NCBI RefSeq assembly: GCF_963921235.1
Contig: NW_026948250.1
Coordinates: 62,001-126,000, forward strand
Source of the DNA: Mobula hypostoma
Lineage: Eukaryota
DNA length: 64,000 nt
Reading direction: 5' to 3'
Below the pieces are notes generated by a model. That model was not told the origin of the DNA and did no database searches. It saw only the letters and a program-made list of their open reading frames with translations. The translations under genes and the position numbers were made by a program. Every line of letters starts with the position of its first letter. Position 1 is the first letter of the stretch. Positions 1 to 64,000 of this stretch are shown here, one piece after another.

Positions 1-2935
1 GGAGGGGGGAGTGAGAAGTGGAGGGGGGAGAGAGAAGTGGAGGGGGACAGAGAAGTGGAGGGGAAGAGAAGTGGAGGGGAAAGAGAAGTGGAGGGGAAAG
101 AGAAGTGGAGGGGGCGAGAGGAGGGGGAGAGAGAAGTGGAGGGGGAGAGTGAGAAGTGGAGGGGGGAGTGAGAAGTGGAGGGGGAGTGAGAAGTGGAGGG
201 AGTAGTGAGAAGTGGAGGGGACAGAGAAGTGGAGGGGGAGAGAGAAGTGGAGGGGGAGAGAGAGAAGTGGAGGGGGAGAGAGAAGTGGAGGGAGGAGTGG
301 GAAGTGGAGGGGGTAGTGAGAAGTGGAGGGGGAGAGAGAAGTGGAGGGAGGAGTGGGAAGTGGAGGGGGAGAGAGAAGTGGAGGGGGACAGAGAAGTGGG
401 AGGGGAAAGAGAAGTGGAGGGGAGAGAGAGAAGTGGAGGGGGAGAGTGAGAAGTGGAGGGGGGAGTGAGAAGTGGATGGGGGAGATAGAAGTGGAGGGGG
501 GAGAGAGAAGTGGAGGGGGGAGTGAGAAGTGGAGGGGGAGTGAGAAGTGGAGGGGGAGTGAGAAGTGGAGGGGGAGTGAGAAGTGGAGGGGGAGTGAGAA
601 GTGGAGGGGGAGTGAGAAGTGGAGGGGAAAGAGAAGTGGAGGGGAAAGAGAAGTGGAGGGGAAAGAGAAGTGGAGGGGAAAGATAAGTGGAGGGGAAGAG
701 AAGTGGAGGGGAAAGAGAAGTGGAGGGGAAAGAGAAGTGGAGGGGAAAGAGAAGTGGAGGGGTGAGAGGAGGGGGAGAGAGAAGTGGAGGGGGAGAGTGA
801 GAAGTGGAGGGAGGAGTGGGAAGTGGAGGGGGTAGTGAGAAGTGGAGGGGAGAGAGAAGTGGAGGGGGGAGAGAGAAGTGGAGGGGGAGAGAGAAGTGGA
901 GGGGAGAGAGAAGTGAAGTGAGAAGTGGAGGGGGGAGTGAGAAGTGGAGGGGGGAGATAGAAGTGGAGGGGGGAGAGAGAAGTGGAGGGGGGAGTGAGAA
1001 GTGGAGGGGGAGTGAGAAGTGGAGGGGGACAGAGAAGTGGAGGGGGACAGAGAAGTGGAGGGGAAAGAGAAGTGGAGGGGAAAGAGAAGTGGAGGGGAAA
1101 GAGAAGTGGAGGGGAAAGAGAAGTGGAGGGGAAGAGAAGTGGAGGGGAAGAGAAGTGGAGGGGAAAGAGAAGTGGAGGGGAAGAGAAGTGGAGGGGAAAG
1201 AGAAGTGGAGGGGGTGAGAGGAGGGGGAGAGAGAAGTGGAGGGGGAGAGTGAGAAGTGGAGGGAGGAGTGGGAAGTGGAGGGGGTAGTGAGAAGTGGAGG
1301 GGAGAGAGAAGTGGAGGGGGAGAGAGAAGTGGAGGGGGAGAGAGAAGTGAAGTGAGAAGTGGAGGGGGGAGTGACAAGTGGAGGAGGAGTGAGAAGTGGA
1401 GCAGGAGTGAGAAGTGGAGGAGGAGTGAGAAGTGGAGGGGGGAGTGAGAACTGGAGGGGAGTGAGAAGTGGAGGGGAGTGAGAAGTGGAGGGGAGTGAGA
1501 AGTGGAGGGGGGAGTGAGAAGTGGAGGGGAAAGAGAAGCGGAGGGGAAAGAGAAGTGGAGGGGGCGAGAGGAGGGGGAAAGAGAAGCGGAGGGGGAGAGT
1601 GAGAAGTGGAGGGGGGTGTGAGAAGTGGAGGGGATGTGAGAAGTGGAGGGGGGAGTGAGAAGTGCAGTGGGGGAGTGAGAAGTGGAGGGGGGAGTGAGAA
1701 GTGGAGAGGGGGAGTGAGAAGTGGAGAGGGGGAGTGAGAAGTGGAGAGGGGGAGTGAGAAGTGGAGGGGGGAGTGAGAAGTGGAGGGGGAGTGAGAAGTG
1801 GAGGGGGGGAGTGAGAAGTGCCCTGGTGTAGTGAGAAGTGGAGGGAGGAGTGGGAAGTGGCGGGGGGAGTGAGAAGTGGAGGGGAGAGAGAAGTGGAGGG
1901 GGAGAGAAGTGGAGGGGGAGAGAAGTGGAGGGGGAGAGAAGTGGAGGGGGAGAGAAGTGGAGGGGGGAGTGAGAAGTGGAGGGGGAGTGAGAAGTGGAGG
2001 GGGGAGTGAGAAGTGGAGTGGGGAGTGAGAAGTGGAGGGGGGAGTGAGAAGTGGAGGGGGAGTGAGAAGAGGAGGGGAAAGAGAAGTGGAGGAGGCGAGA
2101 GGAGGGGGAAAGAGAAGTGGAGGGGAGAGTGAGAAGTGGAGGGGGGAGTGAGAAGTGCAGTGGGGGAGTGAGAAGTGGAGGGGGGGAGTGAGAAGTGGAG
2201 AGGGGGAGTGAGAAGTGGAGAGGGGAGTGAGAAGTGGAGGGGGGAGTGAGAAGTGGAGGGGGGAGTGAGAAGTGGAGAGGGGGAGTGAGAAGTGGAGAGG
2301 GGGAGTGAGAAGTGGAGGGGGGAGAGAAGTGGAGGGGGAGAGAAGTGGAGGGGGAGAGAAGTGGAGTGGGGGAGTGAGAAGTGGAGCGGAGTGAGAAGTG
2401 GAGGGGGGAGTGAGAATTGGAGGGGGAGTGAGAAGTGCAGTGGGGGAATGAGAAGTGGAGAGGGGGAGTGAGAAGTGGAGGGGGAGTGAGAAGTGGAGGG
2501 GGGGTGAGAAGTGGAGAGGGGGAGTGAGAAGTGGAGAGGGGGAGTGAGAAGTGGAGAGGGGGAGTGAGAAGTGGAGGGGGGAGTGAGAAGTAGAGGGGGA
2601 GAGAAGTGGAGGGGGAGTGAGAAGTGGAGAGGGGGAGTGAGAAGTGCAGTGGGGGAGTGAGAAGTGGAGAGGGGGAGTGAGAAGTGCAGTGGGGGAGTGA
2701 GAAGTGCCCTGGTGTAGTGAGTAGTGGAGGGGGGAGTGAGAAGTGCCCTGGTGTAGTGAGAAGTGGAGGGGAGAGAGAAGTGGAGGGGGGAGAGAAGTGG
2801 AGGGGGAGAGAAGTGGAGGGGGAGAGAAGTGGAGGGGGAGTGAGAAGTGGAGAGGGGGAGTGAGAAGTGGAGAGGGGGAGTGAGGGTGGAGGGAGAAGAG
2901 GGAGGGTGAAGAGGGGGGAGTGAGAAGGGGGTGAG
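1..2935. repeat. G/purine-rich minisatellite, ~16-20 bp unit (GAGAAGTGGAGGGGG(G)AGT)
   Basis: Tandem GAGAAGTGGAGG core seen directly; the ORFs here are only EKWRG/RSGGG repeats. Confidence 0.95.
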
Positions 2936-4099
2936 TGGATGAGGGAGAGTTATTGGGGAAATGAGAGGGTTCTGTAGGGAGAGGGCAACGATTCTTTCCT
3001 TTTCCCCCTCCTCTCCTCTCCTACCACACCCTGCCCCCACTTCTTTCTTCTCCCCCTCCCGTCCAGTGACGACGAAAGGGAGAGAAACCCATTCATTGCA
3101 GTTTTTCTGACGCAAGACCACATGCTCAGGGTGTGTTCACAGCCAGCTCTTCAAAGTCAAACAGACCATTGCCTGCTCAGGAACTCAAGGCAGTCTCCCA
3201 CACGCAAACACACACCCCCCGAGCTCACCGATCACATTGGCTCAGGCAGAACTACGCCTCAAACAGGCAGAACCTGCACATCTAGTCCTCTGTCAACCCA
3301 TGCACTCGCTGTGAACCCGAGCAGCACCAACAAAACCTCCTCCCGAGTCTGTGACCCCTCACTCCCCGAGTCTGTGACCCCCCACACTCCCCGAGTCATT
3401 AACCCCCCACATTCCCTGAATCGTTAATCCCCCACACTCCCCGAGTCTGTCATCACCCACACTCCACCGTCTCCATCACCCCCTCCCTCCCCTACACCCC
3501 AGCCAGCGTTCCCTGTTGGCCTCCGCTACCTTCGCAATCTCCAGTGGCTGCAGTCCGGATCAGTTGGGTTTCGGGAAAGTGTTTTAGCATGAAACTGGGC
3601 GGCAGTTTTCCCAGAAACAGCGCGGCCTCTCGGGGTGGGGGCGGGGAGGGGAGGCGGGGGAGGTGTGGAAATTGCCTCCTCGTGTTTTACCGGCTGGGGG
3701 TCTGTGACTGGGAACTGGGAACACCTAGTTTCCCTGGAGCGAAGGTCTTCCGAGCAGCCCGGTGGCCGAGGCGGACGGCGAGTGGTTGAGGCAGGGATAT
3801 CAGCCCCTCGGAGGTCCCTCAAGTCGCTTACATTAGGGCAGGGTGCGGGTGGGGCCCCAGGGCTGCGGTTCCATTTACCAGAAACCCGAAGGCAAGGGCT
3901 GATAAGGGTCACCGAGAAGTCAAACAGGGCCCTTCCGGCCGGAAGCGTTTCAGCTTCCTAGCCTGCCACAACCCACCCCCCCACTCCCATCCAGGTACCT
4001 GTCCGAACCTCCCTTCAACGTTGAAATCGTTCCGCACTCTGGGTGACAAAGTTTCCCCTCCCCCCACCCGCCTTAAACCTTTCACCTTTCACCCCGGAC

Positions 4100-7000
4100 C
4101 CGCGACCTCTGCTTGTGATTGTCCCACCCAACCTCAGTTTAAAAAGCCTGCTTGCGCTCACCCTACCTGTACCCCTCGTAATTGCCTCTCACAGATCTCC
4201 TCTTAGTCTTCTACGTCCCAAGGAATAAAATCCCAACTTATTCAACCTTTCCTTACTACACTATTCCTCCAGACAAGGCGACAAGCTTGGAAATTTTCTC
4301 CATGCTCTTTCGACCTTTTCTATGTCTTTCCCGTTCATAAGTGACCGAAGGGGCACACAATCCTCCAAATTAGGCCTCACCAGTGTCTTGTCCAACTTCA
4401 ACATCCCCTTTCCTGTACTCAGTACGTTGATTTGTGAAGGCCAAGGTGCCCGAAGGTTTCTTTACGACCCTGTCTGCCTGTGACACCACTTTCCATGAGT
4501 TATGGACCTGTGTTCCCAGATCCCTCTGTTCTACCACACTCCTCAGTGCCCCACCGTTCACTGTGTCTGACCTACCCTGGTTGGTCCTACCAAAGTGCAG
4601 CTCCTCGCACTTGTCTGCGTTGAATTCCCATCTGCCGCTTTCTCAATCCATGTTTTCCCGCTGGTCCAGGTCCCACTGCAAAGGTTTGATCGCCTTCCTC
4701 GCTGTCCACGACTCCCCCAATCTTGGTGTCACCCGCAAATTTGCCGACCCAGTTCACCGCGTTATCACCCAGACCGTTGATCTAGACGACAGACAACAAC
4801 GGACCCAGATCCGATCCCCGCGGCACTCCACTGGTCACCAGTTTCGAGAGGCAGCTATCTACTACCACTCTTTGGCTTCTCCCAAAGCCAGTGTCTTATC
4901 CAATTTACTATCTCATCTTGAATGCTGAGTGACCGAACCTTCTTGACCAAACTCCCATATCAGACTTTGTCAAGCACCTTGCTAAAGTGCATGTGAACAA
5001 CATCCACTGCCTTGCCTTCATCCACTTTCCTGATAACTCCACGGAAGACTCTATGAGATTGGTTAGAGACACGACCTACCACACATAAAGCCACGGAGAC
5101 TATTCTTAATCGGTCCCTGTCTATCCAGATACTCATATATCCGGTCCCTTTGGAATACCTTCCAATAACCTCCCCACAACTGACATCAGACTCACCGGCC
5201 TGTCATTTCCTGGTTTGTGTTTTGAGCCTTTCTCAAACAGCAGAACAACATTGGCTGTCCTCCAATCCTCTGGTCCCTCACCTGTCGCTGAGGAATGATT
5301 TAAATCTCTCTGTCTGGGCCCTGGCGATTTCTGCACTTGCCTCCCGTAGGGTCCGAGGGAGCACCTTGTCAGGCCCTGGGGATTTATCCACCCTCAGGGT
5401 AGCAAACACCTCCTCGTCTGCCATCTGTACAGGGCCCATGAAGTTGAGGCCACTTTGCCTCTCTTCCACAGTCTCTGTGTCCGTCTCCCGAGTAAATACA
5501 GATGCAAAATATCTATTTAAGATTTCCCCCCATCTCTTTTGTCTCCCCATATGGATTACCAGTCTGATCTTCCAGAGGACCAATTCTGTCCATTGCAATC
5601 TTTTTGCTCTTAAGATATCTGTAGAACCCCCCTGGGATTCTCCTTCACCTCGTCTGCCTTCTTTTAGCCCTCTTGATTTCCTTCTTAAGTGTTCTCTTCC
5701 GTGTCTTACTCTCTATATTCCTACCTACTTCCCTTTTTGTCTCTTAACCAGGGCCTCCCACACCTCTTGAAAACCGGGGTTCTCTGCGCTTGTTATCTGT
5801 CCCTTTTGTTCTGAGCGGCACGTACAAGCTCTGTACTCTCAAATTATCACGCTTGGAGGCCTCCCGCTTTCCAGACTACACCTTTGCCAGAAAACAGCCT
5901 GCCCCACTCGCCAGATCTTTTCTGAAAGCCCTTTCTCCAATTCAGAATCACAACCTGCGGACCAGCCCTGTCACTTTGCAAATGTACTTTTGAACCTATT
6001 GGCACTGTGGTCACTGGATGCAAAGCATTTTCCCCCGCTACACGAACCTCTGTCGCCTGCCCTGTCTCGTTCCCAAACAGCAGATCAAGTGTCGCAAACT
6101 CTCTCTCACTGGGACTCCCACGTACTGATGAAAGAAGCTTCCCTCAGCACCTCCGACAAATTCCAACCCACCCGGTTCTTTTACCGTCTCCGCCAGTATG
6201 TGGAAAGTTAAAATCACCTGCTATAACAACTTTATGCTCCCTGCATTGGTCTGAGATCTCTCTGCAAACCTGTTCCTCTGAGCCCCTCGGACTATTGGCT
6301 GGCCTGTGAGACAGCAACATTAATAGAAACATAGAAAATAGGTGCAGGAGTAGGCCATTCGGCCCTTCGAGCCTGCACCGCCATTCAGTATGATCATGGC
6401 TGATCATCCAACTCAGAACCCTGTACCAGCCTTCCCTCCATACCCCCTGATCCCTTTAGCCACAGGGCTCATATCTAACTCCCTCTTAAATATAGCCAAT
6501 GAACTGGCCTCAACTGTTTCCTGTGGCAGAGAATTCCACAGATTCACCCCTCTGTGTGAAGAAGTTTTTCCTAATCTCGGTCCTAAAAGGCTTCCCCTCT
6601 ATCGTCAAACTGTGACTCCTCGTTCTGGACTTCCCCAACATCGGGAACAACTTTCCTGCATCTAGCCTGTCCAATCACTTTAGGATTTTATACTTTCAAT
6701 AAGATCCCCCCTCAATCTTCTAAATTCCAGAGAGTATAAGCCTAGTCGATCCAGTCTTTCATCATATGAAAGTCCTGCCATCCCAGGAATCAATCTGGTG
6801 AACCTTCTTTGTACTCCCTCTATGGCAAGGATGTCTTTCCTCAGATTAGGGGACCAAAACTGCACACAATACTCCAGGTGTGGTCTCACCAAGGCCTTGT
6901 ACAACTGCAGTAGTACCTCCCTGCTCCTGTACTCGAATCCTCCTGCTATAAATGCCAGCATACCATTCGCCTTTTTCACCGTCTGCTGTTACCTGCATGC

Positions 7001-7420
7001 TACTTAATGTTCAGTTCCACCCATTACGCCTCACTGGATGAGTTCTTCACCCTGCCCTGCCTGAGCACGGCCGTTTCATTTTCCCTGACTGGTAACCCCA
7101 CCCCTTCTCCTTTAACCTCTCCGGCTCTGTCGCGTCTAAAGCAACGGGACCCCCGGGACGTCGGGCAGCCCCTCCTGCAACCCAGTCTCACGAGAGGCTG
7201 CGGCGTCATAATTCCAGGTGCTCCCCACGCCCTGAGCTCGTCCGCCTTTCCTCCGATACTTCTCGCATTGACACACAGGCAGCCACGGACCCCCATCGCA
7301 CCGTGCTCGACCTTTTGATTCTTGACCTTGCCTGAGGTCTCGCCAACACCCGCCTCCACAACCTCTCCTCTCACTGTTCTGTCGTGCTGGCTCGCATCCT
7401 AGTTTAAACCACCCTTGCCC
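4100..7420 (-). mobile_element. Degraded CR1-type LINE ORF2 (endonuclease + reverse transcriptase), interrupted by a younger CR1
   Basis: Minus-strand fragments CLCVNARSIGGKADEL and VVIAGDFNFP (APE endonuclease), DKSPGPD, PEDWRTANVVLLFEKG..PGNDRPVSLMSVVGRLLE and QRDLGTQVHNS. Many frameshifts. Confidence 0.9.
6325..7003 (-). mobile_element. Younger 5'-truncated CR1 LINE 3' end nested in the older CR1
   Basis: Clean ORF KKANGMLAFI..LYKALVRPHLEYCVQFWSP..RRLRGDLIE plus a (TTCTATGT)-type tail. Candidate target-site duplication TTAAT at 6320-6324 and 7004-7008. Confidence 0.9.
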
Positions 7421-7499
7421 CCACTCCCATGCACCGCTTAAGAGAGACGAAAAGGTAGAAGTGTGGTAACTATTCAGGAATTCCCATTACTTTCCGGGG

Positions 7500-8165
7500 A
7501 ATATCCAGAAGTACTGATTCAGGGTCTGGGGCATATCTTCGTACTAATTCAGGGTCCGGGGTGAATACCCGACAGTATTGATTCAGGGTCCGGGGTGAAT
7601 ACCCGACAGTATTGATTCAGGATCCGGGGTGAATACCCGACAGTATTGATTCAGGGTCCGGGGCAGATATCCTACAGTATTGATTCAGGGTCCGGGGCAG
7701 ATATCCTACAGTATTGATTCAGAGTCCAGCGAATATCCTACAGTATTGATTCAGGGTCCGGGGCAGATATCCTACAGTATTGATTCAGGGTCCGGGGCAG
7801 ATATCCTACAGTATTGATTCAGGGTCCGGGGCAGATATCCTACAGTATTGATTCAGGGTCCGGGGCAGATATCCTACAGTATTGATTCAGAGTCCAGCGA
7901 ATATCCTACAATATTGATTCAGGGTCCGGGGCAGATATCCTACAGTATTGATTCAGGGTCCGGGGCAGATATCCTACAGTATTGATTCAGGGTCCGGGGC
8001 AGATATCCTACAGTATTGATTCAGAGTCCAGCGAATATCCTACAATATTGATTCAGGGTCCGGGGCAGATATCCTACAGTATTGATTCAGGGTCCAGGGC
8101 GAATATCCTATAATATTGATTCAGGGTCTGGGGTGAATATCCTGCCGCATTGATTCCAGGTCTGG
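7500..8165. repeat. 34-bp minisatellite (CAGTATTGATTCAGGGTCCGGGGCAGATATCCTA)
   Basis: About 19 tandem units seen directly. Confidence 0.95.
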
Positions 8166-8564
8166 GGAACATCTGTTTGGGCAGGAGGGGCCCGTCAGTC
8201 CGAATAGGGGAAGGGAAGCTCCGATTTTAAACCTCCGCCTGTGGGGAAGGCTTTGGGAGTAGACCCCGAGGAAGAAATCCGGAGCTGGGGGGGGGGGGGC
8301 GTCCCTGAGACAGTTTGACGTCGCTCACAGCTTCACTCTGGCAACCTCCGCGACGACGCTGGTGCCAAGCCATAGGCATCGACGGCTGCCCACTGCTACT
8401 GAGCGCCAGAGTACTGCAAGCGGTTTTGGGGGGGTGGGGGGGGACAGACAACGTTGGTCTGCTGTGTGAGAGAAATGCTAAAACTGAGCCGGGAAATTAC
8501 AGGCCAACGAGTCTGATATCAACAGCTGGCAAAGTATTGGAGGTTGTTTGAAGGAATGGGAAAC

Positions 8565-9390
8565 ATAAGACCATAAGACACAGGAGCAGAATTCGGCCAC
8601 CCGGCCCATCGAGTCTGCTCCACCATTCAATCATGGCTGGTCCTTTTTTTCCCCTCCTCCTCAACCCCAGTTCCCGGCCTTCTCCCCGTAACCTTTGATG
8701 TCGAGAACCTATCGATCTCTGCCTTAAATGCACCCAACGACCCGGCCTCCACAGGTGCACGTGGCAACAAATTCCACAAATTCACCACCCTTTGGCTAAA
8801 GAAATTTCTCCACATCTCTGTTTTGAAAGGTCGCCCCTCTACTCTAAGGCTGTGCCCTCTTGTCCTAGACTCCCCCACCATGGGAAACACCCCCCACCCC
8901 CATCCTTCTGAATTCCAGCGAGTACAGACCCAGAGCCATCAAACTTTCCTTTCATTCCTGGAATCATCCTTGTGAACCTCCTCGAGACCCTCTCCAATGA
9001 CAGCACATCTTTTCTAAGATGAGGGGCCCAAAATGGTTCACAATATTCAAGGTGAGGCCTCACCAGTGTCTTATAAAGCCTCAGCATCATATCCCTGCTC
9101 TTATGTTGAAGACCTCGTAAAATGAATGCTAACATGGCATTTGCCTTCCTCACCACGAACTCAACCTGCAAGTTAACCTTCAGGATGATCTGCACGAGGA
9201 CTCCCAAGTCCCTTTGCACCTCAGATTTTTTGATTTTCTCTCCATTTCACTACCAAAGTGCATCACCGTGCATTTTCCAACACTGCATTTCATTTGCCAT
9301 TTTCTTGCCCATTCTCCTAATCTGTCCTAGTCCTTCTGCATCCCACCTGTTTCCTCAACACTACCTGCCCCTCCGCCAATCTTCGTAATA
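8565..9390 (-). mobile_element. CR1 LINE 3' fragment
   Basis: QRDLGVLV..KANAMLAFI..LYKTLVRPHLEYC and TRGHSLRVEGRPFKTEMWRNFFSQRVVNLWN; tail ACATAAGACCATAAGAC. Confidence 0.9.
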
Positions 9391-9394
9391 AGCA

Positions 9395-10330
9395 CAGTGG
9401 ATCCTGGTTAATTGGGCAGTTAACTACTCAGTAAATGGGTTAATCAGTTAATTAATTGGGCAGCTAAGTTCCGGTTAATTAATCAGACTTTGCGGGAGGC
9501 ACAAGGGTTAATTGGGGCCGATGCCGATTTGGGAAAGAACCAAAAAAAAAAACTGATCAAGGGAATAGCCAGGATTCCTTCTGTCCATTTGGGACACTAT
9601 GCCCCTTAATCGGGACAGGAGGCAGTTGCCGAACAGTTTCTGACCGGGTGTCAAGTCACGTGCTCTCGTGAGGCCGTTTGACACTGTGCTTAGAGGGAGC
9701 GGTCTATAAATAGCGTCATTTCCATGTGCTCGTATTCCTAAAGAGCAGTGATTTTTTTTTTTTTTTGGTCAGTGATAGTTGCCAAGAAATAAGAGCCAGG
9801 GCAAACCATCTGGGGCCTGTCCTGCACAGTGCTGCTTCATGGGCTCGGAGACGTGAAAATGAAACCACTTCGCCACCTCAACAAGTCGGTGGCGGGGCGG
9901 GGGGGGAGGGCAATGAAGAATTTGAAGGCATCGGCAACCACCTTGAATGTTACAATGAAAACGAAGATTTGGAGGACGCAATTGCAGGAAGGCGGCGCGT
10001 CTGTGTCTGAGCTGATTTTGTTCACTCGTGGCCAATCAAAAGAGTGCGGCAGTGTATGCTGGGTGAAAACGTTTGCTGGTAACTATCCCGGAGCTAATAC
10101 ACAGCTTTATAGTGCTGTAGTAGCATTGGCAGTGTTCCAGTTTGTTCTGTATTCCGCACTAAGTGCATAATTTGTTACCCCGTTAAACGGTAGTTTTTTT
10201 TCTCTCTCTTTTTTTTGTCTAACTTCTTAAACTAGTTCCACGAAATCTTTGGCTAGGTTGGGGGCGGCCGCTCAGTTGGGCCAAACTGTACTGGTCCCGA
10301 CGAGTCCCAGATACCCGAAATCCGTATGGT
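9395..10330. mobile_element. Probable non-autonomous DNA transposon (Tc1/mariner-pogo-like) with degenerate terminal inverted repeats
   Basis: AT-richer block interrupting the plus-strand CR1. It begins CAGTGGATCCTGGTTAATTGGG and ends in a degenerate inverted match (..CCCAGATACCCGAAATCCGTATG). The family assignment is inference. Confidence 0.5.
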
Positions 10331-11620
10331 ACTTGGCTAAGCAGGGACGGAGGAGGGGGTGGACAACAGAGCTTTACGCTGCGGACGCCTGACCAATCTT
10401 GCGGCGATCTTTGAGGGAGTTACCGGGAAGGTCCACGACCGGCAAGGCGGCGTGGGTGCCGTCTACACAGACTTTAGGAGGCCCTTCGATGAGTTCCTGC
10501 ATGGGCAGCTGGCAAAGAAGGTTCTGTCGCCCGGCATGCGGGATGAGGTAGTAAATTGGATTGGTAGTAGATAGTTGCCTCTCTGACTGGAGGCCTGTGA
10601 CCAGCGGAGAGCCGCAGGGATCGGAGCCGGGTCCGTTGTGGTTTGTCATCTAGATCAACAGTCTGGGTGATAATGCGGTGAACTGGGTCGGCAAATTTGC
10701 AGGTGTCACCAAGATTGGGAGAGTAGTGGTCAGCAGGGAAGGCTATCAAGGCTTGAAGAGGGATCTGGACCAGCGGGAAAAGAGGGATTGAGAAAGCGGC
10801 GGACGGGAATTCAATGCAGACAAGTGCGAGGAGCTGCACTTTGGTAGGACCAACCCAAACTAGCCGAAGTTTTCATGGAACTAGTTAAAAAGTTGGACAG
10901 AAAACCGCACAGGGAAGAGAACTAAAGGAATCTGGGAATACCGGTTCATAATCCCTTGAAAGTGGTGGCAAGGTAGACGGGAATATAAAGAAAGCTTTTG
11001 GCGCGTTCATCAGTCTGTGCAATGAGTACAGGAGATGGGCTGTTACGTTGAAGTTGGGTGAGATCTTGCTGAGGCCGAATTCGGAGTACTGTGTGCAGTT
11101 TTTGGCAACCTGTCCTGCAGGGAAGGTATCAATAAGATCGAAAGAGGCGCGGCCGAAAGTTTACAAGGATGTCGCCGGGCCCCCGAGGAGTTGTAGGGAA
11201 AGGTCGAACAGGTTTGGACTCAATTCCCTGGAGCGTCGGAGAGAGGGGAGGGGGGAGATTTCATAGTCATAGTCATACTTTACTGATCCCAGGGGGAAAT
11301 TGGTTAAACGGTTTGACGGAGGGGCGCAAAATTCCGAGGGCCTTTCCCGCTGAGGTTTGGGTGGGACTCAATCCAGAGGTCAGGGGTTAAGGGTGAAAGG
11401 TGGAATGCTGAAGGGGAACACGAGGGAGGCGTTCTTATTCACTCGGAGGGTGCGGGGTGATCTGCCAAGTGGGGGATGCAGGGTCAATTTCACGTTTCAG
11501 AGAGGTTCAGTTCGATGGCAGAGGTGTGGAGAGCCGCGGGGAGGGTCCGACGGAGCTCGGCACAGTAACAGTTCAGCAGCGACCGTTTTGCCCGCAGAGT
11601 CCGGCAGGTGTTTGCTTTAC

Positions 11621-11774
11621 CTGTGCAGAGGTGTGAGTAGAAGCCCTCCTTCGTCAGCATGAGGAGGAGGGAGGCCCATCCCAGCAGCACGGCGGAGAAG
11701 AGGAGGTTTTCGATCACCGCCGTAATCGCCATCCACCAGCGCCTTCGGTAGGCCTGAGAGAGAGAGGGGGCCAT
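11621..11774 (-). CDS. SLC43A1: SLC43 L-type amino acid transporter (LAT3), first coding exon
   Basis: Encodes [51 protein letters not shown], the SLC43A1/A2 N-terminus plus TM1. Acceptor ccccag|GTATG and donor ACAG|gtaaag (phase 1, 154 nt coding). The QAYRRRWW motif and proximity to SERPING1 favour A1 over A2. Confidence 0.88.
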
Positions 11775-12729
11775 ACCTGGGGGACGGAGAGAGGGAGAGA
11801 GAGGGGGGAAGGTTAGTGGGAGCAAGAGAGAGCGAGCGATCACGGGGGCGAGTGAGAGGGGATGTGAGAGAGGGCTAGAGAGAGTGACAGAACGAGAGAG
11901 TGAGAGAGAGAGAGGGGAGGTGAGTGGGAGTGAGGGAAGCAAGAGAGAGTGAGAGGGGCTGTGAGAGAGGAGGAGGAGAGAGGAGGGGGGGCAAGTGAGA
12001 ATGGGAAAAAAGGAAAGGTGAGTGGGAGTGAGAGAGCGGGGGGGTTGTGAGAGGAGGGTGTGTGTATGTAAGAGAGAGAGAGAACTAGAGAGCAAAAGAG
12101 AGTGGAAGAATGAGGGGGTGAGTGCGTGGGGGAGAGGGAGGGAGGAGGGGAGGGGGAGAGGGGGAAGGGAGAGGAAAAGGAGGGGAGAGGGGGTACAGGG
12201 GAGGGGGAAGAAGGGGAGAGGGAAGAGGGGAAGAAGAGGGGAGGGGAAGGGAAGAAGAGGGGGAGGGGAAGTGGGGGAGGGGAAGAGGGGGGAAGAAGAG
12301 GTGGAGGGGGAAGAGGGGGAGGGGGAAGAGGGGGAGGGGGAAGAGGGNNNNNNNNNNNNNNNNNNNNNNNNNNNNNNNNNNNNNNNNNNNNNNNNNNNNN
12401 NNNNNNNNNNNNNNNNNNNNNNNNNNNNNNNNNNNNNNNNNNNNNNNNNNNNNNNNNNNNNNNNNNNNNNNNNNNNNNNGAAGGAAAGGGGGAGGGGGAA
12501 GAAGGGGAGAGGGAAGAGGAGGGGGAGGGGGAAGAGGAGGCGGTGGGGGGTGAAAGGGGAGGGAAGAGAGGGGGAAGAAGGGGGAAAGAGGGGGAAGGGG
12601 GGAAGAGAGGGGGAGGGGCAGAGGGGGGAGGGCAAGAGAGAGGGAGGAAGAGGGCGCTGTATGTGGGTAGAACACATTAGCAGAAGTGGTGGAGGCAGGT
12701 AGCAGGAGGAACACCTTGACAGGTACACA

Positions 12730-12932
12730 GATAAGAAACAAGAGAGAATCTGCAGAAGCCAGAGATCTGAACAACAGACCCGAAATTCGGCAGGTCGGGC
12801 AGTGTCTATGGAAAAGAGTCAACAGTCAATGTTTCAGCCCGAAACCCATCGGCAGGCCGGCTGCACTTTTTTTTTCCAACAGATGCTGCCTGGCCTGCCA
12901 AGTTCCTCCAGCATTTTGTGTGTGTGTGCGTG
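12730..12932. mobile_element. Short degenerate palindromic interspersed repeat
   Basis: Arms GCAGGTCGGGCAGTGTCTATGGAAAAGAG and TTTTCCAACAGATGCTGCCTGGCCTGC are imperfect inverted repeats, ending ..CCAGCATTTTGTGTGTGT. Confidence 0.5.
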
Positions 12933-13029
12933 ACACAGATAAGAAAGGATTTTTTTTAAAAAGAGGGGTCGGGAAAAATGTAGGCACCTGGGACCGGGCT
13001 TAAATGGGAATCTTGGCCTGCACGGAGCA

Positions 13030-14700
13030 GCTGAGTGGAAAGGCCTGTTTTCCAGCTGTGTGACACTGTGACAGAGAGAGACAGAGACAGAGAGAGAGGC
13101 AGAGAGACACAGACACACAGAGAGGCAGAGAGACGGGGCATGAGTGGAAAGGTCTGTTTTCCAGNNNNNNNNNNNNNNNNNNNNNNNNNNNNNNNNNNNN
13201 NNNNNNNNNNNNNNNNNNNNNNNNNNNNNNNNNNNNNNNNNNNNNNNNNNNNNNNNNNNNNNNNNNNNNNNNNNNNNNNNNNNNNNNNNNNNNNNNNNNN
13301 NNNNNNNNNNNNNNTATTTCCAGCTGTGTGACACTGTGACAGAGAGAGACAAAGACAGAGACAGACAGAGAGAGAGACAGAGAGACAGGGGATGAGTGGA
13401 AAGGCCCGTTTTCCTGCTGTGTGACACTGTGACAGAGAGAGACAGACAGACAGAGAACAGACACAGAGAGACAGACAGAGAGACAGGGGATGAGTGGAAA
13501 GGCCTGTTTTCCAGCTGTGTGACAATGTGACAGAGAGAGACAGACAGACAGAGAACAGACACAGAGAGACAGACAGAGAACAGACAGACAGAGAGACGGG
13601 GCATGAGTGGAAAGGTCTGTTTTCCAGCTGTGTGACAATGTGACAGAGAGAGAGAGACAGAGACGGAGAGAGAGACAGACAGAGAGAGAGACAGACACAG
13701 AGAGACAGACAGACAGACAGAGAGACAGGGGATGAGTGGAAAGGCCCGTTTTCCTGCTGTGTGACACTGTGACAGAGAGAGACAGACAGACAGAGAACAG
13801 ACACAGAGAGACAGACAGAGAGACAGGGGATGAGTGGAAAGGCCTGTTTTCCAGCTGTGTGACAATGTGACAGAGAGAGACAGACAGACAGAGAACAGAC
13901 ACAGAGAGACAGACAGAGAACAGACAGACAGAGAGACGGGGCATGAGTGGAAAGGTCTGTTTTCCAGCTGTGTGACAATGTGACAGAGAGAGAGAGACAG
14001 AGACGGAGAGAGAGACAGACAGAGAGAGAGACAGACACAGAGAGACAGACAGACAGACAGAGAGACAGGGGATGAGTGGAAAGGCCCGTTTTCCTGCTGT
14101 GTGACACTGTGACAGAGAGAGACAGACAGACAGAGAACAGACACAGAGAGACAGACAGAGAGACAGGGGATGAGTGGAAAGGCCTGTTTTCCAGCTGTGT
14201 GACAATGTGACAGAGAGAGACAGACAGACAGAGAACAGACACAGAGAGACAGACAGAGAACAGACAGACAGAGAGACAGGGGATGAGTGGAAAGGCCTGT
14301 TTTCCAGCTGTGTGACAATGTGACAGAGAGAGACAGACAGACAGAGAACAGACACAGAGAGACAGACAGAGAACAGACAGACAGAGAGACAGGGGATGAG
14401 TGGAAAGGCCTGTTTTCCAGCTGTGTGACACTGTGACAGAGAGAGACAGAAACAGAGACAGACAGAGACAGACACAGAGAGACACAGAGAGACAGACAGA
14501 CAGAGACAGACACAGAGACAGAGAGACAGGGGATGAGCGGCAAGGCCTGTTTCCCAGCTGTGTGACACTGTGACAGAGAGAGAGAGACAGAGACAGAGAG
14601 AGAGGCAGAGAGACACAGACACACAGAGAGGCAGAGAGACAGGGGATGAGTGGAAAGGCCTGTTTTCCAGCTGTGTGACAATGTGACAGAAAGAGACAGA
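13030..14700. repeat. ~100-125 bp minisatellite (GATGAGTGGAAAGGCCTGTTTTCCAGCTGTGTGACA + GA/GACA tract)
   Basis: Tandem units seen directly; source of the 500-900 aa SLCVS pseudo-ORFs. Confidence 0.95.
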
Positions 14701-15266
14701 GAGAGACAGACAGGCAGACATAGAGACGGGGGGGTGGGGTGGGACAAAGAGGGGGGGTCAGACAGTGGGGAAAAGATGACAGCCCTAATGCAGCGTGTCC
14801 ACCAGAAACATCCGTTAGCTGCTTCAGATGTTGCTCGACCCACTGANNNNNNNNNNNNNNNNNNNNNNNNNNNNNNNNNNNNNNNNNNNNNNNNNNNNNN
14901 NNNNNNNNNNNNNNNNNNNNNNNNNNNNNNNNNNNNNNNNNNNNNNNNNNNNNNNNNNNNNNNNNNNNNNNNNNNNNNNNNNNNNNNNNNNNNNNNNNNN
15001 NNNNNNNNNNNNNNNNNNNNNNNNNNNNNNNNNNNNNNNNNNNNNNNNNNNNNNNNNNNNNNNNNNNNNNNNNNNNNNNNNNNNNNNNNNNNNNNNNNNN
15101 NNNNNNNNNNNNNNNNNNNNNNNNNNNNNNNNNNNNNNNNNNNNNNNNNNNNNNNNNNNNNNNNNNNNNNNNNNNNNNNNNNNNNNNNNNNNNNNNNNNN
15201 NNNNNNNNNNCGTGGAGAGAAACAGACATACACGTATGCACACAGACACCAACACACACAGATAAT

Positions 15267-15346
<80 letters not shown>

Positions 15347-15539
15347 CACACACACGCGGGTACACAGTCAGAGAAACACAGAACTGGCAGATAAATAAAG
15401 TTTGAGATAGGGAATGAGGAGGGGCGTCTGAGAGGGAGGGGTGAAGAGTGGGGACGGAGGGAGGAATGGGTGTGAACGGGCGTCTCCTGGGTGTGGTGGC
15501 TCTGTCCCCTGTCCCTGTCCCAGGATGGACAGTCAGACG

Positions 15540-16130
15540 ACGGGAGAGAGCCGCAGCCGCTGAGAGACAGAGAGAGAGGGAGCGGGCAGAGAGAGACTGG
15601 GAGCTGAAATCGGACACCGCCGGCCCATGGTATCAGGCGGCAGCTTCGGACTGCCCCAGAGCCGGCCCCGGCCCACGCAGGTACACCCCGAACCCCGCTC
15701 GGCGTGGCGGGACACCCCCCCCACCCTGTCACGGCTCCCGCCACGCTTTCTCCCCGCGAGGCGGGAGCGCGAGACCAAAAAAGGAAGTCTCTGCAAAAAA
15801 GTTTGGGGAAACTTTTTCTTTTGGTTGAAAAGTTTCGTCGGGGCGAGGTGTCCCGGGGGAGGGGGGCACTGCTCACCTGCGTAGCTGGACACCCGTGCCG
15901 GTGTCTCCGGGTCCGGGGAAGCAGAGAGACAGAGAGTCAGAGAGCGCAAAGGCAAAGGCGGGGAGGAAGTCGAGTTGCGCAGCTTTGGCTGCTGGGGGCG
16001 CGTTTTCCCCGAGCCACGTGGTGAACAAGCATTTCACGATCGCAATTTGCGTGCGTGTCTGTGTGTGTGTGTGTGTGTATAGACGGCTGGGGAGGGGGGT
16101 GGGGGTGGGGGTGGTTAGTGATGAGTCATA
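15540..16130 (-). promoter_or_regulatory. CpG-rich putative SLC43A1 promoter / non-coding first exon
   Basis: CpG-rich unique sequence with a strong minus-strand donor GCAG|gtgagc (exon end 15877), an E-box CACGTG at ~16015 and an AP-1 TGAGTCA at 16122-16128. The coding exon has an acceptor 2 nt before its ATG, so an upstream exon is required. Confidence 0.55.
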
Positions 16131-16568
16131 CAGGGAAGCAGGTGGGGGTAGGGGAAAGAGAGGAGGGAGAGGGACACTGCATGATAGTTTGTGTGAGGGA
16201 GACGCAGACTGTATGTGTGTCTGAGGGAGGGAGGGTGGAACTATGTACGCTTTGTACCGTCCGGAGGGGTTGTTGAATCAGACGGGCAGTGCACAGCAGG
16301 TAGAGAAAGAGAGGGACTTCTGGCTGTAGTGGGTGGCGGGGGAGGGGGGTGGGGACGGAGAGAGCCGAGACGTGTGACAGCTAGAGACCGAGAGGGGCGT
16401 GTATCGGACGTCACGCAGGCAGGGCTGGTGTGGGACANNNNNNNNNNNNNNNNNNNNNNNNNNNNNNNNNNNNNNNNNNNNNNNNNNNNNNNNNNNNNNN
16501 NNNNNNNNNNNNNNNNNNNNNNNNNNNNNNNNNNNNNNNNNNNNNNNNNNNNNNNNNNNNNNNNNNNN

Positions 16569-17230
16569 GATGTGTTTGTGTGTGAGGGAGAGGGTGTGTG
16601 AGAGACAGGGAGGGTGTGTGAGGGAGAGATGTGTTTGTGTGTGTGTGAGAGCGAGAGGGTGTGTATGTGTGTGAAGGAGAGATGTGTTTGTGTGTGAGGG
16701 AGAGATGTGTGTGAGGGAGAGGGAGAGGGTGTGTGAGAGACAGGGAGGGTGTGTGAGGGAGAGAGAGAGGGTGTGTGAGGGAGAGATGTGTTTGTGTGTG
16801 TGTGAGAGCGAGAAGGAGAGATGTGTTTGTGTGTGAGGGAGAGATGTGTGTGAGGGAGAGGGAGAGGGTGTGTGAGAGACAGGGAGGGTGTGTGAGGGAG
16901 AGAGAGAGGGTGTGTGAGGGAGAGATGTGTTTGTGTGTGTGTGAGAGCGAGAGGGTGTGTATGTGTGTGAGAGAGGTGTGTGAAGGAGAGATGTGTTTGT
17001 GTGTGAGGGAGAGATGTGTGTGAGGGAGAGGGAGAGGGTGTGTGAGAGACAGGGAGGGTGTGTGAGGGAGAGAGAGAGGGTGTGTGAGGGAGAGATGTGT
17101 TTGTGTGTGTGTGAGAGCGAGAGGGTGTGTATGTGTGTGAGAGAGGTGTGTGAAGGAGAGATATGTTTGTGTGTGTGTGAGAGAGGAGACGTGCGAGGGA
17201 AGTGTGTGTGTGTGTGAGAGAGAGAGACAG
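16569..17230. repeat. GT/GA compound minisatellite
   Basis: Tandem GAGATGTGTTTGTGTGTGTGAGGGAGAG units. Confidence 0.9.
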
Positions 17231-19914
17231 AGGAAGTAATTATGCGATAAAGCAAGAAATGGTCAGTCCCAGCCCATCCCTGTTTTCCCGAGACTGTCAG
17301 GCGTGTCCATGTCTGCTCCGTCTCCCTGTCCAGGTGTCTTGTAAACGTACCATTTCCGCTGACAGCCCGCTCCGGCTCTGTGTCACAAACTAGTCCCCTT
17401 TAAATCCTCAGCCTCGCTCCTTAAACTTGGGGTCTCTTTGTGTGTTTGTGTGTGTGAGCGAGACAGACAGAGATCAGTATCCCACACCGGGAGTTTTACC
17501 GCACACAGCTCCAGTCTCCGCATCCCACGCCGGGACTTTTCTGCGCGCCGCTCCCGGCCTCTGCGTCCATCTCTGGGAGCTCCCGCACGCGGTTCCGGCC
17601 TCCCTGACCGGCGGGGCACTCACCGCTCCCTCCGCCACGAAGTTCCCTCTCCTGCAGCCCCCGCGCCCATCCCATCCCATCCCATGTGGGACCCTGGTCT
17701 CCGAGACAGCTCGGGAAGGGCGCAGGTCGTCGGCAGTCCCGCGGTCTGCTGGCGGGCTGCTCCGGACGTGGGAGGGAGGGAGGGAGGGAGGGAGAGGGCA
17801 GAGGGCAGGGACAGATGTTGGTATAAGTGTGTGCCGGGACTTTCGATGGATCGGCTCGCCGATGCTGCGTTTGGGTTCTGGAGGGAGGGAGCAGAGGGGG
17901 AGGGGGAGAATGGTGGGGTCAGGGTGACTGAGAGGGAGAGAGAGAGAAGATGGGAGAGAGGGAAGACAGAGAATGTTGCGGAGGGCGAGGACGAAGAGAT
18001 CGGGGAGACGGGGGGGGTAGGAGAGAGGGGACTCAGAGGCGGGGAGAGGGGCGGAAAGGAGAGCAGTAGGGGGTGGGGAGCAGAGAGAGGGGGACTGAGT
18101 GGAGGAGGGGGAGGGAGACGGAGGAGAGCGAAAGGTGGGGGGAGAAGAGGAAGACAGAAGAGAGGGGAGAGAGATGGTAACGAGAGGGGAGACTGGGTAT
18201 GGAGAATGGGAGGGAGGGGCTGGAAGGAGTTAGGAGAGGGGGGGAAGGCGGGTAGAGAAGGGAGTGGGGGGAAAGCGACGTGGTGAGTGCTGGGCGAGAG
18301 AGAGAGAGATCGTCCTTGTTCTGCCAACTACTAAGGATTATTCCTCTCGACTCTGTCCAAGATTCCTCTCCTTCCTCCCTTACCCCTCCCCTCTCCTCTC
18401 CTCCCCCACTTCCTCCTTCTCCGCCCCTTCCTTCCTTCCCCACCTCCCTTCCTCCCTCCTCTTACTATTCTCTCCCTTCCTTCCTCCCTTCCCCTTCCAT
18501 CCTTCCCTCTCCCTCTCATGTTCCTCCCCTGCTCCCTCCCGTCTCCCTCAATAGGTTTCAAAGGTCAGAGAAATATATACAATATACATTCTGAAATTCT
18601 TTTTCTTCGCAAACGTCCACGAAAATAGAGGAGTGCCCCCCCCCAAGAATGAATAACAGTGAAATATTAAAACCCCAAAGACCCCTCCCCAGCTCCGTCT
18701 TCCTTGCCCTCCTCTCCTTACCCCTTCCTCTCCCTCCCTCCCCTCTTGCTAATCTCACCCCTCCCTCCCTCAGTCTCCCTCCCGATCCTCCCTTCCCCTT
18801 CCCCCTCCCTCCAAAGTTGTTTCGAGGCCGGCCCTCTCTCTCTCCAAAGATTCCTGCTGCCCCACTCTATCCCTGTCCCTCTCCAACCATCGCCCATCCC
18901 AAATCCCGGCTGAGCTGTCCGTGAGAGGGGAGAACATGCGTGGTGACATCGCTGAGTGGAGGGCCATCACGAGGGGTGTTTGGGGACAGAGGGGGAGATG
19001 GAGAGAGCGAGGCCGTGGGGCAGGGAGAGGGAGGGTTATTCGGAGGGTGCGGGGGGAGCCCTCTGTGTGTTTGGGGAGGGGAAGGGATGGTGGAAGAGAA
19101 GAAGAGAGGAGGAGAGGAAAAGGGAACGATAGAGAGAGAGAGATAATGAGAGGAACAAGAAAGGAGAGAGAACGAGAGAAGGGAGGAGAGCTAGATGGAG
19201 AAAGAGAACAGGAGATGAAGGGGGTGAGAGAGAGCGACAGTGAGAGGAGGGGAGAGGGAGAAAGAGGGAAGGGGCGAGGAATGAGAGAGGGAGGAGGAGA
19301 GCTGGAGAAAAGGAACGAGAGAAGTAGGAAGGAGAGAGAGAACGAGCGAGGGTAAGGAAGAGAGAAGGAGAGAGGGAACGAGAGGGAAGAAGAGAGATGG
19401 AGAGAAGGAACGAGACAGGAATGGGAGAAAGAGAGAAGGGGAGAGAGGAGGAGAGTGAGAGACTGAAAGGAAAATGCGAGGAGATGGAGAGAGAGAGAGT
19501 GAGAGAAAGTGAGAGGGAGAGTGGGAAAGGAGAGAGTGAGTGATGGATGGATGGATGGAGGGGATAGTGAATCTAGGGTGAGGAAGAGAGACGGACCAGT
19601 TTGGTTGGGGGGGGTGGATCGGGAGCGTAGGAATGAGGGAGGAGAGAGAGAAGGAGATCGGGAGATGAAGGCGGCAGAGTGAGGGATGGGAGGAAAAAGC
19701 GAGGGGGAGAGAGGGAACAAAGGAATTGGAAAAAGAGGGAGATGGATAGAGGGAATGAGAGATTGAGGCAGGAGAGGAAGAGAGAAGGATGAGCGATGGA
19801 AGGAGAATGGGGAGAGGGAAGGAGAGAGGGGGAGAGGGAGGAAAGGGAAAGGCGGGAGAGGGGATGAGCGAGTGGAGGGAAGGAGACAGGGAGAGAGCAG
19901 AGGATAGAGTGAAG

Positions 19915-20310
19915 GAGAGGGGAAGAGGGAAGGAGTGAGGGGAAGGGGAGGAGAGAGGGAAGGAGAGGGGGAAGAGGGAAGGAGTGAGGGGAAGGGGAGG
20001 AGAGAGGGAAGGAGAGGGGGAAGAGGGAAGGAGTGAGGGGAAGGGGAGGAGAGAGGGAAGGAGAGGGGGAAGAGGGAAGGAGTGAGGGGAAGGGGAGGAG
20101 AGAGGGAAGGAGAGGGGGAAGAGGGAAGGAGTGAGGGGAAGGGGAGGAGAGAGGGAAGGAGAGGGGGAAGAGGGAAGGAGTGAGGGGAAGGGGAGGAGAG
20201 AGGGAAGGAGAGGGGGAAGAGGGAAGGAGTGAGGGGAAGGGGAGGAGAGAGGGAAGGAGAGGGGGAAGAGAGAAGGAGTAAGGGGAAGGGGAGGAGAGAG
20301 GGAAGGAGAG
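19915..20310. repeat. 49-bp polypurine tandem repeat within a ~2.7 kb purine-rich tract (19070-21790)
   Basis: GGAGAGGGGGAAGAGGGAAGGAGTGAGGGGAAGGGGAGGAGAGAGGGAA repeated. Confidence 0.9.
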
Positions 20311-21801
20311 AAGGGGCAGAGGAGAGGAGAGAGTGGGAGAGGGAGAGAGCGGAGGAGAAAGTGAAGGAGAGGGAGAGAGAGAGGGAGAGAAGGGGAGGGA
20401 GAGAGCAGAGAGAGGAGAAAGGGGAAGAAGGAAGGAGAAGAGGAGAGAGGGGAGGAGAAAGGGGAGAGGGAAGGTGAGAAGGGAAGAGAGAAGGAGAGGG
20501 GGCAAGGAGAGAGGAGAGAGACAAGGAGAGGGGGAGGGAAGGACAGAGGTGAGAGGCAAGGGGGAGGGAAGGAGAGAGGTGGGAGAGAAGGAGAGGTGGG
20601 AGAGAGAGGGAGAGGGGAGCGGGAAGGAGAGAGAGGAGAGAGGGCAAGAGAAAGGGGAGAGAGGAGAGGGGGAGAGGGACGCAGGGAGAGAGAAGGGGAG
20701 AGGGGAAGAGGGAAGGAGAGGGGAGAGCGGGGAGAGGGTAGGAGAGAGTGGGGGAGGGAGGGAGAGGGGGAAATGGAAGGAGAAGAGGAGAGGGAAGGAG
20801 AGAGGGAGTAGAGGTAAGTAGAGGGGGGAAGAGGGTGTTAAGGAGAGAGTGGGGAGAGTGAAGGAAAGGGGAAGGGAAAGAAAGAGGGAGAAGGAGAGTG
20901 GGAGTAGAGGGAAGGAGGGGGGAGAAGGAAGAAGAGAGGAGTGAGGGAAATAGAGAGGGAGAGGGAAGGAGAGTGGAGGAAGATGGAAAGAGAGAGGAGG
21001 TAGGAGTGTTAAGGAGAGAGGGGGAGAGTGAAGGGGAGAAGGAAGAAGACAGGAGTGTGAGACGTAGAGGGGAGAGGGAAGGAGAGAGGGGGGAAGGAAT
21101 ATGAGGGCAGAGGGAAAGCAATGGATGGTGATGGAGGGGAAGGAGTGAGGGAGCGGAGAGGGAGGGAGTGAGTGGGTGAGAGATGACGAGAGGGATGGGT
21201 GGAGAGAATGGGAGGAGGAGGAGAAGTAGATGGGAACAGGATTGAGAGAATGTGCGAGAGCAGAGGGAGAGGGAAGGAATGAAGCAGAGAGAGATTGAGG
21301 AGAATAAAAGAGGGAGGCAGAGAAGGGGAGAAGGAGTTAGGCCACCGAAGAGGAGAGGGAGGTGAGAAGAAAGTTGGGGGTGGGGTGGAAGAGGGAGCGA
21401 GGGTGGCAGAGATTTGGGAAGGGGCAGGGCAGATGGAGAATTGATAAGTGAGAGAAATTGGAGGGAGGGGAAGGGGACAACGGGAAGCGAGGGATGGAGT
21501 GAGTGTGAGAGAGAAATTGGAGGGAGGAGGAAAGAAAGAGAGAGAGAAATGCCGATGGTGAAGGGGTGGAACAGGAGGCAGCAAGGGGAGGAATAGAGAG
21601 GAAGGGACGAGGGGGAGAGGGAGGGGTGAGAGAGGTGAGAAAGACGAGATGGGGGATAGAGAGATGGGGGAGAGGTGAGTAACAGAGGGAGATGGAGAAG
21701 GGAACAGAGGGCGGGGAAGAGAAAGAGGGGACGAATCGAAGGGGAGAGAGGGTGAGATGGGTCAGGGCAGGAGAGGGGAGCTGGGAAGGCCGGACACAGG
21801 G

Positions 21802-23268
21802 ATGTTGGACAGAACTGGTCACACTGTCCAGCAGACAGATGGGGACCCTCTCACCCCCACCACACCCTTGTGAACACCCTCCCCCTTTCTCTACAACCGT
21901 CCCCCACCCCACCCCTCTCGGTCTCTCCGCAGGACCCCTAGATCCAAGCCACGTCGCCCTCCTGGCCCTCGCTCTCTGTGTCCTCGGCTCTGCCAGCACC
22001 CTCCCGCGGAGGGAGATCAGCCGGGAGCAGACGGTCAGCTCGGCCCGACTCCTCCGCAAGGCCCTGACGCAGGTCAACGCCAAACTCCTGGTACGTCACA
22101 GCGCGGGGCTCCCTCTACATCACCCCTACAGTGTGTCCCCCCCACTTTACCCACAGTGTGTCCCCCCACTTTATCCCCAGTGTGGGCACCGAGCACTCCC
22201 GGGACACGGGTCAGACACGGTGTGGAGCTCCCTCTACATCACCCCCACGGTGTGTCCCCCACTTTAACCCCAGTGTGGGCACCGAGCGTTCCCGGGACAC
22301 GGGTCAGACACGGTGTGGAGCTCCCTCTACATCACCCCCACAGTGTGTCCCCTCCACTTTATCCGCAGTGTGGACACCGAGCGCTCCCGGGACACGGGTC
22401 AGACACGGTGTGGAGCTCCCTCTACATCACCCCCACAGTGTGTCCTCCCCCCCACTTTATCCCCAGTGTGGGCACCGAGCGTTCCCGGGACACGGGTCAG
22501 ACACGGTGTGGAGCTCCCTCTACGTCACCCCCACAGTGTCCCCCCTCCCACTTTATCCCCAGTGTGGGCACCGAGCGTTCCCGGGACACGGGTCAGACAC
22601 GGTGTGGAGCTCCCTCTACGTCACCCCCACAGTGTGTCCCCCCCCCACTTTATCCCCAGTGTGGGCACCGAGCGCTCCCGGGACACGGGTCAGACACGGT
22701 GTGGAGTTCCCTCTACATCACCCCCACGGTGTGTCCCCCCACCCCCACTTTAACCCCAGTGTGGGCACCGAGCGCTCCCGGGACACGGGTCAGACACGGT
22801 GTGGAGCTCCCTCTACATCACCCCCACAGTGTGTCTCTACCCCCCCCACTTTATCCCCAGTGTCGGCACCGAGCGCTCCCGGGACATGGGTCAGACACGG
22901 TGTTGTGCTCCCTCTACATCACCCCCACAGTGTGTCCCCCCCCACTTTATCCCCAGTGTGGGCACCGAGCGTTCCTGGGACACGGGTCAGACACGGTGTG
23001 GAGCTCCCTCTACGTCACCCCCACAGTGTGTCCCCCCCCCCACTCTATCCCCAGTGTGGGCACCGAGCGCTCCCGGGACACGGGTCAGACACGGTGTGGA
23101 GCTCCCTCTACATCACCCCCAGCAATCTTCTATCCCTAGAGTGCGTGAGGTGACCGACTATTTTTGAATGTCTCATTGTAGTCCCACCTCGGTCTGTAGG
23201 GAAGTCACCAGCCCTCAATATGCCTCCCGCCCATTGAGCGATCGTCCGCCGGCTGGTACCGTTACCCG
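21802..23268 (+). pseudogene. Partial (exons 1-3), inactivated duplicate of the helical cytokine-like gene
   Basis: Exon copies at 21802-21838, 21933-22090 and 23182-23268. The exon-1 donor is GT>AT at 21839 and there is a GAG>TAG stop at 23197-23199. Exons 4-5 are absent (duplication junction ~23302). Confidence 0.8.
22100..23120. repeat. ~96-bp minisatellite (CACTTTATCCCCAGTGTGGGCACCGAGCGCTCCCGGGACACGGGTCAGACACGGTGTGGAGCTCCCTCTACATCACCCCCACAGTGTGTC...)
   Basis: Tandem array filling intron 2 of the pseudo-copy. Confidence 0.95.
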
Positions 23269-24540
23269 GTGAGTCAGTTCTACCTCCCCGACACCCGCCC
23301 CGACGCAGAGAGAGGAGAAAGGGGAAGAAGGAAGGAGGAGAGGAGAGAGGGGAGGAGAAAGGGGAGAGGGAAAGTGAGAAGGGAAGAGAGAAGGAGAGGG
23401 GGCAAGGAGAGAGGAGAGAGACAAGGAGAGGGGGAGGGAAGGACAGAGGTGAGAGGCAAGGGGGAGGGAAGGAGGAGAGGTGGGAGAGAAGGAGAGGTGG
23501 GAGAGAGAGGGAGAGGGGAGCGGGAAGGAGAGAGAGGAGAGAGGGCAAGAGAAAGGGGAGAAAGGAGAGGGGGAGAGGGACGCAGGGAGAGAGAAGGGGA
23601 GAGGGGAAGAGGGAAGGAGAGGGGAGAGCGGGGAGAGGGTAGGAGAGAGTGGGGGAGGGAGGGAGAGGGGGAAATGGAAGGAGAAGAGGAGAGGGAAGGA
23701 GAGAGGGAGTAGAGGTAAGTAGAGGGGGGAAGAGGGTGTTAAGGAGAGAGTGGGGAGAGTGAAGGAAAGGGGAAGGGAAAGAAAGAGGGAGAAGGAGAGT
23801 GGGAGTAGAGGGAAGGAGGGGGAGAAGGAAGAAGAGAGGAGTGAGGGAAATAGAGAGGGAGAGGGAAGGAGAGTGGAGGAAGATGGAAAGAGAGAGGAGG
23901 TAGGAGTGTTAAGGAGAGAGGGGGAGAGTGAAGGGAAGAAGGAAGAAGACAGGAGTGTGAGACGTAGAGGGGAGAGGGAAGGAATAAGAGGGCAGAGGGA
24001 AAGCAATGGATGGTGATGGAGGGGAAGGAGTGAGGGAGCGGAGAGGGAGGGAGTGAGTGAGTGAGAGATGACGAGAGGGATGGGTGGAGAGAATGGGAGG
24101 AGGAGGAGGAGTAGATGGGAACAGGATTGAGAGAATGTGCGAGAGCAGAGGGAGAGGGAAGGAATGAAGCAGAGAGAGATTGAGGAGAATAAAAGAGGGA
24201 GGCAGAGAAGGGGAGAAGGAGATAGGCCACCGAAGAGGAGAGGGAGGTGAGAAGAAAGTTGGGGGTGGGGTGGAAGAGGGAGCGAGGGTGGCAGAGATTT
24301 GGGAAGGGGCAGGGCAGATGGAGAATTGATAAGTGAGAGAAATTGGAGGGAGGGGAAGGGGACAACGGGAAGCGAGGGATGGAGTGAGTGTGAGAGAGAA
24401 ATTGGAGGGAGGAGGAAAGAAAGAGAGAGAGAAATGCCGATGGTGAAGGGGTGGAACAGGAGGCAGCGAGGGGAGGAATAGAGAGGAAGGGACGAGGGGG
24501 AGAGGGAGGGGTGAGAGAGGTGAGAAAGACGAGATGGGGG

Positions 24541-25421
24541 TGTTACGTACCCCGTAACTGGGTTGCCAAACCAGCAGAAATGGATCACTCAGTTGGAGTC
24601 TGGAGTACTAGAACTAAGAAAGTTTTATTAAAGAAACAAGCAACACATTAATCGAAAGGATAATAAATGCAACAGTTCAGCGATGATAAACGCACATGTG
24701 CACAGAATTAAGATAACAGCATCAATCAAGCTCTATCGTTGTCTAGGGGTAAATGACCAATTTCAAAATGACTCAAAGTTCAGTCCAGTTTAGTAGTTCA
24801 GTTCGCAGTAATCGTTGCCATGGCGGTGGACAATGTGGGGGAAGAGAGAGATAGAATAGGAACAACTCATCATTCAGAACGGCTTCACTCACAGACCAGC
24901 GAGATGGCTCACAGACCAGCGAGATGGCTCACAAACAGCTTTTTGGGCGGGTCCTTGGTGATGTCACCTGAGGTCACCGACTGTGACCCCTCCTCCAGAT
25001 GCGGTCGATCCTCTGCAGTGAACCCGGCACCCAGGCAAGGGCGGACACACACCGGGTTCCCGCTGATCGTACCTTTCCACCCTTGTCGTTGTCTGGGACT
25101 TCTCACCCACTCGTGAGAAGCGCACCGCTTCCAGGGTCTCGTTACCTCGGGTGGCGTGTGTGTCTGTCTTAGCGAACCTGTCCCTTTTTATCCCCCTGCT
25201 GGGGTATCGCCTGTCCATCACTTCAAACAGTTCAAGGTTCAAAGGGGGGAGCCGCTCCAGACAGCTCTTCCTCCCACATCCCTTCATTACACATCTCCAG
25301 ACGCTGCTCCATTGTTCCTTATCTCTCCTTCCCCTGAGGGCAGGTGGCAGACCAACTGCTGATGCCACTGATGCTAGCCCAGGCCAGCAAACACCTTAAT
25401 TTTATGTGTATTCTCGTAACA
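24541..25421 (-). mobile_element. Solo LTR (Gypsy-like), 881 bp
   Basis: TGTTACG...CGTAACA termini with a GGGG target-site duplication. The empty site GAGATGGGGGATAGA is present in the paralogous segment at ~21646-21660. A minus-strand AATAAA (~24624) and TATA-like ATAAAAAGGG (~25190) suggest minus orientation. Confidence 0.85.
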
Positions 25422-25571
25422 GGGGATAGAGAGATGGGGGAGAGGTGAGTAACAGAGGGAGATGGAGAAGGGAACAGAGGGCGGGGAAGAGAAAGAGGGG
25501 ACGAATCGAAGGGGAGAGAGGGTGAGATGGGTCAGGGCAGGAGAGGGGAGCTGGGAAGGCCGGACACAGGG

Positions 25572-28021
25572 ATGTTGGACAGAACTGGTCACACTGTCCA
25601 GCAGACAGGTGGGGACCCTCTCACCCCCACCACACCCTTGTGAACACCCTCCCCCTTTCTCTACAACCGTCCCCCACCCCACCCCTCTCGGTCTCTCCGC
25701 AGGACCCCTAGATCCAAGCCACGTCGCCCTCCTGGCCCTCGCTCTCTGTGTCCTCGGCTCTGCCAGCACCCTCCCGCGGAGGGAGATCAGCCGGGAGCAG
25801 ACGGTCACCTCGGCCCGACTCCTCCGCAAGGCCCTGACGCAGGTCAACGCCAAACTCCTGGTACGTCACAGCGCGGGGCTCCCTCTACATCACCCCTACA
25901 GTGTGTCCCCCCCACTTTATCCCCAGTGTGGGCACCGAGCGCTCCCGGGACACGGGTCAGACACGGTGTGGAGCTCCCTCTACATCACCCCCACAGTGTC
26001 CCCCCCCCACTTTATCCCCAGTGTGGGCACCGAGCCCTCCCGGGACATGGGTCAGACACGGTGTGGAGTTCCCTCTACATCACCCCCACGGTGTGTCCCC
26101 CCACCCCCACTTTAACCCCAGTGTGGGCACCGAGCGCTCCCGGGACACGGGTCAGACACGGTGTGGAGCTCCCTCTACATCACCCCCACAGTGTGTCTCT
26201 ACCCCCCACTTTATCCCCAGTGTCGGCACCGAGCGCTCCCGGGACACGGGTCAGACACGGTGTGGAGCTCCCTCTACATCACCCCCACAGTGTGTCCCTC
26301 CCCCACTTTATCCCCAGTGTGGGCACCGAGCGCTCCCGGGACACGGGTCAGACACGGTGTGGAGCTCCCTCTACATCACCCCCACAGTGTGTCCCTCCCC
26401 CACTTTATCCCCAGTGTGGGCACCGAGCGCTCCCGGGACACGGGTCAGACACGGTGTAGAGCTCCCTCTACATCACCCCCACAGTGTCCCCCCCTCCCAC
26501 CACTTTATCCCCAGTGTGAGCACTGAGCGCTCCCGGGACACGGGTCAGACACGGTGTGGAGCTCCCTCTACATCACCCCCACAGTGTGTCCCCCGACTTT
26601 ATCCCCAGTGTGGGCACCGAGCGCTCCCGGGACACAGGTCAGACACGGTGTCGTGCTCCCTCTACATCACCCCCACAGTGTGTCCCCCCCCCCACTTTAT
26701 CCCCAGTGTGGGCACCGAGCGCTCCCGGGACACGGGTCAGACACGGTGTGGAGCTCCCTCTACATCACCCCCACAGTGTGTCCCCCGACTTTATCCCCAG
26801 TGTGGGCACCGAGCGCTCCCGGGACACGGGTCAGACACGGTGTCGTGCTCCCTCTACATCACCCCCACAGTGTGTCCCCCCACTTTATCCCCAGTGTGGG
26901 CACCGAGCGCTCCCGGGACACGGGTCAGACACGGTGTGGAGCTCCCTCTACATCACCCCCACTTTATCCCCAGTGTGGCCACTGAGAGCTCCCGGGACAC
27001 GGGTCAGACACGGTGTGGAGCTCCCTCTACATCACCCCCACAGTGTGTCCCCCCCACTTTATCCCCAGTGTGGACACCGAGCGCTCCCGGGACACGGGTC
27101 AGACACGGTGTGGAGCTCCCTCTGCATCACCCCCAGCAATCTTCTATCCCTAGAGTGCGTGAGGTGACCGACTATTTTTGAATGTCTCATTGCAGTCCCA
27201 CCTCGGTCTGGAGGGAAGTCACCAGCCCTCAATATGCCTCCCGCCCGTTGAGCGATCGTCCGCCGGCTGGTACCGTTACCCGGTGAGTCAGTTCTACCTC
27301 CCCGACACCCGCCCCCAGCCGTCTCGACCCGCCTGTCTGTCTCCTGCCCCCATCCCGCTCCGTGTGCCGGTCTCCGACTGACGGCCTCTCCCTCAGGGTC
27401 TCGCCGGGGCCAGGTTTTGCCTCTACCGAAAGTGCCTGCGGCGTTTGGAGGCGACCCTCCTGAGGAAGTACGGATTCGGCCTCGATAGCACCCCCCTCGG
27501 GCTCGGCCTGCTGATCGGGTGCCTCGGTAAGCTTTGCGTGAGTCACCGCCCCACCCCTGCACACCCCACCCTTCCCGGCGCGGACCGGCAATCGAGTTGA
27601 GTAGCTGGCGGGGAGGGCGGCGGCAGGCCGCCACTCTCGGGACCATCCTGACATGTCCCCAGCCCGGCCGAGCGAGGACAGAGCCGCGGGGCGAGATTGT
27701 GAGCGGAGGCATCCTGATTATGAGCGAGATGATATCGAGGGACGGTCGAGGTGGGAGGGGGGAGGGTAACCTCGGGGTAGGAGGGTAGGACACGCACCGT
27801 GAACGGTAGGGGGTGTCGAGGGTCCCTCGCCCCGTGTTTAACCGCGGCCTCCCCTTGTTCTGCAGGGCACCACCGTTTCCTGCCGGGAGCCTCTCGATCC
27901 CGGGCCTGCCTTCTGGACGAGCGAGGTGGAAGGAGGGGTGAACGTGATCCGTGACCTCTTCTCGGACCTGGAGCTCCTGGTTGGACAGTCCGACAGCCTT
28001 GTGTCTGACGACCCGGCCTAG
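25572..28021 (+). CDS. Putative secreted long-chain class-I helical cytokine (IL-6/G-CSF/IL-11/IL-27p28-like), 5 exons: join(25572..25608,25703..25860,27196..27282,27397..27537,27866..28021), 192 aa
   Basis: All introns are GT-AG with pyrimidine tracts; phases are 1,0,0,0 and the spliced frame is open to TAG at 28019-28021. Protein: MLDRTGHTVQQTG/PLDPSHVALLALALCVLGSASTLPRREISREQTVTSARLLRKALTQVNAKLL/SHLGLEGSHQPSICLPPVERSSAGWYRYP/GLAGARFCLYRKCLRRLEATLLRKYGFGLDSTPLGLGLLIGCLGKLC/GTTVSCREPLDPGPAFWTSEVEGGVNVIRDLFSDLELLVGQSDSLVSDDPA. Exon 1 is the least certain (alternative in-frame ATG at 25527). Confidence 0.72.
25870..27135. repeat. ~96-bp minisatellite (cytokine-like gene intron 2)
   Basis: Same unit as 22100-23120, with more copies. 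Confidence 0.95.
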
Positions 28022-28299
28022 GCCGGTCCTGGGTGGAGGGAGTTGGGGGTGCGGGTGTCGGGGGGGGGCGGTAGGGGGGTGGTTGGTGTCCGTCAGCGGT
28101 TGTATTATTCGCCCTGGGTACGGAGATGGTCGCCATTGTAATGTCAAATTCCCGTTAACAGAGGGGCGGACGGCCGGGGCGGTGGAATCTCTCAGCCACG
28201 CAACCCGTTCCTGAGGGGGTGGGGTAAACTCTCTTTCCATCGGTGAGCCCTGGTAACAGAGGGCAATTCCCTGCCCCGGGCCCCCGCTTATACAGCGAG

Positions 28300-28690
28300 T
28301 CTCTCCGTCGGTAGGTCAGTCCCGGAGGGACTGTCCCTCTGTCGAGGATCGCTGGCGGTCGAGGGAGCCTCTCCGACGGGGGCGCCACGGCTACAGGAGG
28401 GTCCTCTCCGCCACTTGTCCCCTATCGGAGGGACCCTCTCCAAATGGAGGCCCTGGCGACAGCGGCAGTTTCTCCGACGGGGGAGTCGCGGGTACAGGAG
28501 GCTCCTCTCCGCCACTTGTCCCCTATCGGAGGGACCCTCTCCAAATGGAGGCCCTGGCGACAGCGGCAGTTTCTCCGACGGGGGAGTCGCGGGTACAGGA
28601 GGCACCTCTCCATCGCACATCCCGTTCTCGGAGGGACCCTCAGTGGGGGAGCTTCGCTGACAGAGGCGGTCTCTCCGTCTCGCGGCCCCA
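28300..28690. repeat. 101-bp GC-rich tandem repeat in the predicted 3' UTR
   Basis: CCAAATGGAGGCCCTGGCGACAGCGG occurs at 28440 and 28541, with degenerate flanking copies. Confidence 0.85.
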
Positions 28691-28876
28691 CCCCGTCTTC
28701 AGGGAGAGGGTCCCCTCCGTCGACAGCCGGCCCTGGAAACAAAGGCGGTCTCTCTGTCCGTGCAGGGAAGGCTTTCCACCAGCGAGAGTGGCCCGGACGC
28801 TCCGGAATGAGACGGGCAACGATATCGACGAAGGATTCCCGCTGGTGTTACTTTATGAGCCCCAGCTGCAAAGTTC

Positions 28877-28882
28877 AATAAA
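28877..28882 (+). terminator. Polyadenylation signal of the cytokine-like gene
   Basis: AATAAA followed by a U/GU-rich element (TCTTCCGTGTGCGTTTT), about 860 nt after the stop. Confidence 0.65.
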
Positions 28883-28959
28883 TCTCAGGGATATTGTTTC
28901 ATCTTCCGTGTGCGTTTTCACTTATGTCCTGTCCCGACCAGTCACAACAGGACCCCGGT

Positions 28960-29825
28960 CCCGTCCCATTCACTCCACCGTCCGCACTCACAATAGACCC
29001 CATCCCTTCCCATTCACTTCCAATAGACCCCACCCCTTCCCATTCACTCCCACCGTCCGCACTACCAATAGACCCCACCCCTTCCCATTCACTCCCACCG
29101 TCCGCACTACCAATAGACACCACCCCTTCCCATTCCTCCCAATAGACCCCACCCTTCCCATTCACTCCCAATAGACCCACCCCTTCCCGTTCACTCCCAA
29201 TAGACCCACCCCTTCCCGTTCACTCCACCGTCCGCACTCACAATAGACACCTCCCCTTCACATTCACTCCCAATAGACCCCACCCTTCCCATTCACTCCC
29301 ACCGTCCGCACTCCCAATAGACGCCACGCCTTCCCATTCACTCCCAATAGACCCCACGCCTTCCCATTCACTCCCACTGTCCGCACTCCCAATAGACGCC
29401 ACGCCTTCCCATTCACTCCCACTGTCCGCACTCCCAATAGACGCCACGCCTTCCCATTCACTCCCACTGTCCGCACTCCCAATAGACGCCACGCCTTCCA
29501 ATTCACTCCCAATAGACCCCACACTTCCCATTCACTCCCACTGTCCGCACTCCGAATAGACCCCACCCCTTCCCATTCACTCCCAATAGACCCCACCCTT
29601 CCCATTCACTCCCACTGTCCGCACTCCCAATAGACGCCACGCCTTCCAATTCACTCCCAATAGACCACACCCTTCCCATTCACTCCCACTGTCCGCACTC
29701 CCAATAGACCCCACCCCTTCCCATTCACTCCCAATAGACCCCACCCTTCCCATTCACTCCCACTGTCCGCACTCCCAATAGACGCCACGCCTTCCCATTC
29801 ACTCCCACCGTCCGCATTCCCAAAT
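28960..29825. repeat. Minisatellite (CCCATTCACTCCCAATAGACCCCACCCTT / ..GTCCGCACTC) between the convergent 3' ends
   Basis: Tandem 30/48-bp units. Confidence 0.92.
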
Positions 29826-29892
29826 GGGACCCCTCCCGTTCCGATTCGCGCCCACCGGATTCCACAGTCCGAGGCGGACAGGAGATCTTCAA

Positions 29893-29898
29893 TTTATT
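29893..29898 (-). terminator. Polyadenylation signal of SERPING1
   Basis: TTTATT on plus = AATAAA on minus, about 500 nt after the SERPING1 stop. Confidence 0.65.
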
Positions 29899-30394
29899 TT
29901 TAATTCAGAGCAGCTGGTCAGTCTGCAGCAATGACGGTGCGATGGGGAAGGGGCGGACATCCCGGCCTGGGCCGATCCGCCCTCCTCTCCGGCAGCGAGG
30001 AGCCGCGATGCGGGATCCAGGGAGCACGTCAGGTCGGTCCTGACCACCTGCCCTCCCCGGAAGAGATCCGGACGGGTGGGGACGGGGATGTCGAGGTAAG
30101 GGAATGAGATGAGTGCGTGAGGCAGTGTCGAAAGAACCAGGAGGAGGGACTCCGATGGGTATTGATGGGGGGAGAGTGGGGAGGGGAGGGTGGATAGGAA
30201 TCCAAGCTACTGACGGGCCGAAGGGTCTGGCTCTCGTCGAGGCAGGCTAGGCAGCAAGGCTGGCGATACTCGTACCTACAGAGGGGGTAAATATGCGACA
30301 GGGAGTGGTGGTGAGGTTAAGAAAGGAGGGAGGGGACAGAGAAGTGAGTGAGGATAAGGGAACGGTGAGATAGAGGGAGAGAGCGGGGTGGGTG

Positions 30395-30648
30395 TTAAAC
30401 GAGGGGGTTCAGGACCCTCCCCATGAAAAATGGGTACCCCAGCACGTCGTCCCAGAGCATCCAAAGGAAGGGCCGAGCGGCGTCGAAGACTGTGATGGTC
30501 CGGCCAACGGACATGGAGGTGGCGGCGGCGGCCTCCACTCCGTCCTCGTCCAGCGAGACGAACGCGCGGTGGGTGACCGAGGTGATGGACATGCCCGCCC
30601 CGGGGGTCAGTCCGCACAGGTTGGGGTAGAAGAGGGCGTTGTTTAAAC
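30395..30648 (-). CDS. SERPING1: C1-inhibitor-like serpin, terminal exon with reactive centre loop
   Basis: (G)LNNALFYPNLCGLTPGAGMSITSVTHRAFVSLDEDGVEAAAATSMSVGR-TITVFDAARPFLWMLWDDVLGYPFFMGRVLNPLV*. The NLCGLT, GVEAAAA hinge, SVxR|T P1-P1' and PFL..LWD...P.FMGRV motifs match C1-inhibitor. Acceptor ctcccag|GT, phase 1, 254 nt coding. Confidence 0.9.
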
Positions 30649-30961
30649 CTGGGAGTGGAAGAAGAAGGGAGGGAGGGAGAGAGAGAGTGGGGGGGGGCAG
30701 GGGAGGAGAGAGGGGGAGAGAGACGAGAGGAGGTGGGAGATAAAGAGCCCCGAGAAGGGCAGAGAGAGAGAAGAGGGCGATGGTGGGATGGAGGGGCAGA
30801 AGGACGCAGACAGAGAGAGTGATGGGAAGGGAGAACGAGAGGGGACACAGGGATAGAGGGGGCCAGGAGAGAGATTCACACAAATATAGATCACATATTC
30901 TGGTTCAACTTTTCAGGAAAAAAAACCCCAAACTCTCGCTCCTATTCCAGATGTTCTCTAT

Positions 30962-32220
30962 CCCACTTTATCCCCAGCGTGGGCACCGAGCGCTCCCGAG
31001 ACACGGTGTGGAGCTCCCTCTACATCACCCCCACTGTGTGTCTCCCCCCCCCCCCCCACTTTATCCCCAGTGTGGGCACCGAGCGTTCCCAGGACTCGGG
31101 TCAGACACGGTGTGGAGCTCCCTCTACATCACCCCCACAGTGTGTCCCCCCATTTTATCCCCAGTGTGGGCACCGAGCGCTCCCGGGACACGGGTCAGAC
31201 ACGGTGTGGAGCTCCCTCTACATCACCCCCACAGTGTGTTCCCCCCCCCACTTTATCCCCAGTGTGGGCACCGAGCGCTCCCGGGACACGGGTCAGACAC
31301 GGTGTGGAGCTCCCTCTACATGACCCCCACAGTGTGTCCCCCCACCCCAATTATCCCCAGTGTGGGCACCGAGAGCTCCTGGGACATGGGTCAGACACGG
31401 TGTGGAGCTCCCTCTACATCACCCCCACAGTGTGTCCCCCCCCACTTTATCCCAAGTGTGGGCACCGAGCGTTCCCGGGACACGGGTCAGACACGGTGTG
31501 GAGCTCCCTCTACATCACCCCCACAGTGTGTCCCCCCCCCACTTTATCCCCAGTGTGGGCACCGAGCGCTCCCGGGACACGGGTCAGACACGGTGTGGAG
31601 CTCCCTCTACACCACCCCCACAGTGTGTCCCCCCACTTTATCCCCAGTGTGGGCACCGAGAGCTCCCGGGAGACGGGTCAGACACGGTGTGGAGCTCCCT
31701 CTACATCACCCCCACAGTGTGTCACCCCCCCCACTTTATCCCCAGTGTGGGCACCGAGCGTTCCCGGGATACGGGTCAGACACGGTGTGGAGCTCCCTCT
31801 ACGTCACCCCCACAGTGTGTCCCCCCACTTTATCCCCAGTGTGGGCACCGAGAGCTCCCGGGACACGGGTCAGACACGGTGTGGAGCTCCCTCTACATCA
31901 CCTCCACAGTGTGTCACCCCCCCCCCAACTTTATCCCCAGTGTGGGCACCGAGCGCTCCCGGGACACGGGTCAGACACGGTGTAGGGCTCCCTCTACGTC
32001 ACCTCCACAGTGTGTCCCTACCCCCCCACTTTATCCCCAATGTGGACACCGAGCGCTCCCGGGACACGGGTCAGACACGGTGTGGAGCTCCCTCTACGTC
32101 ACCCCCACAGTGTGTCCCCCCCACGTTATCCCCAGTGTGGGCACCGTGCGCTCCCAGGACACGGGTCAGACACGGTGTGGAGCTCCCTCTACATCACCCC
32201 CACAGTGTGTCCCCCCCCCC
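30962..32220. repeat. ~96-bp minisatellite (third array, in the SERPING1 last intron)
   Basis: Same unit and orientation as 22100 and 25870. Confidence 0.95.
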
Positions 32221-35200
32221 TACACACCTCCCCGTCACCGTCACACCTCCCTCCCCTACAACCCTCCCCGTCACCGTCATCCCCTCCCTCCCCCACACAT
32301 CTCCCCGTCACCCTCACCCCTCCCTCCCCTACACACCTCCCCGTCACCGTCATCCCCTCCCTCCCCTACACAACTCCCCGTCACCGTCATCCACTCCCTC
32401 CCCCACACACCTCCCCGTCTACGTCACCCCCTCCCTCCCCTACACACCTCCCCGTCACCCTCACCCCTCCCTCCCCCACACACCTCCCCGTCACCGTCAT
32501 CCACTCCCTCCCCCACACACCTCCCCGTCACCGTCATCCCCTCCCTCCCCTACACACCTCCCCGTCACCCTCAGCCCTCCCTCCCCTACACACCTCCCCG
32601 TCACCGTCATCCCCTCCCTCCCCCACACCCCTCCCCGTCTCCGTCACCCCTCCCTCCCCTACATCCCTCCCCGTCACCCTCACCCCTCCCTCACCTACAC
32701 ACCTCCCCGTCACCTTCATCCACTCCCTCACCTACACACCTCCTCGTCACCGTCATCCCCTCCCTCCCCCACACCCCTCCCCGTCTCCGTCACCCCTCCC
32801 TCCCCTACACCCCTCCCTGTCACCCTCAACCCTCCCTCCCTTACACCCCTCCCCGTCACCATCACCCCCTCCCTCCTCTACACACCTCCCTGTCACCCTC
32901 AACCCTCCCTCCCCCACACACCTCCCCGTCACCCTCACCCCTCCCTCCCCTACACACCTCCCCGTCTCCATCACCCCCTCCCTCCCCTACACCCTCCCCG
33001 TCTCCATCACCCCCTCCCTCCCCTACACCCTCCCCGTCTACATCACCCCCTCCCTCCCCTACACCCTCCCCGTCTCCATCACCCCCTCCCTCCCCTACAC
33101 CCCTCCCCGTCACCGTCATCCACTCCCTCCCCCACACACCTCCCCGTCACCGTCATCCACTCCCTCCCCCACACACCTCCCCGTCACCGTCATCCCCTCC
33201 CTCCCCCACACACCTCCCCGTCACCCTCACCCCTCCCTCCCCCACACCCCTCCACGTCTCCGTCACCCCCTCCCTCCCCTACACACCTCCCCGTCACCAT
33301 CACCCCTCCCTCCCCTACATCCCTCCCCGTCACCGTCATCCAATCTCTCACCTACACACCTCCCCGTCACCGTCATCCACTCCCTCCCCCACACACCTCC
33401 CCGTCACCGTCATCCACTCTCTCACCTACACACCTCCCCGTCACTGTCATCCCCTCCCTCCCCTACACACCTCCCCGTCACCCTAACCCCTCCCTCCCCC
33501 ACACATCTCCCCGTCACCCTCACCCCTCCCACCCCTACACACCTCCCCGTCACCGTCATCCACTCTCTCCCCCACACCCCTCCCCATCTCCATCACCCCC
33601 TCCCCTACATCCCTCCCCGTCTCCATCACCCCCTCCCTCCCCTACACACCTCCCCGTCACCGTCATCCCTCCCTCCCCCACACACCTCCCCGTCACCGTC
33701 ATCCACTCCCTCCCCCACACCACTCCCCGTCACCGTCACCCCTCCCTCCCCTACACAACTCCCCGTCACCCTCACCCCTCCCTCCCCCACACACCTCCCC
33801 GTCACCATCATCCCCTCCCTCCCCCACACACCGCCCCGTCACCATCATCCCCTCCCTCCCCCACACACCTCCCCGTCACCATCATCCCCTCCCTCCCCCA
33901 CACAACTCCCCGTCACCGTCATCCCCTCCCTCCCCTACACACCTCCCTGTCACCGTCATCCCCTCCCTCCCCCACACCCCTCCCCGTCACCGTCATCCAC
34001 TCCCTCCCCCACACACCTCCCCGTCACCGTCATCCCCTCCCTCCCCTACACCCCTCCCCGTCTCCATCACCCCCTCCCTCCCCCACACACCTCCCCGTCA
34101 CCCTCACCCCTCCCTCCCCTACACCCTCCCCGTCACCGTCATCCACTCTCTCACCTACACACCTCCCCCGTCACCATCATCCACTCCCTCCCCTACACCC
34201 CTCCCCGTCACCGTCATCCCCTCCCTCCCCTACACACCTCCCCGTCACCCTCACCCCTCCCTCCCCCACACACCTCCCCGTCACCCTCACCCCTCCCTCC
34301 CCCACACACCTCCCCGTCACCGTCATCCCCTCCCTCCCCCACACACCTCCCCGTCACCGTCACCCCTCCCTCCCCCCCCTACACCCCTCCCCGTCACCGT
34401 CATCCACTCCCTCCCCCACACACCTCCCCGTCACCGTCATCCCCTCCCTCCCCCACACACCTCCCCGTCACCCTCACCCCTCCCTCCCCCACACACCTCC
34501 CCGTCACCCTCACCCCTCCCTCCGCCACACACCTCCCCGTCACCGTCACCCCTCCCTCCCCTACACACCTCCCCGTCACCGTCACCCCTCCCTCCCCTAC
34601 ACCCCTCCCCGTCACCGTCATCCCCTCCCTCCCCCACACATCTCCCCGTCACCCTCACCCCTCCCTCCCCTACACACCTCCCAGTCACCGTCATCCACTA
34701 CCTCCCCCACACACCTCCCCGTCTACGTCACCCCCTCCCTCCCCTACACACCTCCCCGTCACCCTCACCCCTCCCTCCCCCACACACCTCCCCGTCACCG
34801 TCATCCACTCCCTCACCTACACACCTCCCCGTCACCGTCATCCACTCCCTCCCCTACACACCTCCAGGTCACCGTCATCTACTCCCTCCCCTACACACCT
34901 CCCCGTCACCCTCACCCCTCCCTCCCCCACACACCTCCCCGTCACCGTCATCCCCTCCCTCCCCCACACACCTACCCGTCAGCGTCACCCCTCCCTCCCC
35001 TACACCCCTCCCCGTCACCGACTCCCTCCCCCACACACCTCCCCGTCACCGTCATCCCCTCCCTCCCCCACACACCTCCCCGTCACAGTCAACCCTCCCT
35101 CCCCTACACACCTCCCCGTCACCGTCACACCTCCCTCCCCTACAACCCTCCCCGTCACCGTCATCCCCTCCCTCCCCCACACATCTCCCCGTCACCCTCA

Positions 35201-38200
35201 CCCCTCCCTCCCCTACACACCTCCCCGTCACCGTCATCCCCTCCCTCCCCTACACAACTCCCCGTCACCGTCATCCACTCCCTCCCCCACACACCTCCCC
35301 GTCTACGTCACCCCCTCCCTCCCCTACACACCTCCCCGTCACCCTCACCCCTCCCTCCCCCACACACCTCCCCGTCACCGTCATCCACTCCCTCCCCCAC
35401 ACACCTCCCCGTCACCGTCATCCCCTCCCTCCCCTACACACCTCCCCGTCACCCTCACCCCTCCCTCCCCCACACACCTCCCCGTCACCGTCATCCCCTC
35501 CCTCCCCCACACCCCTCCCCGTCTCCGTCACCCCTCCCTCCCCTACAACCCTCCCCGTCACCCTCACCCCTCCCTCACCTACACACCTCCCCGTCACCTT
35601 CACCCCTCACCGTCATCCCCTCCCTCCCCTACACACCTCCCCGTCACCCTCAGCCCTCCCTCCCCTACACACCTCCCCGTCACCGTCATCCCCTCCCTCC
35701 CCCACACCCCTCCCCGTCTCCGTCACCCCTCCCTCCCCTACATCCCTCCCCGTCACCCTCACCCCTCCCTCACCTACACACCTCCCCGTCACCTTCATCC
35801 ACTCCCTCACCTACACACCTCCTCGTCACCGTCATCCCCTCCCTCCCCCACACCCCTCCCCGTCTCCGTCACCCCTCCCTCCCCTACACCCCTCCCTGTC
35901 ACCCTCAACCCTCCCTCCCTTACACCCCTCCCCGTCACCATCACCCCCTCCCTCCTCTACACACCTCCCTGTCACCCTCAACCCTCCCTCCCCCACACAC
36001 CTCCCCGTCACCCTCACCCCTCCCTCCCCTACACACCTCCCCGTCTCCATCACCCCCTCCCTCCCCTACACCCTCCCCGTCTCCATCACCCCCTCCCACC
36101 CCTACACCCTCCCCGTCTACATCACCCCCTCCCTCCCCTACACCCTCCCCGTCTCCATCACCCCCTCCCTCCCCTACACCCCTCCCCGTCACCGTCATCC
36201 ACTCCCTCCCCCACACACCTCCCCGTCACCGTCATCCACTCCCTCCCCCACACACCTCCCCGTCACCGTCATCCCCTCCCTCCCCCACACACCTCCCCGT
36301 CACCCTCACCCCTCCCTCCCCCACACCCCTCCACGTCTCCGTCACCCCCTCCCTCCCCTACACACCTCCCCGTCACCATCACCCCTCCCTCCCCTACATC
36401 CCTCCCCGTCACCGTCATCCAATCTCTCACCTACACACCTCCCCGTCACCGTCATCCACTCCCTCCCCCACACACCTCCCCGTCACCGTCATCCACTCTC
36501 TCACCTACACACCTCCCCGTCACTGTCATCCCCTCCCTCCCCTACACACCTCCCCGTCACCCTAACCCCTCCCTCCCCCACACATCTCCCCGTCACCCTC
36601 ACCCCTCCCACCCCTACACACCTCCCCGTCACCGTCATCCACTCTCTCCCCCACACCCCTCCCCATCTCCATCACCCCCTCCCCTACATCCCTCCCCGTC
36701 TCCATCACCCCCTCCCTCCCCTACACACCTCCCCGTCACCGTCATCCCTCCCTCCCCCACACACCTCCCCGTCACCGTCATCCACTCCCTCCCCCACACC
36801 ACTCCCCGTCACCGTCACCCCTCCCTCCCCTACACAACTCCCCGTCACCCTCACCCCTCCCTCCCCCACACACCTCCCCGTCACCATCATCCCCTCCCTC
36901 CCCCACACACCGCCCCGTCACCATCATCCCCTCCCTCCCCCACACACCTCCCCGTCACCATCATCCCCTCCCTCCCCCACACAACTCCCCGTCACCGTCA
37001 TCCCCTCCCTCCCCTACACACCTCCCTGTCACCGTCATCCCCTCCCTCCCCCACACCCCTCCCCGTCACCGTCATCCACTCCCTCCCCCACACACCTCCC
37101 CGTCACCGTCATCCCCTCCCTCCCCTACACCCCTCCCCGTCTCCATCACCCCCTCCCTCCCCCACACACCTCCCCGTCACCCTCACCCCTCCCTCCCCTA
37201 CACCCTCCCCGTCACCGTCATCCACTCTCTCACCTACACACCTCCCCCGTCACCATCATCCACTCCCTCCCCTACACCCCTCCCCGTCACCGTCATCCCC
37301 TCCCTCCCCTACACACCTCCCCGTCACCCTCACCCCTCCCTCCCCCACACACCTCCCCGTCACCCTCACCCCTCCCTCCCCCACACACCTCCCCGTCACC
37401 GTCATCCCCTCCCTCCCCCACACACCTCCCCGTCACCGTCACCCCTCCCTCCCCCCCCTACACCCCTCCCCGTCACCGTCATCCACTCCCTCCCCCACAC
37501 ACCTCCCCGTCACCGTCATCCCCTCCCTCCCCCACACACCTCCCCGTCACCCTCACCCCTCCCTCCCCCACACACCTCCCCGTCACCCTCACCCCTCCCT
37601 CCGCCACACACCTCCCCGTCACCGTCACCCCTCCCTCCCCTACACACCTCCCCGTCACCGTCACCCCTCCCTCCCCTACACCCCTCCCCGTCACCGTCAT
37701 CCCCTCCCTCCCCCACACATCTCCCCGTCACCCTCACCCCTCCCTCCCCTACACACCTCCCAGTCACCGTCATCCACTACCTCCCCCACACACCTCCCCG
37801 TCTACGTCACCCCCTCCCTCCCCTACACACCTCCCCGTCACCCTCACCCCTCCCTCCCCCACACACCTCCCCGTCACCGTCATCCACTCCCTCACCTACA
37901 CACCTCCCCGTCACCGTCATCCACTCCCTCCCCTACACACCTCCAGGTCACCGTCATCTACTCCCTCCCCTACACACCTCCCCGTCACCCTCACCCCTCC
38001 CTCCCCCACACACCTCCCCGTCACCGTCATCCCCTCCCTCCCCCACACACCTACCCGTCATCGTCACCCCTCCCTCCCCTACACCCCTCCCCGTCACCGA
38101 CTCCCTCCCCCACACACCTCCCCGTCACCGTCATCCCCTCCCTCCCCCACACACCTCCCCGTCACCCTCACCTCTCCCTCCCCCACACACCTCCCCGTCA

Positions 38201-41200
38201 CCCTCACCCCTCCCTCCCCCACACACCTCCCCGTCACAGTCACCCCTCCCTCCCCTACACACCTCCCCGTCACCGTCACACCTCCCTCCCCTACAACCCT
38301 CCCCGTCACCGTCATCCCCTCCCTCCCCCACACATCTCCCCGTCACCCTCACCCCTCCCTCCCCTACACACCTCCCCGTCACCGTCATCCCCTCCCTCCC
38401 CTACACAACTCCCCGTCACCGTCATCCACTCCCTCCCCCACACACCTCCCCGTCTACGTCACCCCCTCCCTCCCCTACACACCTCCCCGTCACCCTCACC
38501 CCTCCCTCCCCCACACACCTCCCCGTCACCGTCATCCACTCCCTCCCCCACACACCTCCCCGTCACCGTCATCCCCTCCCTCCCCTACACACCTCCCCGT
38601 CACCCTCACCCCTCCCTCCCCTACACACCTCCCCGTCACCGTCATCCACTCCCTCCCCCACACACCTCCCCGTCACCGTCATCCCCTCCCTCCCCTACAC
38701 CCCTCCCCGTCACCGTCATCAACTCCCTCCCCTACACCCCTCCCCGTCACCGTCATCTACTCCCTCACCTACACACCTCCTCGTCACCGTCATCCCCTCC
38801 CTCCCCTACACACCTCCCCGTCACCGTCATCCCCTCCCTCCCCCACACACCTCCCCGTCACCGTCATCCCCTCCCTCCCCTACACACCTCCCCGTCACCC
38901 TCACCCCTCCCTCCCCCACACACCTCCCCGTCACCGTCATCCACTCCCTCACCTACACACCTCCCCGTCACCCTCACCCCTCCCTCCCCCACACACCTCC
39001 CCGTCACCATCATCCCCTCCCTCCCCTACACCCCTCCCCGTCTCCATTACCCCCCCTCACCTACACACCTCCCCGTCACCCTCACCCCCTCCCTCCCCTA
39101 CACACCTCCCCGTCTCCATCACCCCCTCCCTCACCTACACACCTCCCCGTCACCCTCACCCCCTCCCTCCCCTACACACCTCCCCGTCTCCATCACCCCC
39201 TCCCTCCCCTACACCCCTCCCCGTCTCCGTCACCCCTACCTCCCCTACATCCCTCCCCGTCACCGTCATCCACTCCCTCACCTACACACCTCCCCGTCAC
39301 CCTCACCCCTCCCTCCCCCACACACCTCCCCGTCACCGTCATCCCCTCCCTCCCCCACACACCTCCCCGTCACCATCACCCCTCCCTCCCCTACATCCCT
39401 CCCCGTCACCGTCATCCCCTCCCTCCCCCACACACCTCCCCGTCACCGTCATCCACTCCCTCCCCTACACACCTCCCCGTCACCGTCATCCCCTCCCTCC
39501 CCCACACATCTCCCCGTCACCGTCATCCACTCCCTCCCCCACACACCTCCCCGTCACCGTCATCCACTCCCTCCCCCACACACCTCCCCGTCACCCTCAC
39601 CCCTCCCTCCCCCACACACCTCCCCGTCTCCGTCATCCCCTCCCTCCCCTACACACCTCCCTGTCACCGTCATCCACTCCCTCCCCCACACACCTCCCCG
39701 TCACCGTCATCCCCTCCCTCCCCCACACACCTCCCCGTCTACGTCACCCCCTCCCTCCCCTACACACCTCCCTGTCACCGTCATCCCCTCCCTCCCCCAC
39801 ACATCTCCCCGTCACCCTCACCCCTCCCTCCCCCACACACCTCCCCGTCACCGTCATCCACTCCCTCCCCACACCCCTCCGCGTCTACGTCACCCCCTCC
39901 CTCCCCTACACCGCTCCACATCTCCGTCACCCCTCCCTCCCCTACACCCTCCCCGTCTCCCTCACCCCTCCCTCCCCCACACACCTCCCCGTCACCGTCA
40001 TCCCCTCCCTCCCCCACACACCTCCCTGTCACCGTCATCTACTCCCTCCCCCACACACCTCCCCGTCACCATCATCCACTCCCTCCCCCACACACCTCCC
40101 TGTCACCCTCACCCCTCCCTCCCCCACACACCTCCCCGTCTCCGTCACTCCCTCCCTCCCCTACACCCCTCCCAGTCACCGTCACCCCTCCCTCCCCTAC
40201 ACCCCTCCCCGTCTCCATCACCCCTCCCTCCCCTACACACCTCCCCGTCACCCTCACCCCTCCCTCCCCTACACACCTCCCTGTCACCGTCATCCACTCC
40301 CTACCCCACACACCTCCCCGTCACCGTCATCCACTCCCTCCCCCACACCCCTCCCCGTCACCGTCATCCCCTCCCTCCCCCACACATCTCCCCGTCACCG
40401 TCATCCACTCCCTCCCCCACACACCTCCCCGTCACCGTCATCCACTCCCTCCCCCACACAACTCCCCGTCACCCTCACCCCTCCCTCCCCTACACACCTC
40501 CCCGTCTCCATCACCCCCTCCCTCCCCTACACACCTCCCCGTCACCCTCACCCCTCCCTCCCCCACACACCTCCCCGTCACCGTCATCCACTCCCTCACC
40601 TACACACCTCCCCGTCACCATCATCCCCTCCCTCCCCCACACACCTCCCCGTCACCGTCATCCCCTCCCTCCCCCACACATCTCCCCGTCACCATCATCC
40701 CCTCCCTCCCCCACACACCTCCCCGTCACCGTCATCCACTCCCTCCCCCACACACCTCCCCGTCACCCTCACCCCTCCCTCCCCCACACACCTCCCCGTC
40801 ACCATCATCCACTCCCTCACCTACACACCTCCCCGTCACCATCATCCCCTCCCTCCCCCACACACCTCCCCGTCACCGTCATCCCCTCCCTCCCCTACAC
40901 ACCTCCCCGTCACCCTCACCCCTCCCTCCCCCACACACCTCCCCGTCACCATCATCCCCTCCCTCCCCTACACACCTCCCCGTCACCGTCATCCACTCTC
41001 TCACCTACACACCTCCCCGTCACCGTCATCCCCTCCCTCCCCCACACCCCTCCCCGTCTCCGTCATCCACTCCCTCCCCACACCCCTCCCCGTCTACGTC
41101 ACCCCTTCCCTCCCCTACACCGCTCCACATCTCCGTCACCCCTCCCTCCCCCACACCACTCCCCGTCACCGTCACCCCCTCCCTCCCCTACACCCTCCCC

Positions 41201-44200
41201 GTCTCCATCACCCCCTCCCTCCCCTACACCCTCCCCGTCTCCATCACCCCCTCCCTCCCCTACACCCCTCCCCGTCACCGTCATCCACTCCCTCCCCCAC
41301 ACACCTCCCCGTCACCGTCATCCACTCCCTCCCCCACACACCTCCCCGTCACCGTCATCCCCTCCCTCCCCCACACACCTCCCCGTCACCCTCACCCCTC
41401 CCTCCCCTACACACCTCCCTGTCACCGTCATCCAATCTCTCACCTACACACCTCCCCGTCACCGTCATCCACTCCCGCCCCTACACACCTCCCCGTCACC
41501 GTCATCCACTCCCGCCCCTACACACCTCCCCGTCTCCATCACCCCCTCCCTCCCCTACACCCCTCCCCGTCACCCTCACCCCTCCCTCCCCCACACACCT
41601 CCCCGTCACCGTCATCCCCTCCCTCCCCTACACCCCTCCCCGTCTCCATCACCCCCTCCCTCCCCCACACACCTCCCCGTCACCCTCACCCCTCCCTTCC
41701 CTACACCCTCCCCGTCACTGTCATCCACTCTCTCACCTACACACCTCCCCGTCACCATCATCCACTCCCTCCCCTACACCCCTCCCCGTCACCTTCACCC
41801 CTCCCTCCCCTACACACCTCCCTGTCACCGTCATCCACTCCCTCCCCCACACACCTCCCCATCACCGTCATCCACTCCCTCCCCCACACCCCTCCCCGTC
41901 ACCGTCATCCCCTCCCTCCCCCACACATCTCCCCGTCACCGTCATCCACTCCCTCCCCCACACACCTCCCCGTCACCGTCATCCACTCCCTCCCCCACAC
42001 ACCTCCCCGTCACCCTCACCCCTCCCTCCCCTACACACCTCCCCGTCTCCATCACCCCCTCCCTCCCCTACACACCTCCCCGTCACCCTCACCCCTCCCT
42101 CCCCCACACACCTCCCCGTCACCGTCATCCACTCCCTCACCTACACACCTCCCCGTCACCATCATCCCCTCCCTCCCCCACACACCTCCCCGTCACCGTC
42201 ATCCCCTCCCTCCCCCACACATCTCCCCGTCACCATCATCCCCTCCCTCCCCCACACACCTCCCCGTCACCGTCATCCACTCCCTCCCCCACACACCTCC
42301 CCGTCACCCTCACCCCTCCCTCCCCCACACACCTCCCCGTCACCATCATCCACTCCCTCACCTACACACCTCCCCGTCACCATCATCCCCTCCCTCCCCC
42401 ACACACCTCCCCGTCACCGTCATCCCCTCCCTCCCCTACACACCTCCCCGTCACCCTCACCCCTCCCTCCCCCACACACCTCCCCGTCACCATCATCCCC
42501 TCCCTCCCCTACACACCTCCCCGTCACCGTCATCCACTCTCTCACCTACACACCTCCCCGTCACCGTCATCCCCTCCCTCCCCCACACCCCTCCCCGTCT
42601 CCGTCATCCACTCCCTCCCCACACCCCTCCCCGTCTACGTCACCCCTTCCCTCCCCTACACCGCTCCACATCTCCGTCACCCCTCCCTCCCCCACACCAC
42701 TCCCCGTCACCGTCACCCCCTCCCTCCCCTACACCCTCCCCGTCTCCATCACCCCCTCCCTCCCCTACACCCTCCCCGTCTCCATCACCCCCTCCCTCCC
42801 CTACACCCCTCCCCGTCACCGTCATCCACTCCCTCCCCCACACACCTCCCCGTCACCGTCATCCACTCCCTCCCCCACACACCTCCCCGTCACCGTCATC
42901 CCCTCCCTCCCCCACACACCTCCCCGTCACCCTCACCCCTCCCTCCCCTACACACCTCCCTGTCACCGTCATCCAATCTCTCACCTACACACCTCCCCGT
43001 CACCGTCATCCACTCCCGCCCCTACACACCTCCCCGTCACCGTCATCCACTCCCGCCCCTACACACCTCCCCGTCTCCATCACCCCCTCCCTCCCCTACA
43101 CCCCTCCCCGTCACCCTCACCCCTCCCTCCCCCACACACCTCCCCGTCACCGTCATCCCCTCCCTCCCCTACACCCCTCCCCGTCTCCATCACCCCCTCC
43201 CTCCCCCACACACCTCCCCGTCACCCTCACCCCTCCCTTCCCTACACCCTCCCCGTCACTGTCATCCACTCTCTCACCTACACACCTCCCCGTCACCATC
43301 ATCCACTCCCTCCCCTACACCCCTCCCCGTCACCGTCATCCCCTCCCTCCCCTACACACCTCCCCGTCACCCTCACCCCTCCCTCCCCCACACACCTCCC
43401 CGTCACCCTCACCCCTCCCTCCCCCACACACCTCCCCGTCACCGTCATCCCCTCCCTCCCCCACACACCTCCCCGTCACCGTCACCCCTCCATCCCCTAC
43501 ACCCCTCCCCGTCTCCATCACCCCCTCCCTCCCCTACACCCTCCCCGTCTCCATCACCTCTCCCTCCCCTACACACCTCCCCGTCACCGTCACCCCTCCC
43601 TCCCCTACACACCTCCCCGTCACCGTCATCCACTCCCTCCCCCACACACCTCCCCGTCACCGTCATCCCCTCCCTCCCCTACACACCTCCCCGTCACCCT
43701 CACCACTCCCTCCCCCACACACCTCCCCGTCACCGTCACCCCTCCCTCCCCTACACACCTCCTCGTCACCGTCATCCACTCCCTCCCCCACACACCTCCC
43801 CGTCACCATCATCCCCTCCCTCCCCTACACCCCTCCCCGTCACCGTCATCCACTCCCTCCCCTACACCCCTCCCCGTCACCGTCATCCCCTCCCTCCCCT
43901 ACACCCCTCCCCGTCACCGTCATCTACTCCCTCACGTACACACCTCCCCGTCACCGTCATCCCCTCCCTCCCCTGCACACTTCCCCGTCACCGTCATCCC
44001 CTCCCTCCCCCACACACCTCCCCGTCACCGTCATCCCCTCCCTCCCCTACACACCTCCCCGTCACCCTCACCACTCCCTCCCCCACACACCTCCCCGTCA
44101 CCGTCACCCCTCCCTCCCCTACACACCTCCTCGTCACCGTCATCCACTCCCTCCCCCACACACCTCCCCGTCACCGTCATCCCCTCCCTCCCCTACACCC

Positions 44201-47200
44201 CTCCCCGTCACCGTCATCCCCTCCCTCCCCTACACCCCTCCCCGTCACCGTCATCCCCTCCCTCCCCTACACCCCTCCCCGTCACCGTCATCCCCTCCCT
44301 CCCCTACACACCTCCCCGTCACCGTCATCCCCTCCCTCCCCCACACACCTCCCCGTCACCGTCATCCCCTCCCTCCCCTACACACCTCCCCGTCACCCTC
44401 ACCACTCCCTCCCCCACACACCTCCCCGTCACCGTCATCCACTCCCTCCCCCACACCTCCCCGTCACCGTCATCCCTCCCTCCCCTACACACCTCCCCGT
44501 CACCCTCACCACTCCCTCCCCCACACACCTCCCCGTCACCGTCACCCCTCCCTCCCCTACACACCTCCTCGTCACCGTCATCCACTCCCTCCCCCACACA
44601 CCTCCCCGTCACCGTCATCCCCTCCCTCCCCTACACCCCTCCCCATCACCGTCATCCACTCCCTCCCCTACACCCCTCCCCGTCACCGTCATCCCCTCCC
44701 TCCCCTACACCCCTCCCCATCACCGTCATCTACTCCCTCACCTACACACTTCCCCGTCACCGTCATCCCCTCCCTCCCCCACACACCTCCCCGTCACCGT
44801 CATCCCCTCCCTCCCCTACACACCTCCCCGTCACCCTCACCCCTCCCTTCCCCACACACCTCCCCGTCACCGTCATCCACTCCCTCACCAACACACCTCC
44901 CCGTCACCCTCACCCCTCCCTCCCCCACACACCTCCCCGTCACCATCATCCCCTCCCTCCCCTACACCCCTCCCCGTCTCCATCACCCCCCCCTCACCTA
45001 CACACCTCCCCGTCACCCTCACCCCCTCCCTCCCCTACACACCTCCCCGTCACCCTCAACCCCTCCCTCCCCTACACACCTCCCCGTCAACCATCACCCC
45101 CTCCCTCCCCTACACACCTCCCCGTCTCCATCACCCCCTCCCTCCCCTACACCCCTCCCCGTCACCGTCCTCCCCTCCCTCCCCTACACACCTCCCCGTC
45201 ACCGTCATCCACTCCCTCACCTACACACCTCCCCGTCACCCTCATCCCCTCCCTCCCCCACACACCTCCCCGTCACCGTCATCCCCTCCCTCCCCCACAC
45301 ACCTCCCCGTCACCATCATCCCCTCCCTCCCCCACACACCTCCCCGTCACCCTCACCCCTCCCTCCCCTACACCCTCCCCGTCACCGTCATCCACTCCCT
45401 CACCTACACACCTCCTCGTCACCCTCACCCCTCCCTCCCCTACACACCTCCCCGTCACCGTCATCCCCTCCCTCCCCCACACCCCTCCCCGTCTCCATCA
45501 CCCCCTCCCTCCCCTACACCTCTCCCTATCTCCATCATCCCCTTCCTCCCCTACACCCTTCCCCGTCTCCATCACCCCCTCCCTCCCCTACACCCTCCCC
45601 GTCTCCATCACCCCCTCCCTCCCCTACACCCCTCCCCGTCTCCATCACCCCCTCCCTCCCCTACACCCCTCCCCGTCTCCATCACCCCCTCCCTCCCCTA
45701 CACCCCTCCCCGTCTCCATCACTCCCTCCCTCCCCTACACCCCTCCCCGTCTCCATCACCCCTCCCTCCCCTACACCCCTCCCCATCTCCATCACCCCCT
45801 CCCTCCCCTACACACTTCCCCGTCACCCTCACCCCTCCCTCCCCCACACACCTCCTCGTCACCGTCATCCCCTCCCTCCCTCACACCCCTCCCCGTCTCC
45901 GTCACCCCTCCCTCCCCTACACCCCTCCCTGTCACCCTCACCCCTCCCTCCCTTACACCCCTCCCCGTCTCCGTCACCCCTCCCTCCCCCACACACCTCC
46001 CCGTCACCCTCACCCCTCCCTCCCCTACACACCTCCCCGTCACCGTCATCCCCTCCCTCCCCCACACACCTCCCCGTCACCCTCACCCCTCCCTCCCCTA
46101 CACACCTCCCCGTCACCCTCACCCCTCCCTCCCCCACACCTCCCCATCACCGTCATCCACTCCCTCCCCCACACACCTCCCCGTCACCGTCATCCACTCC
46201 CTCACCTACACACCTCCCCGTCACCCTCACCCCTCCCTCCCCCACACATCTCCCCGTCACCGTCATCCACTCCCTCCCCCACACACCTCCCCGTCACCCT
46301 CACCCCTCCCTCCCCTACACCCCTCCCCGTCACCGTCATCCACTCCCTCCCCCACACACCTCCCCGTCACCCTCACCCCTCCCTCCCCTACACACCTCCC
46401 CGTCACCCTCACCCCTCCCTCCCCTACATCCCTCGCCGTCACCCTCACCCCTCCCTCCCCCACACACCTCGCCGTCACCGTCATCCCCTCCCTCCCCCAC
46501 ACACCTCCCCGTCACCCTCACCCCTCCCTCCCCTACACACCTCCCCGTCACCGTCATCCCCTCCCTCCCCTACACACCTCCCCGTCACCGTCATCCCCTC
46601 CCTCCCCTACACACCTCCCCGTCACCCTCACCCCTCCCTCCCCTACATCCCTCCCCGTCACCGTCATCCCCTCCCTCCCCCACACACCTCCCCGTCACCA
46701 TCACCCCTCCCTCCCCTACATCCCTCCCCGTCACCGTCATCCCCTCCCTCCCCCACACACCTCCCCGTCACCGTCATCCACTCCCTCCCCTACACACCTC
46801 CCCGTCACCGTCATCCCCTCCCTCCCCCACACACCTCCCCGTCACCGTCATCCACTCCCTCACCTACACACCTCCCGGTCACCATCATCCCCTCCCTCCC
46901 CCACACACCTCCCCGTCACCGTCATCCCCTCCCTCCCCTACACACCTCCCCGTCACCCTCACCCCTCCCTCCCCCACACACCTCCCCGTCACCATCATCC
47001 CCTCCCTCCCCTACACACCTCCCCGTCACCGTCATCCACTCTCTCACCTACACACCTCCCCGTCACCGTCATCCCTTCCCTCCCCCACACCCCTCCCCGT
47101 CTCCGTCATCCACTCCCTCCCCACACCCCTCCCCGTCTACGTCACCCCCTCCCTCACCCACACCCCCTCCCTCACCCACACCCCTACCCGTCTCCATCAC

Positions 47201-48120
47201 CCCCTCCCTCCCCCACACCACTCCCCGTCACCGTCACCCCCTCCCTCACCCACACCCCTACCCATCTCCGTCATCCCCTCCCTCACCCACACCCCTACCC
47301 GTCTCCATCACCCCCTCCCTCCCCTACACCCCCCGTCTCCATCACCCCCTCCCTCCCCTACACCCCTCCCCGTCTCCATCACCCCCTCCCTCCCCTACAC
47401 CCCTACCCGTCTCCATCACCCCCTCCCTCCCCTACACCTCTCCACATCTCCGTCACCCCTCCCTCCCCTACACCCCTCCACATCTCCATCACCCCTCCCT
47501 CCCCTACACCCCTCCCCGTCTCCGTCACCCCTCCCTCCCCCACACCACTCTCTGTCTCTGTCACCCCTCCCCGTCTCCATCACCCCTCCCTCACCTACAC
47601 CCCTCCACATCTCCATCACCCCTCCCTCCCCTACACCTCTCCCCGTCTCCATCACCCCCTCCCTCACCTACACCCCTCCCCATCTCCGTCATCCCCTCCC
47701 TTACCCACACCCCTACCCGTCTCCATCACCCCCTCCCTCCCCTACACCCCTCCACATCTCCGTCACCCCTCCCTCCCCTACACCCCTCCACATCTCCATC
47801 ACCCCTCCCTCCCCTACACCCCTCCACATCTCCGTCACCCCTCCCTTCCCCACACCACTCCCCGTCTCCGTCACCCCTCCCCGTCTCCATCACCCCCTCC
47901 CTCACCTACACCCCTCCACATCTCCGTCACCCCTCCCTCCCCTACACCCCTCCCCGTCTCCATCACCCCCTCCCTCACCTACACCCCTCCCCATCTCCGT
48001 CATCCCCTCCCTCCCCCCACCCCTCCCCGTCTCCATCACCCCCTCCCTCCCCTACACCTCTCCCCGTCTCCATCACCCCCTCCCTCCCCTGCACCTCTCC
48101 CCATCTCCGTCACCCCTCTC
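32221..48120. repeat. ~16-kb C-rich minisatellite, ~37-bp unit (CCCCGTCACCGTCATCCCCTCCCTCCCCCACACACCT), with higher-order duplications
   Basis: Seen directly. Higher-order periods are 3079 bp (32534 vs 35613, 33626 vs 36705, 34400 vs 37479) and 1541 bp (41099 vs 42640). Confidence 0.97.
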
Positions 48121-48123
48121 TCT

Positions 48124-51020
48124 GGAGGGGGGAGTGAGAAGTGGAGGGGGGAGAGAGAAGTGGAGGGGGACAGAGAAGTGGAGGGGAAAGAGAAGTGGAG
48201 GGGAAAGAGAAGTGGAGGGGAAAGAGAAGTGGAGGGGGCGAGAGGAGGGGGAGAGAGAAGTGGAGGGGGAGAGTGAGAAGTGGAGGGGGGAGTGAGAAGT
48301 GGAGGGGGAGTGAGAAGTGGAGGGAGTAGTGAGAAGTGGAGGGGACAGAGAAGTGGAGGGGGACAGAGAAGTGGAGGGGGAGAGAGAAGTGGAGGGGGAG
48401 AGAGAAGTGGAGGGAGGAGTGGGAAGTGGAGGGGGTAGTGAGAAGTGGAGGGGGAGAGAGAAGTGGAGGGAGGAGTGGGAAGTGGAGGGGGAGAGAGAAG
48501 TGGAGGGGGACAGAGAAGTGGAGGGGAAAGAGAAGTGGAGGGGGAGAGAGAAGTGGAGGGGGAGAGTGAGAAGTGGAGGGGGGAGTGAGAAGTGGATGGG
48601 GGAGATAGAAGTGGAGGGGGGAGAGAGAAGTGGAGGGGGGAGTGAGAAGTGGAGGGGGAGTGAGAAGTGGAGGGGGAGTGAGAAGTGGAGGGGGAGTGAG
48701 AAGTGGAGGGGGAGTGAGAAGTGGAGGGGAAAGAGAAGTGGAGGGGAAAGAGAAGTGGAGGGGAAAGAGAAGTGGAGGGGAAAGATAAGTGGAGGGGAAG
48801 AGAAGTGGAGGGGAAAGAGAAGTGGAGGGGAAAGAGAAGTGGAGGGGAAAGAGAAGTGGAGGGGTGAGAGGAGGGGGAGAGAGAAGTGGAGGGGGAGAGT
48901 GAGAAGTGGAGGGAGGAGTGGGAAGTGGAGGGGGTAGTGAGAAGTGGAGGGGAGAGAGAAGTGGAGGGGGAGAGAGAAGTGGAGGGGGAGAGAGAAGTGG
49001 AGGGGAGAGAGAAGTGAAGTGAGAAGTGGAGGGGGGAGTGAGAAGTGGAGGGGGGAGATAGAAGTGGAGGGGGGAGAGAGAAGTGGAGGGGGGAGTGAGA
49101 AGTGGAGGGGGAGTGAGAAGTGGAGGGGGACAGAGAAGTGGAGGGGGACAGAGAAGTGGAGGGGAAAGAGAAGTGGAGGGGAAAGAGAAGTGGAGGGGAA
49201 AGAGAAGTGGAGGGGAAAGAGAAGTGGAGGGGAAGAGAAGTGGAGGGGAAGAGAAGTGGAGGGGAAAGAGAAGTGGAGGGGAAGAGAAGTGGAGGGGAAA
49301 GAGAAGTGGAGGGGGTGAGAGGAGGGGGAGAGAGAAGTGGAGGGGGAGAGTGAGAAGTGGAGGGAGGAGTGGGAAGTGGAGGGGGTAGTGAGAAGTGGAG
49401 GGGAGAGAGAAGTGGAGGGGGAGAGAGAAGTGGAGGGGGAGAGAGAAGTGAAGTGAGAAGTGGAGGGGGGAGTGACAAGTGGAGGAGGAGTGAGAAGTGG
49501 AGCAGGAGTGAGAAGTGGAGGAGGAGTGAGAAGTGGAGGGGGGAGTGAGAACTGGAGGGGAGTGAGAAGTGGAGGGGAGTGAGAAGTGGAGGGGAGTGAG
49601 AAGTGGAGGGGGGAGTGAGAAGTGGAGGGGAAAGAGAAGCGGAGGGGAAAGAGAAGTGGAGGGGGCGAGAGGAGGGGGAAAGAGAAGCGGAGGGGGAGAG
49701 TGAGAAGTGGAGGGGGGTGTGAGAAGTGGAGGGGATGTGAGAAGTGGAGGGGGGAGTGAGAAGTGCAGTGGGGGAGTGAGAAGTGGAGGGGGGAGTGAGA
49801 AGTGGAGAGGGGGAGTGAGAAGTGGAGAGGGGGAGTGAGAAGTGGAGAGGGGGAGTGAGAAGTGGAGGGGGGAGTGAGAAGTGGAGGGGGAGTGAGAAGT
49901 GGAGGGGGGGAGTGAGAAGTGCCCTGGTGTAGTGAGAAGTGGAGGGAGGAGTGGGAAGTGGCGGGGGGAGTGAGAAGTGGAGGGGAGAGAGAAGTGGAGG
50001 GGGAGAGAAGTGGAGGGGGAGAGAAGTGGAGGGGGAGAGAAGTGGAGGGGGGAGTGAGAAGTGGAGGGGGAGTGAGAAGTGGAGGGGGGAGTGAGAAGTG
50101 GAGTGGGGAGTGAGAAGTGGAGGGGGGAGTGAGAAGTGGAGGGGGAGTGAGAAGAGGAGGGGAAAGAGAAGTGGAGGAGGCGAGAGGAGGGGGAAAGAGA
50201 AGTGGAGGGGAGAGTGAGAAGTGGAGGGGGGAGTGAGAAGTGCAGTGGGGGAGTGAGAAGTGGAGGGGGGGAGTGAGAAGTGGAGAGGGGGAGTGAGAAG
50301 TGGAGAGGGGAGTGAGAAGTGGAGGGGGGAGTGAGAAGTGGAGGGGGGAGTGAGAAGTGGAGAGGGGGAGTGAGAAGTGGAGAGGGGGAGTGAGAAGTGG
50401 AGGGGGGAGAGAAGTGGAGGGGGAGAGAAGTGGAGGGGGAGAGAAGTGGAGTGGGGGAGTGAGAAGTGGAGCGGAGTGAGAAGTGGAGGGGGGAGTGAGA
50501 ATTGGAGGGGGAGTGAGAAGTGCAGTGGGGGAATGAGAAGTGGAGAGGGGGAGTGAGAAGTGGAGGGGGAGTGAGAAGTGGAGGGGGGGTGAGAAGTGGA
50601 GAGGGGGAGTGAGAAGTGGAGAGGGGGAGTGAGAAGTGGAGAGGGGGAGTGAGAAGTGGAGGGGGGAGTGAGAAGTAGAGGGGGAGAGAAGTGGAGGGGG
50701 AGTGAGAAGTGGAGAGGGGGAGTGAGAAGTGCAGTGGGGGAGTGAGAAGTGGAGAGGGGGAGTGAGAAGTGCAGTGGGGGAGTGAGAAGTGCCCTGGTGT
50801 AGTGAGTAGTGGAGGGGGGAGTGAGAAGTGCCCTGGTGTAGTGAGAAGTGGAGGGGAGAGAGAAGTGGAGGGGGAGAGAAGTGGAGGGGGAGAGAAGTGG
50901 AGGGGGAGAGAAGTGGAGGGGGAGTGAGAAGTGGAGAGGGGGAGTGAGAAGTGGAGAGGGGGAGTGAGGGTGGAGGGAGAAGAGGGAGGGTGAAGAGGGG
51001 GGAGTGAGAAGGGGGTGAGT
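48124..51020. repeat. G-rich minisatellite, copy 2
   Basis: Copy of 1-2935. Confidence 0.95.
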
Positions 51021-52183
51021 GGATGAGGGAGAGTTATTGGGGAAATGAGAGGGTTCTGTAGGGAGAGGGCAACGATTCTTTCCTTTTCCCCCTCCTCTCC
51101 TCTCCTACCACACCCTGCCCCCACTTCTTTCTTCTCCCCCTCCCGTCCAGTGACGACGAAAGGGAGAGAAACCCATTCATTGCAGTTTTTCTGACGCAAG
51201 ACCACATGCTCAGGGTGTGTTCACAGCCAGCTCTTCAAAGTCAAACAGACCATTGCCTGCTCAGGAACTCAAGGCAGTCTCCCACACGCAAACACACACC
51301 CCCCGAGCTCACCGATCACATTGGCTCAGGCAGAACTACGCCTCAAACAGGCAGAACCTGCACATCTAGTCCTCTGTCAACCCATGCACTCGCTGTGAAC
51401 CCGAGCAGCACCAACAAAACCTCCTCCCGAGTCTGTGACCCCTCACTCCCCGAGTCTGTGACCCCCCACACTCCCCGAGTCATTAACCCCCCACATTCCC
51501 TGAATCGTTAATCCCCCACACTCCCCGAGTCTGTCATCACCCACACTCCACCGTCTCCATCACCCCCTCCCTCCCCTACACCCCAGCCAGCGTTCCCTGT
51601 TGGCCTCCGCTACCTTCGCAATCTCCAGTGGCTGCAGTCCGGATCAGTTGGGTTTCGGGAAAGTGTTTTAGCATGAAACTGGGCGGCAGTTTTCCCAGAA
51701 ACAGCGCGGCCTCTCGGGGTGGGGGCGGGGAGGGGAGGCGGGGGAGGTGTGGAAATTGCCTCCTCGTGTTTTACCGGCTGGGGGTCTGTGACTGGGAACT
51801 GGGAACACCTAGTTTCCCTGGAGCGAAGGTCTTCCGAGCAGCCCGGTGGCCGAGGCGGACGGCGAGTGGTTGAGGCAGGGATATCAGCCCCTCGGAGGTC
51901 CCTCAAGTCGCTTACATTAGGGCAGGGTGCGGGTGGGGCCCCAGGGCTGCGGTTCCATTTACCAGAAACCCGAAGGCAAGGGCTGATAAGGGTCACCGAG
52001 AAGTCAAACAGGGCCCTTCCGGCCGGAAGCGTTTCAGCTTCCTAGCCTGCCACAACCCACCCCCCCACTCCCATCCAGGTACCTGTCCGAACCTCCCTTC
52101 AACGTTGAAATCGTTCCGCACTCTGGGTGACAAAGTTTCCCCTCCCCCCACCCGCCTTAAACCTTTCACCTTTCACCCCGGAC

Positions 52184-55100
52184 CCGCGACCTCTGCTTGT
52201 GATTGTCCCACCCAACCTCAGTTTAAAAAGCCTGCTTGCGCTCACCCTACCTGTACCCCTCGTAATTGCCTCTCACAGATCTCCTCTTAGTCTTCTACGT
52301 CCCAAGGAATAAAATCCCAACTTATTCAACCTTTCCTTACTACACTATTCCTCCAGACAAGGCGACAAGCTTGGAAATTTTCTCCATGCTCTTTCGACCT
52401 TTTCTATGTCTTTCCCGTTCATAAGTGACCGAAGGGGCACACAATCCTCCAAATTAGGCCTCACCAGTGTCTTGTCCAACTTCAACATCCCCTTTCCTGT
52501 ACTCAGTACGTTGATTTGTGAAGGCCAAGGTGCCCGAAGGTTTCTTTACGACCCTGTCTGCCTGTGACACCACTTTCCATGAGTTATGGACCTGTGTTCC
52601 CAGATCCCTCTGTTCTACCACACTCCTCAGTGCCCCACCGTTCACTGTGTCTGACCTACCCTGGTTGGTCCTACCAAAGTGCAGCTCCTCGCACTTGTCT
52701 GCGTTGAATTCCCATCTGCCGCTTTCTCAATCCATGTTTTCCCGCTGGTCCAGGTCCCACTGCAAAGGTTTGATCGCCTTCCTCGCTGTCCACGACTCCC
52801 CCAATCTTGGTGTCACCCGCAAATTTGCCGACCCAGTTCACCGCGTTATCACCCAGACCGTTGATCTAGACGACAGACAACAACGGACCCAGATCCGATC
52901 CCCGCGGCACTCCACTGGTCACCAGTTTCGAGAGGCAGCTATCTACTACCACTCTTTGGCTTCTCCCAAAGCCAGTGTCTTATCCAATTTACTATCTCAT
53001 CTTGAATGCTGAGTGACCGAACCTTCTTGACCAAACTCCCATATCAGACTTTGTCAAGCACCTTGCTAAAGTGCATGTGAACAACATCCACTGCCTTGCC
53101 TTCATCCACTTTCCTGATAACTCCACGGAAGACTCTATGAGATTGGTTAGAGACACGACCTACCACACATAAAGCCACGGAGACTATTCTTAATCGGTCC
53201 CTGTCTATCCAGATACTCATATATCCGGTCCCTTTGGAATACCTTCCAATAACCTCCCCACAACTGACATCAGACTCACCGGCCTGTCATTTCCTGGTTT
53301 GTGTTTTGAGCCTTTCTCAAACAGCAGAACAACATTGGCTGTCCTCCAATCCTCTGGTCCCTCACCTGTCGCTGAGGAATGATTTAAATCTCTCTGTCTG
53401 GGCCCTGGCGATTTCTGCACTTGCCTCCCGTAGGGTCCGAGGGAGCACCTTGTCAGGCCCTGGGGATTTATCCACCCTCAGGGTAGCAAACACCTCCTCG
53501 TCTGCCATCTGTACAGGGCCCATGAAGTTGAGGCCACTTTGCCTCTCTTCCACAGTCTCTGTGTCCGTCTCCCGAGTAAATACAGATGCAAAATATCTAT
53601 TTAAGATTTCCCCCCATCTCTTTTGTCTCCCCATATGGATTACCAGTCTGATCTTCCAGAGGACCAATTCTGTCCATTGCAATCTTTTTGCTCTTAAGAT
53701 ATCTGTAGAACCCCCCTGGGATTCTCCTTCACCTCGTCTGCCTTCTTTTAGCCCTCTTGATTTCCTTCTTAAGTGTTCTCTTCCGTGTCTTACTCTCTAT
53801 ATTCCTACCTACTTCCCTTTTTGTCTCTTAACCAGGGCCTCCCACACCTCTTGAAAACCGGGGTTCTCTGCGCTTGTTATCTGTCCCTTTTGTTCTGAGC
53901 GGCACGTACAAGCTCTGTACTCTCAAATTATCACGCTTGGAGGCCTCCCGCTTTCCAGACTACACCTTTGCCAGAAAACAGCCTGCCCCACTCGCCAGAT
54001 CTTTTCTGAAAGCCCTTTCTCCAATTCAGAATCACAACCTGCGGACCAGCCCTGTCACTTTGCAAATGTACTTTTGAACCTATTGGCACTGTGGTCACTG
54101 GATGCAAAGCATTTTCCCCCGCTACACGAACCTCTGTCGCCTGCCCTGTCTCGTTCCCAAACAGCAGATCAAGTGTCGCAAACTCTCTCTCACTGGGACT
54201 CCCACGTACTGATGAAAGAAGCTTCCCTCAGCACCTCCGACAAATTCCAACCCACCCGGTTCTTTTACCGTCTCCGCCAGTATGTGGAAAGTTAAAATCA
54301 CCTGCTATAACAACTTTATGCTCCCTGCATTGGTCTGAGATCTCTCTGCAAACCTGTTCCTCTGAGCCCCTCGGACTATTGGCTGGCCTGTGAGACAGCA
54401 ACATTAATAGAAACATAGAAAATAGGTGCAGGAGTAGGCCATTCGGCCCTTCGAGCCTGCACCGCCATTCAGTATGATCATGGCTGATCATCCAACTCAG
54501 AACCCTGTACCAGCCTTCCCTCCATACCCCCTGATCCCTTTAGCCACAGGGCTCATATCTAACTCCCTCTTAAATATAGCCAATGAACTGGCCTCAACTG
54601 TTTCCTGTGGCAGAGAATTCCACAGATTCACCCCTCTGTGTGAAGAAGTTTTTCCTAATCTCGGTCCTAAAAGGCTTCCCCTCTATCGTCAAACTGTGAC
54701 TCCTCGTTCTGGACTTCCCCAACATCGGGAACAACTTTCCTGCATCTAGCCTGTCCAATCACTTTAGGATTTTATACTTTCAATAAGATCCCCCCTCAAT
54801 CTTCTAAATTCCAGAGAGTATAAGCCTAGTCGATCCAGTCTTTCATCATATGAAAGTCCTGCCATCCCAGGAATCAATCTGGTGAACCTTCTTTGTACTC
54901 CCTCTATGGCAAGGATGTCTTTCCTCAGATTAGGGGACCAAAACTGCACACAATACTCCAGGTGTGGTCTCACCAAGGCCTTGTACAACTGCAGTAGTAC
55001 CTCCCTGCTCCTGTACTCGAATCCTCCTGCTATAAATGCCAGCATACCATTCGCCTTTTTCACCGTCTGCTGTTACCTGCATGCTACTTAATGTTCAGTT

Positions 55101-58100
55101 CCACCCATTACGCCTCACTGGATGAGTTCTTCACCCTGCCCTGCCTGAGCACGGCCGTTTCATTTTCCCTGACTGGTAACCCCACCCCTTCTCCTTTAAC
55201 CTCTCCGGCTCTGTCGCGTCTAAAGCAACGGGACCCCCGGGACGTCGGGCAGCCCCTCCTGCAACCCAGTCTCACGAGAGGCTGCGGCGTCATAATTCCA
55301 GGTGCTCCCCACGCCCTGAGCTCGTCCGCCTTTCCTCCGATACTTCTCGCATTGACACACAGGCAGCCACGGACCCCCATCGCACCGTGCTCGACCTTTT
55401 GATTCTTGACCTTGCCTGAGGTCTCGCCAACACCCGCCTCCACAACCTCTCCTCTCACTGTTCTGTCGTGCTGGCTCGCATCCTAGTTTAAACCACCCTT
55501 GCCCCCACTCCCATGCACCGCTTAAGAGAGACGAAAAGGTAGAAGTGTGGTAACTATTCAGGAATTCCCATTACTTTCCGGGGAATATCCAGAAGTACTG
55601 ATTCAGGGTCTGGGGCATATCTTCGTACTAATTCAGGGTCCGGGGTGAATACCCGACAGTATTGATTCAGGGTCCGGGGTGAATACCCGACAGTATTGAT
55701 TCAGGATCCGGGGTGAATACCCGACAGTATTGATTCAGGGTCCGGGGCAGATATCCTACAGTATTGATTCAGGGTCCGGGGCAGATATCCTACAGTATTG
55801 ATTCAGAGTCCAGCGAATATCCTACAGTATTGATTCAGGGTCCGGGGCAGATATCCTACAGTATTGATTCAGGGTCCGGGGCAGATATCCTACAGTATTG
55901 ATTCAGGGTCCGGGGCAGATATCCTACAGTATTGATTCAGGGTCCGGGGCAGATATCCTACAGTATTGATTCAGAGTCCAGCGAATATCCTACAATATTG
56001 ATTCAGGGTCCGGGGCAGATATCCTACAGTATTGATTCAGGGTCCGGGGCAGATATCCTACAGTATTGATTCAGGGTCCGGGGCAGATATCCTACAGTAT
56101 TGATTCAGAGTCCAGCGAATATCCTACAATATTGATTCAGGGTCCGGGGCAGATATCCTACAGTATTGATTCAGGGTCCAGGGCGAATATCCTATAATAT
56201 TGATTCAGGGTCTGGGGTGAATATCCTGCCGCATTGATTCCAGGTCTGGGGAACATCTGTTTGGGCAGGAGGGGCCCGTCAGTCCGAATAGGGGAAGGGA
56301 AGCTCCGATTTTAAACCTCCGCCTGTGGGGAAGGCTTTGGGAGTAGACCCCGAGGAAGAAATCCGGAGCTGGGGGGGGGGGGCGTCCCTGAGACAGTTTG
56401 ACGTCGCTCACAGCTTCACTCTGGCAACCTCCGCGACGACGCTGGTGCCAAGCCATAGGCATCGACGGCTGCCCACTGCTACTGAGCGCCAGAGTACTGC
56501 AAGCGGTTTTGGGGGGGTGGGGGGGGACAGACAACGTTGGTCTGCTGTGTGAGAGAAATGCTAAAACTGAGCCGGGAAATTACAGGCCAACGAGTCTGAT
56601 ATCAACAGCTGGCAAAGTATTGGAGGTTGTTTGAAGGAATGGGAAACATAAGACCATAAGACACAGGAGCAGAATTCGGCCACCCGGCCCATCGAGTCTG
56701 CTCCACCATTCAATCATGGCTGGTCCTTTTTTTCCCCTCCTCCTCAACCCCAGTTCCCGGCCTTCTCCCCGTAACCTTTGATGTCGAGAACCTATCGATC
56801 TCTGCCTTAAATGCACCCAACGACCCGGCCTCCACAGGTGCACGTGGCAACAAATTCCACAAATTCACCACCCTTTGGCTAAAGAAATTTCTCCACATCT
56901 CTGTTTTGAAAGGTCGCCCCTCTACTCTAAGGCTGTGCCCTCTTGTCCTAGACTCCCCCACCATGGGAAACACCCCCCACCCCCATCCTTCTGAATTCCA
57001 GCGAGTACAGACCCAGAGCCATCAAACTTTCCTTTCATTCCTGGAATCATCCTTGTGAACCTCCTCGAGACCCTCTCCAATGACAGCACATCTTTTCTAA
57101 GATGAGGGGCCCAAAATGGTTCACAATATTCAAGGTGAGGCCTCACCAGTGTCTTATAAAGCCTCAGCATCATATCCCTGCTCTTATGTTGAAGACCTCG
57201 TAAAATGAATGCTAACATGGCATTTGCCTTCCTCACCACGAACTCAACCTGCAAGTTAACCTTCAGGATGATCTGCACGAGGACTCCCAAGTCCCTTTGC
57301 ACCTCAGATTTTTTGATTTTCTCTCCATTTCACTACCAAAGTGCATCACCGTGCATTTTCCAACACTGCATTTCATTTGCCATTTTCTTGCCCATTCTCC
57401 TAATCTGTCCTAGTCCTTCTGCATCCCACCTGTTTCCTCAACACTACCTGCCCCTCCGCCAATCTTCGTAATAAGCACAGTGGATCCTGGTTAATTGGGC
57501 AGTTAACTACTCAGTAAATGGGTTAATCAGTTAATTAATTGGGCAGCTAAGTTCCGGTTAATTAATCAGACTTTGCGGGAGGCACAAGGGTTAATTGGGG
57601 CCGATGCCGATTTGGGAAAGAACCAAAAAAAAAAACTGATCAAGGGAATAGCCAGGATTCCTTCTGTCCATTTGGGACACTATGCCCCTTAATCGGGACA
57701 GGAGGCAGTTGCCGAACAGTTTCTGACCGGGTGTCAAGTCACGTGCTCTCGTGAGGCCGTTTGACACTGTGCTTAGAGGGAGCGGTCTATAAATAGCGTC
57801 ATTTCCATGTGCTCGTATTCCTAAAGAGCAGTGATTTTTTTTTTTTTTTTGGTCAGTGATAGTTGCCAAGAAATAAGAGCCAGGGCAAACCATCTGGGGC
57901 CTGTCCTGCACAGTGCTGCTTCATGGGCTCGGAGACGTGAAAATGAAACCACTTCGCCACCTCAACAAGTCGGTGGCGGGGCGGGGGGGGAGGGCAATGA
58001 AGAATTTGAAGGCATCGGCAACCACCTTGAATGTTACAATGAAAACGAAGATTTGGAGGACGCAATTGCAGGAAGGCGGCGCGTCTGTGTCTGAGCTGAT

Positions 58101-59614
58101 TTTGTTCACTCGTGGCCAATCAAAAGAGTGCGGCAGTGTATGCTGGGTGAAAACGTTTGCTGGTAACTATCCCGGAGCTAATACACAGCTTTATAGTGCT
58201 GTAGTAGCATTGGCAGTGTTCCAGTTTGTTCTGTATTCCGCACTAAGTGCATAATTTGTTACCCCGTTAAACGGTAGTTTTTTTTCTCTCTCTTTTTTTT
58301 GTCTAACTTCTTAAACTAGTTCCACGAAATCTTTGGCTAGGTTGGGGGCGGCCGCTCAGTTGGGCCAAACTGTACTGGTCCCGACGAGTCCCAGATACCC
58401 GAAATCCGTATGGTACTTGGCTAAGCAGGGACGGAGGAGGGGGTGGACAACAGAGCTTTACGCTGCGGACGCCTGACCAATCTTGCGGCGATCTTTGAGG
58501 GAGTTACCGGGAAGGTCCACGACCGGCAAGGCGGCGTGGGTGCCGTCTACACAGACTTTAGGAGGCCCTTCGATGAGTTCCTGCATGGGCAGCTGGCAAA
58601 GAAGGTTCTGTCGCCCGGCATGCGGGATGAGGTAGTAAATTGGATTGGTAGTAGATAGTTGCCTCTCTGACTGGAGGCCTGTGACCAGCGGAGAGCCGCA
58701 GGGATCGGAGCCGGGTCCGTTGTGGTTTGTCATCTAGATCAACAGTCTGGGTGATAATGCGGTGAACTGGGTCGGCAAATTTGCAGGTGTCACCAAGATT
58801 GGGAGAGTAGTGGTCAGCAGGGAAGGCTATCAAGGCTTGAAGAGGGATCTGGACCAGCGGGAAAAGAGGGATTGAGAAAGCGGCGGACGGGAATTCAATG
58901 CAGACAAGTGCGAGGAGCTGCACTTTGGTAGGACCAACCCAAACTAGCCGAAGTTTTCATGGAACTAGTTAAAAAGTTGGACAGAAAACCGCACAGGGAA
59001 GAGAACTAAAGGAATCTGGGAATACCGGTTCATAATCCCTTGAAAGTGGTGGCAAGGTAGACGGGAATATAAAGAAAGCTTTTGGCGCGTTCATCAGTCT
59101 GTGCAATGAGTACAGGAGATGGGCTGTTACGTTGAAGTTGGGTGAGATCTTGCTGAGGCCGAATTCGGAGTACTGTGTGCAGTTTTTGGCAACCTGTCCT
59201 GCAGGGAAGGTATCAATAAGATCGAAAGAGGCGCGGCCGAAAGTTTACAAGGATGTCGCCGGGCCCCCGAGGAGTTGTAGGGAAAGGTCGAACAGGTTTG
59301 GACTCAATTCCCTGGAGCGTCGGAGAGAGGGGAGGGGGGAGATTTCATAGTCATAGTCATACTTTACTGATCCCAGGGGGAAATTGGTTAAACGGTTTGA
59401 CGGAGGGGCGCAAAATTCCGAGGGCCTTTCCCGCTGAGGTTTGGGTGGGACTCAATCCAGAGGTCAGGGGTTAAGGGTGAAAGGTGGAATGCTGAAGGGG
59501 AACACGAGGGAGGCGTTCTTATTCACTCGGAGGGTGCGGGGTGATCTGCCAAGTGGGGGATGCAGGGTCAATTTCACGTTTCAGAGAGGTTCAGTTCGAT
59601 GGCAGAGGTGTGGA
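52184..59614. mobile_element. Nested CR1/DNA-element cluster, copy 2 (includes the 34-bp minisatellite at 55585-56250)
   Basis: Duplicate of 4100-11530. Confidence 0.9.
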
Positions 59615-59704
59615 GAGCCGCGGGGAGGGTCCGACGGAGCTCGGCACAGTAACAGTTCAGCAGCGACCGTTTTGCCCGCAGAGTCCGGCAGGTGTTTGCT
59701 TTAC

Positions 59705-59858
59705 CTGTGCAGAGGTGTGAGTAGAAGCCCTCCTTCGTCAGCATGAGGAGGAGGGAGGCCCATCCCAGCAGCACGGCGGAGAAGAGGAGGTTTTCGATCA
59801 CCGCCGTAATCGCCATCCACCAGCGCCTTCGGTAGGCCTGAGAGAGAGAGGGGGCCAT
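59705..59858 (-). CDS. SLC43A1: SLC43A1 first coding exon, copy 2
   Basis: Same translation and splice sites as 11621-11774. Confidence 0.85.
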
Positions 59859-61115
59859 ACCTGGGGGACGGAGAGAGGGAGAGAGAGGGGGGGGAAGGTT
59901 AGTGGGAGCAAGAGAGAGCGAGCGATCACGGGGGCGAGTGAGAGGGGATGTGAGAGAGGGCTAGAGAGAGTGACAGAACGAGAGAGTGAGAGAGAGAGAG
60001 GGGAGGTGAGTGGGAGTGAGGGAAGCAAGAGAGAGTGAGAGGGGCTGTGAGAGAGGAGGAGGAGAGAGGAGGGGGGGCAAGTGAGAATGGGAAAAAAGGA
60101 AAGGTGAGTGGGAGTGAGAGAGCGGGGGGGTTGTGAGAGGAGGGTGTGTGTATGTAAGAGAGAGAGAGAACTAGAGAGCAAAAGAGAGTGGAAGAATGAG
60201 GGGGTGAGTGCGTGGGGGAGAGGGAGGGAGGAGGGGAGGGGGAGAGGGGGAAGGGAGAGGAAAAGGAGGGGAGAGGGGGTACAGGGGAGGGGGAAGAAGG
60301 GGAGAGGGAAGAGGGGAAGAAGAGGGGAGGGGAAGGGAAGAAGAGGGGGAGGGGAAGTGGGGGAGGGGAAGAGGGGGGAAGAAGAGGTGGAGGGGGAAGA
60401 GGGGGAGGGGGAAGAGGGGGAGGGGGAAGAGGGNNNNNNNNNNNNNNNNNNNNNNNNNNNNNNNNNNNNNNNNNNNNNNNNNNNNNNNNNNNNNNNNNNN
60501 NNNNNNNNNNNNNNNNNNNNNNNNNNNNNNNNNNNNNNNNNNNNNNNNNNNNNNNNNNNNNNNNNGAAGGAAAGGGGGAGGGGGAAGAAGGGGAGAGGGA
60601 AGAGGAGGGGGAGGGGGAAGAGGAGGCGGTGGGGGGTGAAAGGGGAGGGAAGAGAGGGGGAAGAAGGGGGAAAGAGGGGGAAGGGGGGAAGAGAGGGGGA
60701 GGGGCAGAGGGGGGAGGGCAAGAGAGAGGGAGGAAGAGGGCGCTGTATGTGGGTAGAACACATTAGCAGAAGTGGTGGAGGCAGGTAGCAGGAGGAACAC
60801 CTTGACAGGTACACAGATAAGAAACAAGAGAGAATCTGCAGAAGCCAGAGATCTGAACAACAGACCCGAAATTCGGCAGGTCGGGCAGTGTCTATGGAAA
60901 AGAGTCAACAGTCAATGTTTCAGCCCGAAACCCATCGGCAGGCCGGCTGCACTTTTTTTTTCCAACAGATGCTGCCTGGCCTGCCAAGTTCCTCCAGCAT
61001 TTTGTGTGTGTGTGCGTGACACAGATAAGAAAGGATTTTTTTTAAAAAGAGGGGTCGGGAAAAATGTAGGCACCTGGGACCGGGCTTAAATGGGAATCTT
61101 GGCCTGCACGGAGCA

Positions 61116-62786
61116 GCTGAGTGGAAAGGCCTGTTTTCCAGCTGTGTGACACTGTGACAGAGAGAGACAGAGACAGAGAGAGAGGCAGAGAGACACAGAC
61201 ACACAGAGAGGCAGAGAGACGGGGCATGAGTGGAAAGGTCTGTTTTCCAGNNNNNNNNNNNNNNNNNNNNNNNNNNNNNNNNNNNNNNNNNNNNNNNNNN
61301 NNNNNNNNNNNNNNNNNNNNNNNNNNNNNNNNNNNNNNNNNNNNNNNNNNNNNNNNNNNNNNNNNNNNNNNNNNNNNNNNNNNNNNNNNNNNNNNNNNNN
61401 TATTTCCAGCTGTGTGACACTGTGACAGAGAGAGACAAAGACAGAGACAGACAGAGAGAGAGACAGAGAGACAGGGGATGAGTGGAAAGGCCCGTTTTCC
61501 TGCTGTGTGACACTGTGACAGAGAGAGACAGACAGACAGAGAACAGACACAGAGAGACAGACAGAGAGACAGGGGATGAGTGGAAAGGCCTGTTTTCCAG
61601 CTGTGTGACAATGTGACAGAGAGAGACAGACAGACAGAGAACAGACACAGAGAGACAGACAGAGAACAGACAGACAGAGAGACGGGGCATGAGTGGAAAG
61701 GTCTGTTTTCCAGCTGTGTGACAATGTGACAGAGAGAGAGAGACAGAGACGGAGAGAGAGACAGACAGAGAGAGAGACAGACACAGAGAGACAGACAGAC
61801 AGACAGAGAGACAGGGGATGAGTGGAAAGGCCCGTTTTCCTGCTGTGTGACACTGTGACAGAGAGAGACAGACAGACAGAGAACAGACACAGAGAGACAG
61901 ACAGAGAGACAGGGGATGAGTGGAAAGGCCTGTTTTCCAGCTGTGTGACAATGTGACAGAGAGAGACAGACAGACAGAGAACAGACACAGAGAGACAGAC
62001 AGAGAACAGACAGACAGAGAGACGGGGCATGAGTGGAAAGGTCTGTTTTCCAGCTGTGTGACAATGTGACAGAGAGAGAGAGACAGAGACGGAGAGAGAG
62101 ACAGACAGAGAGAGAGACAGACACAGAGAGACAGACAGACAGACAGAGAGACAGGGGATGAGTGGAAAGGCCCGTTTTCCTGCTGTGTGACACTGTGACA
62201 GAGAGAGACAGACAGACAGAGAACAGACACAGAGAGACAGACAGAGAGACAGGGGATGAGTGGAAAGGCCTGTTTTCCAGCTGTGTGACAATGTGACAGA
62301 GAGAGACAGACAGACAGAGAACAGACACAGAGAGACAGACAGAGAACAGACAGACAGAGAGACAGGGGATGAGTGGAAAGGCCTGTTTTCCAGCTGTGTG
62401 ACAATGTGACAGAGAGAGACAGACAGACAGAGAACAGACACAGAGAGACAGACAGAGAACAGACAGACAGAGAGACAGGGGATGAGTGGAAAGGCCTGTT
62501 TTCCAGCTGTGTGACACTGTGACAGAGAGAGACAGAAACAGAGACAGACAGAGACAGACACAGAGAGACACAGAGAGACAGACAGACAGAGACAGACACA
62601 GAGACAGAGAGACAGGGGATGAGCGGCAAGGCCTGTTTCCCAGCTGTGTGACACTGTGACAGAGAGAGAGAGACAGAGACAGAGAGAGAGGCAGAGAGAC
62701 ACAGACACACAGAGAGGCAGAGAGACAGGGGATGAGTGGAAAGGCCTGTTTTCCAGCTGTGTGACAATGTGACAGAAAGAGACAGA
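61116..62786. repeat. ~100-125 bp minisatellite, copy 2
   Basis: Duplicate of 13030-14700. Confidence 0.95.
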
Positions 62787-63352
62787 GAGAGACAGACAGG
62801 CAGACATAGAGACGGGGGGGTGGGGTGGGACAAAGAGGGGGGGTCAGACAGTGGGGAAAAGATGACAGCCCTAATGCAGCGTGTCCACCAGAAACATCCG
62901 TTAGCTGCTTCAGATGTTGCTCGACCCACTGANNNNNNNNNNNNNNNNNNNNNNNNNNNNNNNNNNNNNNNNNNNNNNNNNNNNNNNNNNNNNNNNNNNN
63001 NNNNNNNNNNNNNNNNNNNNNNNNNNNNNNNNNNNNNNNNNNNNNNNNNNNNNNNNNNNNNNNNNNNNNNNNNNNNNNNNNNNNNNNNNNNNNNNNNNNN
63101 NNNNNNNNNNNNNNNNNNNNNNNNNNNNNNNNNNNNNNNNNNNNNNNNNNNNNNNNNNNNNNNNNNNNNNNNNNNNNNNNNNNNNNNNNNNNNNNNNNNN
63201 NNNNNNNNNNNNNNNNNNNNNNNNNNNNNNNNNNNNNNNNNNNNNNNNNNNNNNNNNNNNNNNNNNNNNNNNNNNNNNNNNNNNNNNNNNNNNNNNCGTG
63301 GAGAGAAACAGACATACACGTATGCACACAGACACCAACACACACAGATAAT

Positions 63353-63432
<80 letters not shown>

Positions 63433-64000
63433 CACACACACGCGGGTACACAGTCAGAGAAACACAGAACTGGCAGATAAATAAAGTTTGAGATAGGGAA
63501 TGAGGAGGGGCGTCTGAGAGGGAGGGGTGAAGAGTGGGGACGGAGGGAGGAATGGGTGTGAACGGGCGTCTCCTGGGTGTGGTGGCTCTGTCCCCTGTCC
63601 CTGTCCCAGGATGGACAGTCAGACGACGGGAGAGAGCCGCAGCCGCTGAGAGACAGAGAGAGAGGGAGCGGGCAGAGAGAGACTGGGAGCTGAAATCGGA
63701 CACCGCCGGCCCATGGTATCAGGCGGCAGCTTCGGACTGCCCCAGAGCCGGCCCCGGCCCACGCAGGTACACCCCGAACCCCGCTCGGCGTGGCGGGACA
63801 CCCCCCCCACCCTGTCACGGCTCCCGCCACGCTTTCTCCCCGCGAGGCGGGAGCGCGAGACCAAAAAAGGAAGTCTCTGCAAAAAAGTTTGGGGAAACTT
63901 TTTCTTTTGGTTGAAAAGTTTCGTCGGGGCGAGGTGTCCCGGGGGAGGGGGGCACTGCTCACCTGCGTAGCTGGACACCCGTGCCGGTGTCTCCGGGTCC

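Follow-up and report, generated by a model that had tools for sequence, protein, structure and literature searches.

A gene between SLC43A1-like and serpin genes of Mobula hypostoma, shared with a shark, that probably encodes a long-chain helical cytokine, and its disturbed locus

Results

The locus and its neighbours

The window analysed here is a 64,000-nt stretch of Mobula hypostoma contig CAWUEV010000145.1. It contains a plus-strand gene flanked upstream by an MFS_1 (SLC43A1-like) gene on the minus strand. Downstream, also on the minus strand, lies the last exon of a serpin gene (30398-30640; Pfam Serpin, E 1.1e-13, profile positions 292-370 of 370), arranged tail to tail with the gene under study; the M. 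birostris locus also holds a serpin gene. Rfam gave no match anywhere in the 64-kb window. The GC content of the region is 60-65% and long open reading frames occur on both strands, including an antisense ORF of 393 aa at 27059-28240, so open frames alone are weak evidence here. The first-pass annotation had proposed a genuine spliced coding gene between the SLC43A1-like and serpin genes, and the RNA junctions, the MFS_1 and Serpin matches and an orthologue in the zebra shark Stegostoma tigrinum bear this out. It had also called the gene 'hidden', which was an overstatement because NCBI Gnomon has models at the locus, under the label 'uncharacterized protein LOC134342181', with one isoform wrongly labelled 'WW domain-binding protein 11-like'. 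Searches of the literature gave no description of the gene.

Exon structure and observed transcripts

Joining positions 25572-25608, 25703-25860, 27196-27282, 27397-27537 and 27866-28021 in silico gives a 192-codon ORF with intron phases 1-0-0-0. All five predicted exons are GT-AG bounded, the sequence CTGAC precedes exon 4, and the predicted product has a hydrophobic N-terminal stretch and six cysteines in its mature part. This model was set against RNA contigs from four runs, the tissue of origin of which is not stated. Exons 2, 3 and 5, the acceptor of exon 4 and the poly(A) end were found in RNA, while exon 1 and the exon 4 donor at 27537 were not. Exon 2 (25703-25860), with a phase-1 acceptor, carries the signal-like hydrophobic segment and putative helix A and is present in RNA, NCBI models and orthologues; its junction to exon 3 (25860/27196) was recovered in 4 runs. 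Intron 2 is occupied by a minisatellite with a 94-nt unit in about 13 copies (25878-27135). Exon 3 (27196-27282, 87 nt), defined by RNA junctions and orthologues, covers the predicted AB-loop region with the conserved GLEG...SICLP...W pattern, and the junction 27282/27397, present in 2 runs, confirms the exon 4 acceptor. In its ancestral 141-nt form, recognised from the sizes in Stegostoma and M. birostris, exon 4 (27397-27537) would encode helices B and C and holds the FCLYxKC motif. The coding part of exon 5 (27866-28021), seen in RNA and in Stegostoma, includes the SC.EP loop, the FWTSEV.GG motif, putative helix D and a TAG stop, and its acceptor at 27866 is confirmed by RNA contigs. The 3' UTR (28022-28890, from RNA depth and contig ends) includes a 101-nt repeat in 2.4 copies; an AATAAA lies at 28877-28882, and RNA contigs ending at about 28887-28912 confirm the poly(A) end.

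The 5' end of the model fared differently. Exon 1 (25572-25608; ATG, 12 codons and one further nucleotide, then the donor CAG/GT) exists in silico only, and two RNA contigs (25372-25626 and 25485-25649) run through its donor unspliced. The segment is the same in M. birostris, where its flanks are equally identical, and in an upstream duplicate of this region the donor GT reads AT at 21839. It is a plausible first exon of the gene's own, albeit without RNA support. We rejected the ATG at 25462, also in frame, because the 81 codons that it would add upstream are Gly/Glu/Pro-rich and unconserved in character. In the RNA contigs, exon 2 is instead joined to an exon at 15450-15680, to which the NCBI protein P0002 maps (15466-15680). 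A 226-nt loose end before 25698 was located here, at 15646-15675 followed by CGCAG/GT. Transcripts thus begin about 10 kb upstream of the ATG of the predicted exon 1, in an exon that is antisense to the MFS (SLC43A1-like) gene and falls inside its range. This exon carries ATG 15466 (used by NCBI isoform X2) and a 20-codon uORF, and has a second copy at 63536-63766. Direct joining of 15680 to 25703 leaves the cytokine frame without an AUG. The NCBI model P0001, mapped onto the window, uses alternative 5' exons at 17846-17911 and about 18361-18563, the first starting 166 nt away from where the coding range of the divergent MFS gene ends; the Pro-rich N-terminus of this model looks like an artefact. 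The NCBI N-termini of M. hypostoma, M. birostris and Stegostoma all differ and look artefactual, with the hydrophobic stretch 38-142 residues from the annotated start in every transcript model. We found no convincing start codon beside the signal-like segment in any of the three species; in Stegostoma, the start might be an ATG (L002:32845) that lies in frame, 11 codons before the annotated exon 2 acceptor.

Three lesions of the M. hypostoma locus absent from M. birostris

In M. hypostoma a partial tandem duplication of 3.8-4.0 kb has copied the 5' exons, and the upstream copy is disabled. Exon 2' (21933-22090) differs from exon 2 at one place, a G at 22038, and NCBI models splice it ahead of exon 2 in another frame; the G variant appears in an RNA contig of run X2 (place 25808). 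In exon 3' (23182-23268), a GAG>TAG change at 23197 puts a stop into the cytokine frame, and the variants of this exon copy occur in no RNA contig (no other letters at 27211 or 27247). The second lesion is a solo-LTR-like insertion with TG...CA ends and a GGGG target duplication (24541-25421), absent from the upstream copy and ending about 150 nt upstream of the ATG of the predicted exon 1. RNA word depth over this element reached 1.4e4-5.9e4 in run X1 and 2.2e3-2.2e4 in the other runs, because the LTR is a genome-wide repeat. This repeat also accounts for the depth at 25000-25400, for which a small RNA had been considered and was rejected.

The third lesion is a new 5' splice site in exon 4. 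A silent change at 27528 (GGT in M. hypostoma vs GGC in M. birostris) creates a GT at 27527-27528, 11 nt upstream of the ancestral donor at 27537, as seen by sequence comparison, by RNA joints in runs X2 and X3 and in P0001. Every RNA that contains exon 4 uses the resulting joint 27526/27866, with an exon 4 of 130 nt, and splicing at 27526/27527 therefore shifts the reading frame. No contig from the four runs uses the donor at 27537, where the ancestral GTGAGT is still intact (27538). Exon 4 is skipped altogether (joint 27282/27866) in three runs, this being the deeper isoform in the sole run with both forms and the only form in the two others. As a consequence, neither an RNA contig nor an NCBI model of M. 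hypostoma encodes exons 2 to 5 in one frame. The 192-aa product of the first-pass annotation is thus not made by the observed mRNAs, in which exon 1 is unsupported, exon 4 is shifted or skipped and the duplicate exon 2 can be included. Duplication, solo LTR and GGT donor are all absent from M. birostris.

Orthologues and coding constraint

The M. birostris orthologue is about 94% identical, and its isoform X1 (P0006) has exons 2 to 5 in one frame with the 141-nt exon 4 included. A HMMER search of 1.84 billion protein representatives recovered the Stegostoma orthologue LOC132207396 (E 9.1e-15) and found the family only in Mobula and Stegostoma, three species in all; word-indexed protein searches likewise gave matches only in these genera. 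The first-pass annotation had asked for orthologous exons in relatives, and they are present in both M. birostris and Stegostoma. Mobula and Stegostoma proteins are 41-44% identical in an almost gap-free alignment, with 71/175 identical residues spread across all four exons (13/29 in exon 3, 18/47 in exon 4 and 26/51 in exon 5). The exon sizes of 87 and 141 nt are common to Stegostoma, M. birostris and the ancestral form of M. hypostoma; the three phase-0 introns and the phase-1 acceptor of exon 2, confirmed by RNA, recur in the two other species, and four cysteines are conserved between ray and shark. Between Mobula and Stegostoma, pN was 0.445 vs a pS of 0.69. This conservation of sequence, exon sizes and cysteines between Mobula and Stegostoma shows that the gene has long been under coding constraint.

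One could argue that the locus makes no protein, only a spliced non-coding RNA, and that the high GC content has left its ORF open by chance: both strands are rich in long ORFs, and the transcripts begin in another gene's promoter region without a proper start codon. Against this stand the 41-44% amino acid identity to the shark protein over four exons (E 9.1e-15) and the exon sizes, phases and four cysteines kept across the old ray-shark split. This reading is close to refuted and we give it a negligible probability.

The Stegostoma gene spans 39 kb, with no called gene in its 10-kb flanks. Tblastx matches between these flanks and the M. birostris serpin region belong to no Pfam family and look like repeat, and they were not taken as evidence of synteny.

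The status of the M. hypostoma copy is a separate question. The family could be real and this copy a young pseudogene or non-productive locus, in which the duplication, the LTR and the cryptic donor have already put a stop to the full protein, its transcripts being read-through by-products of the SLC43A1-like promoter region. In favour of this, the full protein is encoded by no RNA seen in the four runs, all three lesions are missing in M. birostris, and the direct 15680-25703 transcripts have no AUG in the cytokine frame. However, exons 2 to 5 remain open, comparison with M. birostris gives a dN/dS of about 0.40 (from only 21 differences), the ancestral donor is intact, and contigs drop rare isoforms and come from RNA of unstated tissue. 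Cytokine genes are, moreover, often silent without stimulation. We regard a dead or non-productive copy as quite possible, just short of probable; it concerns functional status and is compatible with a cytokine explanation for the family.

Family assignment and fold

In place of the 192-aa product, the queries were M. birostris P0006:59-218, about 95% identical to it, and parts of P0001 and P0002. Hmmscan against Pfam-A with E up to 10 assigned neither the Mobula nor the Stegostoma proteins to a cytokine family, and neither phmmer nor profile hmmsearch matched any PDB entry. With Pfam, PDB and the 1.84 billion protein representatives all giving no named family, the earlier view that the gene has no assignable name holds. 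The by-eye motif similarities to G-CSF, p19 and p28 on which the first-pass annotation had drawn yielded no statistical signal.

By language-model features in the ESM Atlas, the ten nearest named clusters were all IL-11, IL-6/G-CSF, IL-12, IL-23, LIF or leptin, the shark protein scoring 0.89-0.92 and its Mobula counterpart 0.84-0.87; the Atlas evidence carries no E-values and serves as a lead, and shuffled proteins reach 0.9 in 4-10% of cases. When the same families were left out, the next scores were GH 0.81, Unpaired 0.77 and EPO 0.69. For the shark protein, the model in the Atlas (pTM 0.60) matched an IL-11 cluster at TM 0.73 over 152-155 of 162-166 residues and IL-31 at TM 0.55-0.56; a bacterial rubrerythrin-type helix bundle was also found, at TM 0.50-0.51. 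We ran AlphaFold2 on the mature M. birostris and Stegostoma proteins, each with the three-species alignment, and obtained four long helices at low confidence (pLDDT 49.3 and 39.5, respectively; pTM 0.33), too poor to confirm a four-helix bundle. Foldseek against PDB and an Atlas shape search with these models gave noise only. At such confidence the models are uninformative and would not count as evidence against a cytokine fold. Ray and shark share the hydrophobic N-terminal stretch, with a mean Kyte-Doolittle value of 2.2-2.6, and the small residues after it, a putative signal peptide. The Atlas look-alikes (IL-11, IL-6/G-CSF, IL-12/IL-23, LIF and leptin) point to the IL-6/IL-12 cytokine superfamily; Pfam and PDB are blank. 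The product is probably a new elasmobranch cytokine of the long-chain helical kind, apparently most like the IL-6/IL-11 type.

These look-alikes could instead reflect generic features of small Leu-rich helical proteins, the product being a conserved secreted helical protein of elasmobranchs other than a cytokine (a hormone, or a structural or antimicrobial protein). No cytokine family gave a significant sequence match, AlphaFold2 produced no confident bundle, and the rubrerythrin-type match fits this reading. Yet two orthologues only about 43% identical match the same cytokine clusters, the named neighbours are all helical cytokines or hormones even with the first seven families removed, the TM of 0.73 to IL-11 covers nearly the whole model, and exon number and phases agree with those of long-chain cytokine genes. 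We consider a non-cytokine unlikely.

Discussion

Our preferred explanation, which we hold with moderate confidence, is that this is an elasmobranch-conserved gene, most likely for a long-chain class-I helical cytokine of the IL-6/IL-11/G-CSF/IL-12 superfamily, at a locus disturbed in M. hypostoma. The ancestral gene would have consisted of a short signal-peptide exon, presumably holding the true start codon, followed by exons of 158, 87, 141 and 156 nt with phases 1-0-0-0. Its product would be secreted, with about 160 residues after signal cleavage, four long helices and the four conserved cysteines. Its receptor would be, by inference, a class-I complex of the gp130 type, with JAK/STAT as the signalling pathway. 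The locus is disturbed in M. hypostoma by the duplication of the 5' exons, the solo LTR by the presumed start and the silent GGC>GGT donor. The transcripts seen there begin at promoters located at the SLC43A1-like gene or antisense to it, and they either skip exon 4, which would remove helices B and C, or shift frame ahead of helix D.

More tentatively, and as something we find conceivable without quite favouring it, the gene may represent an undescribed lineage of the IL-6/IL-12 superfamily kept in sharks and rays at the SLC43A1-SERPING1 interval, maybe an old paralogue that bony vertebrates lost, using receptors of its own from among the gp130 paralogues, which are expanded in cartilaginous fishes. 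Human CNTF lies about 1 Mb from the region corresponding to this interval. Because cytokines diverge so fast, gaps persist in the repertoire known from cartilaginous fishes, the oldest lineage to have adaptive immunity, and several 'missing' members turned up only via synteny or structure. Given that gp130 is triplicated in these fishes (PMC6238376), a conserved unnamed IL-6/IL-11-like gene would, if confirmed, add a ligand to that system and a candidate for orphan receptor chains. The locus is also a clear example of annotation failure around a small inducible gene, where database proteins have artefactual N-termini because of read-through transcripts, a duplicated exon and a donor-creating silent change.

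A different long-chain branch, EPO/TPO-like or GH/PRL-like, would place the gene outside the IL-6/IL-12 group. The coding exons of human EPO measure 13, 146, 87, 180 and 156 nt, with the same phases as in the elasmobranch gene, so that exon 3 (87 nt) and exon 5 (156 nt) are equal in size; the shark I-C-L-P-D-T-x6-W-N-R, read from the alignment, also resembles the EPO AB-loop motif I-x-V-P-D-T-x6-W-K-R. However, neither exon 3 alone nor the whole protein matched EPO or TPO in PDB at E up to 10, there was no match to Pfam EPO_TPO (PF00758), and the mature protein has no cysteine at either end, where an N-/C-terminal pair would be expected. Feature scores of 0.69 for EPO and 0.81 for GH compare with 0.89-0.92 for IL-11, IL-6, IL-12 and leptin. 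We therefore regard this branch as highly improbable.

Leptin (PF02024) is a long-chain four-helix hormone of similar size with feature scores of 0.91-0.92, but Pfam gave no match and the listed structural matches of the Atlas contain no leptin cluster. Leptin is encoded by two exons and has a single C-terminal disulfide.

The IL-12 alpha chains (IL-12p35, PF03039; IL-23p19, PF16649; IL-27p28) resemble the elasmobranch protein in feature scores (0.89-0.92 to IL12/IL23-domain clusters), and by eye we take the 'FCL' at the start of helix B and the 'CLP' of the AB loop to recall p19 and p35. In contrast, no Pfam match (PF03039, PF16649) was obtained. The p19 gene has 4 exons and the p35 gene 7. 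Cartilaginous-fish p19, p28 and p35 have already been described separately (PMC6238376).

Compared with IL-6/G-CSF/MGF (PF00489, PF16647), exon sizes are similar and the Atlas feature score is 0.90, but there is no Pfam match and the gene is not at the IL6 (TOMM7) or CSF3 (MED24) loci. The PROSITE signature of this family reads C-x9-C-x6-G-L-x2-[FY]-x3-L; its C-x9-C is absent from our alignment, the elasmobranch protein having C-x4-C (F-C-L-Y-x-K-C) preceded by the Cys in SICLP.

Finally, the elasmobranch gene differs from IL-11 (PF07400) in genomic neighbourhood, in giving no Pfam IL11 match and in its four conserved cysteines, mammalian IL-11 not being known to have any. IL-11 is nonetheless the best structural look-alike (TM 0.73, feature scores 0.89-0.92), being similar in size to the elasmobranch protein and, like it, having helices A and D that are long and an aromatic residue (FW) where helix D starts.

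RNA supports exons 2 to 5 with a different exon 4 donor

The first-pass annotation had proposed a five-exon gene (25572-25608, 25703-25860, 27196-27282, 27397-27537 and 27866-28021) encoding a helical cytokine. All five exons are present and splice in silico into 192 codons. Since the sequence is GC-rich (60-65% around the finding) and long open frames are present on both strands, including a 393-codon ORF antisense to exons 3-5, an open frame is no evidence of a gene here. Contigs from four RNA runs (X1-X4), all of this organism, were mapped on 25000-29000. The junction 25860|27196 was seen in the four runs and 27282|27397 in two of them, the acceptor at 27866 was confirmed, and coverage of the 3' UTR reached 28887-28912, just past the AATAAA at 28877-28882. 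Exon 4 had been predicted to end at a donor at 27537; instead, RNA joins exon 5 from 27526. The resulting 130-nt exon 4 shifts the frame, and exon 5 is then open for 28 codons until a TGA (27952-27954). We also detected skipping of exon 4 (27282|27866), which keeps the frame and removes 47 residues; this isoform has the greater depth in X3 (56 vs 22.6) and is the sole one in X1 and X4.

Two minor variants were observed. Run X2 contains a joint 27698|27866 with GT..AG ends (27699-27865), meaning that intron 4 either supplies an internal donor or is partly retained. In one contig from run X3, 46 nt at the G-rich start of the 3' UTR (28031-28076) are missing. The ends of this gap, GG..GG, do not resemble splice sites, and it probably reflects either an indel polymorphism or a slip of the assembler within the G-run.

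Regarding the 5' end, contigs 25372-25626 and 25485-25649 read unspliced through the donor of the proposed exon 1. Contigs of exon 2 match from 25698, and the sequence upstream of it is unlike. The 30 loose letters adjoining this point correspond to 15646-15675, followed there by CGCAG|GT, so the real partner of exon 2 ends at 15680, ~10 kb upstream; the match appears to start at 25698 because the five letters CGCAG are common to both sites. The first-pass annotation had recovered the ancestral coding exons 2-5 correctly; its start exon is a candidate, and the observed M. hypostoma mRNAs do not deliver the ancestral exon 2-5 protein.

The coding frame is conserved between rays and a shark

A protein search gave 100% identity between NCBI proteins of M. 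hypostoma and the exon 2 peptide. The gene maps to contig CAWUEV010000145.1 (179,926 nt) of assembly GCA_963921235.1, whose positions 62001-126000 make up the window. Searching 1.84 billion representatives with HMMER retrieved four proteins only: three Mobula isoforms and XP_059498889.1 from the zebra shark Stegostoma tigrinum (E 9.1e-15). The M. birostris isoform X1 (P0006) contains exons 2, 3, 4 (141 nt) and 5, all in the predicted frame. In the Stegostoma gene, exon sizes are 87, 141 and 159+3 nt, and the boundaries, in phase 0, fall at matching places. Identical residues between M. hypostoma and Stegostoma amount to 14/48 in exon 2, 13/29 in exon 3, 18/47 in exon 4 and 26/51 in exon 5, with three small indels (pN 0.445, pS 0.69). 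Conserved motifs are EISRE, GLEG..Q.SICLP, W.R, AG.RFCLY.KCL, SC.EP and FWTSEV.GG..V.RDL..DL. Four Cys are common to the ray and shark proteins; M. hypostoma has two more, one of which M. birostris shares, that Stegostoma lacks. This conservation rules out a chance ORF and makes the 141-nt exon 4 the ancestral one. The two Mobula species differ by 10 synonymous and 11 non-synonymous changes (dS 0.072, dN 0.029) and by ~3% in introns; the resulting omega of ~0.40 is compatible with moderate constraint, on too few sites to decide. According to these results, the gene is real, conserved and unnamed.

Transcript products and candidate start exon

Followed upstream, the cytokine frame of the 15680->25703 transcript stays open as far as a stop codon, with no ATG. 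NCBI models of the M. hypostoma locus get around this. P0002 starts at an ATG at 15466 and includes an upstream duplicate of exon 2 (exon 2', 21933-22090), whose reading in a different frame brings exon 2 into the cytokine frame; exon 4 is skipped. P0001 starts at 17846, runs through a Pro-rich exon, to which it owes the name 'WW domain-binding protein 11-like', and continues through exon 2', exons 2-3 and the 130-nt exon 4 to the shifted-frame end. The N-termini of both models look artefactual. An MFS_1 transporter gene (SLC43A1-like) occupies 7846-17680 on the minus strand, which puts the 5' exons (15450-15680 and 17846) in antisense or head-to-head orientation relative to it. We infer read-through from the MFS promoter region in the sampled tissues, not activity of the gene's own promoter. 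Cytokine promoters are usually inducible, and by analogy this one may be too.

Annotated N-termini differ among the three species. The one from M. birostris starts in a (TG)n microsatellite (MCVCVC...), and the same exon is out of frame in M. hypostoma. In Stegostoma, three codons come from an exon 23 kb upstream, and exon 2 extends 93 nt further 5' than in Mobula. In the ray-shark alignment, conservation includes a hydrophobic segment with small residues behind it, so that a signal peptide is likely. The proposed exon 1 is a reasonable candidate start exon; it is identical in M. birostris, as are its flanks. An in-frame ATG 11 codons upstream of the annotated Stegostoma acceptor is a hint at possible loss or retention of the signal-peptide intron in this shark; for IL-6 of the thorny skate, loss has been reported (PMC13081863).

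Changes specific to M. hypostoma

The end of exon 4 reads CTC GGC AAG in M. birostris vs CTC GGT AAG in M. hypostoma, and this silent C>T at 27528 creates the donor G|GTAAGC that RNA uses. The 5' part of the gene is partially duplicated upstream, at 21652-22090 (vs 25422-25860, two differences) and 23122-23286 (vs 27136-27300, three differences). The upstream copy carries GT>AT at the donor of the proposed exon 1 (21839) and GAG>TAG in the duplicated exon 3 (23197); the G variant of exon 2' at 22038 (= 25808) is present in a contig of run X2. Only the downstream copy contains an 881-nt solo-LTR-like element (24541-25421; TGTTACG...CGTAACA ends, GGGG target-site duplication), ~150 nt upstream of the predicted ATG, whose insertion is later than the local duplication. 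This element accounts for the very high local RNA depth: summed word depths over it were 1.4e4-5.9e4 in run X1 and 2.2e3-2.2e4 in the others, indicating a repeat family that is abundant and transcribed in this genome. The orthologous M. birostris locus (L003) carries exons 2 and 3 once each and has no such LTR.

Repeats and flanking genes

Repeats are very abundant across the window, including GA-rich arrays. A 94-98-nt minisatellite occurs three times (22162-23121, 25878-27135 and 31051-32217), in intron 2 of both gene copies (9.9 vs 13.2 units) and beyond the last serpin exon; in M. birostris, both intron 2 and the serpin region contain it too. Directly after the array at 31051-32217 begins a 15.7-kb satellite with a 37-nt C-rich unit (32213-47881, to 48122; ~428 copies, 89% matches). 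Besides, a ~16-kb block (1-15914) is repeated ~48.1 kb downstream (48087-64000) with 99.6-100% identity over aligned blocks. Within it lie the 5' part of the MFS gene, N-masked stretches and the first exon supported by RNA (15450-15680 = 63536-63766). On this unplaced 180-kb contig, the repeat could reflect either true segmental duplication or an artefact of haplotypes or assembly. The N-masked stretches (12348-12479, 13165-13314, 14847-15210 and 16438-16568; copies 60434-63296) all fall within the minus-strand MFS range and are probably conserved exons of that gene. From the unmasked record (L001), only coordinates and gene ranges were taken.

The last serpin exon lies on the minus strand at 30398-30640, ~1.5 kb past the poly(A) site, and the M. 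birostris gene has a 446-residue serpin as its tail-to-tail neighbour. In that species, the minisatellite matching the one before the 37-nt satellite lies ~600-1,100 nt inside the annotated serpin range. Past its last exon, the M. hypostoma serpin gene may be interrupted on this contig, or wrongly assembled. The 5' part of the M. birostris serpin range (L003 25593-25934) matches several places flanking the Stegostoma gene, the best at L002 3-344 (54% identity over 114 codons) and another at L002 49643-49942. No Pfam family was found in the 114-residue translations of L003 25593-25934 and L002 3-344, and the M. birostris stretch probably represents shared repetitive DNA or a conserved exon absent from the annotation.

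A predicted long-chain cytokine and the known cytokines of cartilaginous fishes

Neither Pfam nor PDB searches (phmmer and profile, E up to 10) matched the Mobula and Stegostoma proteins to a cytokine family. Two AlphaFold2 runs with three-species alignments gave four long helices at low pLDDT (49 and 39.5), and fold searches with these low-confidence models returned no meaningful match. The ESM Atlas includes both proteins. By features, the ten nearest named cluster sets of the shark protein were LIF/IL-12/IL-31/IL-23, IL-11, leptin, IL-23A, IL-6/G-CSF and IL-12A (scores 0.89-0.92, 195-208 features shared, no E-values), and its Atlas model (pTM 0.60) gave TM 0.73 to an IL-11 cluster over 155 residues and 0.55 to IL-31. 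The Mobula protein found largely the same clusters (0.84-0.87), with a best match of TM <= 0.39 in the Atlas structure comparison. With the top cytokine families excluded, the next hits by feature score were GH (0.81), Drosophila Unpaired (0.77), the IL-10 family (~0.70) and EPO (0.69). These matches carry no E-values and serve as leads. Two orthologues with only ~43% identity nevertheless give concordant results that also fit the gene architecture; we therefore assign the family, with moderate confidence, to the IL-6/IL-12 branch among long-chain class-I cytokines. The membership tests run for IL-6/G-CSF, IL-12 alpha chains and EPO/TPO failed, so no named family includes this protein.

Cartilaginous fishes have IL-6 (duplicated), IL-11, p19, p28, p35, LIF/OSM, CNTF and CLC/CT-like genes, and a triplicated gp130 (Redmond et al. 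2018, PMC6238376). CSF3 and CSF3R are unannotated in whale shark as well as ghost shark, the former having an IL6-like gene adjoining MED24 (PMC7717901). Full-text literature searches, including these two papers, found no mention of a cytokine between SLC43A1 and SERPING1. Most likely, the gene encodes a new elasmobranch cytokine of the long-chain helical type. Human CNTF lies ~1 Mb from SERPING1, and paralogous regions carry LIF/OSM, IL27/CTF1 and CSF3; the gene may plausibly be an old paralogue at the SLC43A1-SERPING1 site.
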